64,000 bases of DNA. It comes from Verrucomicrobiota bacterium (GTDB lineage: Bacteria; Verrucomicrobiota; Verrucomicrobiia; Limisphaerales; CANJXF01). A program made the position numbers and the translations under genes. The notes below the pieces were generated by a model. The model saw only the letters and a program-made list of their open reading frames with translations. It did not search any database and was not told the DNA's origin. How positions within the stretch are numbered: the first letter of the stretch is position 1; every line of letters starts with the position of its first letter. The DNA is taken from assembly GCA_043775015.1 (NCBI GenBank), contig JAYVSV010000068.1, positions 731-64,730 of the forward strand. The letters run 5' to 3'. Positions 1 through 64,000 of this stretch are shown here, piece after piece.

Positions 1-2
1 TC

Positions 3-815
3 AGTGAACGAGCCATTGTTCTCCACGCGCCGCTTTATGTGATGGGACAGGCGCGAGAACGCGCGGACGTCGTAGCTCCCGAAATCACCGAGGATAAAAA
101 TGCTCCGATGTTTTTGATTTCCACACGAACGGAAGAGCAGGTGAGCAGCGGTTTCGGTTGGGGCCAGGTCGGTTGGGGCGCGCTTGGTTTGGTGCTTTGT
201 GTTGCCGGGTTTTTCATCCTGGACCACCGGATGAATCTTGAACCGGAGATAGTTAAATACCTGATCGCGGGAGGAATTTATTTGGCGGCATGTGTCGTTG
301 GCTGGGTTTTGATGGTGTTCAACAGCCTGATCGATTTGCGGCAACGGGTTCGCCAAGGCTGGTCACAGGTCGATGTGCAATTGAAACGGCGTTACGACTT
401 GATTCCGAATCTCGTGCAGACGGTGCAAGGCTTGCGGGATTACGAGCGAAATCTCCAAACGGAAATGGCCGGGTTGCGCAGCCAGCTAGGTGCGACCCCG
501 CCGGGAAAACCGGGTGCCGATTATCAAGCGGTTGGGAAGACGATGCTGGCGGTGGTGGAGAAATACCCGGAGTTAAAGAGTCAGGATGCGTTCGTAAATT
601 TGCAGAAAAATCTCATCGATACGGAGCAACGAATCGCTTTGGCGCGCGGTTATTTCAATGAGATCGCCACGTTTTATAACACGCGATTGGAAGTTGTTCC
701 CGATCGATTTATTGCCGCACTCGTGGCGATGAAGCCGGAGCAGTTGATGTCCGCGAACGACTTCGAACGCGCACCGGTCGAAGTTGATTTTGCTTCGTCG
801 AATACTGGCGCGTAG
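3..815 (+). CDS. lemA: LemA family protein with an N-terminal extension (probably a GIDE-like domain); 5' end lies outside the window
   Basis: LemA motifs SQVDVQLKRRYDLIPNLV and EKYPELKS...TEQRIALARGYFN. The frame is open from base 3 (ERAIVLHAPLYVMGQARER...FLISTRTEEQV), followed by two TM segments. Confidence 0.85.
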   Translation, partial: SERAIVLHAPLYVMGQARERADVVAPEITEDKNAPMFLISTRTEEQVSSGFGWGQVGWGALGLVLCVAGFFILDHRMNLEPEIVKYLIAGGIYLAACVVGWVLMVFNSLIDLRQRVRQGWSQVDVQLKRRYDLIPNLVQTVQGLRDYERNLQTEMAGLRSQLGATPPGKPGADYQAVGKTMLAVVEKYPELKSQDAFVNLQKNLIDTEQRIALARGYFNEIATFYNTRLEVVPDRFIAALVAMKPEQLMSANDFERAPVEVDFASSNTGA

Positions 816-856
816 TTCTGCGGATAGCCCTCTCGCGAATCGCATCGCAATAATAA

Positions 857-3247
857 TCAATCACCGAGCGCGGTCTCAATTTTGCAGTCGTCGCGGTTGA
901 AAATCAGAGTGATCGCGCCGGAATCGCGGCAGAAAATCAACCGGGCTTTTTGTGCGCCCAAGCGTTCGCGCAATTTGCGGGAAGCGCGTTTCGTGGCCGG
1001 AAATTCTGAATCTGTGACAATTATTGTGGTCGGCTGAATGAGTTCCAGCAGCGCGTCGCAGAGCGGTTCTTTTTGTGCGGGAATTCCAGAAACCACAATG
1101 TCGGTCCGCAAGTTATCTTCGCGGTCCGTCAAGGCGTTTTGGCCGGGTCGTCCCAACGACGCTAAAAGGAGGACTGATTTGCCGAACACATGGCCGCGAA
1201 GAACGATGGCTTTGTCGTCCGCTTGCGCGAACTGATCTTCCGCTTGCGGATGCAACACGGCCCAGTCTCGAACATGGCTGCCGGTGGACACGGTTTCGAA
1301 ATCTTCGGGTTTTGTTTTTAGCTGAGTGAGGATCTCGCGATACGCCGCCGATTTCGATGCCAGCGGGCTGGTGAAAGTGTGCGTGATTGTGAAATTGGTT
1401 TTGATCGTTTCATACCCTCCGACGTGGCGCAAATCGCCATGGGTCAGTAGGACGTTGGAAATTCTATTCACTCCTTGCGCGTGGAGAAATGGCTTCAAAA
1501 TCAAATCTGCCGAATGACTATCTCCGCAGTCGATCAATAGATCGTTTTCGCGGCCGGGAGCATCAACGAAAATGGCGCTCCCACCGTTGAGCGGCAAAAT
1601 GGTCATCTTCACGGTCTGCGATTCCGTGCGCCAACCCCAAAGCGAAAAAAGCAACGCACCGAGAGAAATGGCGAGCGCAAAAATTCTTTTTCGCGGCAAC
1701 CGAAACCAGCCATTCAAAGTGACGAGCAGCAGTGCGTAATAAATCAGGCAGGCCGCGAGCGACGGAGCAGGGACGTAAAAATACGAGCCTGGCCGAGTGG
1801 CGAACCAATGGCTCAGCCCGGCCATGAGGTTCATGAAAAACCATCCGGCGTGGTTGAAAAGTTCCGCGGCAAACGGGAACCAAGTTGCGCAAAACAGACT
1901 GCCGATATTGCTCATCAACGCGAGGCTTGCCAACGGGACAATCACGAGATTGGCCAACAAACTTACCGGTGTGAAGAGATGAAAATAGTAGGCCACGAGC
2001 GGCAACGAACCCAGCCAGGCGGCCAATGAGGTGGCGAAGCAGGTGGTGAGGTAATTGAGCGGCAGATCAAGTCGCTTGCGCCACGTTGGACGTAATTCCG
2101 GCGGCAACAACGGATCGGATTTCAGCAAACGCTCGCGGTGCTTGAGGAAGATGGGCAGGAAAAGAGCGATGCTCAAAACGACGAAGAAAGAAAGTTGGAA
2201 GCTCGCTTGAAAAAGCTGCTGTGGATCCCAAATCAAAATGATGAAGGCCGCCGCCGCTAGAGAATTCAGCAAGTCTGTGGGTCGTCTGAGCGCCCAACCA
2301 CCGACGATGATTGTCATCATGACGGTGGAACGAATCGCTGATGGCTGCCAGCCAGTCGCGGCGGTGTAAAACCAGACCAGCGCAATCGCGATCACCCCGC
2401 TGAGACTCCGGGGGAGCTGCATCACGCGAAGCAGCTCGATGAGAATTCCTGAAATCAGCGCGATGTGTAATCCACTGATCGCGAAAACATGCATGGTTCC
2501 CGAACGCATGAACGGTTCGCTGACCTCGTCGGTGAGCGCGGTTTTCCAGCCGAGCGTCATTGCCCAAACCAGTCGTAGCGATTCGTCTTCAGCACCTAAA
2601 CCTTTCGATAAACAATTTTGTGCCCAATCAATGCAGCGATCTGCGAACGGAGCATTTTTAGACGCGCCAATCAGTTGCCAATCGTTGGTTGAGGCGACCG
2701 CGAGTTGAAAATAAATTCCCTGCCGCTTGAGGTAAGTTTGGTAATCAAACAACCCTGGAGCCAGTGGACTTCTTGGCGCTTGAATGACGCCGGTCACTTC
2801 TGTCTCTTGTCCGCCGTGAAATTCTGCGCTGACGATGCCTGGCGTGCTGATGATGACGGTGCCCACGGCGGGACGCCACGCGCCCGATTTTTGAATGTGA
2901 CTGACTTCGATCTGTGCGAGCGTGCGCCAGGATTGTTCCTCGTCGATTTCGAAAACGCGGTGAGTTGGCGCAGCATTGAGTGTTCCTCGCAAACGGACGT
3001 ATTCCGTGCCTTTCGTGAGTTGTTTTCGCAGGTCGTTTGGCGCAAGGGCTTCAGCGCGCCAGCCCAAATTAATCCAGCCCGCTAAAATAATTAATGGCCA
3101 AAGGATGAAATCGCGCCGCCAGACGAAAGCGCCGATGAGCAGCGCAAACGCCGAGGCGAACAGCCAGAGCAACGGCGCGTGAAAGTTGTCCCCCAGCAGC
3201 AGTCCACTGCCATAGAGCAACGCCACGATGACGAGTGGTCGTTTCAT
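857..3247 (-). CDS. comEC: ComEC/Rec2 DNA uptake competence protein
   Basis: SGTMHVFAISGLHI, PSAIRS and SFQLSF competence-domain motifs; C-terminal beta-lactamase-like domain (LIDCG, LTHGDLRHVGG). Confidence 0.93.
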   Translation of the reverse strand: MKRPLVIVALLYGSGLLLGDNFHAPLLWLFASAFALLIGAFVWRRDFILWPLIILAGWINLGWRAEALAPNDLRKQLTKGTEYVRLRGTLNAAPTHRVFEIDEEQSWRTLAQIEVSHIQKSGAWRPAVGTVIISTPGIVSAEFHGGQETEVTGVIQAPRSPLAPGLFDYQTYLKRQGIYFQLAVASTNDWQLIGASKNAPFADRCIDWAQNCLSKGLGAEDESLRLVWAMTLGWKTALTDEVSEPFMRSGTMHVFAISGLHIALISGILIELLRVMQLPRSLSGVIAIALVWFYTAATGWQPSAIRSTVMMTIIVGGWALRRPTDLLNSLAAAAFIILIWDPQQLFQASFQLSFFVVLSIALFLPIFLKHRERLLKSDPLLPPELRPTWRKRLDLPLNYLTTCFATSLAAWLGSLPLVAYYFHLFTPVSLLANLVIVPLASLALMSNIGSLFCATWFPFAAELFNHAGWFFMNLMAGLSHWFATRPGSYFYVPAPSLAACLIYYALLLVTLNGWFRLPRKRIFALAISLGALLFSLWGWRTESQTVKMTILPLNGGSAIFVDAPGRENDLLIDCGDSHSADLILKPFLHAQGVNRISNVLLTHGDLRHVGGYETIKTNFTITHTFTSPLASKSAAYREILTQLKTKPEDFETVSTGSHVRDWAVLHPQAEDQFAQADDKAIVLRGHVFGKSVLLLASLGRPGQNALTDREDNLRTDIVVSGIPAQKEPLCDALLELIQPTTIIVTDSEFPATKRASRKLRERLGAQKARLIFCRDSGAITLIFNRDDCKIETALGD

Positions 3248-3253
3248 TTCTAT

Positions 3254-3712
3254 TTATTCCCAATATTTAAACCAGCCACCCAATTTCCAAAGGAGAATCA
3301 TGCCGGCCGTCGCACCCGTGGTATCGATCAACACATCCCAAACCGAGGCCTGTCGAGTTGAAACAAAGTACTGATGAAATTCATCGGTGGCCGCATACGT
3401 TGCCGAAACCAAAATCGCAAAGCCCGCCGTGCTCCAACGCCAGCCCTTCGTTTGCATGTTTAAATTATTTCGCCGTGCGCGCCAAAGCAGCAGGCCCAGG
3501 ATGGCGTATTCCGTCAGGTGTCCGCATTTCCGAACCGCAAACTGCACTCGCTCCACGGCCTGATCACTTATAGTCGGCACCAACCAATGTAGAAACGGGA
3601 CGATAATCCGCGAGGTGTTTTTGGGCGCGCCCAAATTGGTGGACCCGCCAAAGATCAGAATCATCCAGAGGACGACCGGCAACCAATATTTGAAAAAACG
3701 TATGGCGAGCAC
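3254..3712 (-). CDS. VanZ family membrane protein
   Basis: VRKCGHLTEYAILG and YAATDEFHQYFVSTRQASVWDVLID motifs. A GTG start at 3712 is assumed; the ORF is open to 3913. Confidence 0.85.
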   Translation of the reverse strand: MLAIRFFKYWLPVVLWMILIFGGSTNLGAPKNTSRIIVPFLHWLVPTISDQAVERVQFAVRKCGHLTEYAILGLLLWRARRNNLNMQTKGWRWSTAGFAILVSATYAATDEFHQYFVSTRQASVWDVLIDTTGATAGMILLWKLGGWFKYWE

Positions 3713-3917
3713 GGCGGATGAAAGCAGGGCGGTTTGAAGGTTTGCAATGAAATTTCTTGGAAGCGGGTTTGAAAATGGCAGCGTCGGGCACCTCGTCCCG
3801 CCGCTTCCATCGACGGCTGGTCTCAGGGTTTTCAAAACATGCTCTCGGAAAAAACGTCCGAACCAAGCGGTCGTGGAAAGTTCCGGTTTGCTAATAAATC
3901 TATTCTCTGGCAATCCA

Positions 3918-5513
3918 ATGCCCCGTATGAAAATGGTTCAAACACTTTTAATTGGTTGTATTTTTGGAGTCGCTGCGTTGGGAAGATTGTCCGCCGCTGC
4001 GTCGGATGATTTTCTGGCGAGCACTCATTTTATTGGGAGCGCCGCGCTCGCCAACAACACCAATGCGGCCAAGCTCAAGGCGATTTTTGCCTTGCCGGAA
4101 ACCCGCACGTTTCAAAGTAATGTTTTGCAAACGGCGGCGGCGATGGCGGCGACATTTCTCGGAGATAAATCGGCTAATCAGAACGATTTGATCCGACCGA
4201 TGCTCGACGATTTGCTCAGTGCGGAATCAATGGCCGAGCTTCGTGGAACAACTCCAGCCAACGCGGAATTATTTTTGGCCGTTCAATTGAAAGAAGACCG
4301 TTCCCGCTTGTGGGAATCCAACCTCCTTCAGCTCACCAAAGCGAAATCCAAACCGGTTAAAGCGGGCGATGTTTCCGGTTGGCAAAACAGATTGAGTCAG
4401 CGAGAAAAATTTGTCGGCTTTTATCGCGTCGGAAAATGGACCGCCGTTGTGATTGGTGCGGAGCAGTCCCCGGCGCAATCTGATTTTTTAAAGCGACTCG
4501 GCAAAGAGACCTCCGCCGCGTCCGCCAAAAACTGGCTTGAAGCCGATTTGGATTTGCCTCGATTGAAAATGTTGCTGCCCGAGATTGATGAGTGGCCCGT
4601 CAAGCTCGCCCGGACAGAAATTAAAATCAACGGCCAGAGTGACAATTTGCGGACGACCGTTCGCGCAATTTATCCCGGGAAAATTGATTGGAAATCCGAG
4701 GCGTGGAATATTCCGAAAAATACCATTCGCGATCCGTTGATCAGTTTCAGCGCTGCGCAAAAACTCGCGCCGTTTTTCAAGCCGTGGAAAGCCGCCGACT
4801 CGCTGGGGTTTAATCTGCTGACGAACCAGATTTTTTTCTGGGCGCAATCGCAGATGCCTTTTCAATCCTATTTTGCTCTGCCCGTCAAAGATCCCACGAA
4901 CATGTTGAAAGCGCTTGCCCCAAGGTTGGAGCAAACGTTCAATCCCGTTTTGGCAAAACGCGATGGCGGAACGCTGAACATGGCCAGCAACAAAACTGAA
5001 ATGTATTGGCAAGGACTGCCGCCGTTGATTGTTCCATTTTTGCGCCCGGTTCGGGAAACCAATGGCACCGAGTTATTGATCGCTGGATTATTTCCGTTGG
5101 TTCCGAGTTCAAACGTGCCGCCGGCGGAATTGTTTGGACAGGTGACGGGCAAGAGCAACCTGGTTTTGTACGATTGGGAAATTACGGAAACAAGACTTTC
5201 GCAGGCGCGGTTTGTCAGCCAGTTGCTGCCGTTCTTTTCGGGCGAATTAATCAGAACAAATGCGGATGGAACCATGCGATCGGTCATGCCCTGGATGCCA
5301 CAGGAGAAGTGGCTCCTCGCGGTCGGGCCGATGCTCGGCAACACAATCACCGAAGTAACTTTTAAAGCGCCGAATGAATTGTATATGGTCCGCAAATCAC
5401 ACATCGGATTGAACAGTAGCGAGTTGATTTTCCTTTCCCATTGGTTGGCGACAAAAACTTTTCCTCACACCAAGCCGGTGATGCCAGCTCGTGTTGCTCC
5501 GAAATCTCCCTAG
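3918..5513 (+). CDS. Hypothetical exported protein
   Basis: Long ORF with a signal-peptide-like N-terminus, ending 7 nt before pdxJ. No motif recognised. Confidence 0.7.
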   Translation: MPRMKMVQTLLIGCIFGVAALGRLSAAASDDFLASTHFIGSAALANNTNAAKLKAIFALPETRTFQSNVLQTAAAMAATFLGDKSANQNDLIRPMLDDLLSAESMAELRGTTPANAELFLAVQLKEDRSRLWESNLLQLTKAKSKPVKAGDVSGWQNRLSQREKFVGFYRVGKWTAVVIGAEQSPAQSDFLKRLGKETSAASAKNWLEADLDLPRLKMLLPEIDEWPVKLARTEIKINGQSDNLRTTVRAIYPGKIDWKSEAWNIPKNTIRDPLISFSAAQKLAPFFKPWKAADSLGFNLLTNQIFFWAQSQMPFQSYFALPVKDPTNMLKALAPRLEQTFNPVLAKRDGGTLNMASNKTEMYWQGLPPLIVPFLRPVRETNGTELLIAGLFPLVPSSNVPPAELFGQVTGKSNLVLYDWEITETRLSQARFVSQLLPFFSGELIRTNADGTMRSVMPWMPQEKWLLAVGPMLGNTITEVTFKAPNELYMVRKSHIGLNSSELIFLSHWLATKTFPHTKPVMPARVAPKSP

Positions 5514-5520
5514 CACTTTT

Positions 5521-6264
5521 ATGCTGAAACTTGGGGTCAATATTGATCATGTCGCGACGCTCCGGGAGGCGCGTTATCGCGGGATGGATTTAGGGGAACC
5601 CGATCCGGTGGAAGCCGCGAAAATATCCGAGGCATCTGGCGCGCAGGGAATCACCGCGCACCTTCGCGAAGATAGACGGCATATTCAAGATCGCGACATG
5701 TGGAGGCTGCGCGAGGTGGTGAAGACGCGTTTGAATTTCGAAATGGCCAATTCGCCGGAGATTGTGCAAATGGCGATAAAGCTGAAACCGGAAATCGTTT
5801 GTCTGGTTCCGGAGCGGCGTCAGGAGGTGACGACAGAAGGAGGATTGGATGCGGTTGGTTACGAGGGTGAGTTGACTGAAACCCGGAAGAAAATGAATGA
5901 TGCCGGGATCGACGTGAGCCTTTTTATTGCGCCTGATTTGGATCAAGTCGAATCTGCATCACGCATTGGCGCGCAATTTATCGAGCTTCATACCGGCGCG
6001 TTCGCGGAATATTTTCAGAGCAAACGAGAACGAAATGAAGAGATCCAAAGATTGATTGCCGCTTCCGAGCGGGCGCATCAACTCGGCGTTCAGGTGAATG
6101 CCGGACATGGCCTCAATTATCAAAATTTAAGTTTGATCCATCTCGTTCCGCACCTCATCGAATTGAACATCGGTCATAGCATCGTCAGCCGCGCGATTGT
6201 CGTCGGGCTTGCCGCCGCTGTGAAGGAAATGCTTGCGCTGATGGAGAATTATCCTGCGCCATGA
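5521..6264 (+). CDS. pdxJ: Pyridoxine 5'-phosphate synthase
   Basis: LGVNIDHVATLREAR, HLREDRRHIQ, NAGHGLNY and ELNIGHSIV motifs. Confidence 0.97.
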   Translation: MLKLGVNIDHVATLREARYRGMDLGEPDPVEAAKISEASGAQGITAHLREDRRHIQDRDMWRLREVVKTRLNFEMANSPEIVQMAIKLKPEIVCLVPERRQEVTTEGGLDAVGYEGELTETRKKMNDAGIDVSLFIAPDLDQVESASRIGAQFIELHTGAFAEYFQSKRERNEEIQRLIAASERAHQLGVQVNAGHGLNYQNLSLIHLVPHLIELNIGHSIVSRAIVVGLAAAVKEMLALMENYPAP

Positions 6265-6638
6265 TCCTTGGCACCGGCATTGATTTCATCGAAGTGGCGC
6301 GCATCGAGGCCTCCTTCCAAAAATTTGGCGACCGTTTTCTCCAGCGCATTTTGCGTCCACCAGAGATTGCTTATTGCCTTTCGCACAAGCGACCCGCGCC
6401 ATTTTTGGCGGCAAGATTTTCAGCGAAGGAAGCCATCTCGAAAGCGTTCGGTACTGGAATTGGCGCGCAACTCGGCTGGCAGGACATGGAAGTCGGACGC
6501 AAGGAAAGTGGCGAGCCGTTTGTGATTTTACACGAGAACGGTCAAAAACTTTTGCAGCAACGCGGCGCGCGCATCGTTCACTTGAGTTTGACCCACACCG
6601 ATCAACACGCCTCTGCCGTTGCGATTCTGGAAAGTTAA
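6261..6638 (+). CDS. acpS: Holo-ACP synthase
   Basis: GTGIDFIEVARI, ARFSAKEAISKAFGTG and HLSLTH motifs; 4-nt overlap with pdxJ. Confidence 0.96.
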   Translation: MILGTGIDFIEVARIEASFQKFGDRFLQRILRPPEIAYCLSHKRPAPFLAARFSAKEAISKAFGTGIGAQLGWQDMEVGRKESGEPFVILHENGQKLLQQRGARIVHLSLTHTDQHASAVAILES

Positions 6639-6641
6639 TTT

Positions 6642-7667
6642 GTGGCGCGTTTAAATTTTTTCTTTGTCGCCGCATTCCTCGCGCTTTGTTCTTGCGCTCA
6701 TTTTGACTCCGGCAAAGCCGAGCCACGTTCGCGTTATGAGTTCACCGAACCGCAGATGGGTTTGCCCTTTCGCATCGTGCTTTATTCGAAAAATGACTCC
6801 GAAGCAAAAGCCGCTGCCGCTGCCGCCTTCGCGCGCGTCAAGCAACTCAATGGCATTTTGAGCGACTACGATCCCGAGAGCGAATTGAGCCAACTTTCTC
6901 AAAGCTCTGGCACCGGGCAGAGAGTCAAGTTAAGCAGCGATCTCTGGTTTGTTTTGCAGCGAGCACAAATTTTGGCGGAGCAGAGTGGGGGAGCATTTGA
7001 TGTCACCGTCGGGCCGTTTATCAATCTGTGGCGCAAGGCGCGGCGCGAGAAAAAAATGCCGGATGCCGATCTGCTCGCCGAGGCGCGAAAGGCGGTGGGA
7101 TACAAAAATCTGCGGCTCGATTCTAAAAATCATACTGCGGAACTTCTCGTGCCAAAGATGCGGCTTGATTTGGGTTCCATCGCCAAGGGATTCGCCGTGG
7201 ATGAAGGGTTGAGAGTTTTGCGGCGACGGGGAATGACTTCCGCGCTCGTGGCGGGCGCGGGCGATTTGGCGGTCGGCGAACCTCCACCGGGGAAAAAAGG
7301 GTGGCGAATCGAAATCGCACCGCTCGATGCGCCGGACGCGCCGACGAAGAAATCTGTTCTGCTGAAGAACGCCGCGCTCGGAACGTCTGGCGATTTATTT
7401 CAGCGCCTGGAAATCGACGGCAAACGTTACTCGCACATTGTCGATCCGCACACCGGCCTCGGCTTGACCGACCACAGTTTGGTGAATGCGATTGCCCGAG
7501 ATTGTATCACCGCCAATACGCTGGCGACGACGGTCAGTGTTCTCGGTCCGGAAAAGGGATTGAAGTTGACGCAAAAAACTTCTCATGCCGCCATTCGTAT
7601 TCTGCGGAAGCCCGGTGAGCAAATTGAAGAATTCGAATCGAGTGGATTTAAGAAATTCTACGAATAA
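6642..7667 (+). CDS. apbE: FAD:protein FMN transferase (ApbE), lipoprotein
   Basis: GAFDVTVGP, LDLGSIAKGFAVD, GTSGD and RYSHIVDPHTG motifs; lipobox-like LCSC. Confidence 0.95.
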   Translation: MARLNFFFVAAFLALCSCAHFDSGKAEPRSRYEFTEPQMGLPFRIVLYSKNDSEAKAAAAAAFARVKQLNGILSDYDPESELSQLSQSSGTGQRVKLSSDLWFVLQRAQILAEQSGGAFDVTVGPFINLWRKARREKKMPDADLLAEARKAVGYKNLRLDSKNHTAELLVPKMRLDLGSIAKGFAVDEGLRVLRRRGMTSALVAGAGDLAVGEPPPGKKGWRIEIAPLDAPDAPTKKSVLLKNAALGTSGDLFQRLEIDGKRYSHIVDPHTGLGLTDHSLVNAIARDCITANTLATTVSVLGPEKGLKLTQKTSHAAIRILRKPGEQIEEFESSGFKKFYE

Positions 7668-7670
7668 GGC

Positions 7671-7765
7671 GGTAGGGCGCGTCACTCCGTGCGCGCCGTC
7701 GTCGGTCAAAAATTGCGCAGTTTTCTCGCCACATGAACGGCGCGCACGGAGTGGCACGCCCTACC
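7671..7765. repeat. REP-like inverted doublet (GTAG + palindrome)
   Basis: ggtagggcgcgtcactccgtgcgcgccgt (7671-7699) and its near-perfect reverse complement (7737-7765). Each arm is GTAG followed by an internal hairpin. Confidence 0.8.
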
Positions 7766-7828
7766 CATTACGACAAAAAAAGAGACGCCTCTATCGAAAC
7801 GTCTCTTTCACGGCAATTTAGATAAACT

Positions 7829-9136
7829 TTAGACCGCAATTGTCTTGCCCGGAATCGCGATCGCATAACGACCATTTTTATCGGGCAACGTTGGCGGATT
7901 TGCATCCCACGCAAAAACTTTCGGCATCAAATCGATTTTCGAATTAATCGCATCATCCCATTCGATCGCTTTTCCAGAATAAGTTGCCATGCGTCCCATG
8001 ATCGAAGTCATGGTGCTGTGCGCGCCGTTTTCCGCTTCGTTGTAAGGTTTGTCGGTGCGGATGGCTTTGAACAAGTCGTTGTGCTCCTGCTGATACGGAT
8101 CAAGCGCGCCTTGTTTGTCAAATTTCCACGGATTCGCTCCACGAATGATGTGGCCGCTGACATCGCAATTACCTTTCGTGCCAATGACATGTTCGGAAAC
8201 GCTGCTCCAGACTCCTTCAATGTGTTCGCATTGGCTGAAAAGGCGGGAGCCGTCGGCGTATTCATATTCCACCGCGTGATGGTCGAAAATTTCGCCGTGA
8301 TCAATTCCGGTGCGGACCTGGCGCCCACCCATTCCGTGACAACGAACCGGGTGACCTTTTTTCACCCAATTGATCACGTCCAAATTGTGGATGTGTTGTT
8401 CGTTGATATGATCGCCGCAGAGCCAGTTGAAATAATACCAATTGCGCATTTGATATTCCATTTCGGTTTGGCCGGCTTGACGAGCGCGCACCCAAACTCC
8501 GCCGCCGTTCCAATAACAACGCATCGCCACGATGTCGCCGATGGCACCGGCGTGCAGTCGTTCCATCGTTTCGAGGTAGCCGAGTTGATGATGACGTTGC
8601 AAACCAACGCCGACTTTTAGATTTTTTTGTTTCGCTTCAGCGGCGGCAGCGAGAACGCGACGAACCCCGGGAGCATCGACTGCGACGGGCTTCTCCATGA
8701 AAACATGTTTGCCTTGCTTGACCGCTTCTTCGAAATGAATCGGGCGAAAACCGGGAGACGTTGCCAGAATCACCACATCGGCGAGAGCGATCGCCTTCTT
8801 GTAAGCGTCGAAGCCGACAAAGCGATTTTCTTCTGGAACCGCAACTTTGTCGCCGTGCTCTTTGCGCAAGTTGTTGAGGCAGTTTTCCAAGTTGTTTTGA
8901 AACGCATCCGCGATGGCTACGAGTTTCAGATTGCTGTCCGCACTGAGCGCCTGATTCGCCGCACCGGAACCGCGACCGCCGCAGCCGATCAACGCGATTT
9001 TCAGAGTGCCATTGTTTTGGGCAAAGGCTTTGGTACCGGCCAGCAGCGAACTGCCAATCGCCGCCGTTGCGGTTGTTTTGATGAAGTCCCGGCGCGTGAA
9101 ATTGCTGTCGGGCATTTGAGGTTCGTTTGGATTCAT
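7829..9136 (-). CDS. Tat-exported Gfo/Idh/MocA family oxidoreductase
   Basis: TRRDFIK twin-arginine signal, LIGCGGRG Rossmann motif, FMEKPVA and EQHIHNLDV. Confidence 0.92.
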   Translation of the reverse strand: MNPNEPQMPDSNFTRRDFIKTTATAAIGSSLLAGTKAFAQNNGTLKIALIGCGGRGSGAANQALSADSNLKLVAIADAFQNNLENCLNNLRKEHGDKVAVPEENRFVGFDAYKKAIALADVVILATSPGFRPIHFEEAVKQGKHVFMEKPVAVDAPGVRRVLAAAAEAKQKNLKVGVGLQRHHQLGYLETMERLHAGAIGDIVAMRCYWNGGGVWVRARQAGQTEMEYQMRNWYYFNWLCGDHINEQHIHNLDVINWVKKGHPVRCHGMGGRQVRTGIDHGEIFDHHAVEYEYADGSRLFSQCEHIEGVWSSVSEHVIGTKGNCDVSGHIIRGANPWKFDKQGALDPYQQEHNDLFKAIRTDKPYNEAENGAHSTMTSIMGRMATYSGKAIEWDDAINSKIDLMPKVFAWDANPPTLPDKNGRYAIAIPGKTIAV

Positions 9137-9158
9137 GTTTTGAAGTAAAAGGGTTTTC

Positions 9159-10709
9159 TTATTCTCTTTCAACACCGCTGTTCCAATATTTTTTCATTTC
9201 TTCGGCGCTCGGAACTTTGAGCGGTCGAACAATTCGGAAGCCGAGAAACTGCGCGTCGGTCAAATACCAGATGCTTTTGGGCAACTGCGGATCTTGCATT
9301 TTCCAATCCTTGGTGGAGGCGCGTCGCACCGCACTGCGCAGCTTTTCCGGTTTGTCATCCCACGATCCGCCGCGCGCTGAATGCGGGTAGGGATTAGTCG
9401 CCTTGTTCCAAGGATTTTCCGCAACCGCATTCGCGAATTGCTTGTAGAATTCCGGGTCGTAACCGTCGATTGTCCATTCAGCCACATTGCCGTGCATGTC
9501 GTGCAAACCCCATGGATTCGCCTTTTTCTTGCCGACCTTCTGATATTTATAATCGCTGTTTGCGGCGTGCCATGCGTAGTCGCCTAGTTGCGCTACATCG
9601 TCGCCAAATGAATAAGTCGTTGTCGTTCCGGCTCGGCAGGCGTATTCCCATTCTGCTTCCGTGGGCAGACGATAGAAGTGCCCGGTTTTTGCGCTGAGCC
9701 ACTGGCAATATTTATTCGCGCCGTGTTGGGTCATGCTGATTGCAGGAAAACCATTTTTGCCCATGCCGAAACTCATCTCGACATACGGCTTCGTCGGTTT
9801 GGTAACGGCGTCGGCGGTTTCACTGATGTAAGTGCCATCGGCCTCTTTCTTTTTCTCAGCGGGATACATGAACAATTCGTATTCGTCCCAGGTCACTTCG
9901 CATTTGCCCATCCAGAACGGGGAAAGCTTTACCTTGTGCTGAGGGCCTTCGTCGGGCTTGCGGCTCGCTTCCGCGTCGGGACTGCCCATCGTGAATTCGC
10001 CGCTCGGGATGGGTAAGAGGTCAAACGCCACCTCGGTGCCTGGAATGATTTCCCTGATCTTTTTCATTTCCGCTTCCGTGTTTTCCTTTGAAGCAGCGAG
10101 AATGCTTTTGTGAATTTCGGCGACCACCGTCATTTCCGGGTCTTGAATCGGCCCGCCCGCTCCGCCGAGTTTCACACCCTCGGGCCAGACCGCGCCTTGT
10201 TCAACCCAAAGCTTTAAGTCGGCAATGGCTGTTTCTGAGAGCGGTCCGCCTTTTTCGAGAATCGGTTTAATGTCCCGGGCGAAATCAATTTTCTTCACGT
10301 TGACCAGCGTTAAATCGTCCGGCCACTTCGCACCTTCTGCGATCCATTGGCGAATAATTTCCGTCTGCGCTTTTGGCAACGGGCCACCTTTATCCTTGGG
10401 CGGCATCACCCGCTTGTTGTCTGCGGCGAGGATCATGTAAGTGTAAATCTTGCTTTTGTCCGCGTCGCCCGGCACGAGGTCGCTTCCCTTTTCGCCACCT
10501 TTCAGAGCGTCTGCCTTGGTCGAAAGATCGAATTCACCATTTTCGTGCGCGTTCTTTTTGCCGTGGCAGGAAAGACAATTCATTTCCAGAATCGGTTTTA
10601 CTTCTTTGACGAAATCGACCGCCGCGTGAGCGGATTGTGGAGAAAAGGTGCAAGCCAGAAGCGAAAGAACAGCCGTCCCGGTTAAAGCGAGTGAAGATTT
10701 ATTTTTCAT
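9159..10709 (-). CDS. Planctomycete-type cytochrome c domain fused to an FGE-sulfatase (SUMF1/EgtB/PvdO)-fold domain
   Basis: Signal peptide, CLSCH heme motif, F.MGS, RLPTEAEWEYACRAG, NPWGLHDMHGNVAEW, RGGSW and GFRIV. Confidence 0.9.
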   Translation of the reverse strand: MKNKSSLALTGTAVLSLLACTFSPQSAHAAVDFVKEVKPILEMNCLSCHGKKNAHENGEFDLSTKADALKGGEKGSDLVPGDADKSKIYTYMILAADNKRVMPPKDKGGPLPKAQTEIIRQWIAEGAKWPDDLTLVNVKKIDFARDIKPILEKGGPLSETAIADLKLWVEQGAVWPEGVKLGGAGGPIQDPEMTVVAEIHKSILAASKENTEAEMKKIREIIPGTEVAFDLLPIPSGEFTMGSPDAEASRKPDEGPQHKVKLSPFWMGKCEVTWDEYELFMYPAEKKKEADGTYISETADAVTKPTKPYVEMSFGMGKNGFPAISMTQHGANKYCQWLSAKTGHFYRLPTEAEWEYACRAGTTTTYSFGDDVAQLGDYAWHAANSDYKYQKVGKKKANPWGLHDMHGNVAEWTIDGYDPEFYKQFANAVAENPWNKATNPYPHSARGGSWDDKPEKLRSAVRRASTKDWKMQDPQLPKSIWYLTDAQFLGFRIVRPLKVPSAEEMKKYWNSGVERE

Positions 10710-10835
10710 TTCAATAATGCAATGGGCCAATTTTTCACGGCGACCAATTCAATGTCAATCTTGCATCAAAGTGAGACTGAAACGATCTGCCTTGATTCAA
10801 AACATTTTTTACGATTCGTGACTTCTGCAAATTGT

Positions 10836-10908
10836 GTAGCGGCGTCTCGGCAGAACGTCGCATTCATCCCATTCCACAATTTGCGGCTCTCTGCCGAGAC
10901 GCCGCTAC
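10836..10908. repeat. REP-like inverted doublet (GTAG + palindrome)
   Basis: Perfect 19-bp inverted repeat gtagcggcgtctcggcaga (10836-10854) / tctgccgagacgccgctac (10890-10908). Confidence 0.8.
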
Positions 10909-10977
10909 GACCGCAAGAGGCTTTTGCAAAGATTTTGCGTTGCAACTTTGGCGGACTGCCGCACTTTTGGAGTTGGG

Positions 10978-11967
10978 ATGAATTTGAAGAAATTGATATT
11001 GGCCGTCGCAGTTTTTCTGGTGTTGCTCGTCGCGGCTTTTCTTTTCATCAAACCACCGCCACTACCGCAGATTAAATTGCCGAATCCGAACGGCTACGAT
11101 GATCTGGTCAAGGCGGGTGAAATGTTTGTCGGAGAAAGGCCCGATTGTAATTTCAACAACAGTGACTGCATCGAGGATTGGAAGGCGTTTTTTGAAAAGA
11201 ACAGCGAAGCATTAAAGATGGTTCGTATCGGATTGAGTCGGGAATCGCGTGTGCCAATTGATCCTACGAATACCATTCGCGAATTATCTCTTTTGAAATT
11301 ATTGGCTCAAATTTTGCCTGCGGAGGGAATGGTGGCCGAAAAAGGGAATCGTTTGGATGATGCAATTACGAGCTATCTGGGTGTGATTCGTTTGAGCCAG
11401 CAGATGCATGGAGGAACGGCAGTCTACGCTCCTGTCAGTCTGGCCATTGAGTCGATTGGAATGCAGCCACTACGAAATGTGGTTAACACCATGACAGCCG
11501 AACAAAGACGAAGAGTTATCACAGCTTTAACTGAAATGTATTCCAACCGCGAAACGTTTGATGAAGTGATGGCAATGGATAAAATTTGGGAACGGCAATC
11601 CTCAACGTTAAGTGATAAAATTCAGAGTGTGCGTTTCTTTTTCTCGTCCAGAGATGTCGAACGGAAATTAAATTTAATGATGAAGGCTCGTCAAACGCGA
11701 ATGGGTCTGATGTTGATTGATCTGGCGGTCCGCAATCACGAAACGGAACAAGGTTCTCCTCCGAAGACGCTGCACGGATTGGTTCCAAAATATTTGCCCT
11801 TCTTGCCCAAAGACAATTTTAGCGGAAACGATTTTATCTATCGCCCGCAGTCGAACGGCTTCCAACTTTACAGCATCGGTTATGACGGAAAAGATGACGG
11901 CGGAAAACCATTGTCTGATAGAACGACAGCAGCAAAAGGCGACATGCTGAACACCTCGCCGTTTTAA
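10978..11967 (+). CDS. Membrane-anchored hypothetical protein with a GspG/pseudopilin-like C-terminal motif
   Basis: N-terminal TM segment; C-terminus PKTLHGLVPKYLPFLPKDNFSG..FIYR....FQLYSIGYDGKDDGG. Confidence 0.75.
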   Translation: MNLKKLILAVAVFLVLLVAAFLFIKPPPLPQIKLPNPNGYDDLVKAGEMFVGERPDCNFNNSDCIEDWKAFFEKNSEALKMVRIGLSRESRVPIDPTNTIRELSLLKLLAQILPAEGMVAEKGNRLDDAITSYLGVIRLSQQMHGGTAVYAPVSLAIESIGMQPLRNVVNTMTAEQRRRVITALTEMYSNRETFDEVMAMDKIWERQSSTLSDKIQSVRFFFSSRDVERKLNLMMKARQTRMGLMLIDLAVRNHETEQGSPPKTLHGLVPKYLPFLPKDNFSGNDFIYRPQSNGFQLYSIGYDGKDDGGKPLSDRTTAAKGDMLNTSPF

Positions 11968-12004
11968 ACGACCGCTCGCCCCCAATCTGATTTTTAATTT
12001 TCCT

Positions 12005-12889
12005 CTATCCTCGCAGGTAAACGTAAACCGCAAATACGACGGCCGCTAAACCGGCGGCGGCGGCAATCGACCAGAGAAAGTTCCGTTTTTGTGCGGCAAT
12101 GGCCAGAGTAGAAATGATCACTGCCATTTGCGCGGCGAGCATCCCGTAGAAAAACTTCGAACTGCGTCGATGATGCCGCTCAGCGGAAATGTTGTTCTTG
12201 CGGACCTGAAGTTCCAGAAGATTGGCGATGGTTTGGCTCAGGCGCGCTTCGGCGTCATAACGGGCGGAGTTGTAGTGCAGTCGCGCCACCGTGAAGCTGG
12301 CGCTCGCCGCCTTATCGGCAACCACTGATTTTTCCAGTTGATCAATTGATTGATTAACGGGCTTGGTGGCCGAGTCGAAAGCGATGCTGCGCTCCCTCGC
12401 TGCAGTCAGCGCGGCCGCGAGAGAATCGGGCGTCACACTGGCCAGCAGTTGCACAATTTCTTCCTCCGGCTTTTGTGTTTCGATGGCTTCGAGTGCGGCT
12501 TGCATCGGCGCGGCCAATGGCGCAGCGGCTGGAATCTCAGGCAACGAACTTTTTTGCAACGCGGCAATCACGCTGGCTCCAGCCGAAGCTGGTAATCGCG
12601 CAAAATCCAACGGTTGAATCGCGGCGGTCACGCTCAAAAGATCGAGCGTGTTGTGCTGAAGTGCGCTTCGCAATTTTTTCGCCTGGAAATAACTCCATTG
12701 ATCGCCCGCCTTGGATTGTTGCTGTGCAGCCAGCGAACGGTCGTATTGAGCGCGAGTCATTTCGCTTGAGGACAATCCCGCGAGCATCGTGGCGATCACA
12801 GTCATGATCACCGGCGTTGCGCTAAAAATTTTGCCCCATTTGGTCTGGGGCAGGTCGGCTTTAAGTTCGTCTGGTAATATTGTTTTCAA
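12005..12889 (-). CDS. DUF4337-like membrane protein
   Basis: VMTVIATMLAGLSS and AGDQWSYFQAKK motifs, C-terminal TM pair. TTG start, with an in-frame stop just upstream. Confidence 0.7.
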   Translation of the reverse strand: MKTILPDELKADLPQTKWGKIFSATPVIMTVIATMLAGLSSSEMTRAQYDRSLAAQQQSKAGDQWSYFQAKKLRSALQHNTLDLLSVTAAIQPLDFARLPASAGASVIAALQKSSLPEIPAAAPLAAPMQAALEAIETQKPEEEIVQLLASVTPDSLAAALTAARERSIAFDSATKPVNQSIDQLEKSVVADKAASASFTVARLHYNSARYDAEARLSQTIANLLELQVRKNNISAERHHRRSSKFFYGMLAAQMAVIISTLAIAAQKRNFLWSIAAAAGLAAVVFAVYVYLRG

Positions 12890-13126
12890 ATGGTTGGCGT
12901 TTCAAAACGACGGGAACGGCACCGGAATTTCGGTGCACTTCACGCAAATTTCTTCGGCGGGTTTAATCAGACTGGCTGAGGAGAGTCAAGGGTGTTCACG
13001 CAGGAATTGCTCGCATGGGCGAACTCGCAGACGATCAGAATCAACGGCGCTTCCAAGAGTGTTGCGCCCGAATGCGAGGCAATTCATGATTTCGCTGTGA
13101 CAGACGACGTCGCTCATATTTTGGAA

Positions 13127-13573
13127 ATGGATTTTGTCATCCTGCACTCCGTTTGTCTCGCCCGCAGCTTGAAGCACTGGACGGGGCGCGAGTTGTTACC
13201 CAGCCTTTCCGACGAGCGCGAATTGGCGCAAAAGATTTTTGAAGCGCCTTTCGTTCTCGTCTCACATGGCACCGAGACCGACCCGATTTTAAACTACGGC
13301 AATCGCGCTGCCCTCGAACTCTGGGAAATGTCGTGGTCGGAATTCACGAGCACGCCGTCACGGCTCACAGCGGAAGCGCCCAATCGCGAGGAGCGTGCGC
13401 GCTTGCTCTCAGCGGTCACGGAGCGCGGGTATATCGATGATTATTCCGGCGTGCGCATTTCAAAAGCCGGACGACGCTTTCGCATCGAGCGCGCGACCGT
13501 CTGGAATTTGACCAGCGAGATTGGCCAGCCTTGCGGACAGGCGGCGATGTTTGATCGCTGGCAATTTTTGTAA
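13127..13573 (+). CDS. Stand-alone MEKHLA (PAS-like) domain protein
   Basis: APFVLVSHGTETDPILNYGN and PSRLTAEAPNREER...GYIDDYSGVRISKAGRRF. Start uncertain (GTG 13097 is also possible). Confidence 0.88.
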   Translation: MDFVILHSVCLARSLKHWTGRELLPSLSDERELAQKIFEAPFVLVSHGTETDPILNYGNRAALELWEMSWSEFTSTPSRLTAEAPNREERARLLSAVTERGYIDDYSGVRISKAGRRFRIERATVWNLTSEIGQPCGQAAMFDRWQFL

Positions 13574-13686
13574 CTTGCGGGAATTTGATTTTAGCCGCGC
13601 CCGCTCGGAGAAATTGGGAAAAGTGGAAAAGTAATTGTCTCACCAATTCATTTGACAGCATCGCGCTCATCCGGCGCAATTGAGCC

Positions 13687-14469
13687 ATGAATTTTCAAAT
13701 TTTTTCTGCTGCGGCTCTCGCGGCTTTGCTCATTGGCGTAACCGGTTGCGCGACCTCAACCAAAATGACGGCCGACACCCGTTGTTATGAAATGCGTGTG
13801 TATTATGCGCCGCCCGGAAAACTCGATGATCTCCACGCGCGTTTTCGCGATCATACCACGAAGCTTTTCAAAAAACACGGGATCGAAAACATCGGTTATT
13901 GGGTGCCAGTGGATAATCAGGAGAACAAGTTAGTTTACGTGCTTCGCTACCCGACCCGCGATGCGCGCGATGTTTCATGGAAAGCGTTCATGGCCGATCC
14001 TGAATGGAAAGCGGCCCAGAAAAAAAGCGAAATCAACGGAAAAATTGTCGCCAAAGTGGAACAGACTTTTCTGCAACCAACCGATTTCTCACCCATGATT
14101 AAAACAGGCAATATGGCAAAAGGCGGCGTCTTTGAACTGCGCACTTACACCACGCCTCCCGGATTGCTGCCGAATCTTGACGCCCGTTTTCGCGATCACA
14201 CTGTCGCTCTTTTCAAAAAACATGGAATGAAGAACTGGGCCTATTTCCATAAAACGCCGAAGCAACCAGAGGCAGAGAACACGCTCATCTATTTTCTCGC
14301 GCACAAATCGCAGGATGCCGCGAAAGCCTCCTTCGATGCGTTCCGCCAAGACCCGGACTGGGTGGTCGCGCGCGATGCGAGCGAGAAAAATGCGGGCGGT
14401 TCGTTGACGATCAAAGACGGGGTTAAATCCGTTTTCCTCGTCCCGACGGATTATTCGCCGACAAAATAA
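13687..14469 (+). CDS. Lipoprotein with two NIPSNAP domains
   Basis: Lipobox VTGC; two repeats of (Y/F)E(M/L)RxY..PPG.L..L.ARFRDHT..LFKKHG. Confidence 0.85.
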   Translation: MNFQIFSAAALAALLIGVTGCATSTKMTADTRCYEMRVYYAPPGKLDDLHARFRDHTTKLFKKHGIENIGYWVPVDNQENKLVYVLRYPTRDARDVSWKAFMADPEWKAAQKKSEINGKIVAKVEQTFLQPTDFSPMIKTGNMAKGGVFELRTYTTPPGLLPNLDARFRDHTVALFKKHGMKNWAYFHKTPKQPEAENTLIYFLAHKSQDAAKASFDAFRQDPDWVVARDASEKNAGGSLTIKDGVKSVFLVPTDYSPTK

Positions 14470-14477
14470 AGCGGTGG

Positions 14478-14837
14478 TTAAAGCACGGGCGGTCCGTAGC
14501 TCGCGTCTCCAAACGCGAGAATCGGATAAAAGATGAACGGCAGAAAAAACAGGCCGACCCCGAAAGCAGCGCCTTTGCCGAAACCTTCCGCAACGCCCAG
14601 CGCCACCAAGAAAGCGACCACTACATTGACCAGCGGAATAAACAACAGGATTAACCACCAGCCGGGCTTGCCTGCGATTTTACAGAGCAGATAAACGTTA
14701 TAGATTGGAATGAAAGCTCCCCAACCTGGTTGACCAGCTTTCGTGAAAACTTTCCACATCGCGACGATAATCAGAACGAGGATCGCTAAAGGGATGAGTA
14801 GGCCGAGACCTGAACCTGAATCGCCAGTGTTATTCAT
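14478..14837 (-). CDS. DUF5684/DUF805-like small membrane protein
   Basis: WKVFTKAGQPGWGAFIPIYN...FGKG..FGVGL..LPFIFYPILAFG pattern. Confidence 0.8.
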   Translation of the reverse strand: MNNTGDSGSGLGLLIPLAILVLIIVAMWKVFTKAGQPGWGAFIPIYNVYLLCKIAGKPGWWLILLFIPLVNVVVAFLVALGVAEGFGKGAAFGVGLFFLPFIFYPILAFGDASYGPPVL

Positions 14838-14955
14838 GTTATTTTTTTGAGTTGAGGTTTACGAGTTTTACCAAAGTTTTGAATTTGTCGTTTGCTGCGC
14901 GGCATCAGACAGGGACTTGTTCACGGCGTCAAATACATTTCACGCCGCCCACGGA

Positions 14956-15876
14956 TTACTTCGGCATCTTCAAATCGGCCAAAGCTCGGCCTTCGCGTTT
15001 GCGAATGGTCGCTTCAACTTTCGGAACGTACATTTGCGTTTCGGCAGGTAGGCGGTGCGCAATTTCGTCGAAGGTGCGCGCTTTCTGTTTTCGCAGGAGT
15101 TCAGCGACGCGACCTTCGCCCGCGTTGTAAGCGGCCAAAGTCAGTCGCCAATCACCGAATCGATTATGCAACTGCCGCAAATAATGAGCGGCCGCTCGGG
15201 CGTTTTTATCGGGTTGCAAACGTTCGTCGCGCAAGAATCCAACCGAAAGATCCAGGCTGCGCGCCGTCGCCGGCATAAGTTGAAACAAACCAGCCGCGCC
15301 AGCCGGACTCCGCGCCTTCGCGTCGAAGGACGACTCCACTTCGGCCAGCCAAACCAACTCGGGCGGCACTCGTTCCGCGAGGAAAATTTTCTTCAATTGC
15401 GCAACTTGCTGAAACGCCAGCGACGGCATCGGACGTTGTTCGATCACTTCAATCCAAGCTTTGCGTTCGACCTTTGGCAACGGTTGCACGAGGCGGGTTG
15501 TGTTGGTGGAAACGGGGTTCGCGTCTTTGCGTAATTTTTCTGCGACCTCAAAATAATCGAGACGCGATTTCAGCCACACGGCGTAAGGCTGGGTTTCCTC
15601 GAACTGCTGGAGGAGGGGAAGGATTTGCGCCGCCGTCTCGCGCAATGAGCCAAGGTCATAAACGTAAGTTCCTTGAAATTGCCGCTCCAACTCCACGAGA
15701 AATTTTCGCGCTCGTTCTGCATCAAGGCCGAGAGCATCCAGCACCGAGTCATCCACGTTCTCGCGCAAAAATTGATTCGCCGAATCAATCACCTCGGCTG
15801 GTACAATCAATTGATCCTGGGCAAGGGCGCTGCCCGCAAAAAACATCGCGCCCAGAAAAATCCAAACGAATTTCAC
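14956..15876 (-). CDS. Lytic transglycosylase (SLT domain)
   Basis: LAEVESSF, SPAGAAGLFQLMPATA and LAAYNAGEG motifs; signal peptide. Confidence 0.92.
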   Translation of the reverse strand: MKFVWIFLGAMFFAGSALAQDQLIVPAEVIDSANQFLRENVDDSVLDALGLDAERARKFLVELERQFQGTYVYDLGSLRETAAQILPLLQQFEETQPYAVWLKSRLDYFEVAEKLRKDANPVSTNTTRLVQPLPKVERKAWIEVIEQRPMPSLAFQQVAQLKKIFLAERVPPELVWLAEVESSFDAKARSPAGAAGLFQLMPATARSLDLSVGFLRDERLQPDKNARAAAHYLRQLHNRFGDWRLTLAAYNAGEGRVAELLRKQKARTFDEIAHRLPAETQMYVPKVEATIRKREGRALADLKMPK

Positions 15877-15936
15877 AGACGCATGGTATCTGTTCTCGAT
15901 TGAAAAGCGCATCGTTTAAATCAAACTAAGCCTCAC

Positions 15937-16995
15937 GTGAACGAAGAAAATCCAGTCCAGCCATCGCCTGATTTGCCCAAGCCGCATCGACGCCGCCCTC
16001 GTTACTCGGGGAAAAACCCGCGTCGTTTTGAGGAGAAATACAAGGAACACAATCCAGAACGTTATGCGGAAACCGTCGCCAAAGTTTTAGCTTCTGGAAA
16101 AACTCCCGCCGGAATGCATCGGCCCATCATGGTTTCGGAAATTCTCGAAGTGCTCGCGCCAAGACCGGGCGAAATCGCCGTCGATTGCACGTTGGGTTTT
16201 GGCGGACATGCCCAGGAGATTTTGGCGCGCATTCAACCTGGTGGAAAACTGATTGGGTTCGATGCGGATCCAATTGAACTTCCGCGCACTGAGGCGCGTC
16301 TTCGTGCGCTCGGTTTTGGTGAGAAGGTTTTTTCCGTGCAGCGCAGCAATTTTGCCGGACTCGCGCAAGCGCTGGGCGCAATGGGCATCTCGGGTGTTGA
16401 TCTTATTCTCGCAGATCTCGGTCTCTCCTCGATGCAAATTGACGATCCATCGCGCGGCTTTTCCGTGAAGCAACATGGCCCACTCGATATGCGAATGAAT
16501 CCGCAACGTGGACAGCCCGCGTCGGCATTTCTCGAACGCGTCAGCGCGGAAGCCCTCGCGACGTTGCTGGTCGAGAATGCCGATGAACCTCGCGCCGCTC
16601 TTCTCGCGCCGCTGCTCGCTGGAAAATTGTTTGCGACCACCAGCGCGTTGACGAAGGCGATTCGTTCCGCCTTGCCGCGCTTGCACAAGGACGAAGCTGA
16701 CCTCACTGTCCGCCGGGTTTTTCAAGCGTTGCGTATCGCGGTGAACGATGAATTTTCAGCGCTCGAAACTTTTTTGCGTAATCTGCCGGGCTGTTTAAAT
16801 CCAAACGGGCGCGTCGCGATCCTGACGTTTCATTCCGGCGAAGATCGGCGCGTGAAAAAATGTTTTCAGATGGGACTGCAAACCGCTTTGTATTCCGAGA
16901 TTTCGCACGATGTCCTTCGTCCGTCTCCCGAAGAAAGACACGCCAACTCTCGTTCCACCCCGGCAAAACTGCGATGGGCGCGAAAACAATTTTAA
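15937..16995 (+). CDS. rsmH: RsmH (16S rRNA m4C1402 methyltransferase)-like protein with a basic N-terminal extension
   Basis: HRPIMVSE, DCTLGFGGHA, DLGLSSMQID, PLDMRM, FQALRIAVNDE and TFHSGEDRRVK motifs. Confidence 0.88.
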   Translation: MNEENPVQPSPDLPKPHRRRPRYSGKNPRRFEEKYKEHNPERYAETVAKVLASGKTPAGMHRPIMVSEILEVLAPRPGEIAVDCTLGFGGHAQEILARIQPGGKLIGFDADPIELPRTEARLRALGFGEKVFSVQRSNFAGLAQALGAMGISGVDLILADLGLSSMQIDDPSRGFSVKQHGPLDMRMNPQRGQPASAFLERVSAEALATLLVENADEPRAALLAPLLAGKLFATTSALTKAIRSALPRLHKDEADLTVRRVFQALRIAVNDEFSALETFLRNLPGCLNPNGRVAILTFHSGEDRRVKKCFQMGLQTALYSEISHDVLRPSPEERHANSRSTPAKLRWARKQF

Positions 16996-18380
16996 CGTTC
17001 AATTTCAGGCCAAACCGCGTCGCGACCGTCCCAGATTTCGTATTTTTTTGTGCCCAAAGGAGCAGTTGGTTTCGGATTGCCTCCATCGTCCACACCATCT
17101 TCTCCGACCGAATAAATTACGAAACTGGTTTCTGTGATCCGATACTTGATTGGCTTTTGATCCATTACATCCCAAGGAAGTTTGGGCAAAAATTCGGGGA
17201 TCAATTCAGACAACTCCTTTGGCAGCTTGCCTCTGCGCAGTTGATACCGCCACAGAGCAACAGACGCCAGAGCCATTTGCCGTTCCGTTTCGACGTGAGC
17301 AGCTTTCTGTGAAGCCCTACTAATTGTAGGAAGTGCGATCGCGGAAAGTAGGTGTAGATATTTTCGGTAAGACCTCATCGCCGCTTGGCGACGATCCTCT
17401 TCGTCCACCAACGAAAGTTTCACTTCCCGCCAAGGCTTGCCATGTTGAAGCAGTCTTACCTGCTCCAGGCTGTGTTGAGTCGACTTCAAATAGAAAAGTT
17501 CATCTTCCTTGTAAACAGCTTTTAAGCCCTTGAGCCAAACCGTTTCAGACTGCCCTATGTAATTTGTGATCGTGCTGAGCGATTGGAAGGCTTCATTGCC
17601 TTGAATGCGATCACCAACCAAACCTTTCTCAAACGAACCCAGCAAATCAAGAGAACTAAGATCTGTTTGTGTTTGAAGGAGCTGTTCCTCCGTCCACTCC
17701 GGAGCTTGTAATGCCTCCCAAGTTGCAGAAACCGCCATTTCGGAAATAGCGACACGTATCATTTGGTTTATAAAACCAAAGTCGTCCTTCTGCATTTGGG
17801 CCAGTTGGAAAAGAGTGTGAAGGTTTTCCAATGCATTGGAAGACTGATTCTGATGCAGCCCATCGAGTGTGGCTACCGCAAGCCATCGCGCGGCAGTCCG
17901 CCGCGCAACAAATGTTTTTGGAGGGTCGAATATATTAGTCCAAGCTCCCCGTGTATCGGGTTCCGGTGAATTCAGCAGTTCGCGAATCGTTTGGAGAATT
18001 GACGCATTGTTTGTCAGGTCGCTATCGAGTTCCTCCCAGTCATTGGTTGTGCCATCGAAGTTCATTAAGTCTCCGCTCCATGTGGCTCGCGCATGTCCTG
18101 ACTCTGCACAATTCATCATGCTGAGCTTCTCTGCGCTCCCGTTCCACTGAAGTTGGCTGACGGCGTTGGTTAGAGCGATCAGATTTGGATTCCCATTTGT
18201 GCAGATCGGCGGCGGTAGATCTCCAACGAGCAGCAATTCCCCTTTGGCTCTTAGTTCGGCTTTATAATCATTGAGAGCGTTAGTTCCCGTGCGCCGATGT
18301 ATCGCGACAGTCAGCGACAGAATAAAAACCGCAACAAGCGCGATAACTGCAATTGCGATTTTGGAGCGCGAGTAGGTCAC
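16992..18380 (-). CDS. Membrane-anchored hypothetical protein with a GspG/pseudopilin-like C-terminal motif
   Basis: N-terminal TM segment; C-terminus GKLPKELSELIPEFLPKLPWD...IKYR....FVIYSVGEDGVDDGG. Confidence 0.75.
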   Translation of the reverse strand: MTYSRSKIAIAVIALVAVFILSLTVAIHRRTGTNALNDYKAELRAKGELLLVGDLPPPICTNGNPNLIALTNAVSQLQWNGSAEKLSMMNCAESGHARATWSGDLMNFDGTTNDWEELDSDLTNNASILQTIRELLNSPEPDTRGAWTNIFDPPKTFVARRTAARWLAVATLDGLHQNQSSNALENLHTLFQLAQMQKDDFGFINQMIRVAISEMAVSATWEALQAPEWTEEQLLQTQTDLSSLDLLGSFEKGLVGDRIQGNEAFQSLSTITNYIGQSETVWLKGLKAVYKEDELFYLKSTQHSLEQVRLLQHGKPWREVKLSLVDEEDRRQAAMRSYRKYLHLLSAIALPTISRASQKAAHVETERQMALASVALWRYQLRRGKLPKELSELIPEFLPKLPWDVMDQKPIKYRITETSFVIYSVGEDGVDDGGNPKPTAPLGTKKYEIWDGRDAVWPEIER

Positions 18381-18414
18381 GGGTTTGTCAAAGCAGTTTA
18401 TCGAAACGGATGAT

Positions 18415-19773
18415 TTATTTAGTCGCCAAATCTTTTGCTACATCCAGGCAGACCAATCGATCTTCGCTGCGGAGATAAAGCTTTTTGCTGGCAAGAACCG
18501 GCGCGGCCCAAGTTGGATAATGCAATTGCGGAACCTGCCAGCGGGAAAGCTCTTCATCCTTCTTGGAATTTAATTTGTAAAGCGCAAGCAGACCACCTTC
18601 GCCCAGCACGATGAGTTTGCCATCCGCTAAAATGCAGGAGCCGCGCCCGAAATTATTCGGCTGCGGTGTGCTGTGCGCCTGCCAATGTTCGTCACGATCC
18701 CAGGCCGTTTTGCCGCTTTGCCATTCCACGCAGCGAAAGCGCGCGTCGGGTTCATTGCGACCACTGAACGCGTAGAGAAAACCGTCTCGGATAATTGGCG
18801 TTGTGAAATGAATTTCCAAAACCAGGTTGCGCCAAATCTCTTCGAATTTTTGATTCTCCGGTTTGACCTTCAATAGAACGGAACCGGATTTGTAATAAGC
18901 GCTGGAAATGAAAACCTGGTTGCTGACCACGACGGGATTCGCCGCGTTGACCGATTCATCCACGCGCGCGCGAAACCAAAAACTGTCGAACACGTTTCCG
19001 GTTTTTGGATCGAGCGAGACCAAGCCCTGTCGCATGAGACAAAAAACCATACGCTTTCCGTTCACGGTGGCGAGAACGGGCGATGCGTAGCTGGCCTGTT
19101 TTTCAAAGCGCCGCCACTCCACTTTTCTTTCGCCGGGCCAGCCAGTCATCGGTATGCCGGTCCAATTTTTTTCACCGACACTTTCCCAAATCGTTTTGCC
19201 CGTTTTCGCGTCAAGCCCGACGACGCCGGAGTTCGGCTGTCCGCCAATCATCACGATCAATAAATTTTCTTCGAGCACCGGGGTGCTGCCGACGCCGAAA
19301 AACGCTTCGGGAATTTCCCATTCCTTCGAGGTGTTTCGTTGCCAGACGAGTTTGCCGGTTTTTAAATCAAGGCAGGTCAAAACTCCTTCCGCGCCGAACG
19401 TGTAACAAAAATTCTCATTGAGTAAAGGCGTGCAGCGCGGTCCGTTGTTGTAGCCGTAGGGATCTTGAAAACTGCTTGGGTAGGCGTAGCGCCAGATCGC
19501 AGTTCCTTTGATGGCATCAAAGGCTTCAACGATTTCTTCGTTCCCGAGGCGATGAAACAAAACCAGTTTTTCCCCGCGAATCGACGGCGCACTGTAGCCA
19601 GTTCCGATCTTTTTTTCCCAAACAAGCGGCGGGCCGTTGGTCGGAAATTTCTCCATCAAACCGGTTTCTGCGGAAACACCGTTTCGAGTAGGACCGAGGA
19701 ACTGCGGCCAATCGTCAGCAAACGAAGCCGTCGCGAAGAGGAAAGCAAACCAGCAAATAAAAATTCGATTCAT
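18415..19773 (-). CDS. PQQ-like beta-propeller repeat protein
   Basis: Signal peptide, then DDWPQFLGPTRNG, G.GYSAP, GPRCTP, FGVGSTP and YASP repeats. Confidence 0.88.
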   Translation of the reverse strand: MNRIFICWFAFLFATASFADDWPQFLGPTRNGVSAETGLMEKFPTNGPPLVWEKKIGTGYSAPSIRGEKLVLFHRLGNEEIVEAFDAIKGTAIWRYAYPSSFQDPYGYNNGPRCTPLLNENFCYTFGAEGVLTCLDLKTGKLVWQRNTSKEWEIPEAFFGVGSTPVLEENLLIVMIGGQPNSGVVGLDAKTGKTIWESVGEKNWTGIPMTGWPGERKVEWRRFEKQASYASPVLATVNGKRMVFCLMRQGLVSLDPKTGNVFDSFWFRARVDESVNAANPVVVSNQVFISSAYYKSGSVLLKVKPENQKFEEIWRNLVLEIHFTTPIIRDGFLYAFSGRNEPDARFRCVEWQSGKTAWDRDEHWQAHSTPQPNNFGRGSCILADGKLIVLGEGGLLALYKLNSKKDEELSRWQVPQLHYPTWAAPVLASKKLYLRSEDRLVCLDVAKDLATK

Positions 19774-20020
19774 GGGCGGGGGAAGGATTGCCCCAGAAAT
19801 GAAAGTCGGACAGAAAAAAGTTTTCGAAAATGGGTTATTTTTAAGCCGTTGGCAAATGCGATGGGTGCGCGGCCAATTTTCAAAAATCAAATCAGGGGAG
19901 CTTCACGATCAGCCACGATGTTTCGCTCAAGTACACATCTGTCATTACTTCTTGGGTTGGCATAAATAATTGAAGACTGGTTTTTAAAAAGGCATTCAGT
20001 ATGGTCATCAAAACTAACCC

Positions 20021-21022
20021 ATGAACACTGAAGAAAAAATCCATTCGCTTCGACAAAGCTATGAAGCAGTTCGCGCCGAGATCGGCAAAGTTATTGTCGG
20101 CCATGACGCGATCGTCGAGGGAACGTTGATCGCCATTTTTGGCGGTGGCCATGTTCTGCTGGAAGGCGTGCCTGGCCTCGGCAAGACGTTGCTCGTGCGG
20201 ACGCTGAGCGAAGTGCTCGACATGAGTTTCAATCGGATTCAATTCACGCCCGACCTCATGCCTGCGGACATTCTCGGCACGAACATTGTCATGGAAACAC
20301 CCGGTGGAAAACGCGAATTTGTTTTTCAACGCGGCCCAATTTTTGCGCACTTGCTTCTCGCGGACGAAATCAATCGTGCCACGCCGAAAACGCAATCGGC
20401 CATGCTCGAAGCGATGCAGGAAAAAAGCGTCACCGCTGGCGGCGAGATTCGCAAATTGGGTGAGCCCTTTTTCGTTCTCGCCACGCAAAATCCCATTGAC
20501 CAGGAAGGGACTTATCCTTTGCCCGAGGCGCAACTCGACCGTTTCTTTTTCAAGCTGGTGGTTGGTTATCCCAACGCGGCGGAATTAACGGAAGTCCTCA
20601 CCCGCACCACCGAAGGAACCAAAGCGCAAATCAATCGCGTGCTCACCAAGGAACAAATTTTGGAATTGCAGGCGCTCGTTCGGCAGGTGCCGGTGGCGTC
20701 GCATGTGAAAGATTACGCCGTCCGATTGGTGCTGGCCACGCATCCGAAAAGTGAAACGGCGGCGCCGATTAGTAATCAATATCTTCGCTTCGGCAGCAGT
20801 CCGCGCGGCGGGCAAACGCTGATTCTCGGCGCGAAAGTTCGCGCTCTCACGCACGGACGTTTCAATGTCAGCTTTGAAGACATTCAAGCCGTCGCCACCG
20901 CGGCGTTGCGCCATCGTTTGATTCTAAATTTCGAAGCCGAAGCGGAAGGGGTCACCACCGATTTAATCATTGAGCAAATTTTGAAAGATGTGCCGAAGGA
21001 TGCGATGGCGGTCAAAGTGTAA
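20021..21022 (+). CDS. MoxR family AAA+ ATPase
   Basis: LLEGVPGLGKT, RIQFTPDLMPAD, LADEINRATPKTQSAMLEAMQE and TYPLPEAQLDRF motifs. Confidence 0.95.
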   Translation: MNTEEKIHSLRQSYEAVRAEIGKVIVGHDAIVEGTLIAIFGGGHVLLEGVPGLGKTLLVRTLSEVLDMSFNRIQFTPDLMPADILGTNIVMETPGGKREFVFQRGPIFAHLLLADEINRATPKTQSAMLEAMQEKSVTAGGEIRKLGEPFFVLATQNPIDQEGTYPLPEAQLDRFFFKLVVGYPNAAELTEVLTRTTEGTKAQINRVLTKEQILELQALVRQVPVASHVKDYAVRLVLATHPKSETAAPISNQYLRFGSSPRGGQTLILGAKVRALTHGRFNVSFEDIQAVATAALRHRLILNFEAEAEGVTTDLIIEQILKDVPKDAMAVKV

Positions 21023-21071
21023 AATTTCAATTGGGCTGAATAATTTAAGTTTCCGATCTTCTGATTTATCG

Positions 21072-22430
21072 ATGCACCACGCGCTTCGTTGTCTTCTTTT
21101 TATTTTGCTTTCCCTTTGTTTTGTTTACGAAGCGAAATGTAAACCGCCCGCCAAAATTATTCCAACCAAACCAAAAGAAGAAAATATTTTCCAAAACCGC
21201 GATCCGTATCCGCGTCTCAAGAGCAAGAAGGGCCTTCAAGTCCAGATGGTGGACGATGCCATCGCGCTCGGGGTCAAGCACGCTGCCCTCAATTTCAACC
21301 TCGGCCAAATGGTGGCGCTCGAAGCATCGACAAACGATTTTTCGTGGCAGGCCGATGGGCGAATATTTTATTTCCGCCGCAGCTATATCGAAGGATTGGA
21401 TGCGACGGTGAAAACGCTTTCGGATTTCGGCGCGACCGTGAGTTTGATTTTGTTGAACTACGAAGGCGCGGACACCAACTTAAATAAGATTCTGCTCCAT
21501 CCGGGTTACGATAAATCGTGTCCGAATCATCTCAGCGCTTTCAACACCGTCACGCCCGAGGGCTTCGCCTGGTTCAAAGCTGCCATGGAATTTCTGGCCG
21601 CTCGTTATTCGGCCAAAGGTTATCCGCATGGAAGAGTGGTCAATTACATTGTCGGCAACGAAGTGAATTCGCATTGGTATTGGGCGAACATGGGGCACGT
21701 CTCGACGGAGCAATTCGCGGACGATTACCTTCGCACGGTGCGGGTTTGCCACACGGCAGTGCGGAAATTTTCTTCCAGCGCCCGGGTTTTTATTTCGCTC
21801 GAACACCATTGGAACATTCGCTACGCCGGGTGTGATGAGACGCAAGGATTTGCGGGTCGCCCGTTTGTAAATTATTTCAACCGGATGGCGAAAGCGGGCG
21901 GCGATTTCGATTGGCACATCGCGTTTCATCCTTATCCGGAAAATCTTTTTCACGCGAAAACGTGGAACGACAAGAGCGCGACGTTTTCCGACGACTCACC
22001 GCGAATCACTTTCAAAAACCTGGAGATGCTTCCGCGTTATTTGCATCAGCGCGAGTTGCTCTTTCACGGTGAGCCGCGCCGGATTATTTTGTCGGAACAA
22101 GGATTTCATTCCGACGCCACGTCGGAAGGTGAATTGACGCAAGCCGCGGCCTATTGTTACGCCTACCGAAAAGCGGCGAGTCTCGATGGCATCGATGCCT
22201 TCATCTTGCATCGGCATGTGGATCACCCGCACGAAGGGGGGCTGAATTTGGGTCTCTGGCGGCGCGATGTTTCCAAGCCCGGCAGCGCAGAACCGTTCGA
22301 AAAAAAACTGATTTACGACGTGTTCCGCGCGGCGGATACGAAGGAGTGGCAAAAGGCGTTCGAATTTGCTTTGCCCATCATCGGCATCAAGTCGTGGAAA
22401 GAAATTGAAACCAGCCGCGTCGGAAAATAG
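21072..22430 (+). CDS. DUF5722-like exported protein, probable clan GH-A glycoside hydrolase fold
   Basis: KKGLQVQMVDDAIALG, IVGNEVN (candidate acid/base), AFHPYP and ILSEQGF (candidate nucleophile). Confidence 0.7.
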   Translation: MHHALRCLLFILLSLCFVYEAKCKPPAKIIPTKPKEENIFQNRDPYPRLKSKKGLQVQMVDDAIALGVKHAALNFNLGQMVALEASTNDFSWQADGRIFYFRRSYIEGLDATVKTLSDFGATVSLILLNYEGADTNLNKILLHPGYDKSCPNHLSAFNTVTPEGFAWFKAAMEFLAARYSAKGYPHGRVVNYIVGNEVNSHWYWANMGHVSTEQFADDYLRTVRVCHTAVRKFSSSARVFISLEHHWNIRYAGCDETQGFAGRPFVNYFNRMAKAGGDFDWHIAFHPYPENLFHAKTWNDKSATFSDDSPRITFKNLEMLPRYLHQRELLFHGEPRRIILSEQGFHSDATSEGELTQAAAYCYAYRKAASLDGIDAFILHRHVDHPHEGGLNLGLWRRDVSKPGSAEPFEKKLIYDVFRAADTKEWQKAFEFALPIIGIKSWKEIETSRVGK

Positions 22431-22439
22431 AGTTCAATC

Positions 22440-23882
22440 ATGCTTTCCTCGGTTCTAAATTTTTTGCCCGCTCTAATCAAAATCACTCTTTGCCTCCTCT
22501 TCCTTCTCACTGCGATTCCGGAAATTCGTGGAGAAACCGGGGAATCGCAGCCGAATATTTTGGTGATCCTCGCCGATCAATGGCGGGCCGATGCATTTGG
22601 TTTTGCCGGCAATCCCGATGTCAAAACCCCGAACTTGGATGCGTTCCTACGTGGGAGCGTGTATTTCAAAAACGCGGTGGTCAGCGTCCCGGTTTGTTGT
22701 CCAACCCGCGCTTCTTTGCTGACGGGGCAACGCGCTTTGACGCACGGAGTTTTTATGAACGACGTGCCGTTGTCTCAGGACGCCACGAGCCTTGGTAAAG
22801 CTTTAAAAAAATCGGGCTACGACACGGCGTATGTGGGCAAATGGCACTTGAACGGGAACGGGCGCGCCAACTTTATTCCGCGAGAACGTCGGCAAGGATT
22901 CGATTACTGGAAAGTTCTCGAATGCACGCACGACTACAACAATTCGTTTTATTACGGTGATACGCCTGAAAAGTTGAAGTGGGAAGGTTACGACGCGATC
23001 GCCCAGACTCGCGACGCGCAAAATTTTATTCGCGGTCACGCCGCCAGTAAAAAACCCTTTGTATTTATGCTGGCCTGGGGACCTCCGCACGATCCTTACT
23101 TTTCCGCTCCAGAAAAATATCGTGCGAAGTATGATGCGGCTAAGTTGACGCTGCGCGGAAACGTTCCGCCTGAACTCGCCGACGAAACACGCCGCATTCT
23201 TGCCGGTTATTACGCCCACTGCACAGCGCTCGACGATTGTGTCGGCAATTTGCTTCAGACGTTGCGCGAAACCGGGTTGAGCGAAAACACGATTGTTGTC
23301 TTTACGGCAGATCACGGAGACATGCTCGGTTCGCATGGGTTTTCCAAAAAACAAAAGCCGTGGGATGAATCGATTCGTGTTCCGCTGATGTATCGCTGGC
23401 CGGATGGTTTGAAGCATCCGCGTCAAGTCGATCAGGTCATCAACTCGGAAGATTTCATGCCGACGCTCCTGGGATTATGCGGCATCAAGACGCCGAAAAC
23501 GGTGGAGGGAAAAGATTTCAGCAGCTACCTGCGCGGGAAGAAAACGGCTTCCGAAGATGCAGCACTGATTTCCTGCGTAGCGCCGTTTGGGGAATGGGAG
23601 CGTCGTCACGGAGGCAAAGAATATCGCGGAATCCGCACGGATCGTCATACCTACGTTCGCGATCTGAATGGCCCGTGGTTGCTTTTCGATAACCAAACCG
23701 ATCCGTTGCAACAAACCAATCTGGTGAACAAAACTGGCTCCGAAAAATTGCAAGCCAGGCTGGATGGAATCTTAAAAAGCAAATTGCGCGACGCTCGGGA
23801 TGAATTTTTCTCCGGCGAAGTTTACCTGAAAAAATGGGGTTACCGCACCGATGCCAATGGCACGATCCCTTACGCGAACTAG
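22440..23882 (+). CDS. Formylglycine-dependent (Cys-type) sulfatase
   Basis: PNILVILADQ, CCPTRASLLTG (CxPxR), GKWHL and TADHGDM motifs. Confidence 0.95.
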   Translation: MLSSVLNFLPALIKITLCLLFLLTAIPEIRGETGESQPNILVILADQWRADAFGFAGNPDVKTPNLDAFLRGSVYFKNAVVSVPVCCPTRASLLTGQRALTHGVFMNDVPLSQDATSLGKALKKSGYDTAYVGKWHLNGNGRANFIPRERRQGFDYWKVLECTHDYNNSFYYGDTPEKLKWEGYDAIAQTRDAQNFIRGHAASKKPFVFMLAWGPPHDPYFSAPEKYRAKYDAAKLTLRGNVPPELADETRRILAGYYAHCTALDDCVGNLLQTLRETGLSENTIVVFTADHGDMLGSHGFSKKQKPWDESIRVPLMYRWPDGLKHPRQVDQVINSEDFMPTLLGLCGIKTPKTVEGKDFSSYLRGKKTASEDAALISCVAPFGEWERRHGGKEYRGIRTDRHTYVRDLNGPWLLFDNQTDPLQQTNLVNKTGSEKLQARLDGILKSKLRDARDEFFSGEVYLKKWGYRTDANGTIPYAN

Positions 23883-23979
23883 CACGGCAGGAACGCACTG
23901 GATTGCGACCGGTTTGCCATGAAAAATCTGATTTGCAGCTTGCTTTTTGCGGCTCCGTTCGGAAGATTCCAGCCCATTT

Positions 23980-24744
23980 ATGCAATCTGAATCAACTGCT
24001 GGCTCTTGGGATTTGAACACTTTTTTGGAGTGGCTTTACGTCAACCGAATGCGGGTTGGTGTGACGTCGGTCGTTGTCGGACTAGTCTTCGCAGCCACTG
24101 CGCTTTTCACATGGAAGAAAACGCAGGATGAAGTAAAAGCCAACGCGGAGTTGTTTGCGCTGCCTTCGTTGGTCGGAGCAAATGCGAAGTCGGCTCCGGC
24201 GCGCGTGGAAGATTATCAAAAAATTGGCCGGGATTTTCCAGACACACGAGCGGCGGAACGGGCTGACTTGTTAGCCGCTGGAATTTTATTCACCGACGGC
24301 AAGTATGCCGAGTCGCAAAAAGCATTTGCAAAATTTTTGGAGCATCGTGAGTTGAGCCCGCTCCAGGCCCAGGCGGCCATTGGCGTTGCGGCCTCGCTCG
24401 AAGCACAGGGAAAGACCTCTGAAGCGATCACCAAATATCAGGAGCTGATCTCGAAGTATCCCGGGCAGAACATAGTTCCACCGGCGAAGCTCACTCTGGC
24501 CCGGCTTTACGAGGGACAAAATAAACCGGAAGAGGCGTTGAAACTTTATGCTGATTTGACGCGCACGCCGAATCCTTACGACCCGTGGAGCGCCGAAGCC
24601 GGAGAGCGCCGCGAATTGTTGCTTCAGAAATTTCCCAACCTGAAACCCGTCGCGCCAGTCATGCCAGCCCCAACTGCGCAACTGATTGCTCCGACTGCAC
24701 CGCAGGCCACGATTTCAAATAGTCCGACACCAGCGAAGAAGTAG
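23980..24744 (+). CDS. Membrane-anchored TPR protein (YfgM-like)
   Basis: Single TM segment followed by TPR-like helices; Pro/Ala-rich tail. Confidence 0.7.
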   Translation: MQSESTAGSWDLNTFLEWLYVNRMRVGVTSVVVGLVFAATALFTWKKTQDEVKANAELFALPSLVGANAKSAPARVEDYQKIGRDFPDTRAAERADLLAAGILFTDGKYAESQKAFAKFLEHRELSPLQAQAAIGVAASLEAQGKTSEAITKYQELISKYPGQNIVPPAKLTLARLYEGQNKPEEALKLYADLTRTPNPYDPWSAEAGERRELLLQKFPNLKPVAPVMPAPTAQLIAPTAPQATISNSPTPAKK

Positions 24745-24835
24745 TTCGAAATGTTTTGGGTGTTGTTCGTTGGCGAAAAGGAGCGAGCAACGCAGTCCAA
24801 ATCTCGACTTCAAATGCGCGCAATTTAATCCGAAA

Positions 24836-26125
24836 ATGAAACTCACAATCATCGGAACGGGTTACGTCGGTTTGGTGACAGGAACCTGTTTTGCCGAAGC
24901 GGGGCATCAGGTCATTTGCGTGGACAAGGATGCTGCGAAAATAAAGTTGCTCCAAACGGGCGGGATGCCGATTTACGAGCCGGGTTTGAAGGAATTGGTG
25001 GATTCGAATGTCGCCGCCGGACGGCTCTCGTTCAGCAACAGCACGCAAGAAGGCGTCGAAAAATCTGACGTTATTTTTATCGCAGTTCCAACCCCGGCGC
25101 AGTTGGATGGTTCGGTTGATTTGAGTTTCATTGAAGCCGTTTCTCGTGAGATCGCGGGAGCGATGACGAGTTACAAAATCGTGGTGGACAAAAGCACGGT
25201 GCCGGTGAAGACCGGGGATAAAGTCTCTGAAACGATCAAGCGCTATTGCAAAGCCAAAGTGGAATTTGACGTCGTCAGCAACCCGGAATTTTTGCGTGAA
25301 GGTTTTGCAGTCGATGATTTTATGCGACCGGATCGCGTTGTGGTTGGCGTCCGTTCGCAGCGGCCGGTTGCCGCGATGAAGGAAATTTACGCGCCTTATA
25401 ACGCGCCGGTGATTGTTACGGATATCAATTCGGCGGAACTCATCAAACATGCGGCGAATTCGTTTCTCGCGCTCAAGATTTCTTACATCAATGCCATTTC
25501 GGTGATATGCGAAGCGTCGGGTGCCAACGTGCAGGAAGTCGCCAATGGCATGGGGATGGACACGCGCATCGGGCGGAAATTCCTCGATGCATCGCTGGGT
25601 TTCGGCGGTAGTTGTTTTCCGAAAGATTTGAGCGCGTTCATCCAGATTTCTGATCAACTCGGCTACAACTTTGGTTTGCTCAAGGAAGTTCAGCGCATCA
25701 ACGATGAACAGATGGAGCGCTTCGTTAAAAAAATTATTGAGACGCTTTGGGTGTTGAAAAACAAAACGATCGGTGTGCTCGGTTTGGCTTTTAAACAAAA
25801 CACGGATGATGTGCGCATGTCTCCGGCGATTGATCTTTGTTTGCGCTTACAAAAAGAGGGCGCGGTGTTGCGCGTGCATGATCCGCGCGCGATGGAAAAA
25901 GCCAGATCGGTTTTGAAAGATGTCACATTTGTCGAGGACATGAATGAAGTTGCGGATGGGTGTGATGCTCTGATCGTTGCCACGGAATGGCCGGAATTTA
26001 AAAAATTGGATCTTGAACGGGCGCGCAAAGCGTTGACTCACCCGATCTTGTTCGATGGCCGAAACCTGTTCGATGTGCAGGAAATGGAACGGCTCGGTTT
26101 CATCTACAAAAGCATCGGGAGATGA
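24836..26125 (+). CDS. ugd: UDP-glucose 6-dehydrogenase
   Basis: IGTGYVG, FIAVPTP, NPEFLREG, GFGGSCFPKD and GLAFKQNTDD motifs. Confidence 0.96.
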   Translation: MKLTIIGTGYVGLVTGTCFAEAGHQVICVDKDAAKIKLLQTGGMPIYEPGLKELVDSNVAAGRLSFSNSTQEGVEKSDVIFIAVPTPAQLDGSVDLSFIEAVSREIAGAMTSYKIVVDKSTVPVKTGDKVSETIKRYCKAKVEFDVVSNPEFLREGFAVDDFMRPDRVVVGVRSQRPVAAMKEIYAPYNAPVIVTDINSAELIKHAANSFLALKISYINAISVICEASGANVQEVANGMGMDTRIGRKFLDASLGFGGSCFPKDLSAFIQISDQLGYNFGLLKEVQRINDEQMERFVKKIIETLWVLKNKTIGVLGLAFKQNTDDVRMSPAIDLCLRLQKEGAVLRVHDPRAMEKARSVLKDVTFVEDMNEVADGCDALIVATEWPEFKKLDLERARKALTHPILFDGRNLFDVQEMERLGFIYKSIGR

Positions 26126-26222
26126 GTTTTAAATTTTAATTTTTAAGTTGTGAGTTGAGGTGAAAGGTATGGCCAACGGTTCTGATGCAACTCAAAATTC
26201 AAAACTTAAAACTCAAAATTTA
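26123..26222. repeat. Palindromic element built from 7-bp tandem units
   Basis: Five t(g/a)agttt-like units (26123-26157) face five aaactca-like units (26188-26222). Confidence 0.75.
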
Positions 26223-26615
26223 GTCCAGGTTTCCGCCGGACTCGTTTTTCGCGGAGGAAAACTTCTCATTACTCAACGACGTTCCGAAGATCATCTGGGC
26301 GGTTTGTGGGAATTTCCCGGCGGCAAACGCGAGTGCGACGAAAGCGATGAAGATTGTCTATGCAGGGAATTGCAGGAGGAGTTGGGAATCGAAGTTAGAG
26401 TCAGAGACTTAATCGAAACCATTGACCACACCTACCCGGAGAAAACTGTTCGCCTCAAATTCTTCCGGTGCGCTTTGCTTAAAAATGAACCGCAACCAAT
26501 CGGTTGCGCTGCGTTTGCGTGGGTCATTGCGGGTGAACTGGAGAACTATGCTTTTCCTGAGGCAGATGCGCAGTTGTTGGAAAAACTGCGCACCACGCCC
26601 GAGTTGTGGGCTTAG
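26169..26615 (+). CDS. mutT: MutT-like Nudix hydrolase (8-oxo-dGTP diphosphatase)
   Basis: LWEFPGGKRE...RELQEELGI Nudix box. Start uncertain. Confidence 0.88.
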   Translation: MANGSDATQNSKLKTQNLVQVSAGLVFRGGKLLITQRRSEDHLGGLWEFPGGKRECDESDEDCLCRELQEELGIEVRVRDLIETIDHTYPEKTVRLKFFRCALLKNEPQPIGCAAFAWVIAGELENYAFPEADAQLLEKLRTTPELWA

Positions 26616-26631
26616 TGCGCAGCGGAAATTT

Positions 26632-27804
26632 TTAAACTTTTCCGTAGAACGCTTCGATCTCGCGGCGGAAATTGTTTTCGCCAACATTGACGATCTTAAA
26701 TTCGCGCTGGGCACTCTCTTCGGAATCGCTGGCATGAGCGGCGTTCACCATGATGGTTTGGCCGAACTCGCGGCGAATGGATCCTGGAGGCGCCTTTGAA
26801 GGATCGGTTGGCCCGAGGACATCGCGGATTTTTCGCACGGCTTCGATTCCTTCGTAAACCAGCGCGATACATTTTTCCGTGCCTGGCTGTTTGGCTGATT
26901 CGTCGTCGCACTCACTTGGCGCACGACCTGCCATGAAGGTGACAATATTGTCGAACTGATTGTCGCCAAAGATCGGCCCGAGAATCTCGCCCAATTGTTT
27001 TTCCTCCTGTGGCGGAATTTTGAAGCCAAGTTCTTTTTCGATGGCGGTGCGGGCCTTTGCGGCAACGACATCTTTTAATTTCGTGCGCAAGACTTCGCGA
27101 ACCGGCCCGTAAAAATCAACGGCTTCCGCGACGCTCATGCAATGAACCTTGATGCCAACGATGTAAAGGCCGGTGCGGGAGAAGAAATCAATCACGTTGC
27201 CAGGGCGTCCTGTTGGAAAACGGAAGTTATCCGGCTTGATCAAGACCAACGTGCGTTGCGGTTTTTCGGCAGGAGGATAATCGATCAAGTTTTCCAAAAC
27301 GCCGCCGTCCTGGTCGGAATAACGGGCCCACAATTTCAGTTTCACCTCGGCTTCTTCAGCATTCGGGGCGGCCAGCACGGCTGGTTCGAAGTAACGTACG
27401 CCACCGTTTTCATCTAAAATTAAATCACCGAAAGTATCGCGGATCGTTTCGCCGCCGGTGCGATTGGCGCTGATATTGCCGATGACTGAGCGAACTTTGC
27501 GCACGGCATCTTCTCCGCGGAAGAGGAGCATCATTACCCGGCGGCGTTTGCCGGTTTTCGGATCAGGGGTGAAATTCTTCAGGATATAATCGCGAATGAG
27601 TTCCTGGATTTGGCGGTCCTGGGAATCGTTGGAGGAGACGACAACCTCTGAATATTTTTGTACCAGCTCGGCCGTTGGGCCAAACAAGCGGGCACCGACC
27701 AGTTCAAGGCCGGTGCGGGTGATCAGGCGCGCAAAAATACCTCCGGTGCGCGATTTGTGCAGCGAATAAGGGGTGATGATGACGTAGGCAAGTTGTTGAG
27801 ACAT
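26632..27804 (-). CDS. ndk: Two-domain nucleoside diphosphate kinase
   Basis: The second domain has TLVLIKPD, GPTDPSKAPPGSIRREFG and NAAHASDS; the first domain is NDK-like without the catalytic His. Confidence 0.85.
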   Translation of the reverse strand: MSQQLAYVIITPYSLHKSRTGGIFARLITRTGLELVGARLFGPTAELVQKYSEVVVSSNDSQDRQIQELIRDYILKNFTPDPKTGKRRRVMMLLFRGEDAVRKVRSVIGNISANRTGGETIRDTFGDLILDENGGVRYFEPAVLAAPNAEEAEVKLKLWARYSDQDGGVLENLIDYPPAEKPQRTLVLIKPDNFRFPTGRPGNVIDFFSRTGLYIVGIKVHCMSVAEAVDFYGPVREVLRTKLKDVVAAKARTAIEKELGFKIPPQEEKQLGEILGPIFGDNQFDNIVTFMAGRAPSECDDESAKQPGTEKCIALVYEGIEAVRKIRDVLGPTDPSKAPPGSIRREFGQTIMVNAAHASDSEESAQREFKIVNVGENNFRREIEAFYGKV

Positions 27805-27807
27805 AAT

Positions 27808-28002
27808 TTAGGTCGCGGAATTCGGCTTGGGCGTCGAAGAAACAGAAGCTGGACCGGCTTTGCCGCCAAGGATTTTAAACATGACTGTGCCGCAAGTAGG
27901 ACAGCGTCCTTTGATGGCTTTGCGGCCATTTTTCATGGTTTCTTCGACTGCGTTGGAAATTTCTTTCTTCGCTTTACACTTAACACAATATCCTTCAGGC
28001 AT
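27808..28002 (-). CDS. Small zinc-ribbon protein (DUF5679-like)
   Basis: YCVKCKAKKE...KNGRKAIKGRCPTCGTVMF. Confidence 0.8.
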   Translation of the reverse strand: MPEGYCVKCKAKKEISNAVEETMKNGRKAIKGRCPTCGTVMFKILGGKAGPASVSSTPKPNSAT

Positions 28003-28195
28003 AGAACTTTTCCGCAACACGCTTCATGCGCCTTACGGTGCCCATAGCTTACGAGCCGCTTATTAGGAGCGTCAAGGGGGGAAAAGCCGCTCAAAAGGAG
28101 GTTTTAGAATGCCTTCCAACAGAGAGCTTTCGAGCAGAGAACGCGCCTTTCAAGAGCAATTCATCCAGCGTGGGTGAGCAGTCGAAACTGGACAT

Positions 28196-29284
28196 TTATG
28201 CGAAGTCGCACTGCGCTTTTTGTCGCAAAGCGTGATCGACCAAGACTAGCGCGGTCATCGCTTCGACCATCGGAACGGCGCGAGGGAGAACGCAGGGGTC
28301 GTGACGCCCCCGGCCTTTCAATGTTGTGTTTTGCAAATTGACACCAACCGTTTGCTGCTCGTGCATAACGGTTGCAACCGGCTTGAAGGCCACACGAAAA
28401 TAAATCGTTTCGCCATTGGAAATTCCACCTTGAATTCCTCCAGATCGATTCGTCAACGTGCGAACTTTGCCGCCTTTCATACGAAAGAGATCGTTGTGTT
28501 TGCGCCCGGTTAGCAGAATCCCGTCAAACCCGGAGCCGACATCAAATCCCTTCGACGCAGGCAAGCTCAACATTCCCTTGGCCAGGTCGGCTTCGAGACG
28601 GTCAAACACCGGTTCGCCCCAACCAGCATGAACGCCGCGTGCCACGCCTTCGACGATTCCGCCGACGCTATCGCCGGCCCGGCGTGTCCGCTCGATCAGC
28701 CGGATCATTTTTTCTGCCGTGGCGCCATTCGGACAGCGGACAATATTCGATTCAATCTCTTTAAACTTCACCGTTTCTGGATTCACTTCAGCAATGATGC
28801 GTTGAACCTGTTTAACGTAAGCCAAAACTTCCACGCCGAAACGTTCACGAAGAATTTTCTTCGCGATCGCTCCTGCAGCCACGCGACCGATGGTTTCACG
28901 GGCGCTGGTTCGTCCGCCGCCTTGCCAATTGCGAATGCCAAACTTCGCATCGTAAGTGTAATCCGCGTGGGACGGCCGATATTTTGTCGCCATTTCTGCG
29001 TAGGCTTCGGAGCGTTGATCCTCGTTCTTTACCCACATCGAAATGGGCGTGCCGAGAGTTTTGCCTTGAAATGTTCCCGACAAAATCTGAACGGTGTCGC
29101 TCTCTTTGCGCGGCGTGACTATTTTAGACTGGCCTGGGCGGCGGCGATCCAAATCAGGTTGAATATCCGCTTCCGTCAAATTCAAACGAGGCGGACAACC
29201 ATCGACCACAACGCCGACGCCGCCCCCGTGCGACTCACCCCAAGTGGTGATCCGAAACAATTCTCCAAACGAATTTCCTGCCAT
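28196..29284 (-). CDS. aroC: Chorismate synthase
   Basis: [33 protein letters not shown] and GRHDPCV motifs. Confidence 0.97.
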
Positions 29285-29437
29285 GCGCTTAGGTTAAGGG
29301 CAAAGATGCGAGCAGGTCAATTTGATGTGGCGAATCTGGCTGAAGAGTCGATCTGGCGGTTAAAACTCTGCAATTGAGGGACAACGAATGGCAAAATCGG
29401 TGTAGTTGCGCTTTGCGGCCGCGCTAAAGTGTGGGCA

Positions 29438-29725
29438 ATGAATTTGTTCAGCACGCTGGCACAAACGAAAGTTACGGAATGTAAACACTCCTTTTGTCCA
29501 CTCAGCCGGATCAAAGCCGGAACCGCCGTTCGCATCAAACAACTTTCCGCCTCGCCTGATATGTCACAGCGCCTGCGTGAAATCGGCTTTTGTGAAGAGC
29601 AAATTATTCGACTCGTCACCAGCCAGTCCAATTTCATTTGCCAGGTGTGCAATTCCCGGCTCGCCATCAGCGCCGATCTCGCTCAGCTCATTTTGGTTGA
29701 GCCAGTTTTCCAATGTGCGACGTGA
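29438..29725 (+). CDS. feoA: FeoA (SH3-like) domain protein, Cys-rich
   Basis: PLSRIKAGTAVRIKQL...QRLREIGF.E...SRLAIS.DLA..ILVEP pattern. Confidence 0.75.
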   Translation: MNLFSTLAQTKVTECKHSFCPLSRIKAGTAVRIKQLSASPDMSQRLREIGFCEEQIIRLVTSQSNFICQVCNSRLAISADLAQLILVEPVFQCAT

Positions 29726-29738
29726 ATCAGGCGGCCTC

Positions 29739-30806
29739 TCAAACCAAAGCGTTCGAAACACGATCGGTTTTAGACTCCTTGGCTGAACCTGGGAAATAGC
29801 TCTGGGTCCATTTTTCAAGGGTCTCGATCCAGAGCGGATGTTCGTTCAAACAAGGAATTAGCGTCAGTTCCGTTCCGCCGTGTTCTTTGAAACTTTCTCG
29901 CGCTCGAATGCCGATTTCTTCCAGAGTTTCAAGGCAATCGGAGACGAATGCGGGACACATCACCAAAAGTTTCTTGATCCCTTTCTGAGCAAAGGCTTCG
30001 ATTTCGTGGTCCGTGTAAGGTTTCAACCACGGCTCGCGCCCCAAGCGGGACTGGAATGCGACAGAGTACTTTGATTTCGGCACTCCGGCTTTTTCCACAA
30101 ACGCCTTTACTGTTTTAAAACATTGCGCGCGGTAACAAGTCGCATGCGCGGGACTTTCCACTTCGCAACAATTTTCCACCTTCATGCAATGGCAGCCGGT
30201 CGGATCAGCTTTGCGCAAATGCCGTTCGGGCAATCCGTGAAAACTAAAAAGCAAATGGTCGTAGTCGCCTTGGAGATATTTTTCGGAACTGGCGGCCAGT
30301 GCCGTGATGTAGTTCGGCTCGTTGTAGAAAGGCGGAATTACTTTGATGACCATGTCTGGTGAAATCTTTGCGGCCACTTCTTTCACACGCACCACAGCGG
30401 TTTCGAAACTCGACATCGCGTAATGAGGAAATAACGGAATCAACAATGTTTCGGTCACTCCTTGCTCATGCAGTGTGCCCACTGCGTTTTCGATGGAAGG
30501 ACTTTGATACCGCATGGCTAATTCCACCGGAATGGAAACCCGCTCCTGCAATTTGCTTTGCACACGTTTGCTCGTGATGACCAATGGCGAACCTTCCGGC
30601 AACCAGATACTGCGATACGCCTCAGCCGAATCACGCGGACGCTTCGGCAGAATGGCGAAATTCACGACGCAAAAACGAATGGGGTAGGGGGCGTCGAGCA
30701 CGCGACCGTCCATGAGAAATTCACGAAGGTATTTCCGCACGTGCGGAACGGAAGGTGAATCCGGCGACCCGAGGTTTACCAATAGGACGGCTTGTTTTGA
30801 CTTCAT
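29739..30806 (-). CDS. hemH: Ferrochelatase
   Basis: LLVNLGSP, FSFHGLP, FQSRLGREPWLKPYT and FVSDCLETLEEI motifs. Confidence 0.96.
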   Translation of the reverse strand: MKSKQAVLLVNLGSPDSPSVPHVRKYLREFLMDGRVLDAPYPIRFCVVNFAILPKRPRDSAEAYRSIWLPEGSPLVITSKRVQSKLQERVSIPVELAMRYQSPSIENAVGTLHEQGVTETLLIPLFPHYAMSSFETAVVRVKEVAAKISPDMVIKVIPPFYNEPNYITALAASSEKYLQGDYDHLLFSFHGLPERHLRKADPTGCHCMKVENCCEVESPAHATCYRAQCFKTVKAFVEKAGVPKSKYSVAFQSRLGREPWLKPYTDHEIEAFAQKGIKKLLVMCPAFVSDCLETLEEIGIRARESFKEHGGTELTLIPCLNEHPLWIETLEKWTQSYFPGSAKESKTDRVSNALV

Positions 30807-32218
30807 GCGGTTGCGATGTGACTCAGCTTTTGTGAAATGTGATACTCGAAAAGGTGCGTGGAAATTTTCTCCGCTGCGTGGTCGCCCGAGAGGATTGAAT
30901 CGCCGAGCGCAATTCCATCGCGATAATGCCCCGCCATAAAAAAACCGTGCGCCTTCGCTTCGATGTCGTCCATGAGCGCCTTCATTTTTCCGTATCCAAC
31001 CTGATATTGCGGAATTGCTTTTGGATAAACAAAAAAATGTTCAAAGACCGGTTCGCCACTCACGCCCAGTAATTTTTTTAAATCTTCCAAAACCACTTTG
31101 CGCAACCGGCTCTTTTCAGCGAGGGCCAATTCAGGATTTCGCGAACCACCGACGTAGCATGTGATCGTCACATGATCCTTCGGTGCGCGATTCGGAAAGA
31201 GCGCCGAGGAAAAAATCACCCCCAAAATATTGAACTTCTCCACCTCGGGAATCAGCGCGCCAAATCCCTGGCAGGCGTGTTTCACATCCGCGCGGCGAAA
31301 CCCGAGCACGATGCTGGCCACGGGCGGGTATTCGATTTTCTCCAGCGGACTGAGATCGAATTTGTGCGCAGTTTCCAATTTCACATCGGCCAGTTTGTAA
31401 ATCGGCGAGGTGAACAAAACTGCTTCGTGTTCACGCTGCTGCTCTTGACCGTTGGAACGATAGCTCACTGTCCAGTCACCGGTTGTCTGCGTGATCGCGG
31501 TGACGGGCGATTGCAATTCAACAGCGTCGCCCAATTTGGTGCGGAGTTCCTCGGTCAAAACCTGCAAACCTTCGTCAAATGAAAACTTTGGCGCATTTTG
31601 TTTTGAAACTTCGCCGCTGCGTTGGCGTTCACACGCGCCGAGAAATTGGCCGAGAATGAGCGAACCGTATTTCTGTTCCAGCGCATGTAGCTTTGGAAAA
31701 GCGTACTTCACGGAAAGCTTGGCTGGGTTTCCTGCATAAACGCCGGCCACAAACGGGTTGATGGCGTAATCCAAAAACTCGCGGCCGAGTCGGCGCAAAA
31801 CAAATTGCTCCAGGCTTTCCTCGCAACACGCGGGAGCGCGACGTATGAAAGGCTCGGCGCAAAGTCGAAGTTTTGCGCGAACGGAAAAAAGCGGCGTCTT
31901 GAAAAAACCAATTTTTGAATCCGCCATGGCAATCGGTTTTCCACCGCGAACAATGAATCGTGCAGCGGCACGTTCGTCGGTGTAGCGTTTCCGATTTTCC
32001 AGACCCAGATCGCGCACCAATTCGGTAATTTTTGGAGATGTCTCGAGTAGTGTGTTCGGTCCGCACTCGGCCAGAAAACCATTTTCCCGCACGGTTTGAA
32101 TAACGCCACCCACGCGATGGCTCGCTTCGTAAACCGTCACCGGAACATTTTTTTGCCGAAGCCGAAACGCGGCCGTCAGCCCCGTGATGCCGCCTCCGAT
32201 GATTGCCACGCTCTTCAT
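30803..32218 (-). CDS. hemY: HemY-type protoporphyrinogen oxidase (FAD)
   Basis: IIGGGITGLTAA, GGVIQT, ECGPNT, GVYAG, GFGALIP and AIPQY motifs. Confidence 0.93.
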   Translation of the reverse strand: MKSVAIIGGGITGLTAAFRLRQKNVPVTVYEASHRVGGVIQTVRENGFLAECGPNTLLETSPKITELVRDLGLENRKRYTDERAAARFIVRGGKPIAMADSKIGFFKTPLFSVRAKLRLCAEPFIRRAPACCEESLEQFVLRRLGREFLDYAINPFVAGVYAGNPAKLSVKYAFPKLHALEQKYGSLILGQFLGACERQRSGEVSKQNAPKFSFDEGLQVLTEELRTKLGDAVELQSPVTAITQTTGDWTVSYRSNGQEQQREHEAVLFTSPIYKLADVKLETAHKFDLSPLEKIEYPPVASIVLGFRRADVKHACQGFGALIPEVEKFNILGVIFSSALFPNRAPKDHVTITCYVGGSRNPELALAEKSRLRKVVLEDLKKLLGVSGEPVFEHFFVYPKAIPQYQVGYGKMKALMDDIEAKAHGFFMAGHYRDGIALGDSILSGDHAAEKISTHLFEYHISQKLSHIATA

Positions 32219-33588
32219 ATTGTCTTGGAAAATCGCCGCTCATTTTGTTTCGGCAAATACGAATCGAAGCGCATCGCGATGTTGCGAACGAGCAACCGTC
32301 CCAAGTCGGTGACAGCCACGCCGCAGGCCGTTTTCACGAGCAAACCATCCGCAGCCATGTCGTCCAGCGATTCCAATTCCGGCGCAAAATGGCTGGCGAA
32401 ATCCAGACCAAGCAAATTCGACATGCTGACGTAATCCAATCCCAAATCGCACATCAGCCGCATGATCGTCTCCCGGCGAATCTTGTCTTCAGCCGTCAGG
32501 ACATAACCCCGGGCCAGAGGAAGTTTGTCGGCGTCGAGCGCTCCGTAATATCCCGCAAGCTCCTTGATATTCTGCCAATAAAGTTCGCTCGATTGTGAAA
32601 CCGATGACATGCCCATCGCAAAAATATCGGTGCCGCCCCGCGTGCTGTAACCTTGAAAATTGCGCTGCAACGTCTTCTCCCGTTGAGCGATCGCCAGTTC
32701 GTCGTCCTCGCGGGCGAAGTGATCCATGCCGATGTAAACGTAACCTTCCGACGTGAGCTTCTCGATCGTGAGTTTGAGAAGCTGCAACTTGACTTCGGGC
32801 GTCGGTAAAATTTTCGCCTCGAGAATTTTTTGCGCCGGTTTCATCCACGGCACATGCGCGTAATTAAAAACCGCGAAACGATTCGGCTTCAATTTCAGCG
32901 CATCCTCGATCGTCGTTTCGAAAGTGGCGGACGTTTGATGCGGCAAGCCGTAAATCAAATCGAGGTTGAGCGAGCTGAACCCCGTTTCGCGAATCCAATC
33001 CACCACCTTCCTGGTTTGTTCAAACGGTTGAATGCGATGAATCGCCTCCTGGACTTTCTGGTTGTGATCTTGCACGCCGATGGACGCGCGGTTGAAACCG
33101 ATGTCTCGCAAGGCCTGGATGTGATCGCGCGAAACGCGGCGCGGATCAATCTCCACACCGGCTTCCGCATCCTCGGCCAACGTGAATTGCGAGTGGATCA
33201 TTTCACCGAGTTCGCGCAGTTCGGCCGGCTCAAAAAATGTGGGTGTTCCGCCGCCAAAATGAAGTTGGATCGCGCGGCGCTTTGGATTCATCAACGGCTT
33301 GATCAGCGCCAGTTCTTTTTTCAAGTAACCGAGATATTTTGCACTGGCCGATTGTTCTGTCGTGATGACGGTGGTGCAGCCGCAGAACCAGCAGAGCGTC
33401 TGGCAAAAAGGCAGATGAAAATAAATTGAGAGATCACGCTGGCTCTGGCCGCTTTCGCGAATTTTTTCCTGCAAGTCATCAAGCGAAAGTTTGTCCGTGA
33501 ATTGTGTGGCGGGCGGATACGACGTGTAGCGCGGCCCGGGCACGTTGTATTTTTTGATGAGATCGAGATCGACTTGCAATGGGCTCAT
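32215..33588 (-). CDS. hemN: Oxygen-independent coproporphyrinogen III oxidase (radical SAM)
   Basis: GPRYTSYP, HLPFCQTLCWFCGC, HFGGGTPT, IGMDHFA and LQRNFQGYST motifs; ATGA overlap with hemE. Confidence 0.96.
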   Translation of the reverse strand: MSPLQVDLDLIKKYNVPGPRYTSYPPATQFTDKLSLDDLQEKIRESGQSQRDLSIYFHLPFCQTLCWFCGCTTVITTEQSASAKYLGYLKKELALIKPLMNPKRRAIQLHFGGGTPTFFEPAELRELGEMIHSQFTLAEDAEAGVEIDPRRVSRDHIQALRDIGFNRASIGVQDHNQKVQEAIHRIQPFEQTRKVVDWIRETGFSSLNLDLIYGLPHQTSATFETTIEDALKLKPNRFAVFNYAHVPWMKPAQKILEAKILPTPEVKLQLLKLTIEKLTSEGYVYIGMDHFAREDDELAIAQREKTLQRNFQGYSTRGGTDIFAMGMSSVSQSSELYWQNIKELAGYYGALDADKLPLARGYVLTAEDKIRRETIMRLMCDLGLDYVSMSNLLGLDFASHFAPELESLDDMAADGLLVKTACGVAVTDLGRLLVRNIAMRFDSYLPKQNERRFSKTI

Positions 33589-34688
33589 TTGAAATTTTGA
33601 ACAGTGTTGACCAGCGCCGCGATATTTTCGAGCGTGGCCGTGGGAGGCACGCCGTGACCGAGATTGAAAATAAAGCCGTTGGACCCGCGCATTTCGCAAA
33701 GAATCCGGGTGGCCTCGGCGGAAACAACTTCGGGTGTGGTGTTGAGTATTGAAGGATCGAGATTTCCCTGAATGCCCACATTCGTCGGAAACAATTGGCG
33801 CGTCCGGCGGATATTTTGTGTCCAATCGACGCCGATCACTTGCGCACCGGTTCGCAGCAATGCCTCCCAATTTCCATGCACGCCTTTCGAAAAAACCGTG
33901 ATTGGAACTTGATTTCTCAATCCCGAAATAATTTTTCCCATCCATTGAGCGGAAGCCGCTTCGAACGCGTTGTCCGCGAGATTGCCGCCGGAAGTGTCAA
34001 AAATTTGCAACCCGTCTGCGCCCGCATCGACTTGAAGTTGCAGAAAGGTAATCAGTCCAGCGGTCAATTTTTCCATCAGTCGAAAGAACAGTTCGCGATC
34101 GGAGTAGAAGAGCGCTTTCGCTTTCGTAAACTCTTTGGCGCTGCCGCCTTCGAGCATGAAATTCGCCAGTGTCCACGGCGAGCCAGCAAAACCAATCAGC
34201 GCAGTGCGTCCGTTGAGCGCCTGTTTGATCATCGGCAACGCGCGCGCCACGTATTGCAGCCGTTCTTGAACGGCGCCGACTTCAAGGCGATCAATGTCCG
34301 CCGCAGAGTTGATTTGAAAATCCATTTCAATCCCGCCGGTTTCCCGGAACCGATAACCCTGGCCTAAAGCTTCGGGCAAAACCAAAATGTCGCTGAACAA
34401 AATGGCGGCATCAAAACCAAACCGGCGAATCGGTTGCAACGTTACTTCAGTGGCGAGTTCGGGCGTCTGAACCAGTTCGAGAAAAGTATATTTTTCTTTG
34501 AGCGCGCGATATTCGGGCAGGCAACGTCCCGCCTGGCGCATCAACCAAATCGGCGGACGATCAACGGCTTTGCAATGGCAGGAATCAATGAACCGTTGTC
34601 GGCTCGTCGGCTCGGCCGGAGTCGAAACCGAGGCTTGCGCGCTGATATTTGATGCGCTTGGCGCGCTGACAGCTCTGTTCATGTGCAT
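33585..34688 (-). CDS. hemE: Uroporphyrinogen decarboxylase
   Basis: PIWLMRQAGR, DAAILFSDIL, GFAGSPWTLA and IFNLGHG motifs. Confidence 0.96.
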   Translation of the reverse strand: MHMNRAVSAPSASNISAQASVSTPAEPTSRQRFIDSCHCKAVDRPPIWLMRQAGRCLPEYRALKEKYTFLELVQTPELATEVTLQPIRRFGFDAAILFSDILVLPEALGQGYRFRETGGIEMDFQINSAADIDRLEVGAVQERLQYVARALPMIKQALNGRTALIGFAGSPWTLANFMLEGGSAKEFTKAKALFYSDRELFFRLMEKLTAGLITFLQLQVDAGADGLQIFDTSGGNLADNAFEAASAQWMGKIISGLRNQVPITVFSKGVHGNWEALLRTGAQVIGVDWTQNIRRTRQLFPTNVGIQGNLDPSILNTTPEVVSAEATRILCEMRGSNGFIFNLGHGVPPTATLENIAALVNTVQNFK

Positions 34689-35022
34689 GAAAAATAGGTG
34701 GCGGCGCCCTCAGCTTCTTTCCGCTTTTTGGCAGGCGCTTCGCATTTGTTGTTTTCTCTTGGTTGCAAAGTAGTTGGGTTATGTGCAGACGAACGACTGC
34801 GCTCGACGTGAAGTTCTCTTTGGCTTCAAACCCAGTTTCAACGACACCAAACCATATCTTCACAATGCCCACAAGTATTTGTGGCAAAGTTCGCCTGCGA
34901 GATTGCGCGGGTTTTTTGCCCAGAAAATCAGAGTGCGGCCACGCTGATCGATTGAAAGATCGATGCTGCGTTTAAACCACCGCAGGAATCGGTTCCTTGA
35001 TAGAGAAAGCAAGTTTTCGCGA

Positions 35023-35149
35023 GGCAGATGATCTTGGGATGGGATTCAGTCCGCTTCGATGTGACACACCGTTTGGTGAGCGGTAATTGCAAGCCGTGAG
35101 CAAGCGGAAGAGGAATAAATCCGCGCTTCTATCCCAAGATGTTGCTGCC
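35023..35149. other. Long imperfect hairpin in the intergenic region; candidate structured RNA or MITE-like element
   Basis: Nested complementary segments ggcag/ctgcc, atcttgggat/atcccaagat, ggatt/aatcc and tccgctt/aagcgga. Confidence 0.45.
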
Positions 35150-35154
35150 GGTCG

Positions 35155-35216
35155 TTCTTAATCATAATCTTTTCTAGCCTGTTCTTGGGGGAATTAAGAT
35201 GAAGAGCAAGATGATT
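35155..35216. repeat. Degenerate palindrome with a 6-bp period
   Basis: tcttaatcataatctt facing taagatgaagagcaagatgatt. Confidence 0.4.
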
Positions 35217-35236
35217 GCTCTGTAACGCGAGAGAGC

Positions 35237-36502
35237 TTATTTCTTCCAGTAGCCTGGCAAACCTTCCTTCGTTTCCACTAATATTTCAAGGATGGCTCGA
35301 CGTGTTTTCGCGGACAGGTTTGAGAAGTCAGGTGACTCATCTTTTCCGGTGAGAACGTCCCAAAGCCGTTGGTAAATGTGCTCCTTGATTTTGTCCGGCA
35401 GCGCTTCGAACGATTTGGAATAGATCAAATAACTGCATGGATATTTGAAAAGGCGGGTCTGCAAATCCAAGTCGCGCAACGAGCGACCTCTGCTGTCTTT
35501 TGGCCCGCGATTCTGAAAATCTTTGGAGAAAGCTGCTCCGCCCGAGATCTCGGTTTTAATCGGTGCTTCCTCGACAAACAACAAATATTTCAGAAACGAA
35601 TTCGCGATGTTCGTCACGTAATTGATGTGGCCGTAGCGTGCGAGTTGCACGACCGATTCGTAGTTTAATCGCGTGATGAAATTGTGCATGTGAATCTGAT
35701 GCTCCAAAACCATGAGCGCGACAATGTCGCTGCTGTTTTCGGGATAACGTTTTACATCGAAAAAGCGGCTCAAGTCAGAAAGATTGCCGAGGTAGTTGGG
35801 CGTCCGCTCCTGTTTTTCAAACGCGATTTTTCCAACCAGATTTCCGCGATGGGTTTGGCTTCCATGCTGCCCGGTGACATACCAACCGCCCCAACGCTCC
35901 TCGATTGGCGTGCGATGATTCACTTCGGAAATGCCGCTGTCCAATTCCACCACGCCAGATAAATCCGTTTTGAAGGAGCGCAATAAATGTCCGGGAACCC
36001 CCATGCTTTTCGCCGACGCGTGGCATTCCAGACATTGATCCGTGCGGGCGAATTTCGGTTTACTGTCGCCGGATTGATCAAGTGTGTAAAAGACTCCGCC
36101 CAGCTTTGGTTCTGCCGTGGAAAACTCCAATAACGGCGCGCCTGGGATGAACCCAACGTAAACATCGTCATTGAAAAAAAGCGCGCGGGGCGAGTGCGGA
36201 GAGATGCGTTCGCGCTGAAATGAAGTTTTCGAGAACACCAGCACTTGTGACGATTTCGCGATACCCAGTTCCTTGAGCACGGAATCCAGGTAGCCGTGTT
36301 CGGATTCAAACTTCAATTTGCGGTCGCCTTTTTCAATGGCGTCCTGCAATTGCGTCACCGGATCGTTCGGTTTGGTTTTATTGTAATTGATCGTGTCCTC
36401 ATCGAAAGGCATGAGGTGAGTGGAACCTTGAAAATCATTTTGACCTTGCGCCGCGCAACTCAAAAATAAAGAGAACAGAAATGTAAAACGGCGCAAAATC
36501 AT
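35237..36502 (-). CDS. Exported hypothetical protein with a single CxxCH motif
   Basis: Signal peptide; QVLVFSKTSFQ, RWGGWYVTG and CLECH. Confidence 0.8.
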   Translation of the reverse strand: MILRRFTFLFSLFLSCAAQGQNDFQGSTHLMPFDEDTINYNKTKPNDPVTQLQDAIEKGDRKLKFESEHGYLDSVLKELGIAKSSQVLVFSKTSFQRERISPHSPRALFFNDDVYVGFIPGAPLLEFSTAEPKLGGVFYTLDQSGDSKPKFARTDQCLECHASAKSMGVPGHLLRSFKTDLSGVVELDSGISEVNHRTPIEERWGGWYVTGQHGSQTHRGNLVGKIAFEKQERTPNYLGNLSDLSRFFDVKRYPENSSDIVALMVLEHQIHMHNFITRLNYESVVQLARYGHINYVTNIANSFLKYLLFVEEAPIKTEISGGAAFSKDFQNRGPKDSRGRSLRDLDLQTRLFKYPCSYLIYSKSFEALPDKIKEHIYQRLWDVLTGKDESPDFSNLSAKTRRAILEILVETKEGLPGYWKK

Positions 36503-36706
36503 AAATCCGCATTGGTGTTGGGCTCTAGCATTAGACTTAAAATGGACGGAACCGCCGCAAAAAGCTTCACCGATTTTGCATAAATCAAATCAATTCTTGC
36601 TGAGAACGCGAGTCCGGTCTGGCTCATCCTCGCAGACTTTGAATGATCCTACGACGGGCTTTGCAAGAACCGATCTGAAACGAAATCTATTTCCGTTGAC
36701 GAAAGA

Positions 36707-38893
36707 CTACTTCAACACCTGTTTCAATTTCTCGGGATCGTGTGTCGGTGGCTGGCAGGCGCTGCCGGTGCAGAGAAAAACAACGGGTGAACGTTGCGAC
36801 GGCAAAGTTTTTGCGAATGGCTCGACTGCGCCGACATTTCCGAGAACAACTTTGTTCGGCTGATAAACAGAATGGATGGCGCGCAATAATGATTTCGTTG
36901 CCGCGTCGTTGGCGTCGCCGACGATCACCGCCCGCTTCGGTTCTTCAAGGTAAAAGTCGAGCGCAAGCAACGCGTGGGGGACCGCTTGCGGAAGTTTTTG
37001 CAAACGATCGGCGAGAAGGCGTAACGTTTTTTCCGCCGCAGTTTTGAATTCTGCGCGGTCGGTGATCGCGCCGAGTTTCAGCAGCGCAAGAGTTGCGACG
37101 GAATTTCCGGAAGGTTCCGCACCGTCGTAATCTTCTTTCACGCGCAGAATCAAATCTTTGGAACCCGCCGCGCTTTGATAAAAGCCGCCGTCCCCAACAT
37201 CGTAGAATTTAGCGAGCATCGTGTCAGCGAGCGTGACGGCGAAATCCAAATGCTTTGGTTCGAGCGTTGCTTCATACAAATCAATCACGCCCGCCAGCAA
37301 ATCGGAATAGGCATCGAGCAATTGAACAGAATCGCGTTCGCCATCGCGCCAGCGGTGATAAAGTGTTTTTGTTTTTGCGTCCCAAAGTTTGCTTTGCAGG
37401 AAGGCGAGGTTTTTCTCAGCGGCACTTCGATATTTTTCATCGCCTAGAATTGAATAAGCCCGCGCGATGGCACCGAGCATCATTCCGTTCCACGAAGCCA
37501 AAACTTTATCGTCGAGATGCGGGCGGACTCTTTTTGAACGCGTGTCGAACATTTTATGTTTGGCTGAAGCGAGCAGAGGTTTGTCGGCTGCGGAAAGATC
37601 GGGATGAACGATGCTCAGAACATTTTGGTTGGGCAGGGGATTCGGATCGCTGTGATCGACAAAATTTCCCGCCTCCGTAATTCCAAAGTAACGGACGGCG
37701 ACATTGAATTCCTCAACCGTGAGGAGCTTCGATAATTCAGCTTTCGACCAGCAATAGAATTTACCTTCTTTGCCTTCGCTGTCCGCATCTTCCGCCGAAT
37801 AAAATCCGCCGTCTGGATGCGTCATGTCGCGCAGCACGTAAGCAATGATGTCTCGCGTGACGTCAGCATATTTTTTTTCGCCGCTGACGAGAAAAGCATC
37901 GAGATAGAGGTTCACGAGTTGCGCGTTGTCGTAGAGCATTTTTTCAAAATGCGGGACAAGCCATTCGGCATCGACGGAATATCGCGCGAACCCGCCGCCG
38001 AGTTGATCGTACATTCCGCCAGCGGCCATGCGATCGCAGGTGTGTAAAACCATTTTTACGGATTCGTTGTCGTGGAGACGAACGCCGTTGCGCAGCAAAA
38101 ATAATGGCTGGCTCGGTCGCGGAAATTTCGGCGCGCCGCCGAATCCGCCGTTTGTCGGATCATATTCCGCTTTGAAGTGCGCTGCTGCGTTGTAAAGAAT
38201 CGCGGGAGATAAAACGATGGAGCTGTTGGTTTGCTGCGACGTGAATGAGTCCAGTTTATGATGCATGTCTTCGGCGGAAGCGGTGATATCGTCGCGGCGT
38301 GTTTTCCAGACTTCAGAAATTTGCTGTAGCAATTGCAGGAAACTCGGACGGCCATATTTCGCTTCCGGCGGAAAATAAGTTCCGGCGAAAAACGGTTTCA
38401 AATCGGGCGTGAGAAAACAATTCAGCGGCCAGCCGCCTTGTCCCGTCATTGCTTGCGCGGCGGTCATGTAAATTTTATCTACATCGGGACGTTCCTCGCG
38501 ATCCACTTTGATGCTGACAAAATGTTCGTTCAGATATTTCGCGACGGTTTCGTTTTCAAATGACTCACGCTCCATCACGTGGCACCAGTGACAAGTCGAA
38601 TAACCGATGCTGAGAAAAATCGGTTTATTCTCCGCGTGCGCCTTGGCAAACGCTTCGTCGCCCCACGAAAACCAATCAACGGGATTGTGTGCGTGTTGCA
38701 ACAAGTAGGGCGATTTTTCGCGGACGAGGCGGTTGGTATGAGAGTGCGGCTGGGTCAAAATGTTGGTGGACACAGTGAAATGAGTTTTAGATTTTGTGTT
38801 TCGTTCCGAACAGCCCGTCGCTGCGAAAATCGCGGTCAATCCAATCAAGAGTTTTCCGGTAACGAACACTGCGGCAACATAACCTCTGAACAT
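36707..38893 (-). CDS. YyaL/SPATA20-type thioredoxin-domain protein (DUF255 + alpha/alpha toroid)
   Basis: [44 protein letters not shown] and [11 protein letters not shown] motifs. Start uncertain. Confidence 0.93.
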
Positions 38894-38904
38894 TTACGAG
38901 CAAG

Positions 38905-38995
38905 GGAACTCTGAACGCGGAATTCAGAACGGGGAAAACGAAACGGGGAAAACGAAACGGGGAAAATTTCCGCGTTCCGCGTTCAGAGTTCCGCG
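38905..38995. repeat. Palindromic element with 7-bp-unit arms and an internal 14-bp tandem repeat
   Basis: Perfect 18-bp inverted repeat ggaactctgaacgcggaa (38905-38922) / ttccgcgttcagagttcc (38975-38992), enclosing about 2.8 copies of aacggggaaaacga. Confidence 0.8.
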
Positions 38996-39106
38996 TTGAG
39001 TCGTGAGTTGTTCCCGCGCTTTCGGGATCGTTGAGGCGTCAAAAATATTACGAATGACCCAAGCAATACTCTTGATTAACTTCACCGGAGGATCAATTAA
39101 TATCCA

Positions 39107-42100
39107 ATGAATTTTTTCGGCTTTAATCTGCCCGCGCCTGGCGCGTACTCCTTGATTAAATTGCGATTCCTACCGTCCCGACAGTGCTGCCTCTTTTTGC
39201 CAATTTTCGGACTGGGTTTGATCTACGTTCCAATGCAGAGCGGTGCGGCAGAAACCAAGGAACAAAAACCGGCTACGAAGGTGAGTTACTACGGCGAGAT
39301 TCGGCCGATTTTTCAGGCGAACTGCCAGGGTTGTCATCAACCGGCGAAGTCGAAGGGCGGTTTCGTCATGACCGATTTCAAAACGTTGCTCGCGGGGGGT
39401 GACAGCGAGGGCGCGGCGATTGTTCCAAAAACGCCGGAAAAAAGTTCAATTCTCAAAATGATCACGCCGCAAGATGGCGAAGTCCGGATGCCGAAAGGTA
39501 AAACTCCTTTGACGGATAGTGAAGTCGCGCTGATCCGTTCGTGGATTCAACAAGGCGCGGACGACGACACCCCCAAAGATGCCAAGCGTCATTACGACGC
39601 CGAGCATCCGCCGCTTTACTCGCGCGCGCCGGTGATTACTTCGCTTGATTATTCTCCTGACGGAAAATGGCTGGCCGTGGCCGGGTTTCACGAAGTGCTC
39701 CTCTACGAAAAAGATGGAGCCACACTGGCGGCACGGTTGATCGGACTTTCGGAACGGGTCCAATCCCTCGCTTTCTCGCCGGATGGCCAGTCTCTCGCGG
39801 TGATCGGTGGAAATCCGGCACGATTGGGCGAGGTGCAGATTTGGGATGTCGCCAAACGCAAACTCACCCTCTCGATGCCGATCAGCTACGACACACTTTA
39901 CGGCGCGAGTTGGTCATCCGACAGCAAAATGATTGCGTTTGGTTGCCCCGATAACACGGTGCGCGCAATCGAGGCGGCCACGGGAAAACAAATCATGCAA
40001 ATGGGTTCACACAGCGACTGGCCGATGACGACGGTGTTTTCGCGGAAGGGCGACCATGTTATTTCGGGAAGCCGTGACATGAGCGTGAAGTTAACCGAGG
40101 TCGCGACGCAACGATTTGTCGATAACGTGACTTCCATTACGCCCGGTGGACTCAAGGGCGGTGTGATGGCGATGGCGGCGCATCCGAAGTTCGAGGAGAT
40201 CGTCACCGCTGGTTCGGATGGGTTGCCGAAAGCGTATCGCATTTTCCGCGAAGTGAAGCGCGAGATTGGCGACGACGCGCAGTTTATTGCGGATCTTTTT
40301 CCGATGACCGGTCGCGTGTTCAGCATTCGTTTCAGCGCCGATGGCAAACGCATTGCGTGCGGCAGCGGGTTGGATCGCGCCGGCGAACTCGTCGTGTGCA
40401 GCTACGATTATACCAATGAAGTTCCAAAAAATTTGCGCGACATCATGGGAAAAGTTCCAGCGACGCGCAAACCCGAGGAGCAGAAACAACTCGCTGATTA
40501 CAAGACGCAGGGCATTCGTGAAATCGCCCGCGTGTCCATCCCGCATTCGGAAATTTACTCAGTCGCATTCAGTCCGGACGGCAACAAGATCGCGGCGGGC
40601 GGCTCGGATGGAATGGTTCGCCTTTTCAACGCGACGAACGGCGCAGTCATCAAAGAATTTTTATCCGTGCCTGTGACCAAGGGAACGATGACCTCCGCCC
40701 GACCCGCGTGGGCACCCAAGGCCGACAAGAACATCGAAACGACAAGCAATTCCGAGTCGTTGCCCGAGGGCGCGAAGGTTGCCGCGCTGGAGGTGCAACC
40801 GGCGCAAATCAAATTCAACAGCCTCAACGGCTACAACCAACTGCTGGTTACAGCGCGACTCGAATCAGGTGACACCGTGGACGTGACGCGTCTGGTGAAA
40901 TTTTCCATGAAGTCTCCGTTGGCAGAAATTTCTGCTCGCGGTATTTTGCGACCCTTAAAAAACGGAACGACAAAACTGGTCGTGACCCTTGCAGGTAAGA
41001 CCGTGGAAACGCCGGTTGAAATTTCCGGACTTGGCAAGGGGTATCAGGCGGATTTCATTCGCGACGTTAACCCGGTCCTGGCGCAGCTAGGTTGTAGCGC
41101 GGGCACTTGCCATGGTGCCAAGGAAGGTAAAAATGGCTTCAAACTTTCTCTGCGCGGCTACGATCCAGAAACTGATTTGCGCGCGCTCACCGACGATTTG
41201 GCTTCACGCCGCGTGAACCTCGCGTCGCCTGACGATAGTTTGATGTTGCTGAAAGCCGTCGCGGAAGTGCCGCATGAAGGCGGCCGCCGCACCACGGTGG
41301 ACAGCAAGTATTACCAGATTCTGCGGCAATGGATTGCCAACGGAGCGAACCTCGACCTGAAATCGGCGAAGGTGACGAGCATTGCAGTTTTTCCGCATGA
41401 TCCAGTTGTGCAGAAGATTGGAGCGCGGCAACAGATGCGGGTCGTGGCGCATTATGGCGATGGGACGGCGCGCGATGTGACGTCGGAAGCATTTATCGAA
41501 AGTGGCAACGCGGATGTAGCAACGCCTGAAACAGGGGGACTCATCACCACCTTGCGACGCGGCGAAGCTCCGGTGCTGGCGCGTTACGAAGGAAATTACG
41601 CCGCCACCACGTTGACTGTGATGGGAGATCGCAGCGGCTTCGTTTGGCAGGAACCACCGACCTGGGGCAAGATCGACGAACTCGTCGCCGCCAAATGGAA
41701 GCGCATGAAAATCGAGCCTTCCGAACTTTGCACTGATCTCGAATTCATTCGCCGGGTTTATCTCGATTTGACCGGGCTACCGCCATCGCCCGCAGAAATC
41801 CGTGCCTTTGTTGACGACTCTCGCGAAACCCGTTCAAAGCGTGACGAAGTCGTGGACCGACTGGTGGGCAGCTCTGACTACGTTGATTTTTGGTCGAACA
41901 AATGGGCCGACCTCCTCCAGTGCAACAGCAAGTTTTTAGGCGCGGAAGGCGCGGAATCTTTTCGTGCGTGGATTCGCAAAGAGGTCGAGAACAACACTCC
42001 CTATGACCAGTTTGCCCGCGAAATTCTCACCGCCTCCGGTTCCACGAAAACAAATCCAGCGGCGAGCTATTGGAAAATCGTTCGCACTCCAACGGAAGCG

Positions 42101-44293
42101 ATGGAAAATACCACGCACTTGTTTTTGGCGACGCGTTTCAATTGCAATAAATGTCACGACCATCCGTTCGAGCGCTGGACCCAGGATCAATATTATCATC
42201 TGAGCGCCTACTTCGCCCGAGTCACGTTGAAAGAAGACCCAGCCAGCGACGGGAAAAAAATCGGCGGTTCCGCAGTCGAAGGTGCCAAGCCGCTTTATGA
42301 AATCGTCGATGACACGCCCGAAGGAGAAGTGAAGCACGACCGCACTGGAAAAGTTTCGCCACCGTTATTTCCGTTCCCGGCGAAGACCGAGTCGAAAGAA
42401 AAAACCACGCGTCGCGAGGAACTCGCTGCCTGGATCAGCACGCCAGAGAATCGTTACTTCGCCTCCAGCTATGCGAATCGCCTCTGGGGTTATCTGACCG
42501 GCGCGGGCATCATCGAACCGCTGGACGATACTCGCGCCGGAAATCCCCCGCGCAATCCGGAGCTGCTGGATTATTTTACCCGCCAATTCATCGAGAACAA
42601 ATTCAACACGCGCCACATGGTGCAAATGATCTGCAAATCGCGCACGTATCAACTCACCATCCGGCCCACCAAGTGGAATGAGGATGACAAAGTGAATTAT
42701 TCTCATGCGATTGCGCGCCGTCTTCCGGCGGAAACTCTTTTCGACGCCGTGTTCAGGGTAACCGGCAGCACTCTGCAAATTCCCGGGGCAAAACCAGGGC
42801 AGCGCGCCACGCAATTAGCCGACTCCGCCATGGATGTGGGCAGCGGGTTGCTCGCCACCCTCGGACGTCCTGTGCGCGAGAGCGCCTGTGAATGTGAGCG
42901 CAGCAGCAGCATGGGTCTCGGCTCCGTCATGGCGTTGCTCAGCGGGTCAACTATTTCCGGCGCAATCAATGAGCCAACCAATTCACTGGCGAAATTGGTC
43001 GAGTCGGAAAAGAACGATCAGAAATTAATCAACGAAGTTTTCCTGCGCGTCGTCAACCGGCCTGCCACTGAAGTGGAAACCAAGAGCGTTTTAGCTCTGC
43101 TGAGTTCGGTTGAATATGACAATTCGAGCATCACGAACGAACTCGGCAAATTGGAATCGAAGTTAGCCCCGGAAATTTCCGAACTCAATCGCAAGCGCGA
43201 CGAATCGGTTGCGCTCTCCAAGACCAACCTAGTCACCTACGATGAGATGACGAAAAGCCTCAGGGCTGAATTGGAAAAGCGGCGCAACTCCGAACTTGCT
43301 CTCACGCAACGCGAATTGAAGGAATACGAAAAACTCCTTCCCGCCCAGGCCGCATTCTGGGAAACAAAAAATAATCCAGCGGATACCAAAACCACCTGGT
43401 TGCTGATCGATCCCAAAAAAATTTCGGCCACCGGTAAGAATAAACTGGCCCGGCAATCCGACGGCTCCATCACTTCCTCGGGCGGGAAAAGTCCGGCGGA
43501 ATTCGTCCTCCTGGCCGAATCTCCGCAGACGAATATCACCGGTATTATGCTCGAAGTTTTGCCTGAAGAAATCCTTCCGAAATTCGGACCTGGGCGCTCG
43601 CCAGACGGAAACTTTGTCCTGAGCGAATTGGAATTGAATTGGGCCACAGGCACGAACAAACCCGATGTCGCCGCGAAATTTTCCGACGCGCGCGCTGATT
43701 TTTCTCAGACCGATTTCTCCGCATCTCAGGCTATCGATGGAAAAATTGAGTCCGGTAAAAATGGTTGGGCAATCGGTGGCGCACCCGGCATTCAGCGCCA
43801 CACCGCGACCTTCAAATTGGAAAAACCGATTGCCAGCACGAACGGTGTGACGTTGCGGCTGGTGTTGAAACAAAATTTCGGAGATCAATTTTTGGTGGGC
43901 AAGTTTCGAGTTTACCTGACCGCTGGCGCAGAACCTTTGGATTTCGGTTTTCCAGAGGGAGTTGTGCAAGCCGCGCGCGCACCCGCCGGACAGCGCCAGC
44001 CCGAACAGGCATCAGCCATCCTCGATTTCTACCGCTATTCAGATGCTGAATTCTGGAAGCGCAAACAGGCTGCCGTCAACGCCGTCGCGCCTTTGCCGCT
44101 CGACCCCAAATTGGCTGAGTTGCAGAAAGCCCTGGCCAAAGCGGAAGAGCCGGTTCGCCTCGACCCCTACCTGGTGCAACTGCGGGTGGATGCGCAAGCC
44201 AGTGGCAAGCAAAGCGAAAACAAACGACTCACGGTCGTGCAGGATTTGACCTGGGCGTTAATCAATAGCCCCGGATTTTTATTCAACCATTAA
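39107..44293 (+). CDS. Large planctomycete cytochrome c / WD40 / Ig-like / DUF1549 / DUF1553 protein
   Basis: CQGCH, WD40-type repeats, CSAGTCHG, FIRRVYLDLTGLPP, CNKCHDHPFERW and LTWALINSPGFLFNH. Alternative start ATG 39233. Confidence 0.9.
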   Translation: MNFFGFNLPAPGAYSLIKLRFLPSRQCCLFLPIFGLGLIYVPMQSGAAETKEQKPATKVSYYGEIRPIFQANCQGCHQPAKSKGGFVMTDFKTLLAGGDSEGAAIVPKTPEKSSILKMITPQDGEVRMPKGKTPLTDSEVALIRSWIQQGADDDTPKDAKRHYDAEHPPLYSRAPVITSLDYSPDGKWLAVAGFHEVLLYEKDGATLAARLIGLSERVQSLAFSPDGQSLAVIGGNPARLGEVQIWDVAKRKLTLSMPISYDTLYGASWSSDSKMIAFGCPDNTVRAIEAATGKQIMQMGSHSDWPMTTVFSRKGDHVISGSRDMSVKLTEVATQRFVDNVTSITPGGLKGGVMAMAAHPKFEEIVTAGSDGLPKAYRIFREVKREIGDDAQFIADLFPMTGRVFSIRFSADGKRIACGSGLDRAGELVVCSYDYTNEVPKNLRDIMGKVPATRKPEEQKQLADYKTQGIREIARVSIPHSEIYSVAFSPDGNKIAAGGSDGMVRLFNATNGAVIKEFLSVPVTKGTMTSARPAWAPKADKNIETTSNSESLPEGAKVAALEVQPAQIKFNSLNGYNQLLVTARLESGDTVDVTRLVKFSMKSPLAEISARGILRPLKNGTTKLVVTLAGKTVETPVEISGLGKGYQADFIRDVNPVLAQLGCSAGTCHGAKEGKNGFKLSLRGYDPETDLRALTDDLASRRVNLASPDDSLMLLKAVAEVPHEGGRRTTVDSKYYQILRQWIANGANLDLKSAKVTSIAVFPHDPVVQKIGARQQMRVVAHYGDGTARDVTSEAFIESGNADVATPETGGLITTLRRGEAPVLARYEGNYAATTLTVMGDRSGFVWQEPPTWGKIDELVAAKWKRMKIEPSELCTDLEFIRRVYLDLTGLPPSPAEIRAFVDDSRETRSKRDEVVDRLVGSSDYVDFWSNKWADLLQCNSKFLGAEGAESFRAWIRKEVENNTPYDQFAREILTASGSTKTNPAASYWKIVRTPTEAMENTTHLFLATRFNCNKCHDHPFERWTQDQYYHLSAYFARVTLKEDPASDGKKIGGSAVEGAKPLYEIVDDTPEGEVKHDRTGKVSPPLFPFPAKTESKEKTTRREELAAWISTPENRYFASSYANRLWGYLTGAGIIEPLDDTRAGNPPRNPELLDYFTRQFIENKFNTRHMVQMICKSRTYQLTIRPTKWNEDDKVNYSHAIARRLPAETLFDAVFRVTGSTLQIPGAKPGQRATQLADSAMDVGSGLLATLGRPVRESACECERSSSMGLGSVMALLSGSTISGAINEPTNSLAKLVESEKNDQKLINEVFLRVVNRPATEVETKSVLALLSSVEYDNSSITNELGKLESKLAPEISELNRKRDESVALSKTNLVTYDEMTKSLRAELEKRRNSELALTQRELKEYEKLLPAQAAFWETKNNPADTKTTWLLIDPKKISATGKNKLARQSDGSITSSGGKSPAEFVLLAESPQTNITGIMLEVLPEEILPKFGPGRSPDGNFVLSELELNWATGTNKPDVAAKFSDARADFSQTDFSASQAIDGKIESGKNGWAIGGAPGIQRHTATFKLEKPIASTNGVTLRLVLKQNFGDQFLVGKFRVYLTAGAEPLDFGFPEGVVQAARAPAGQRQPEQASAILDFYRYSDAEFWKRKQAAVNAVAPLPLDPKLAELQKALAKAEEPVRLDPYLVQLRVDAQASGKQSENKRLTVVQDLTWALINSPGFLFNH

Positions 44294-44336
44294 CCCATTT
44301 GCCGAACGAAAAAAGCCATAGCCCAAGGAAAATAAT

Positions 44337-45809
44337 ATGATCAAAATACCCGGCGGAACATGTAGCGACCTTTGCGATCCTCATTTGAAAATGACGCGGC
44401 GCGATCTTTTGCGGGTCGGCGGCGCCAGCATGCTTGGGCTTTCGCTCGGATCCATGTTCAAATTGCAAGCGCTCGCCGGCGAACCGGGCAAGCACGCCGG
44501 CGGCCCGGGTTGGGGCACGGCCAAAAACGTGGTAATGATTTATTTGCAAGGTGGGCCGAGCCATCTTGATTTGTGGGATCCGAAAGAAAATGCGCCCGAC
44601 AATATCCGCAGTTCCTTCAAATCGATTTCCACGAAAATTCCCGGGATAAATTTTACCGAGGTTTTGCCCGAGCTGGCAAAGGTGAATGACAAATTCACCA
44701 TGATCCGTTCAATGAGCTACACGCCGAATGGTTTGTTCAATCACACAGCGGCGATTTACCAAATCATGACCGGCTACACGACCGACAAGGTCAGCCCGTC
44801 CGGTCAACTCGAGCCGCCCGATCCAAAAGATTTTCCCAACTTCGGCTCGCAAATTGTTCGGTTGCGTCCCGTGACTGATCCGATGCTTCCGTTCGTGATG
44901 TTGCCTCGGCCACTCCAGGAATCCAACGTTGTGGGCAAGGGCGGCACGGCTGGTTTTCTCGGAAAGGCGTTTGATCCCTACACCTTGTTCCCCGACGGCG
45001 ACGACATGGACATGGCTAAAATGGATCGCATTCGCGTGGACGATTTGAAGTTGCCACCGGAAGTTTTTGCCCTGCGTCTCCAACGTCGCGCCCAATTGCG
45101 CGAAGCCGTCGAAGCCGCGATGCCGGATGTCGAGAAAGCGGTTGAGAATTACAACCTCGACGACTACTACAAGCGCGCTCTGAACCTGATTGTCTCGGGC
45201 CGTGCCCGCAACGCATTCGACCTCACCCAGGAGAATGAGAAGACACGCGACAGGTATGGACGAAATACTTTTGGGCAAAGTTGTCTGCTCGCCCGGCGGT
45301 TGATCGAAGCCGGCACGCGTGTCGTGGAAGTCATCTGGCCGAAGGTCGCCAACTCGGACAACCATTCGTGGGATCACCATTCCGATTTGACCAAGCGCAT
45401 GGGGACTCAATCCGGTCCGATGCTCGATCGCGGTTTGGCTGCATTCATCGCGGATATGGACGAACGTGGCTTGCTCAAGGACACGTTGGTCGTGGCCATT
45501 GGAGAATTTGGACGCAGCCCGCAAAAAGGGGTAAGCACTTCGGGAAATTCCAATACTGCGGACGGTCGCGATCATTGGCCGTATTGCTACACCTCGGTTA
45601 TTGCTGGCGCCGGAATCAAACGCGGTTACGTCCATGGCAAGTCCGACAAAACCGGCAGCAGCCCGGCCGAAGACCCGGTTCATCCGACCGAACTACTCGC
45701 GACGATGTATCACGCATTTGGCATCGACCCGGAGACCATCGTTTACAATCACCTGAAGCAACCGCGCGAATTGGTGAAGGCCAAGGCAGTGACCAAACTG
45801 TTCGCGTGA
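44337..45809 (+). CDS. DUF1501 domain protein
   Basis: [36 protein letters not shown] and GEFGRSP...GRDHWP motifs. Confidence 0.93.
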
Positions 45810-45980
45810 TTTGATGAGCCGCAGGATAGTTCACGGGCTGGGATATCCTAAAGCACGGGAATTAGAAGTAAACCGTTCCATCGGAGGATCCAGCGAGGTG
45901 GTAAAAGCGCTCATCCACCAGGCCAAAAACCTCTTGCTCAAACCCGGCCGCCACTCTAAAAATAGCCCATGCACACCAAA

Positions 45981-46038
45981 ACTAGGCCAACTGTCTGCCA
46001 CTAGGCCAAACCCACGTCTGGCCTATTACATGTTAGAT
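45981..46038 (+). promoter_or_regulatory. attI-like recombination site (candidate)
   Basis: Direct repeats actaggccaa (45981-45990 and 46000-46009) upstream of the core GTTAGAT (46032-46038). No attC-like hairpin precedes the core. Confidence 0.4.
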
Positions 46039-46690
46039 GCCTCCGCGCTCACAAGCTATGTCGGTATTTATCAAGGTCATTCGCAGGGTGGTTCGATCAA
46101 TGACCACTTTGCCGGATACCCAAGGCTGGTTGCGTTGCCTATGGGTGTTCTTGGCCTATGTTGTGATTGCCTTCGCGCTGGGGCAGGCGACCGGCTCGCT
46201 TCGTGTGGAAACATACAGTGGGTCTCCTGATAGGCTCGTCCGGTTTGCGGCTATTGCTTTCCTCGTGCCTTGCTTATCTGAGGAGCTGCTTTTTCGCGCT
46301 GCATTTCTCTACGATCCTAAAATAGCTGCCTCGGCCCGGTATCGACTGGGCCGAGCTGTAATCGCTTTGGTACTTTTTGTCCTTTGGCATCCACTAAATG
46401 GTCTGTTTCTGAAGACTGATGCCCATGAGGTGTTCCTAGACCCCGGCTTCCTTATGTTAGCCACTTTGCTTGGCTGCTGTTCTAGTGTGGCATACCTCAC
46501 AACCGGCTCTATCTGGCCTTCTACGCTGATGCATTGGATCAGTCTGGTTGGTTGGAAGGCGTTTTTCGGCGGACGTATTTTTGACTGAGACGATGAAAGA
46601 AAGGACGGCATCTAACCAGCAGCGAACGTCGGCGGGCCGTCGCGGTTGCAATCGGCGCGTCTCGTGGCCGCCGTCGCTGTGCTTGGTTCG
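46033..46690 (+). mobile_element. Integron-type gene cassette (CPBP protease + attC); no integrase in the window
   Basis: G/TTAGATGCC at the left end is the exact reverse complement of GGCATCTAAC (46607-46616) after the ORF. A single ORF is followed by an attC-like hairpin. Confidence 0.75.
46058..46588 (+). CDS. CPBP (CAAX/Abi) family intramembrane glutamic endopeptidase
   Basis: SEELLFRA, FVLWHPLN and GSIWPSTLMHW motifs; multiple TM segments. Confidence 0.88.
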   Translation: MSVFIKVIRRVVRSMTTLPDTQGWLRCLWVFLAYVVIAFALGQATGSLRVETYSGSPDRLVRFAAIAFLVPCLSEELLFRAAFLYDPKIAASARYRLGRAVIALVLFVLWHPLNGLFLKTDAHEVFLDPGFLMLATLLGCCSSVAYLTTGSIWPSTLMHWISLVGWKAFFGGRIFD

Positions 46691-46696
46691 TTCATT
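46610..46696 (+). mobile_element. attC site, degenerate
   Basis: R'' ATCTAAC; stem cagcga/tcgctg, cggcg/cgccg, ggcc/ggcc; ends in GTT (46690-46692). The left arm looks about 6 nt short and R' (GTTCATT) is non-consensus. Confidence 0.7.
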
Positions 46697-46697
46697 A

Positions 46698-49600
46698 ATG
46701 AAACTTTTGAAACTTCCCCTCACTTCGTGCCTGCTGGCGACGGCGTTCTTTGTGACGGCCAGTCGCGCGGCGGATTTTCCGGCGGTTTACAACAGTGAAA
46801 AGGACACGAACGCCGTGCCGCCCACGCCTGAGCAATCGCTCGCAATGTTGAAACTCCCGCCCGGCTTCAAAGCCACTCTGTTCGCCGCCGAACCGGAGGT
46901 GCGGAATCCGATCTCAATGGCTTGGGATGCGCGCGGGCGGCTGTGGATCGCGGAGAATTACACCTATGCTGAGCGCTCGCTGAAATTTGATCTGCACCTG
47001 CGCGATCGCATCCTGATCTTCGAGGACAAAGATGGCGACGGACATTTCGATTCCCGGAAAGTTTTTACCGACGAAGTACAAAAGCTCACGAGCGTGGAGA
47101 TCGGCCACGGCGGGGTGTGGGCGATGTGTCCACCACAGTTGCTTTTCTTTCCCGACAAGAATGGTGACGACTTACCTGATGGCGCGCCGGAAGTAGTGCT
47201 CGATGGATTCACCGTCCCGGAAAATAATTATCACAATTTCGCCAACGGCCTTCATTGGGGGCCGGACGGCTGGCTCTACGGTCGCTGTGGTGCGTCAGCC
47301 CCGGGAAAAATCGGCGTCCCCGGCACTCCGACGAACGAACGCTTGCCGATTCCTGGAGGCATTTGGCGTTATCATCCGAAAAAGAAAATCGTCGAAGTGC
47401 TCACTTCAGGCCCGATGAATTCCTGGGGCCACGATTGGAATAAATACGGCGAAGCTTTTGCCATCAACACGGTCAATGGCCACTTATGGCACATCATTCC
47501 AGGCACACATTATCTCGTCGGTCACACCATCGATCCCAACCCGCGCGCCTACCAATTGATGGACATGCACGCCGACCATTGGCACTTCGATACCGCCAAG
47601 GGTTGGGGAAAATCGCGTGATGGCGTGTACGATTCTTTGGGTGGCGGCCACGCGCACATTGGAGCAATGATCTATAGCGGCGACAATTGGCCCGCCGAAT
47701 ATCGTGGCCATTTGTTCACGTTGAATTTGTTTGGCCGCCGGGCAAACCAGGAAATCCTCGAACGCTCCGGCTCCGGTTACGTGGGCAAACACGGCAACGA
47801 TTCTTTCTTCTTTGGCGACGGATGGTTTCGCGGATTGGAACTCGGTTACGGCCCGGACGGTGGCGTCTTCGTGCTCGACTGGAGCGACACGGGCGAATGC
47901 CACGAGAACACCGGTGTGCATCGCACTTCGGGACGAATCTACAAAATAACTTATGGCGATGCGAAACCGTCTCCGGTCGGCGATCTCGCGAAATTAACGG
48001 TGGTTGAATTGGTCAAGCTACAACTCCACGAGAACGAATGGTTCGTGCGCAAGGCACGTTTGCAACTGGCCGAACGTGCGCCGACGGGTCGCGAATTCGA
48101 AACGGCGAAAGTTCAACTTCTCGAAATGTTCGCGCGTGAAACAAATTCCGTCATGCAACTGCGTGCCATGTGGTCGCTCAACAACATCGGTGGAGCCGAC
48201 GAAACATTTTTGCTCAAACAATTGCAGCATCGAGACGAGTCTGTTCGCACCTGGGCGATTCGTTTGCTCAGTGATCTGTGGCCGTTGGACACCGTGATGT
48301 CCTCACGACCAGCCCACAGAACGGAGGCATCGGTCAGCCAAACGCTGCAAGTGTTTTCCCGAGTGGCGAAGTCTGATTCTTCAGGACTGGTCCGCCTCGC
48401 GCTGGCCACCTTGCTGCAACGACTGCCCGTAACGCAACGCCCTGAGCTTGCCGCGTCGTTGCTCGCCCATGCTGAGGATGGCGACGATCCTAATCTACCG
48501 TTGATGATCTGGTATGGCCTCATTCCACTCGGGGATTTCTCGCCCACCCCGTTGTCGGCGCTCGGAGCAAATTGCCAAATACCGCTTACGCGCAAATTGA
48601 TCGCGCGCCGATTGGGTGAGGACATTGAGAAAAATCCCGTCGCGTTGAATGAATTATTGAAATCAACAGCAACCAAATCAGAAGCATTTCAAATCGACAT
48701 TCTCGCCGGGTTGTCCGAGGCACTGCGCGGCTGGCGCAAGGCGCCAAAGCCTCCGTCGTGGGATGCGTTGCAAATAAGTTTGTCCAGTTCGCCGAACCCC
48801 GGTTTGCGTGACCGTGTGCGCGATTTAAGCGTGGTCTTTGGCGATGGGCGGGCGCTTGATGAAGTGAAGCGCATCGCCCTAGATCGAAAGGCTGATTTAA
48901 AATTTCGCCGCGCTGCGTTGCAAACCTTGATTGAAAACAAGCCGTCCGACTTGCGAATCATTTGCGAACAATTGCTCGAAGTAAAATTCCTCAACTCCAC
49001 CGCCGTCCGTGGACTGGCCCTGTTCGACGATCCGGCCATTGGTGAAAAAATCGCGAAAAGCTATCAGCAATTTCATCCATCCGAACGGGGTGCGGTCATG
49101 GACACACTGGTATCGCGCCCGACGTTTGCGCGGCCTTTGCTGGATGAAATGTACGCAAGTCGAATTCCCAGAACCGACATGACGCCCTTTCATGCGCGGC
49201 AGGTTCGCAGCCTGAATGACCCGGCGCTCACCCAACAACTGGCCAAGGTCTGGGGAGAACTGCGCGACAGCCCGGCAGAGAAAAAGAAATCCATCGCGGA
49301 GATGAAAACAAAGTTATCTTCCACCGCGCTCGCCTCCGCCGACAAAAGCCAGGGCCGCGCGGTATTCAACATAGCTTGTGCGGTCTGCCATACACTTTAC
49401 GGCCAGGGCGGAAGGGTCGGCCCGGACCTGACCGGCTCGGGTCGCGATAATCTGGATTACTTGCTCGATAACATCATTGATCCCAGTGCAGTAGTGAACG
49501 CGGACTTCGGCATGTCGGTAGTCGGACTCAAGGATGGCCGAACGTTGAATGGGATGGTTTCAGAAAAAACCGAGCGCACCATCACGTTGAAAACCATGAC

Positions 49601-49754
49601 CGAAACCGTAACGTTGAATCGCGACGAACTGGCGAGCGTTCAGGAGTCTTCTCTTTCACTCATGCCGGAAGGATTGCTCGAAGCGCTCAACGAAACGCAG
49701 GTTCGTGACCTCATTGCCTACCTCATGAATCGCACGCAGGTTCCACAAAATTAA
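46698..49754 (+). CDS. PVC-type heme-binding CxxCH protein (putative membrane-bound dehydrogenase)
   Basis: FAAEPEVRNPISMAWDARGRLW, NGLHWGPDGWLY, HEAT-like repeats and C-terminal CAVCH...GPDLTG...DPSAVV. Confidence 0.92.
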   Translation: MKLLKLPLTSCLLATAFFVTASRAADFPAVYNSEKDTNAVPPTPEQSLAMLKLPPGFKATLFAAEPEVRNPISMAWDARGRLWIAENYTYAERSLKFDLHLRDRILIFEDKDGDGHFDSRKVFTDEVQKLTSVEIGHGGVWAMCPPQLLFFPDKNGDDLPDGAPEVVLDGFTVPENNYHNFANGLHWGPDGWLYGRCGASAPGKIGVPGTPTNERLPIPGGIWRYHPKKKIVEVLTSGPMNSWGHDWNKYGEAFAINTVNGHLWHIIPGTHYLVGHTIDPNPRAYQLMDMHADHWHFDTAKGWGKSRDGVYDSLGGGHAHIGAMIYSGDNWPAEYRGHLFTLNLFGRRANQEILERSGSGYVGKHGNDSFFFGDGWFRGLELGYGPDGGVFVLDWSDTGECHENTGVHRTSGRIYKITYGDAKPSPVGDLAKLTVVELVKLQLHENEWFVRKARLQLAERAPTGREFETAKVQLLEMFARETNSVMQLRAMWSLNNIGGADETFLLKQLQHRDESVRTWAIRLLSDLWPLDTVMSSRPAHRTEASVSQTLQVFSRVAKSDSSGLVRLALATLLQRLPVTQRPELAASLLAHAEDGDDPNLPLMIWYGLIPLGDFSPTPLSALGANCQIPLTRKLIARRLGEDIEKNPVALNELLKSTATKSEAFQIDILAGLSEALRGWRKAPKPPSWDALQISLSSSPNPGLRDRVRDLSVVFGDGRALDEVKRIALDRKADLKFRRAALQTLIENKPSDLRIICEQLLEVKFLNSTAVRGLALFDDPAIGEKIAKSYQQFHPSERGAVMDTLVSRPTFARPLLDEMYASRIPRTDMTPFHARQVRSLNDPALTQQLAKVWGELRDSPAEKKKSIAEMKTKLSSTALASADKSQGRAVFNIACAVCHTLYGQGGRVGPDLTGSGRDNLDYLLDNIIDPSAVVNADFGMSVVGLKDGRTLNGMVSEKTERTITLKTMTETVTLNRDELASVQESSLSLMPEGLLEALNETQVRDLIAYLMNRTQVPQN

Positions 49755-49813
49755 ATAGTTTCGACAGTCTATGAGCGGGTGCTAGAGTTCCGCGCAACCA
49801 ATTGAAAACATTT

Positions 49814-51328
49814 ATGCCAACGTGCTTACCTTCCGATAATCCCCAGAACGATTTCATTCTTCGCCCACAGAGTAACTCACTGGGAAAAACAACATCAACT
49901 TTCCTGATCATTGCAACTTTAAGCGCAATCGGTTGGCTGGGCTTGGGATCAGTGCGTGCCGAGGACAACACCCCGCTACTGGCTCATGGACTTTATGAAG
50001 ATTTTCGCGCGTTACTCAGCGAGGGAAAATTGTGGTTCCCGAAATTTTCAGCGGACGGCAAACCGATTGCGGGAAGCGGGTCGCACATTTCAGCCGACAC
50101 AAACTCCATCGGGTTGAAGGGCGCGATGCTCAACCCGGAAAAAATTAATCTGAGCAACCAGGTAACTCACATCCTTGCTCGTGGCCTGAACGAACCACTC
50201 ATTCACGAAGCGCTGGCGGGAGGTCATTTGTATGTGGCAAACGACAGCATCGGTGATCCAACCGGCTTCATGTTTGGGGCCATGAATAATCAAGGCGTTT
50301 TCACGATGGGCGATTCAGTAACCGCCTTTGGCAGCACGAAAGTGATGGCCTTGACCCCACAGCCCGCAAAACTCCGATTGTTTCGCGGCAGCGTGATGGT
50401 TCAGGAAACAACCGGAACCAATCTGACCTTCGAGAGCAAAGAGACGGGCGACTTCCGTCTCGAAGCATCTTTGGTCATTAAAGGTGAAGAGCGCCCATGG
50501 ATTTATTCCAACCCGGTTTATCTGAACGCGCCTGACTTGATTGAACTGGCAGCGCTCATGCCGTCGATGGAAATTTCTCCTGAGGTCAGCGTGCGCAAAG
50601 ATATTACTTACCAGGAAGGTGCCCCGGAAGATGCCGGCAAACACAAACTCGACATCTACACACCCAAAGGAAAAACTAACGCGGCAGTTTTGTTTTTTGT
50701 TCATGGAGGCGCTTGGAGAACCGGCGATCGCTCTCAATATCCACCTCTTGGAAATCGTTACGCCCGGGCTGGGTATCTCACTGTGGTGCCGAGTTATCGG
50801 CTCGCTCCGAAGTACCCGCATCCGGCACAGATTGAAGATGTCGCTGCCGCCTTCGCGTGGACGGTCAAACACATTGCTGAATCCGGTGGTGACACCAATC
50901 GGATTTACATCGCAGGCCATTCCGCGGGCGGGCACCTCGTGTCATTGTTAGCTCTGGACGACCATTACCTCGCCGCACACCAGATTTCTCCGAAAACAAT
51001 TCGCGGTGTTTTAGCGTGGAGTGGCGTTTATAATCTTAACATCGGAGAAGGTTTGGAGAAACCGTTTGGCAAAGATCCCCAGTTTCGCCTGGCCGCGTCG
51101 CCGATCTCTTATGTGAAATCAAACTCACCTCCGTTCCAGATCACCTATTGCCAATGGGACTACTTCAGCCTTCCAGCACAGGCAAAAATGTTTCAGCGCG
51201 CCCTGGAAAAAGCAGGGGCGAAAACGGAACTCGTTTACATCCCCGCCCTAAATCACATCTCGGAAATGCTCAACATCAAGAACGAGAAAGATCCCACAGT
51301 GGCGGCTGCCCTGGTCTTCATGAAGTAA
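49814..51328 (+). CDS. Alpha/beta-hydrolase (carboxylesterase) with an additional N-terminal domain
   Basis: LDIYTP, FVHGGAW, YRLAP and GHSAGG nucleophile elbow; the N-terminal region ends in RPWIYSNPVY. Confidence 0.85.
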   Translation: MPTCLPSDNPQNDFILRPQSNSLGKTTSTFLIIATLSAIGWLGLGSVRAEDNTPLLAHGLYEDFRALLSEGKLWFPKFSADGKPIAGSGSHISADTNSIGLKGAMLNPEKINLSNQVTHILARGLNEPLIHEALAGGHLYVANDSIGDPTGFMFGAMNNQGVFTMGDSVTAFGSTKVMALTPQPAKLRLFRGSVMVQETTGTNLTFESKETGDFRLEASLVIKGEERPWIYSNPVYLNAPDLIELAALMPSMEISPEVSVRKDITYQEGAPEDAGKHKLDIYTPKGKTNAAVLFFVHGGAWRTGDRSQYPPLGNRYARAGYLTVVPSYRLAPKYPHPAQIEDVAAAFAWTVKHIAESGGDTNRIYIAGHSAGGHLVSLLALDDHYLAAHQISPKTIRGVLAWSGVYNLNIGEGLEKPFGKDPQFRLAASPISYVKSNSPPFQITYCQWDYFSLPAQAKMFQRALEKAGAKTELVYIPALNHISEMLNIKNEKDPTVAAALVFMK

Positions 51329-51331
51329 CGC

Positions 51332-52735
51332 ATGAAAAAATGGATTCGCATTTCGCTTCGGTTAGTAGTCGCGTTGGCTCTGCTCATTGTTACCGGATTG
51401 GTGCTGTGTCTGGATGGGGTTGATTACGGGCCATACTTTCGCGAGCCTTACTACAAAGAAACCACTGCGCGCTTAAACAAGTTAACTGCCACAAACATAG
51501 TTACACGCGGTGAACTGGCGGCTGGGTTCGGTCGTGCGCTTCTAACTCCAACCATCAATGCGCCGCAAGACGATCCCATCAAAGGACAGTTCCGCGCTCT
51601 ACCACTGGCGGGCTATGGCAATCGACACGGCCACCCGGCAACCGGAGTGCATGACGATCTCTACGTCAAAGCAGTCGCCTTTCGAGTTGGCAATCGTCTC
51701 GGTGTGATGGTTGGCGCAGATGCCTTGATCGTTCCGCCTGAGGTGACTGAGATAGCGGTGGCCCGACTTCACCAGGAACTCGGATTGAGCCGCGAACAAA
51801 TTTATCTGAGCGCGACGCATAGTCATTGCAGCATTGGTGGTTGGGGAGAAGGCATGGTTGCCGAAGGGTTTTCTGGAAAATTCCAACCGGGTTCGCGAAC
51901 CTGGTACGCGGATCGAATTGTCACAGCCATTCGCGACGCTGTTGCTGACCTGAGGCCTGCTTCATTTGGCCATGGCAGTTTTGCCGCGCCGGAGTACGTG
52001 AAAAATCGTTTGGTGGGTGAACTGGGCAAGGTAGATCCGGAGTTCAGCTTTATCGTGCTGAAACAAGAAGGAGGTCGAACGGGAATTCTAGGAAGCTATG
52101 CCGCTCATGCGACGGTTCTCTCTGGAAACATGATGGATTTTAGCGCCGACTATCCAGGGTGCTGGCAACGTTCTGTCGAAGAGGCGACCGGCGGGACTGC
52201 CGTGTTCCTCGCCGGCGAAGTAGGAAGCCACTCGCCGTCACCCGGAGACAATGGATTTAAGGGTGCAGACAAAATGGGTAAAGCTCTTGCGCGGAAACTC
52301 CTCGAACAACTTCCCCAAACCAAACTCACCAACTCAATCGCATTGGCCATGCTTGGGCTGGATGTCACCCTGCCTCCACTCAATGTGAGGTTGACCGACG
52401 GCGTTCGGCTCCGGCCCTGGCTCGCTGCAAAATTGCTGCCGGTGCGTGAACACAGTTTTTTGCAAGGTTTCAAACTGGACGACTCGGTTTGGGTTTCTAC
52501 ACCGTGCGATTTCAGCGGCGAGCTCGGTTTGCGCATCAAGGAAACATTTCGTTCAAAAGGGCAGACCATCACAATGACCAGTTTCAATGGCGACTACATT
52601 GGCTACGTCGTTTGCTCGCGCTATTATCACATGGATGGCTATGAACCCAGGCTCATGTCGTTCTTTGGACCGAATGTCCCCGACTATCTGGAGGAATTAA
52701 TTCGTACGATAGGCACTGAGCTATCAGCAAAGTAG
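51332..52735 (+). CDS. Neutral/alkaline ceramidase-like amidohydrolase
   Basis: PLAGYGNR...GVHDDLYVKA, LSATHSHC, YAAHAT, SADYPG and GDYIGY motifs; N-terminal TM anchor. Confidence 0.75.
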   Translation: MKKWIRISLRLVVALALLIVTGLVLCLDGVDYGPYFREPYYKETTARLNKLTATNIVTRGELAAGFGRALLTPTINAPQDDPIKGQFRALPLAGYGNRHGHPATGVHDDLYVKAVAFRVGNRLGVMVGADALIVPPEVTEIAVARLHQELGLSREQIYLSATHSHCSIGGWGEGMVAEGFSGKFQPGSRTWYADRIVTAIRDAVADLRPASFGHGSFAAPEYVKNRLVGELGKVDPEFSFIVLKQEGGRTGILGSYAAHATVLSGNMMDFSADYPGCWQRSVEEATGGTAVFLAGEVGSHSPSPGDNGFKGADKMGKALARKLLEQLPQTKLTNSIALAMLGLDVTLPPLNVRLTDGVRLRPWLAAKLLPVREHSFLQGFKLDDSVWVSTPCDFSGELGLRIKETFRSKGQTITMTSFNGDYIGYVVCSRYYHMDGYEPRLMSFFGPNVPDYLEELIRTIGTELSAK

Positions 52736-52739
52736 AAGG

Positions 52740-54614
52740 ATGAACAAGACGCCTGCAAAAAAGAAACGCAGATGGTTGTTTCGACTCATTCAATTTTTTG
52801 CCATCGCGATCGTTCTCCTGCTGGCCGCGATCTACTTCATTTACGTCCTGCCCTTCTGGGGAATTCCGTTCAACAAATCGCGTCACGGACGAGTGCCCAT
52901 CACTCCGCCTTGGGCTTTGGAATGTTGGGTATGGGAAGACGATGTGAACACGGCAGACTACGTCAAAGAGCTGTTGGCTGGTTATGCCAGACACGATTTC
53001 CCCGTTCGCACCATTTTGATCGATAGTCCGTGGAGTCATCGCTACAACGATTTCAAAGTGGATGAAGATCGTTACCCAGAACCGGGAAAGTTTTTCGGAG
53101 ACCTTCAGACAAATGGATACCGCGTGGTTCTCTGGATGACTTGCATGGTGGATAGCTACAGCAAAGATACCAAGGTCAAGGAGTCCCAAGAATTCTATGA
53201 CCACGCCAGAACCAATGGCTATGTCGCTGCGGGCGATGAAATGAAATGGTGGAAGGGCAAAGGCGGATTCATCGACTACTCGAATCCAGAGGCGATGAAA
53301 TGGTGGCAAGGTTTGCAGAAACAAGTTTTAGATTGGGGCGTGGACGGGTGGAAGCTGGACGGGTGCGACACGTTTTTTTCAAGCAAGGTTGGAAAATTTC
53401 CGGTGCCATTCAACCGCGTCAAATCCGGCTGGATGACGACTCGCCAATACATGGACCACTACGCGCGTGATGAATATCATAATGGTCTTTCGCAAAATCC
53501 CGAATTCGCGACGCTCATCCGCGCGATAGACCGCCCGTGGAGTCATCCAGAAGGTTTTGCACCGCTCGATGCCGCGCCCGTAACCTGGGTTGGTGACAAC
53601 CAGCATACCTGGAAGGAAAAGGATCGAGGAATAGAAGGTGCCATCCGGGATATTCTCAGTAGTGCGCGCCTCGGCTATTGCGTCATTGGCAGCGATGTTG
53701 CCGGCTACAATGGTCGCAGCAATCCAGACGACATTGGGCGTGCCACCGCCGCGATTCTTTCCTCCTGGAAATTGAAAATCAATTCGTCATCGACGGGCAA
53801 AACGGAGTTCGGGACAGCGGCGGGAAATGATGAAATCGCGCCGAACATTTACATTCGCTGGGCGCAGTTCTCGACGTTCTGCGGTCTGTTTTTAAACGGT
53901 GGCCACGGCGAACGCCGGATGTGGAAACGCTCGCAGCCGGAGCTTGAAATTGTCCGCAAGTTCTCATGGCTCCACACCGAACTCGTGCCTTACATGTATT
54001 CGCACGTCGTCGCTTGTCACAACGGAGGCGAGCCATTGATGCAACCACTGGAGACTGGAAAATTTCAATACCTCTTCGGGGATGACTTCCTGATCGCGCC
54101 CATTCACGAAGACAAATTGTCCCGCGCGGTCGTGCTGCCGCCGGGCCAATGGCGCTACCTGTTTCATGACGATGAAGTTCTCCAAGGTCCCCAGCAGATC
54201 ACGCGCGATTTTCCGCTGGACGAATTCCCGGTCTTTGTCCGCGATGGCGCGGTCGTTCCGCTAAACGTAACCCGCTCCTACACCGGATTAGGCGACACCA
54301 ATTCCGCTGGCTTCACGACCTGGCTTATCTACCCAAATCAAAAAAGCGAATTCACACTCTGGCATCCTGAAAGCCATCCAAAGCCCGAATCGACCACCGT
54401 GTCTGTCGATTCAGATAAGTCTCTGAAAATCCGTGTGACAGGAAAACGACAACCACATATCCTCCGTGTCTTCACGCGAAACAAACCGGCTAATGTCACT
54501 CTGGATGGTCAGATTTTGCTCGAAGGTGATGCGTGGAAATTTGAAGCAGCAGACCATCGACTCATTATCAAAACCCGCGACTACAAAGAGGGTTCCTACC
54601 TCGTCTCGTGGTGA
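52740..54614 (+). CDS. Glycoside hydrolase family 31
   Basis: ILIDSPW, GVDGWKLDG (nucleophile Asp), IGSDVAGY (acid/base Asp), YIRWAQF and YLFGDDFLIAP; N-terminal TM anchor. Confidence 0.88.
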   Translation: MNKTPAKKKRRWLFRLIQFFAIAIVLLLAAIYFIYVLPFWGIPFNKSRHGRVPITPPWALECWVWEDDVNTADYVKELLAGYARHDFPVRTILIDSPWSHRYNDFKVDEDRYPEPGKFFGDLQTNGYRVVLWMTCMVDSYSKDTKVKESQEFYDHARTNGYVAAGDEMKWWKGKGGFIDYSNPEAMKWWQGLQKQVLDWGVDGWKLDGCDTFFSSKVGKFPVPFNRVKSGWMTTRQYMDHYARDEYHNGLSQNPEFATLIRAIDRPWSHPEGFAPLDAAPVTWVGDNQHTWKEKDRGIEGAIRDILSSARLGYCVIGSDVAGYNGRSNPDDIGRATAAILSSWKLKINSSSTGKTEFGTAAGNDEIAPNIYIRWAQFSTFCGLFLNGGHGERRMWKRSQPELEIVRKFSWLHTELVPYMYSHVVACHNGGEPLMQPLETGKFQYLFGDDFLIAPIHEDKLSRAVVLPPGQWRYLFHDDEVLQGPQQITRDFPLDEFPVFVRDGAVVPLNVTRSYTGLGDTNSAGFTTWLIYPNQKSEFTLWHPESHPKPESTTVSVDSDKSLKIRVTGKRQPHILRVFTRNKPANVTLDGQILLEGDAWKFEAADHRLIIKTRDYKEGSYLVSW

Positions 54615-54618
54615 TCGC

Positions 54619-54644
54619 ATTGATCATCGAAGATCAATTTTGTT
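54619..54644. terminator. Possible weak intrinsic terminator between convergent genes
   Basis: attgatc-atcgaa-gatcaat stem-loop followed by tttgtt. The stem is AT-rich. Confidence 0.25.
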
Positions 54645-54687
54645 GGTTTGACGCCTAGTAAGAGTTCTTGGTGTCGTCCCGAACGTT

Positions 54688-56160
54688 TCACGCCAGAATA
54701 CCTTTGATCACTTCGCCATGCACATCGGTCAGTCGGCGTTCGGCACCGTTGTGGTAGTAGTTCAACCGCTGGTGATCGAGGCCGAGCAGATGCAGGATGG
54801 TCGCGTGCAAGTCGTAAATGGTTGTCACGTTCTCGACGGCTTTGTAGCCGAACTCGTCGGTTGCACCGTAGCTAAATCCTCTTTTCACTCCTGCGCCAGT
54901 CAACCAGACGGTGAATCCGTGCGGGTTGTGGTCGCGACCGCTCGCTCCTTTTTGAAACGTCGGCATGCGGCCAAACTCGGTGACGAATGCGACGAGAGTG
55001 TCTTCCAACATTCCGCGTTGTTTGAGGTCGCGAATGAGTGCGGCGCAAGGTTGGTCCAGAATGGTGCGATGCACGTCGTATTGTGATTTGAGAGTTCTGT
55101 GTCCGTCCCAATTTCCCACGCCCTCACCCATCGCGTAAGCGCCGTTAAAGAGTTGGACGAAGCGCACGCCGCGTTCGATCAGGCGTCGCGCAAGAATGCA
55201 ATTGCGCGCAAATCCTGCCTTCACTTTGTCGCTGTCGTTGACGCCATACATCTCCAGCGTGGCAGCACTTTCCTTTTTCAAGTCGGCCACTTCCGGTGCG
55301 CTGAGTTGCATCTTCGCGGCGAGTTCGTAGCTGGCGATGCGCGCGCTCAAATCAGTGTCGCCGGGATGTTGGACAAGGTGCCGGTCATTGAGAAATTTAA
55401 GAAAGTCGCGTGATTTTTTCTCGCCGACTGCTGAAATTTCTTTGGGCGTATCGAGATTGGGAATTCCTTTTTCCGCGTTGAAGGCGGTTCCTTGAAATAC
55501 GGCGGGAAGAAATCCAGCGCTCCAATGATTGGGTCCCATCTGCGGCACACCACGCGGATCAGGAATTGCGACGAACGCAGGCAGATTTTGATTCTCGCTG
55601 CCGAGCGCATAGGTGGCCCACGCGCCCATGCTTGGAAAACCATCGAGAATGAAACCCGTGCTCATCTGGTTTTCGGCGGGACCATGCGTGTTTGACTTTG
55701 CGGTCATCGAATGGATGAAACAGAAGTCGTCGGCCAGATCGGCGAGGTTCGGCAACAGGTCAGAAATCATTTTGCCGGATTGTCCACGCGGACGAAATTC
55801 CCAGATCGGCTTGACGAGATTTCCATTTTCTCCTTGAAAGGTAACAAGTCCAGCGGAGCCGGGCATCGGCTGGTCATGGCGTTTGATTAACTCCGGCTTG
55901 TAATCCCACGCATCGAGATGGCTCAGAGCGCCGGAACAAAAAATAACGACGACATTTTTGGCCTTAGGTTTGAAATGGGGCGTGCGCGGCGCGAACGGTT
56001 TTTCCGGAGACCATTGCAACGGAGTTTTGTCGGCGAGTAGCTCTTGTCCACGCAGCAGTGACAATAAAGCGACGGCGCTGAGGCCGGTTCCGCCGTGGCG
56101 CAGAAAGTCGCGGCGATTCAGCATCCACCGACCGGCGTTTGAAATGGTGTTTTCGTTCAT
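54688..56160 (-). CDS. DUF1501 domain protein
   Basis: [34 protein letters not shown] and TEFGRMP...GRDHNP motifs. Confidence 0.93.
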
Positions 56161-56162
56161 GG

Positions 56163-58670
56163 CTAGAAAACGAAGATGAATTCGTTCGCATTCAGCATGG
56201 CGCGGCAAAACGACGGCAACCCTTCGTCGCGAACAAATTCTTTCGAGGCATCCATTTCTTTGCGATCCGGTTCGCGTTGAACGGCGAGCGCAAAGGCGCG
56301 ACGAATTTGCGCGGAGGGATCGGCTCCAGCTTCGTTCTGCAAACGTTCGGCGAAGAACCCGGCCTGCTGCATGATGAACGAACTGTTCAGAAGATTCAGC
56401 GCCTGTAACGGAGTCGTGCTTGTGCTGCGCTTCGGCGCAATTTGTCCGGCGTCGGGGCAATCAAAAATGCCAAACACGCCATCCGTGCGTTGGCGGACGA
56501 CGGTGCCGTAAACCATTCTGCGAAAAGTTTCGGGCGGCCACTCGCGGCGCGGAGCGTAAACGCGCACGTAGTTTTCATTCGCTTCGAAAAAACTAAAACC
56601 GGGTCCACCCATTTTCAGGTCGAGCTTTCCAGTGACAGCCAGAATGGAGTCGCGAATCATTTCCGCATCAGAACGGCGCGGCGGAAAACGCCAGAGCAGC
56701 TTCGTGTTCGCGTCGATGGCGACACACTCTTTGCGCGCAGCGCTCGCCTGCCGATAGGTGGCGGAATTCACGATGAGCCGGTGAATGTGTTTCATACTCC
56801 AGCCGTGATCGATGAATTCAGACGCGAGCCAATCGAGCAATTCGGGATGGGTTGGTCGCGCGCCGTTTTTTCCGAAGTCGCTCGGCGTGGCGACGAGGCC
56901 GGCGCCAAAATGATATTGCCAGAGGCGGTTCACCATCACGCGAGCGGTCAGCGGATTTGCGGGATTCACCATCCATTGCGCCAACGCGAGGCGACGCTGT
57001 TGGTCTTCGGTCAAGTCGGCGGAAATTTTTATTGCTGCGCCAATGTTTGTGTTGAGCACGAATGTTATTGGAACAGCGCTCAACGCATTAGGCTTTACCT
57101 CTTCACGTTTCTGCATCGCTTCGCCGCGATAGAGCAGGTGTGTCATTTCAGGTTTCGCATCCAATGACCCTGCATAAACCATCGGGCCATTCGCCAACTC
57201 GGCGATGCGCGGTTTCAATTCCGCGCGTTCGGCGAGTAATTTTTTTGCCGCTTCATTGGAGGCAAGCGCAGGCGAATCCGATTTCTTTTCTTCGCCAAAT
57301 TTCTGACGATCAGCGGATGAAGCCACCACGCGCCAATCGTCCGCTCCAGTGGCAACTTCAATTTTGTAATCCAACGCCAAACGGTCGGTGAAGCGCTGCT
57401 CGCGGTCGCGACCCCACAAGACCTTCGCGATGGTAACCAACTCCGAAAATTCCAGTTCGACCCAGCCTTTGCCGCCTTCGTTGGAAATCCAACTGCGCCC
57501 ATTGCCGTAACGACCGTCGTTGATGTGTTCTGTCCGATGAATCTCTGAATTCGGATAAACGCTGGACGCGCTTGCCTTGGTGCCATTGGTCGCGAGCGCA
57601 ATATTTCTCGGCGTTTTCTCTGTCGTAAAAACTTCCAGTTCATCAATGCATGGCTCAGCGCTGGTCGTCCGGGAAATGGTGAACCGCAAACGCTTTGCTT
57701 GCACTGGTGCAAATCGTTCCAAATTTTTGCGCGCATTCACCGGCAGCCGCACTGCATCCGTCGTCAGCGGATTCGCGAGCGGCTCGAAATTTTCCAGCGC
57801 CGTTTCTACTTCGGTCAGTCGCTCCTGCTTCGTGGCAAGCTCCTTTTTGCGAGCCTCCATATCTCCGGTTCGCAGCGAGCGTTCGCCATGTTTCACCCCT
57901 TCAAACACGGCTTTCATCGCGAAATAATCCTTCTGCGGGATCGGATCAAACTTATGATTGTGACAACGTGCGCAACCCACCGTCAGGCCGAGGAAGGTCG
58001 AACCCGTCACGCCAACCATGTCGTGCAACTCATCGACGCGCTGGTTCGCCGTCAACACCGGGTCAGGGCTTTTCACCTGGTCCCACGGTCCGCCGACGAG
58101 AAATCCCATCGCTTCATCCACGCCAAAAATGTCACCGGCGATTTGTTCGGTAACGAATTGGTCGAACGGTTTATCCTCGTTGAACGTACGAATGACATAA
58201 TCGCGATACGGCCACGCATTCGATCGCGGTTGATTCATTTCAAACCCATTCGATTCCGCGAACCGGACGGTATCGAGCCAATGTCGCGCCCAACTCTCGC
58301 CGTGACGCGGCGATGCCAGTAATTTTTCCACAACCTCTTCGTAGGCGCGCGGCGATTTGCTTTTTTCAAATGCAACCAGATCCTCGGGCGAAGGTGGCAA
58401 ACCGGTGAGATCAAAATAGAGCCGCCGCAACAACGTGCGCTGGTCCGCTTCGCGTGAGGGAGACAAATTGTTTTTGCGCAACTCTGCGGCAACGAACAGG
58501 TCGATGGGATTGCGGGTTGCGAGCCTGCCTTGTGCGACCGGAACGGCCGGACGTTTAATCGGTTTTAAACTCCACCATGCGACATCATTGGTGGTGCCTG
58601 CAAAAGTATTGAAGGCCCAACAAAACAGGGCGACGATTACCCATAAGGTTCGATGGCGCAGAACTGGCAT
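56163..58670 (-). CDS. DUF1549 / F5-8C (discoidin)-like / DUF1553 protein
   Basis: [53 protein letters not shown] and [15 protein letters not shown] motifs. Confidence 0.92.
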
Positions 58671-58744
58671 GGGCGAAGATTATTCGCAGTTCTCGCCTTG
58701 AGCAAGGCGTTCCCCGCCGGGCTTACGAAATTTTTCCAGTCAGA

Positions 58745-60085
58745 TCAAACCACTTGAAACGGAGAAAACTTTTTGCCGAGCACCGCTTCGCTCTTCGTTT
58801 TTAACCAGCCTTCCAAAACGCCGGCGTAAACCGTGCGGAAATCAACGGTGTATTTCAAATCGCCGTTCTGTAAATCGCCGGGCGCGAGACTTGGATAGGT
58901 TCCGAGCAAACCCGATTTGATTTTATTTCCGATGACAAACATCGGTGCAGCGGCGCCGTGATCGGTTCCGCCGTTGGCGTTTTCATTTACGCGACGGCCA
59001 AATTCACTGAACGTCATCACGAGAACGCGTTGAAAATTTCCCTGCGCCTTGAGGTCATCCGTGAACGCTTTGATGGAGTCGCCGAGGTCGCGCAACAACC
59101 GCTCGTGCGCGCCGGTCTGGTTCGTGTGCGTGTCATAACCGCCTTGCGAAACATAAAAAACTCTCGTCGGCAAACCACCCGCGATGAGGCTCGAAACCAG
59201 CTTGAGCGATCCACCCAATTGCGACGCGGGATAGCTCGCTTTGTTTTCAAATTTTTTACTAATCGCGAGAATTTGGTCGGAGCTTAATTGCGCATCCATC
59301 GCGGTGCGCTCGATAAAATCCAGCGGCGAACCAGTGTGCTTCACCGAACCAGTCACCGCGCCGATGCTTCCGCCGGAATTGGAATCATCGCTCTGCATCT
59401 CGATTTCTGAGTGATTGAGTTCGCGGTAGGATTTCTCCGAAGCGTTCATTTCGCCTGCCTTGGCTTTATCGCCTGAAACGAACCGGTAGTTCTGTGGATT
59501 ATCAAGGCTGATGCCCATCGGTTTTTTCGCGGCGAACGCTTGGGGCATTTGTCGCCCCACGTTTACGCCAACGGTGGGATCTGCACCCGCGCAGGCATGG
59601 TCAAAATAGCGACCGAGCCAGCCGTATTTCTCAAACTTTTCCGATTCACTTGCGGTCTGCCAAATTTCGGTGGAACGAAAATGCGAACGGTTTGGATTCG
59701 GATAACCAATTCCTTGAACGATTCCCAGACTCCCGGAATCGTAGAGTCCTTTGAATCCGGCCAATCCCGGATGCAGACCGATCGAATCGTTTATTTTCAA
59801 AACATCCTTGCCGGAAAACGCCAGCGAACGACGCGCCTTTTGATAATGATCGTTGCTGTAGGGCACCACCGTATTCAACCCGTCGTTGCCACCCGCCATC
59901 TGCAAAACGACGAGAATGGTCGAGTCGCGTCCGGTCACAATCTGTTTTGAGGAATCGGCTGCGTCGGCTTGCAATGCGGAAAAGGTGTTCGCGAGAAAAG
60001 TTGGAACCGTCCACGCCACCGCTCCACCCAGCATCGTGCCTCGCAAAAATTCGCGACGTGTTTTCAAAGTGATTTCGTTTTTCAT
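58745..60085 (-). CDS. DUF1501 domain protein (DUF1800-associated type)
   Basis: TRREFLR, LQMAGGNDGLNTVVP, PNRSHFRS, GGYDTH and SEFGRR...GTDHG motifs. Confidence 0.93.
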   Translation of the reverse strand: MKNEITLKTRREFLRGTMLGGAVAWTVPTFLANTFSALQADAADSSKQIVTGRDSTILVVLQMAGGNDGLNTVVPYSNDHYQKARRSLAFSGKDVLKINDSIGLHPGLAGFKGLYDSGSLGIVQGIGYPNPNRSHFRSTEIWQTASESEKFEKYGWLGRYFDHACAGADPTVGVNVGRQMPQAFAAKKPMGISLDNPQNYRFVSGDKAKAGEMNASEKSYRELNHSEIEMQSDDSNSGGSIGAVTGSVKHTGSPLDFIERTAMDAQLSSDQILAISKKFENKASYPASQLGGSLKLVSSLIAGGLPTRVFYVSQGGYDTHTNQTGAHERLLRDLGDSIKAFTDDLKAQGNFQRVLVMTFSEFGRRVNENANGGTDHGAAAPMFVIGNKIKSGLLGTYPSLAPGDLQNGDLKYTVDFRTVYAGVLEGWLKTKSEAVLGKKFSPFQVV

Positions 60086-60092
60086 ACGTTGC

Positions 60093-61610
60093 TTAGGTTA
60101 ATTGATATTCCGGAGTGGACATGATCAGCCGAATGGTGTGGCGAATATCCTGGTCATCCAATTCGCCGCGACTGTCGAGAAAATCGCGCAACGTTTGCGC
60201 CTGTTTGGGTTTTAGTTTCGCTTGCAGAAAACGTTTTTCCAGCGCGGGAATGACCAATTCTTTTTGACGCCGTTCTTCCACACTTAAAATTTTGCTGACG
60301 TTAACCACCGGCATCTTCTGCGCCATGCGGTTCGCGACTTCTTCAATTTTCCGCATCCGCTGATTGGACGAGTCCGCAGCCAGGCTTCCCTCAGCCAGCA
60401 CCAACATGGCCGCCTCGTTGTAGCGGTTCAAAAGATTATTGGTGGTGATCCAGCTCAACCCGCCGTCCCATCCTTTCACGTTGGGCGGCATCAACAATTC
60501 CTGGCCGATATTTTTGAGCAACTGCGTGCAAACCAGCGGCGCGGGCAGATCGCGCTCCAATTGCCGCACGCTGCCAACCAGCCATTGCACCGGGCTTTTT
60601 ACCTGCGTGCGAATCACCGAGTCGGCGTAAAATTCCTTGGAACGAAACATCGTGCGCAAGACCGGCTTAAAATTATTTCCCGCGCCACGGAAAACAGAAG
60701 CCAGCGCTTCGATCAACTCCGGCGATGGATTGTCACTGGCGAAAAACTTCCAAATTTTTTCGGTGATAAATCGAGCGGACTGCGGTTGTTCGACAATCAA
60801 TTTCAGAACGTCGAGACCGGTGTAATTTCCCGCTTTACCAAAGACGGTTTTCTCGCTGGCATCGTGCATCGCCTCGCGAAATTCGTATTTCTCCTGGGAG
60901 CGATTGATTGTCCAACCAGTCATGGCGCGAGCGGCTTCGGTCACATCTTTCTCGGTGTAATGGCCCTCGCCCAGAGTGAACAACTCCATCACTTCGCGCG
61001 CGAAATTTTCGTTCGGATGCTGTTTGCGACTTTGCGCCTGATCGAGCCAGATGAGCATCGCCGGATCTTTGGCGACGGCGTAAATTAATTGCAGCCAATT
61101 GCCGGAACCGAGCGTGCGAAACGTCTGGTTTTGCAGCCACATGAAATAAGCATCGCGAACTTTCTGAGCGCTCGTGGCGAAATGCCCGTGCCAAAAAAGC
61201 GTGAGTTTTTCCTGGAGCGGTCGCGGGCCATTCGCCATTCGAGCAAGCCACCAACCGCGCAATTCCAAAATATGAAGTTGCTGGGTGCGTTGTTCATCGC
61301 GCTGCATTTCGCGACGTTTTTCTTCCATCGTGCGGCGCTCTTCTGGCGTGAGCGATTCCTTGCGCGATTGTTCCTGCATTTTTCGGAAGGCGAGAAATTT
61401 ATCGACCCGGCCTGGATCCGGATTGGCCCAGCCGAGTTCGGGTGCTGAGTCAGGAATTTTTTCGTATTCGACAAAAGAATCGACCGCTTTATCCAGCCCA
61501 AGTTTTACCAGTTTTTCAATTTCAGCAGGTGAACCGCCGAAGCCTGCGCGGTTCAACAAATGAGCCGCTGCCGAGTAATTCCACTGCGCAGATGACAAAG
61601 ATTCGAGCAT
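60093..61610 (-). CDS. DUF1800 domain protein
   Basis: AHLLNRAGFG, EKLTLFWHGHFAT, PNENFAREVMELFTLG and PPNVKGWDGG motifs. Confidence 0.94.
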   Translation of the reverse strand: MLESLSSAQWNYSAAAHLLNRAGFGGSPAEIEKLVKLGLDKAVDSFVEYEKIPDSAPELGWANPDPGRVDKFLAFRKMQEQSRKESLTPEERRTMEEKRREMQRDEQRTQQLHILELRGWWLARMANGPRPLQEKLTLFWHGHFATSAQKVRDAYFMWLQNQTFRTLGSGNWLQLIYAVAKDPAMLIWLDQAQSRKQHPNENFAREVMELFTLGEGHYTEKDVTEAARAMTGWTINRSQEKYEFREAMHDASEKTVFGKAGNYTGLDVLKLIVEQPQSARFITEKIWKFFASDNPSPELIEALASVFRGAGNNFKPVLRTMFRSKEFYADSVIRTQVKSPVQWLVGSVRQLERDLPAPLVCTQLLKNIGQELLMPPNVKGWDGGLSWITTNNLLNRYNEAAMLVLAEGSLAADSSNQRMRKIEEVANRMAQKMPVVNVSKILSVEERRQKELVIPALEKRFLQAKLKPKQAQTLRDFLDSRGELDDQDIRHTIRLIMSTPEYQLT

Positions 61611-61803
61611 ACACTTTTGAGACGAGTATTTTGCGAGTTGGGTTACACGGTGCAAAGGATGATTCATAATAAAATCCTCGGAGGCACAACTGCTCCGAGT
61701 CTGTTTAAACCAGCGTGGCACCCGCAAAACAGGAGATGTTATACTCGGGCAGAGCTAAAAATGAAGTTGGCCGGGATGGGAAATGTTGCTATTCTATGCG
61801 CGG

Positions 61804-62841
61804 GTGAAGCCGAAAAAAATTATAGACAAGGTTGCAAGCCGCATTAATTCGTCGCTCATTACGCGTCGCGAAGCCCTCAAGAGGACAGTCATTTTCAGCA
61901 CAAGTTTCCTGACGGCTGGATGGGTGAATTCCTTGCAGGCGAAATCGCCGGACACGAAATATTCCAAGGACGGATTGCACTTTCTCGCCATCGGAGATTT
62001 TGGCCGTGGCAACGCAGATCAAAAAGCCGTCGCGCTGCAGATGGCGGCCTTTGCCAAAAAACTGAACGTGCCTCTCACCGCAGTGCTGGCGTTGGGAGAC
62101 AATTTTTACGGCAAGCATACGCCGGAGCGTTTCACGATTCACTTCGAGGAAATGTATTCCAAAGACGGACTCAATTGCCCGTTTTACGCCTGTCTCGGCA
62201 ATCACGACTACGGCCCGAAATACGATTCCAACCAAGGTCCGGCCAAGGCGCAAATCCAGCTCGATTACGCGAAGGACAATCCCGATTCACGCTGGAAAAT
62301 GCCGGCGAAATGGTATGCGGTGGAATTGCCGGACGCTAAAAAGCCGTTGGTTAAAATTATTTTTCTCGATTGCAATACGATTGAAGGCTCGTTGACTCCG
62401 CAGGAAAAGCTCGCGCAAAAACGTTTTCTCGAAGCGGAGTTGAAAAAGAAAACCGGGGCGCGCTGGCAATGGATGGTGAGTCACTTCCCGATGTTTGGCG
62501 AAACGGTCAAGCGCGGCGATAATTCCAAGGTAATCGAGCAATTGGGAGAACATCTGAAAGCAAATCCCATCTCGTTCTATCTCGCCGGTCATGATCATAA
62601 CCTGCAACATCTCGAAGTGGAAGGTTACAAGACCAGCTTCATCGTTTCAGGAGCTGGCGGCGCGGGATTGTATGACGTTGCGCCCTCGAAACGCGGGTTC
62701 ACGGAGAAGATTCTCGGGTTCACCCACATCCACGTCGCTCGCGATAAAACCACCGTGCAATTCATCGATACGGAAGGACGTTGCCTGCACGCATTCCAAA
62801 GGTCGTTCAACGGCAAAGTGGAAGTGCTTTCGAAAACCTGA
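61804..62841 (+). CDS. Tat-exported purple-acid-phosphatase-type metallophosphoesterase
   Basis: TRREALK signal; GDFG, GDNFY, GNHDY, SH and GHDH metal ligands. Start uncertain. Confidence 0.9.
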   Translation: MKPKKIIDKVASRINSSLITRREALKRTVIFSTSFLTAGWVNSLQAKSPDTKYSKDGLHFLAIGDFGRGNADQKAVALQMAAFAKKLNVPLTAVLALGDNFYGKHTPERFTIHFEEMYSKDGLNCPFYACLGNHDYGPKYDSNQGPAKAQIQLDYAKDNPDSRWKMPAKWYAVELPDAKKPLVKIIFLDCNTIEGSLTPQEKLAQKRFLEAELKKKTGARWQWMVSHFPMFGETVKRGDNSKVIEQLGEHLKANPISFYLAGHDHNLQHLEVEGYKTSFIVSGAGGAGLYDVAPSKRGFTEKILGFTHIHVARDKTTVQFIDTEGRCLHAFQRSFNGKVEVLSKT

Positions 62842-63038
62842 AGTGTTGGAGATGGGATTATCTCGACGGAACCCAGCCTTTTCCTGGAATAAATTCGCGG
62901 CTACCGGTTTTGCAGCCGGCCAAGAGGGTTGATCCTAAAACAACCATGGTGAAAATCAGGAAAAAGAATTTCATGACCTGAATTTATCCTCAATTGTCAG
63001 ACAGGCAAGTCTGCGTCAAATTAGAGCGCGAGACTGAT

Positions 63039-63596
63039 ATGGCAAAATTGGTAAAAAATCTCAAAGGACAACTGCTTCTCGATGGCGGGAAACTTACCGG
63101 CTCGTTTTTCCATCACACGGTCGTGTTGATCTGCGAGCACAATGCGGAGGGGGCGCTCGGGCTTGTTCTCAATCGCGATAACGGCAACAAAGTGGGTGAG
63201 ATGCTGGTCGCCGATTTACCCGACGCACTCAAAGAGCAATCGCTTTTTCTTGGGGGTCCCGTTCAACCTGCGGCGCTCAGTTTCCTCCACAGCGACACTT
63301 TTCTTCCCACGGCAAACGTTCTGAGCAATTTAAGCGTGGGACATTCACTGGAGGCTTTGGTGGACATTGGCGAATCATTTTCGAGTACGCAAAAGGTTAA
63401 AATTTTTTCGGGTTACTGCGGTTGGAGTCCGGGCCAATTGGAAGCAGAAGTGAAAAACGACGCGTGGCTGGTTCACCCCGCCACGATCGACTTGGTGTTC
63501 AACAATGAACCCGGCCTCTGGAAAACGATTCTCGATTTGAAAGGATGGCAATACAAGTTGACGGGGCAAAGTCCGGAAGATTTGTCGTGGAATTGA
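63039..63596 (+). CDS. YqgE/AlgH family protein
   Basis: FHHTVVLICEH...GALGLVLNR, FLGGPV and FSGYCGWSPGQLEAE motifs. Confidence 0.92.
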   Translation: MAKLVKNLKGQLLLDGGKLTGSFFHHTVVLICEHNAEGALGLVLNRDNGNKVGEMLVADLPDALKEQSLFLGGPVQPAALSFLHSDTFLPTANVLSNLSVGHSLEALVDIGESFSSTQKVKIFSGYCGWSPGQLEAEVKNDAWLVHPATIDLVFNNEPGLWKTILDLKGWQYKLTGQSPEDLSWN

Positions 63597-63635
63597 TGAA
63601 CCGTTTTCAACATTAAATTCCTGAGTCTTCCCTCC

Positions 63636-63998
63636 TCATCTGAGCGCCAGCCACCACGTCAGCAAGGTCAAACCAGTCAGGAACAAAATGGAGAGGCCGT
63701 TGGCCCATTTGCCACGAACAATTGCGGGTAAAAAATGCAGAGCAACTCCGATGATGGCTCCGCAAAAAAATCCGCCGACATGAGCAACAATATCGGTGCC
63801 TTCAGCGAATCCCATTAAAACTAAAACAAGGAACGCGGCGGCTGCGCCACGACGAATTAAATGAGTGGCCCGGGTTGTTCGCCAGGCGGCAATTCCTTCC
63901 ACGGCCAGCAACCCGAGCGCCCCCATGACCATTCCCGAAGCGCCGAGGCTGCGATGCGGCTCCGGGTAAACTAAAAATCCAGCGACATTGCCCCCGGC
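63636..63998 (-). CDS. Rhomboid intramembrane serine protease, C-terminal part (5' end outside the window)
   Basis: Frame open to the window end; SLGASG catalytic Ser motif and AHVGGF catalytic His motif. Confidence 0.88.
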   Translation of the reverse strand, partial: AGGNVAGFLVYPEPHRSLGASGMVMGALGLLAVEGIAAWRTTRATHLIRRGAAAAFLVLVLMGFAEGTDIVAHVGGFFCGAIIGVALHFLPAIVRGKWANGLSILFLTGLTLLTWWLALR

Positions 63999-64000
63999 TC

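Follow-up and report, generated by a model that had tools for sequence, protein, structure and literature searches.

A single 658-nt unit made up of one ORF and one attC recombination site lies on the plus strand at positions 46033 to 46690 of the window, the 64 kb stretch of contig C68 analysed here, between a PSCyt/PSD1-DUF1501 operon and a gene for a DUF7133/cytochrome c protein. The unit extends from the first T past the left crossover to the G of the R' box. Its left end was set by the onset of homology to two metagenomic copies of the cassette (L106 and L107): DNA homology to both begins at G|TTAGATGCC (46032-46034), the DNA upstream of this point is unrelated, and in L107 the upstream DNA is the attC site of a preceding cassette. 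The right boundary against these copies is more diffuse, as they differ inside the attC, and the right end (G 46690) was inferred by matching TC|GTT to its homologous counterparts in sister and related attC sites; the alternative is G 46686, at a second GTT near the attC end (46686-46688) that is favoured by the covariance model. The cassette's own half of the R' box, G|TTAGATGCC (46032-46041, plus strand), fits GTTRRRY, and these ten bases, GTTAGATGCC, are the exact reverse complement of GGCATCTAAC at 46607-46616, with R' GTTAGAT (46032-46038) complementary to R'' ATCTAAC (46610-46616) and pairing that stops at 10 nt. This end complementarity, together with an imperfect hairpin that closes at GTT (46690-46692), had been noticed in a sequence-only reading of the locus, and both were confirmed by reading and by script.

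The ORF (46037-46588, plus strand) encodes a CPBP/Rce1-like (Abi) intramembrane protease of 183 aa, identified by its match to PF02517 (49.6 bits against a cut-off of 22.4) and by the motifs EELLFR, FVLWH and a third His in its translation. An ORF start 26 nt into the unit (ATG 46058) had been proposed earlier; we corrected this to ATG 46037, which falls within the R' box (TTAGATG) and is conserved in the homologues L106, L107 and L010, while an ATG equivalent to 46058 is missing from L106 and L107, and in L106 Leu replaces the Met at 46100. The product resembles members of the CPBP/Abi/type II CAAX prenyl endopeptidase family in carrying the same domain above the curated cut-off, with EExxxR and FxxxH, and in being a small polytopic membrane protein, but the cassette contains no gene for a partner such as a bacteriocin, toxin or substrate, and the third motif keeps its His without the usual Asn/Asp four residues later. 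The protein had no match in an anti-phage defence library or in NCBIfam, and the earlier suggestion of a role in phage defence is left unsupported by the defence library. Exact-protein look-ups with the CPBP protein (from two starts) and with the DUF1501 protein returned no record. The CPBP protease joins the list of recurrent cassette genes whose role is unknown.

Structure of the attC site

The attC site spans 83 nt (46610-46692, plus strand), inside a range of about 57-141 nt, and was recognized by two covariance models, R2 and its parent R1, both trained solely on foreign arrays beside intI genes. When R1 was run on loci fetched around intI genes it returned 121 sites, of which only two were not on the expected strand; the training set of R2 comprised 121 attC sites next to integrase genes in other genomes. 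A scan of the 64 kb window with R2, filters off, gave one full-length match at 46610-46692 (plus strand; 19.6 bits, with E=0.0067 from a roughly calibrated model), which was the sole match below E=1, and no second attC was found in the window with this model. The top match of R1 in the window was the same site (15.2 bits, E=0.055), and in homologous loci of other organisms, totalling 586 kb, R2 had 0 matches. The window site is nonetheless modest by comparison with bona fide array sites, which reach 17-116 bits under R1.

From its 5' end, the site begins with the R'' box, whose RYYYAAC core ATCTAAC (46610-46616; sequence and model R2) is extended on the left to GGCATCTAAC (46607-46616). DNA-parameter folds place the L'' arm at 46620-46635, where CAGCGA and CGGCGG flank a 4-nt bulge, ACGT (46626-46629), and the L' arm at 46668-46679 (CCGCCG and TCGCTG). 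The central loop between them (46636-46667) contains CGCGGTTGCAATCGGCGCG, which BLAST and alignment showed to be common to the copies on contigs C172 and C102. Alignment, including with the sister sites on C172 and C29, places the 3' spacer TGCTTGGTTC and the R' GTT (46690-46692) at 46680-46692, and the end TGCTTGGTTC|GTT is homologous to AGCTTTGGTC|GTTAGGC of attC sites in related integrons. Both the integrated and the re-joined forms fold, with DNA parameters, so that the unpaired bases of the 4-nt bulge fall on the L'' side.

Compared with canonical attC sites (59-base elements) in the related Verrucomicrobia arrays L026, L027, L033 and L034, the window site has the same R'' RYYYAAC and the same L''/L' stem, in which the L'' strand holds the unpaired bases, a length in the usual range, and a sequence-homologous 3' spacer and C|GTT end. 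It differs in a far lower score (19.6 bits under R2 against 17-116 bits under R1), in an integrated R' of GTTCATT (or GTTCGTT) that departs from GTTRRRY because the DNA that follows is no cassette, and in an R''-L'' spacer 6 positions shorter. The sequence-only reading had taken a loss of about 6 nt from the left arm as a sign that the cassette may be fixed in place. The 6-position gap to the consensus is real in the model alignments, but the identical gap is present in the C172 sister attC, so as judged from these alignments the shortening is a subfamily trait and no proof of fixation. The activity of the site is uncertain because its spacer falls 6 positions below the consensus.

Related cassettes, integrase and distribution of the gene

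Other contigs of the genome were screened with nhmmer and scripts, and the covariance model was applied to the window and to selected loci. We detected sister units on C172, C29 and C41, and the rule of end complementarity repeats in them with other sequences: GTTAGGCGGC / GCCGCCTAAC and TAGGCCACGA / TCGTGGCCTAAC at the ends of the first and second C172 units, GTTAGGCGATTT / AAATCGCCTAAC in the C29 unit, and GTTAGGCCGC / GCGGCCTAAC in the C41 unit. The attC sites of C172 and C29 belong to the same sequence family as that of the window, and the C172 sister site scores 20.4 bits under R2. On C41 and C23 of the same genome, cassettes without an integrase lie at a clear attI (z=13 and z=10.7, respectively).

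The genome encodes one integron integrase, on contig C30 (TIGR02249, 415.6 bits against a cut-off of 265). It is the only match above the cut-off in the genome and contains the IntI-specific extra segment; it also carries an in-frame insert of about 20 aa and lacks its first approximately 9 codons at the contig end; C30 is a separate contig of a MAG with 3% contamination. The model had no match on the 65-kb contig C68, so the original remark that no integrase lies nearby is true of this contig. If active, the C30 enzyme could act on the C68 site in trans.

The CPBP gene is patchily distributed. It is absent from seven of the eight genus genomes, as well as from 80 metagenomic loci with an orthologous DUF1501 gene, which share the upstream operon and whose homology ends at the stop codon at 45809. 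In G001, G007 and G008 another gene precedes the DUF7133 orthologue. These comparisons show no vertical conservation of the CPBP gene at this position. Neither the genus relatives nor the 80 DUF1501 loci yielded an empty site, and we infer the insertion at this spot from the sequence comparisons above. Together, the attC-model match on the right site and strand, the sister cassettes, the G|TT homology boundary and the lack of vertical conservation uphold the reading of the unit as an integrated cassette.

Nature of the unit and of its target site

We conclude that positions 46033-46690 very probably constitute a genuine lone integron gene cassette, the target of which was, with about an even chance, a degenerate attI-type site. 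The reading of the CPBP gene as an ordinary chromosomal gene, with the hairpin as a terminator or regulatory stem and the repeat as chance, could draw on several features: the base composition is like that of the genome (53.8% vs 53.2% GC), the hairpin is not exceptionally stable when compared with shuffles (z = -1.4 to -2.1), and exact inverted repeats of 10 nt whose arms lie 100-1500 nt apart are common in the window, numbering 194 where about 85 are expected. Genome-wide, 10-nt pairs ending in RYYYAAC occur about 20 times against about 16 expected (both strands counted), which is near chance, so the repeat alone is not significant. Of the 194, though, the cassette repeat is unique in having a left arm that matches GTTRRRY. 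The repeat gains significance from its right arm, which coincides with the 5' boundary of the one attC-model match in the window, a match that falls exactly on the hairpin. A scan found no T-run terminator at the hairpin, no Rfam family was found in 44000-48000, the sister units obey the same end complementarity with other sequences, homology to the other copies starts at the crossover, and the distribution of the gene is patchy, all of which make an ordinary gene very improbable. Alternatively, the hairpin might belong to a small repeat family of non-integron origin (REP or MITE-like) and lie 3' of the gene by chance, since its loop core CGGTTGCAATCG.CGCG occurs at three places in a genome that is rich in other short repeats at contig ends. 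These three copies are the only ones, however, and the one on C172 is itself part of a cassette whose R'' and R' are complementary; the sequences conserved on either side of the hairpin are the R and L boxes of attC, which recur in arrays next to intI genes, and the element shows neither terminal inverted repeats nor target duplications. We regard this explanation as extremely improbable.

A rival reading keeps the genuine cassette and departs from our preferred one in the target alone: the integrase would have inserted the cassette at an ordinary genomic attG (consensus GWT) just upstream of the DUF7133 gene, with the attI-like features of the left flank a coincidence. The flank up to the crossover G (45963-46032, plus strand) may be a degenerate attI-type site or ordinary genomic target DNA. 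It contains two direct copies of ACTAGGCCAA on the plus strand (45981-45990 and 45999-46008, the second starting 34 nt before the crossover), which are like the (A/G)ATAG(G/A)CC repeats in the attI sites of relatives, followed by TGGCCTA (46019-46025, plus strand), an inverted TAGGCCA core, and then TTACATG|TT. The direct repeat and inverted TAGGCC core all lie within 52 nt of the crossover, and comparable motifs occur 27-42 nt before it in L043, L066, L041, L050, L039, L034 and L031. The junction ATTACA-TG|TTAG resembles CATTACAATG|TTAG of L043 and CAATACAATG|TTAG of C41, with ATTACA(A)TG|TTAG common to both, and in local alignment the flank matches best, and collinearly, the attI of L043, a related integron (score 30, z=4.6, 1 of 500 shuffles). 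These features, along with the two integrase-less loci of attI and cassettes in the same genome, argue against coincidence.

On the side of attG, lone cassettes (SALINs) have been documented in their thousands, as has the insertion of cassettes into genomes at GWT (bioRxiv 10.1101/2022.09.11.507474), and a profile HMM of the attI sites of relatives misses the flank, although the same profile recovered C23 and C41. Against the attI panel the flank ranks 24th-39th of the 1387 GTTAG sites of the genome (top 2-3%), so about 2-3% of such sites score equally, and a Smith-Waterman comparison with a first set of attI regions gave no significant score. Upstream of 45960, no DNA similarity was seen. A short minus-strand ORF in 45810-45960 (MERFTSNSRALGYPSP) was considered as an integrase remnant and rejected for its lack of DNA similarity to the 5' ends of related intI genes (z=-0.08), which leaves no integrase remnant upstream. 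We consider insertion at an ordinary attG a serious possibility that falls somewhat short of even. As for the flank itself, the motifs and alignment leave the chance that it is a degenerate attI-type site left without an integrase close to evenly balanced. With this weak resemblance to attI, the locus may represent a one-cassette platform that lost its integrase.

Relation to known classes, insertion route and expression

The cassette belongs to a known class, the SALINs, of which it is a clean, fresh example, and represents no new system. Like SALINs, it consists of one ORF and one attC, the only such site in 64 kb, on a contig without an integrase, and it has G|TT junctions and a co-oriented neighbour gene able to supply transcription. 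It differs in its host, a Verrucomicrobiota MAG whose genome also holds several small integrase-less cassette loci, and in the attI-like repeats of its flank, where attG sites were described as unlike attI (bioRxiv 10.1101/2022.09.11.507474). CALINs, or decayed chromosomal integrons, are cassettes and attC sites without an adjacent integrase and are thought, in the passages on the class in PMC4889954 and PMC9024848, to arise from integrase loss or rearrangement. As the class is set out in those passages (Cury et al. 2016, PMC4889954; IntegronFinder 2, PMC9024848), the C41, C172 and C29 sister loci fit it, but it requires at least two attC sites and C68 has one; an attI retained beside cassettes (clear in C41 and C23, weak in C68) is not met with in these same passages.

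If a degenerate attI does underlie the C68 cassette, the locus would count among at least four or five small integrase-less loci with an attI and one or two cassettes (C68, C41, C23, C172 and perhaps C29), of at least three attI types, scattered on one chromosome. We tentatively suggest, as an idea on the doubtful side, that these could be dispersed capture sites served in trans by the remaining integrase, or the remains of several independently decayed integrons. Should the attI-like flank be real, chromosomes might keep several integrase-less capture sites that current tools leave unannotated. Stray cassettes show that integron cargo can quit the array and turn into ordinary chromosomal genes, and the C68 cassette is a natural example in a little-studied phylum, with a boundary confirmed by copies in other contexts.

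Following the established integron mechanism, the integron integrase would have joined the folded bottom strand of the attC of a circular cassette to a double-stranded target at G|TT. Integration would leave TTAGATGCC at the left end and R''-L''-L'-G at the right, with a predicted circular-cassette junction of ...GCTTGGTTCG|TTAGATGCC... and a predicted empty-site junction of ...CCTATTACATG|TTCATTAATGAAAC.... The target would probably be the degenerate attI-type site, at the near-even chance given above, and otherwise an ordinary genomic GTT ('attG') site.

A promoter scan found no sigma-70-like promoter, and the CPBP gene is presumably promoterless and transcribed by read-through from upstream. 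The DUF7133/cytochrome c gene lies outside the cassette (46698-49754, plus strand) with its ATG 7 nt past the right crossover, so transcription of this 3-kb gene would have to pass through the cassette. Insertion this close to the gene start must then, we infer, have rewired its transcription.

Cassette ends, gene and attC site

The CPBP cassette opens at atG/TTAGATGCC (46032-46041; slashes mark crossovers) and holds a single ORF before the right arm of its repeat, GGCATCTAAC (46607-46616), both read from the sequence; 3' of this arm lie an imperfect G+C-rich hairpin, then GGTTCGTTCATT, and the ATG of the next gene at 46698. The sequence-only reading had described the arms as exact 10-nt reverse complements, and inspection and a script bore this out, with the match stopping there. 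The 10-nt repeat by itself is no more than chance, and the case rests on context: the window has 194 perfect inverted repeats of 10 nt whose arms are separated by 100-1500 nt, and 10-nt inverted-repeat pairs ending in RYYYAAC are about as numerous genome-wide as expected by chance. Only one of the 194, the CPBP cassette repeat, has a GTTRRRY left arm. The folding energy of the hairpin is only 1.4-2.1 sd below that of shuffled sequences. The ORF encodes a CPBP/Rce1-like protein (PF02517 at 49.6 bits, cut-off 22.4) with EELLFR and FVLWH motifs. Its start had been placed 26 nt in (ATG 46058), but homologues point to a conserved start at ATG 46037, within the TTAGATG box. This start codon, kept in four homologues, sits inside the R' recombination box, so the ribosome-binding context is set by DNA upstream of the insertion point.

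The attC site lies on the plus strand and comprises the R'' box ATCTAAC (46610-46616), a 5' spacer CAG (46617-46619), the L'' arm CAGCGA-[ACGT]-CGGCGG (46620-46635), a loop that includes CGCGGTTGCAATCGGCGCG (46636-46667), the L' arm CCGCCG-TCGCTG (46668-46679), a 3' spacer TGCTTGGTTC (46680-46689) and the R' GTT (46690-46692). Folds place its 4-nt bulge on the L'' side, the same side as the extrahelical bases of canonical attC sites. When the ends were re-joined as in an excised circle, the R box extended to 10 bp and the fold became more stable (-29.3 kcal/mol for the top strand, -26.0 for the bottom). The hairpin does end at GTT 46690-46692 as first read, and a further GTT at 46686-46688 leaves the right crossover ambiguous by 4 nt, with homology favoring G46690/T and the model G46686/T. 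At the sequence level, the 3' end of this site (TGCTTGGTTC/GTT) aligns with those of sister sites on contigs C172 (AGCTGGGTC/GT) and C29 (AGCTTGGGGTC/GTT) of the same genome and of related arrays (AGCTTTGGTC/GTTAGGC).

Two related MAGs (L026, L027) carry repeat arrays upstream of intI; the repeats are 90-109 nt long, have R''/R' boxes and form stems that covary, and we built covariance model R1 from 16 of them. R1 was then applied to 80 foreign loci retrieved for the intI genes they contain. It detected 121 sites, only two of them off the expected strand, which indicates that it acts as an attC detector in Verrucomicrobia and Gammaproteobacteria; these sites yielded a broader model, R2, and neither model includes sequence from the genome of the window. 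Both were run over the whole 64 kb with filters off and, as the models were quickly calibrated, their E-values are rough. R1 placed its top, full-length hit at 46610-46692 (+; 15.2 bits, E=0.055; runner-up 15.0 bits, a trivial hairpin), and R2 returned the same interval as its sole match below E=1 (19.6 bits, E=0.0067; runner-up 11.6 bits). The foreign-built model thus upholds the attC proposed from sequence, at the predicted place, strand and extent, with a score that is low relative to array sites (17-116 bits with R1). In homologous loci of other organisms, totaling 586 kb, R2 found nothing at E<=1. A short perfect hairpin at 60453-60486 (GCTCAACCCGCCG...CGTTGGGC) reached 15.0 bits with R1 by deleting 71 model positions and 9.2 bits with R2, and is probably unrelated to integrons.

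The cassette in other contexts

Among the database we found 33 relatives of the CPBP protein, mostly on 1-3-kb contigs. In L106 (73% aa identity) the gene start again lies at GTTAGATGCC, preceded by unrelated DNA; the region past its stop codon resembles by eye the attC family of C29 with a mutated R'', and had no model match. In L107 (75% aa) the attC of another cassette precedes the gene, with the junction G/TAGATGCC. A multiple alignment of the window with these two loci shows background identity before 46032 and, from the crossover onward, 16-19 matches in 20; this jump fixes the left boundary at G/TT and makes the unit known in three different contexts. The genus relative G008 carries an attC-like site (R2, 16.8 bits) ahead of a CPBP homologue of 59% identity. 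On the metagenome contig L105 (1500-5700), a 72% homologue adjoins a run of small ORFs, one with a T6SS Tdi1-type immunity domain, and the CPBP gene is flanked by GTTAGGCGAC, 50 nt ahead of its called start, and by GGCCTAAC on the other side; this may be a decayed array.

Locus comparison, proposed at the outset as a check, revealed no vertical conservation of the CPBP gene at this position. The gene is absent from 7 of 8 genus genomes, and the upstream PSD1-DUF1501 pair is kept in 80 metagenomic loci (73-92% aa), none of which has the CPBP or DUF7133 gene downstream. Homology ends at the DUF1501 stop (45809) in all 80, and the DUF7133 orthologues of relatives have a different upstream neighbor, so no empty insertion site was to be found among the genus relatives and these loci.

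Lone cassettes of this kind are known as SALINs, with about 3400 in RefSeq genomes (bioRxiv 10.1101/2022.09.11.507474), and clusters without integrase (CALINs) are well known (PMC4889954, PMC9024848). The window unit, likewise one cassette alone, is thus a further case of a known class, here in a Verrucomicrobiota host and with unusually good boundary evidence.

Sister units and attI-type loci

Paralogous attC sites, proposed at the outset as something to look for in this genome, were present on C172, C29, C41 and C163. BLAST with the window hairpin detected relatives on C172 and C102, and the units on C29, C41, C163 and C23 were identified by sequence profile and script rather than by covariance model. 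C172 (L011, 205-1010, minus strand) has two cassette units next to a divergently oriented rpiB-like gene, and no integrase accompanies them. The first runs from atG/TTAGGCGGC through a 150-aa ORF to GCCGCCTAAC and a hairpin homologous to that of the window (R2, 20.4 bits, E=0.0033); the second runs from /TAGGCCACGA through a 65-aa membrane ORF to TCGTGGCCTAAC, its attC breaking off at the end of CTAACACAGCGTAAC and giving way to another repeat and the contig end. The left junction, GAATACTATG/TTAGG, is akin to the attI junctions of relatives. The C29 unit (1-1400) consists of G/TTAGGCGATTT (GTTAGGCGATTT), a 130-aa ORF and AAATCGCCTAAC, with an attC of the same family as that of the window (CAGCGAAC...GTCGCTGAGCTTGGGGTC/GTTAGGCG). 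C41 has GTTAGGCCGC...GCGGCCTAAC and a second attC, and C163 a canonical attC 212 nt from the contig start. The first bases of a unit thus equal the reverse complement of its R'' box in at least four further cases, each with its own sequence, and such covariation is what cassettes should show.

Several features accompany these units. The C29 attC is about 200 nt long and includes a CACACGCG repeat run; 3' of it are a VapB/VapC-like pair and then housekeeping genes, and at the very start of the contig 23 codons resembling an integrase N-terminus (MTLGDALNRVREVMRRKHLALS) read outward. An isolated remnant on C102 (31949-32074, or 5950-6075 of L012, minus strand), 93% identical over 43 nt to the window attC loop, lies between RibD-C-like and trigger factor genes with neither R'' box nor cassette gene. 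Many contig ends (e.g., C172 1-120, C163 1-100, C106 380-420) carry recurring short repeats, one of them G+C-rich (...GGCGGGCGTCTCGCCGCCCGGAAAG...), which appear to break the assembly, including within the second C172 attC.

We defined the attI regions of relatives as integrase start to first cassette; they share repeats of the type (A/G)ATAG(G/A)CC, placed 27-42 nt upstream of the crossover, and junctions such as CATTACAATG/TTAGG in L043. Before the window crossover, the direct repeat ACTAGGCCAA occurs twice (45981 and 45999), followed by an inverted TGGCCTA at 46019 and then TTACATG/TT. This flank aligns collinearly with the L043 attI, its best match among 19 comparisons (score 30, z=4.6, 1 of 500 shuffles). 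It ranks 24th-39th against attI among the 1387 GTTAG sites of the genome, was not recovered by a profile of the relatives' attI sites, and showed no integrase-gene trace in the DNA further upstream. The chance that this flank is an attI-type site seems roughly even.

Two other loci are, by contrast, clear attI sites with cassettes and no integrase. On C41 (52410-53390), the attI and preceding region are homologous to the L043 integron (score 64, z=13), the integrase gene is gone, and the next features are two attC-bearing cassettes and, beyond them, an ISL3-like transposase gene; the locus looks like a decayed integron. On C23 (29650-30300), a single cassette with a 155-aa lipoprotein gene between GTTAGGCATC and GATGCCTAAC comes after an attI-like flank that scores z=10.7 against L027 and is the top attI-profile match (E=1e-4); no integrase is nearby, and the site after the cassette is by eye like a degenerate attC. 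Several small attI and cassette loci without integrase within one genome are less ordinary than the lone cassette.

Integrase, mobility and expression

The cassette stands apart from any integrase gene and any other attC, and the assembly, a 206-contig MAG (93% complete, 3% contamination), encodes an integron integrase elsewhere. In agreement with the sequence-only reading, a profile search with TIGR02249 had no match on the 65-kb contig of the window, though contig C30 encodes an integrase (cut-off 265; the genome scan scored 397 bits and the translated protein 415.6 bits) with the IntI-specific extra segment and C-terminal catalytic region. The contig ends before the gene does, so that about 9 codons at its start are missing, and the nearest integrases are from Limisphaerales and other Verrucomicrobiota MAGs (88%, 70% and 68% identity). 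The first 98 nt of the gene also open contig C106, which from there departs into a truncated version ending in a stop; this is a second truncated copy or strain variant. Within the C30 integrase gene, a palindromic CT/GA-rich stretch encodes an in-frame insert (HLTPTLSPPSEGAEREKAW) some 20 aa long (L013 ~15350-15440; C106 = L014 1-200).

Under the established integron mechanism, recombination by the integrase would join the bottom strand of attC, in folded form, to a double-stranded partner at G/TT, and replication would resolve the product. As the partner would not have been another attC, R' now reads GTTCATT and pairs with R'' at AAC/GTT only, and excision would require recombination between the left junction and the window attC. 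Integrase-driven insertion at genomic GWT sites has been shown by experiment, and excision of genome-inserted cassettes has been reported (bioRxiv 10.1101/2022.09.11.507474). The left arm of attC had been thought to lack about 6 nt, perhaps fixing the cassette in place. As a description this stands, with both models aligning the site with a 6-position gap from R'' to L''; as a sign of fixation it does not, because the C172 site shares the gap (the C29 site has the full spacer), making the short arm a subfamily trait, and because the reported excision leaves fixation not established.

A promoter scan found no promoter-like site for the cassette, in keeping with the promoterless appearance of the ORF. 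All neighboring genes are co-oriented, the cassette reaches the CPBP start codon after 4 nt, the ATG of the following gene comes 7 nt past the right end of the cassette, and this arrangement suggests that the gene is likely co-transcribed from upstream, through the cassette and into the DUF7133 gene.

Follow-up and report, generated by a model that had tools for sequence, protein, structure and literature searches.

A short membrane-anchored ceramidase-fold amidase recurs beside a GH31 alpha-glycosidase and esterase or PHP-type hydrolases in several families of Verrucomicrobiota

In Pseudomonas aeruginosa, the genes for the use of sphingolipids comprise cerN, sphBCD and plcH, which are controlled by SphR. 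The locus described here lies in a 64,000-nucleotide stretch of DNA from a Verrucomicrobiota bacterium (hereafter the window) and resembles that set in that a ceramidase-fold amidase is accompanied by other exported lipid hydrolases. It differs in having no sphingosine regulator, no sphingomyelinase and no sphingosine-catabolic genes, and its enzymes are anchored, not secreted. The locus consists of three adjoining genes on the plus strand, which encode an esterase (EST), a zinc amidase with the neutral ceramidase fold (CER) and a GH31 alpha-glycosidase (GH31). The first-pass annotation had proposed that these enzymes form an operon for dismantling glycolipids, with alpha-glycosylceramides as a possible target.

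EST, a putative exported two-part esterase, extends from position 49802 (TTG) or 49814 (ATG) to 51328; CER, which is membrane-anchored, occupies positions 51332-52735; and GH31, a type II membrane-anchored protein, occupies positions 52740-54614. The open reading frames confirmed that the three genes are co-oriented and 3-4 nt apart, with stop-to-start spacers of 3 nt (cgc) between EST and CER and 4 nt (aagg) between CER and GH31. Spacers of this length imply that the genes are co-transcribed, and, judged from the sequence, the arrangement is operon-like. Upstream on the same strand (46548-49754), and separated from the start of EST by 47-59 nt, lies a gene for a PVC-type haem-binding CxxCH protein (TIGR02604, 382 bits; TIGR02603, 127 bits) with a DUF7133 propeller, HEAT repeats and a C-terminal cytochrome c. 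The operon may begin with this gene, whose true start is probably an ATG near 46698, followed by a signal peptide. The same haem gene stands upstream of EST-CER in one other genome (G006, locus L014) and in a metagenome contig (L071), and the neighbours of the locus also include DUF1501, DUF1553 and DUF1800 genes. Within 5 kb of the trio there is no transporter (SusCD, TonB or ABC) and no sensor or regulator; the locus lacks the transporter, the regulator and the several glycosidases of a polysaccharide utilisation locus or CAZyme island. A scan of the locus for promoters and terminators yielded sites no commoner than in shuffled sequence.

CER matches PF04734 with 53 bits (cut-off 32.1); a look-up in the ESM Atlas gave no usable match beyond this family. 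In its AF2 model (pLDDT 97.8) a K/R-rich N-terminus precedes a transmembrane helix at residues 2-26, and the model matches only neutral ceramidases (2zws, 2zxc and 4wgk; Foldseek E 4e-30 to 2e-28, TMq 0.72). The motifs THSH and AAHAT were found. Profile alignment to 2zws predicts H163, H259, D393 and Y425 as metal ligands (H97, H204, E411 and Y448 in 2zws) and H165, R226 and Y437 as catalytic residues (H99, R160 and Y460), the Glu ligand of the ceramidases being Asp (D393) in CER. CER thus appears, from model and alignment, to possess the fold and the zinc-ligand and catalytic set of neutral/alkaline ceramidases. Their C-terminal Ig-like domain is absent, as Pfam gave no match and the model stops at the catalytic domain; CER has 467 aa, whereas the solved ceramidases have 630-690 aa, and it scored 29.3 bits with the neutral-ceramidase equivalog model NF041649, for which the cut-off is 1200. 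It belongs to a family of short membrane-anchored ceramidase-fold proteins with about 5,800 clusters at 50% identity, of which this genome (G000) carries 8 copies and another (G038) 17, and 111 of 124 members have the N-terminal anchor. The possibility that CER is a lipoprotein was rejected in favour of a transmembrane anchor, since orthologs do not keep the Cys that follows the helix and a lipobox-like motif occurs in only 7 of the 124 members.

The catalytic domain of EST (BD-FAE/Abhydrolase_3, residues 283-493; PF20434, 110 bits) carries the three features of BD-FAE or family IV esterases: the oxyanion motif HGGAW at residue 301 (HGG begins at nt 50702), the nucleophile motif GHSAGG at residue 372 (nt 50915-50932; Ser374) and a C-terminal His in NHISE at residue 484. 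Its best solved match is the esterase 4zrs (E 1e-24). The N-terminus holds a signal-like segment at about residues 30-54, with a signal-peptide-like h-region ending VRA/ED. Residues from about 73 to 250 are the remnant of a CehA/McbA (PHP)-type domain. This part on its own had no significant match in PDB or Pfam, and the remnant was recognised only through longer orthologs and free homologs. The longer orthologs (650-700 aa) hold the complete domain; residues 85-508 of EST align to residues 260-679 of a 680-aa ortholog, so only the C-terminal part of the PHP domain is left. The HxH metal motif, which is present in one ortholog locus (L080) and in the free PHP proteins, is absent, and with it the metal-binding half.

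GH31 matches PF01055 (144 bits) and PF21365, and its motifs WKLDG, WVGDN and GSDVAG were all found. Alignment to YicI-type enzymes places the nucleophile at D207 (nt 53358) and the acid/base at D286 (nt 53595; WVGD), so that, as far as sequence can tell, the protein has the TIM barrel with nucleophile and acid/base Asp expected of the family. The first-pass annotation had called the catalytic motifs of all three enzymes intact, which proved right as to their presence, but the Asp of GSD that it had counted as catalytic, D319 (nt 53694), is the conserved substrate-binding Asp and not the acid/base. D207, D286 and D319 are invariant in 45 orthologs. The AF2 model (pLDDT 90.1) comprises a transmembrane helix (residues 7-40), a (beta/alpha)8 barrel and two C-terminal beta-sandwich domains; the usual N-terminal beta-sandwich domain is missing, and the barrel follows the helix directly, from about residue 53. 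The anchor is found in 119 of 120 orthologs and in all 15 from other phyla. In both the GH31 and CER families conserved motifs directly follow the helix, the anchors being uncleaved and abutting the catalytic domain. These K/R-rich N-termini followed by helices, together with the signal-like segment of EST, bear out the earlier claim that each of the three proteins has an N-terminal signal or anchor. The nearest solved relatives (FjDex31A, Lmo2446, Agd31B and YicI; 18-20% identity) act on alpha-glucans and xylosides. A role as sulfoquinovosidase was rejected because the match to YihQ is weak (E 9e-12) and covers the C-terminal part only.

Conservation was analysed in 301 genomes of the order, representing about 86 families. 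The full trio is present in only two of them (G000 and G006), which belong to the same genus; the first-pass annotation had itself named a lack of conservation of the trio as evidence against its proposal, and such a lack is what the synteny comparison revealed. The pair of CER and GH31 gave a different picture. A CER ortholog is carried by 48 genomes and a GH31 ortholog by 16, and all of these 16 also carry CER, while 32 of the 48 CER-bearing genomes have no GH31. In 9 of the 16, GH31 lies within 2 kb downstream of CER on the same strand (adjacent in 7, one gene away in 2), and these neighbour pairs span 7 of the 10 families that hold GH31; in the other 7 genomes the two genes are not linked. 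The co-occurrence has a hypergeometric probability of 1.6e-14 by genome and 1.8e-7 by family (all 10 families with GH31 are among the 22 with CER, of about 86), values whose significance is overstated as related genomes are not independent. The linkage of CER and GH31 exceeds chance. The pair was also found in all 7 informative Verrucomicrobia MAG loci; for GH31 orthologs of Hydrogenedentota and other phyla, ORF clustering of 47 loci detected neither a nearby CER nor any conserved neighbour.

Other hydrolases also recur beside CER. BD-FAE orthologs adjoin it in five cases (G003, G006, G101, L071 and L072), a GDSL esterase in L069, and an Abhydrolase_6 esterase lies near CER in G002 and beside a paralog in this genome. 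Of the 29 genomes with an EST ortholog, only about 12 also have CER, which is adjacent in 4. CER likewise recurs beside a CehA/McbA-type (PHP) metallohydrolase, either as a free membrane-anchored protein or fused to the esterase: 41 relatives hold 9 full-length CehA/McbA-like genes, 6 of which, G000:C40 among them, lie next to a CER-family gene. This pairing was seen in two paralogous lineages, and a CER paralog at another place in this genome shows it too. Several CER orthologs stand beside housekeeping genes resembling thiL and tsaB. CER is a hub that recurs beside GH31 and esterase or PHP-type hydrolases in several families, and the earlier suggestion that the enzymes are functionally linked is plausible. 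The operon in the window is best explained as a genus-specific version of this looser conserved neighbourhood.

We tentatively favour, with a probability of about 0.4, the reading that the locus encodes a membrane-surface module that strips one acylated glycoconjugate of lipid character. On the periplasmic side of the cytoplasmic membrane, CER, EST and GH31 would act together, cleaving off respectively an acyl group held by an amide bond, an acyl group held by an ester bond and an alpha-linked hexose or pentose; in relatives with an intact PHP-type metallohydrolase a further phosphoester or ester bond would be cut. Since EST in the window has lost the metal-binding half of the PHP domain, this four-activity picture is incomplete in the present genome. 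That the substrate is shared and of lipid nature, and the order of the steps, is what we infer. The tight spacing, the linkage of CER with GH31, esterases and PHP proteins, the conserved anchors and the complete predicted active sites speak for this reading, as do the lack of transporter, SusCD and regulator alongside and the housekeeping neighbours of CER orthologs. Against it stand the confinement of the trio to one genus, the many CER-bearing genomes that have no GH31, the GH31 orthologs of other phyla with no CER nearby and the soluble alpha-glucans and xylosides used by the solved GH31 relatives; moreover, a membrane anchor alone does not prove a lipid substrate. Candidate substrates are scavenged or envelope glycolipids, aminolipids and lipid-A-like molecules. 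What stands of the proposed glycolipid-dismantling operon is thus a set of exported, competent-looking and plausibly linked enzymes with anchors that fit a lipid-like substrate; the conservation of the trio and the ceramide target do not.

The use of alpha-glucans and xylosides by the GH31 relatives would also suit the trimming of soluble glycans in the periplasm, which is possible though on the doubtful side. CER would then be an amino-sugar N-deacylase or N-deacetylase, EST an O-acetyl esterase and GH31 an exo-alpha-glycosidase, and together they would complete the breakdown of oligosaccharides taken up by the cell, as happens in those CAZyme clusters of Verrucomicrobia that lack SusCD. In some relatives CER and GH31 flank a gene whose product weakly resembles GH43, and a GH127 gene is close by; carbohydrate esterases are found among the BD-FAE proteins (acetyl xylan esterase 6xyc and the GH43-CE 6mly); and the CER family is expanded, as catabolic families often are. 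The CER and GH31 orthologs themselves, however, occur in single copy with strong conservation (at least 65% identity across more than 100 clusters), their uncleaved anchors abut the catalytic domains, housekeeping genes surround several CER orthologs, and the pair is accompanied by no transporter, binding protein, regulator or wider CAZyme island.

It is unlikely that the three genes are functionally independent neighbours, that is, exported hydrolases with separate substrates joined by a local rearrangement in one genus. The restriction of the trio to two genomes, the infrequent adjacency of EST orthologs to CER and the lack of linkage between GH31 and CER in 7 of the 16 genomes would fit this explanation. 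Yet every one of the 16 genomes with GH31, from 10 families, also has CER, 9 of them keep the gene order and strand, the adjacency of CER to PHP proteins or esterases recurs in independent paralogous lineages, and the 3-4 nt spacers imply co-transcription.

The dismantling of alpha-glycosylceramides (alpha-Gal- or GlcA-ceramide), in which GH31 would remove the sugar, CER split the ceramide and EST remove O-acyl groups, is very improbable: the ceramidase fold with its complete predicted zinc and catalytic set, the anchors suited to a lipid and the resemblance of the N-terminal barrel half of GH31 to MYORG and bacterial GH31 alpha-galactosidases (7qqf, 8j50) are outweighed by a truncated CER only 17-19% identical to ceramidases and far below the equivalog cut-off, a CER family that counts thousands of clusters in phyla that are not known to use sphingolipids, the lack of an ester-linked acyl group on ceramides for EST to act on, full-text literature searches that found nothing tying the CER family to sphingolipids in these phyla, and a genome (92.8% complete) in which no serine palmitoyltransferase was detected with NF047600, NF047599 or NF047603. 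The best matches to these models were far below the cut-offs, and the better of the two alpha-oxoamine synthases in the genome passes the BioF model. Turnover of a sphingolipid of the cell's own was rejected on the same ground, and such a substrate is unlikely. Literature on PF04734, on ceramidases in Verrucomicrobia or polysaccharide utilisation loci, on membrane GH31 and on GH31 subfamilies contained nothing relevant that we could find.

If the linkage reflects one pathway, as in the membrane-surface module favoured here, the locus would offer the first functional handle on two large uncharacterised clades, the short anchored ceramidase-fold amidases and the anchored GH31 enzymes that lack the N-terminal domain, both of which occur commonly in Verrucomicrobiota, Hydrogenedentota and related uncultured phyla. 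A new route of acylated-glycoconjugate turnover at the bacterial inner membrane would also be indicated. A wider proposal, which we regard as doubtful, is that the short anchored ceramidase-fold family are N-deacylases of membrane glycolipids or aminolipids and, with PHP proteins, esterases and, in Verrucomicrobia of the Limisphaerales type, the anchored GH31, constitute an undescribed pathway on the periplasmic face for the turnover or scavenging of envelope lipids that are acylated and glycosylated (lipid-A-like or ornithine-lipid-like). If the genes are mere neighbours, the locus is ordinary.

Compared with described enzymes, CER shares its catalytic fold and the aligned conserved zinc and catalytic residues with CerN of P. 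aeruginosa (2zws/2zxc) and human ASAH2 (4wgk). Besides its low identity, the missing Ig-like domain and the Asp ligand, it differs in having about 70 residues fewer than the Pseudomonas enzyme between metal ligands 3 and 4, and in its N-terminal membrane anchor, where the bacterial ceramidase has a secretion signal and ASAH2 a mucin-box anchor. EST is like BD-FAE and family IV (hormone-sensitive-lipase-like) esterases such as 4zrs in its HGG motif, GxSxG elbow and C-terminal His, but unlike them it bears an N-terminal PHP remnant. GH31 shares the barrel and both C-terminal beta-sandwich domains with FjDex31A (6jr6), Lmo2446/CtsY (4kmq), Agd31B (4b9y) and YicI (1we5); the nucleophile stands in a K-x-D motif as in YicI and the acid/base in W-x-G-D, and the subsite -1 Asp, Arg and His of the alpha-glucan and xyloside enzymes are kept. 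It departs from them in passing from the transmembrane helix straight into the barrel and in a disordered insert at residues 345-363. With MYORG, a human GH31 alpha-galactosidase (7qqf), it has in common the single-pass type II topology with an extracytoplasmic GH31 domain, and its N-terminal barrel half is similar in sequence (E 2e-18); MYORG, however, is a eukaryotic protein of the ER and nuclear envelope that keeps the N-terminal domain, and the nearest structural matches of GH31 in the window are other enzymes.

The window corresponds to contig C68 of its source metagenome-assembled genome (MAG) G000 (4.4 Mb, 92.8% complete), and close relatives are labelled Verrucomicrobiota, Limisphaerales or Pedosphaera-type. 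The three-gene operon noticed in the first-pass annotation is real: on the plus strand, an esterase gene (EST, from 49802 with TTG or 49814 with ATG to 51328), a gene for a zinc amidase of the neutral-ceramidase fold (CER, 51332-52735) and an alpha-glycosidase gene (GH31, 52740-54614) follow one another with stop-to-start spacers of 3 and 4 nt. About 50 nt before EST ends the plus-strand gene (46548-49754) of a PVC-type haem-binding CxxCH protein with a DUF7133 propeller, HEAT repeats and cytochrome c, which may be co-transcribed with EST-CER. This protein, of a putative membrane-bound dehydrogenase type, is also encoded upstream of EST-CER in the relative G006 and in metagenome contig L071, where its gene is interrupted by frameshifts resembling assembly errors; that it could oxidise a released sugar is speculation. 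A promoter and terminator scan gave no more sites than shuffled sequence. Convergent DUF1501 and DUF1553 genes lie downstream of GH31. Gene pairs typical of PVC bacteria, in three sets (39107-45809, 54688-58670 and 58745-61727), occupy both sides of the operon; they combine DUF1501 with a 1728-aa paralog of the DUF1553 gene product, with DUF1553 or with DUF1800. As listed, the DUF1501 gene at 56460 begins with a TTG, which places its start within the end of the DUF1553 gene; the true start is probably a downstream ATG ahead of a twin-arginine-like motif.

The AF2 model of CER (pLDDT 97.8) matched only neutral ceramidases in the PDB (TMq 0.72, identity 17-19%), from which it differs in lacking their C-terminal Ig-like domain. 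By profile alignment, the Pseudomonas zinc ligands H97, H204, E411 and Y448 correspond to H163, H259, D393 and Y425 of CER, and the catalytic H99, R160 and Y460 to H165, R226 and Y437. Among 124 diverse relatives H163, H165, H259 and Y425 are invariant, R226 is kept in at least 90%, the TM helix with which CER starts recurs in 111 and a lipobox-like motif occurs in only 7; the family comprises 5,809 clusters at 50% identity (E up to 1e-3).

In the GH31 model (AF2, pLDDT 90), a TM helix (residues 7-40) runs directly into the barrel, which is followed by two C-terminal beta-sandwich domains, and there is no N-terminal domain. The closest solved structures are FjDex31A, Lmo2446, Agd31B and YicI (identity 18-20%). 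The first-pass annotation had taken the aspartates of KLD and GSD as catalytic; D207 of K-L-D does align with the YicI-type nucleophile, but the acid/base aligns with D286 (W-V-G-D), and the GSD residue, D319, is a conserved substrate-binding aspartate. Of 120 orthologs, 119 have the membrane anchor, as do 15 of 15 from other phyla.

EST has a signal-like N-terminal segment and a BD-FAE/Abhydrolase_3 esterase domain (residues 283-493) with HGG, GHSAGG and the C-terminal His all present. Residues 73-250, which as sole query had no match in Pfam or PDB, align with a CehA/McbA (PHP-type) metallohydrolase domain over its C-terminal part. Orthologs of 650-700 aa in other genomes carry the whole domain, including its HxH motif; the window EST has lost the N-terminal metal-binding half.

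Orthologs were sought in 301 genomes from the same order. CER was found, as a single copy, in 48 and GH31 in 16 (10 families), all 16 of which also have CER; EST was found in 29, about 12 with CER. The hypergeometric P values for the GH31-within-CER overlap, 1.6e-14 by genome and 1.8e-7 by family, are both overstated because related genomes are non-independent. In seven genomes (G000, G002, G006, G150, G042, G112 and G164) GH31 is the next gene after CER, with the strand shared; one gene separates them in G214 and G282, and they are unlinked in the remaining 7 of the 16. A separate GTDB contig scan placed CER upstream of GH31 in 7/7 informative Verrucomicrobia loci, with the two genes separated in three of them by one that encodes a weakly GH43-like protein of 640 aa. 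Such a protein, intervening in several relatives (L049 8027-9949, L024 7909-9831, L023 850-2772), is secreted, its GH43 match being below cut-off (E 1e-6); L049 also has a GH127-like gene, convergent and downstream. The GH31 orthologs of Hydrogenedentota, 'Nitrospirales' and Sumerlaeota MAGs (47-59% identity) had neither a CER close by nor any conserved neighbour, and 4/5 such genomes encode an unlinked CER homolog (33-52% identity). EST adjoins CER in G000, G006, G003, G101 and metagenome contigs L071 and L072. Therefore, across the 301 genomes, the full trio, for which conserved synteny had been proposed as a check, is confined to G000 and G006, of one genus. The conclusions do not draw on G009, an unpublished genome. 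In G013 the GH31 ortholog (76% identity; L019, G013:C36:20000-39999) lies behind a TetR-HlyD-AcrB efflux operon, which is itself closely preceded by a CER paralog (28%); the closest CER homolog of this genome (52%) is on another contig. The G101 ortholog of GH31 (G101:C18:95436-97400) is in two pieces, by frameshift or assembly error, and in G171 (C477), G241 (C38) and G290 (C4) the match, at the threshold used, is limited to the N-terminal half (residues 4 to ~326, 62% identity).

Beside the CER ortholog, G014, G097, G282, G192, G177 and locus L069 encode, mostly convergently, a free CehA/McbA-like protein (450-500 aa) with a membrane anchor. Among 41 relatives, 6/9 full-length CehA/McbA-like genes adjoin a CER-family gene, five of these a paralog rather than the ortholog. 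One is in G000 itself (C40:17500-20341; L021 5498-8678, minus strand), where the gene immediately upstream on the same strand encodes a CER paralog (32% identity), and two large proteins without Pfam match and an MFS transporter are encoded alongside; this paralog pair also occurs in G001, G002, G006 and G027. Other esterases beside CER-family genes are a GDSL lipase (L069) and Abhydrolase_6 proteins near the G002 CER and beside a G000 paralog. The ceramidase-like/PHP/esterase association is thus present in this order, and given these recurrent PHP-type, esterase and GH31 neighbours, CER looks like a hub whose partners differ by lineage. Many CER orthologs adjoin a conserved housekeeping block (L018, L096, L098, L100, L105, L106, L109; also L013 and L014), whose genes, judged from N-terminal sequences, look thiL-like and tsaB-like; in G002 and G006, CER and the block are separated by GH31 together with genes for a molybdopterin oxidoreductase and a cytochrome c.

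Tight spacing, conserved pairings (those of paralogs included), complete active sites and family-wide anchors argue for action at the membrane surface and for functional coupling, which is likely; this part of the first reading is supported, but its named substrate is not likely. No transporter or regulator was found alongside CER and GH31, each of the two is a highly conserved single-copy gene, and several CER orthologs lie beside thiL/tsaB-like genes; the context is unlike a typical glycan-foraging locus. On these two grounds we favour, with a probability of roughly 0.4, a module that would remove an alpha-linked sugar as well as amide- and ester-linked acyl groups from an amphiphilic glycoconjugate, whose lipid nature and role as shared substrate we infer. 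Action of the three enzymes on a soluble glycan is the less probable alternative, and plain coincidence of three neighbours is a little less probable again. The glycosylceramide pathway first proposed finds no positive support, since no serine palmitoyltransferase was found in the source genome (92.8% complete), CER is a truncated and very distant relative of ceramidases, and ceramides offer EST no ester bond. The locus combines uncharacterised variants from known enzyme families in an arrangement of which we found no description.
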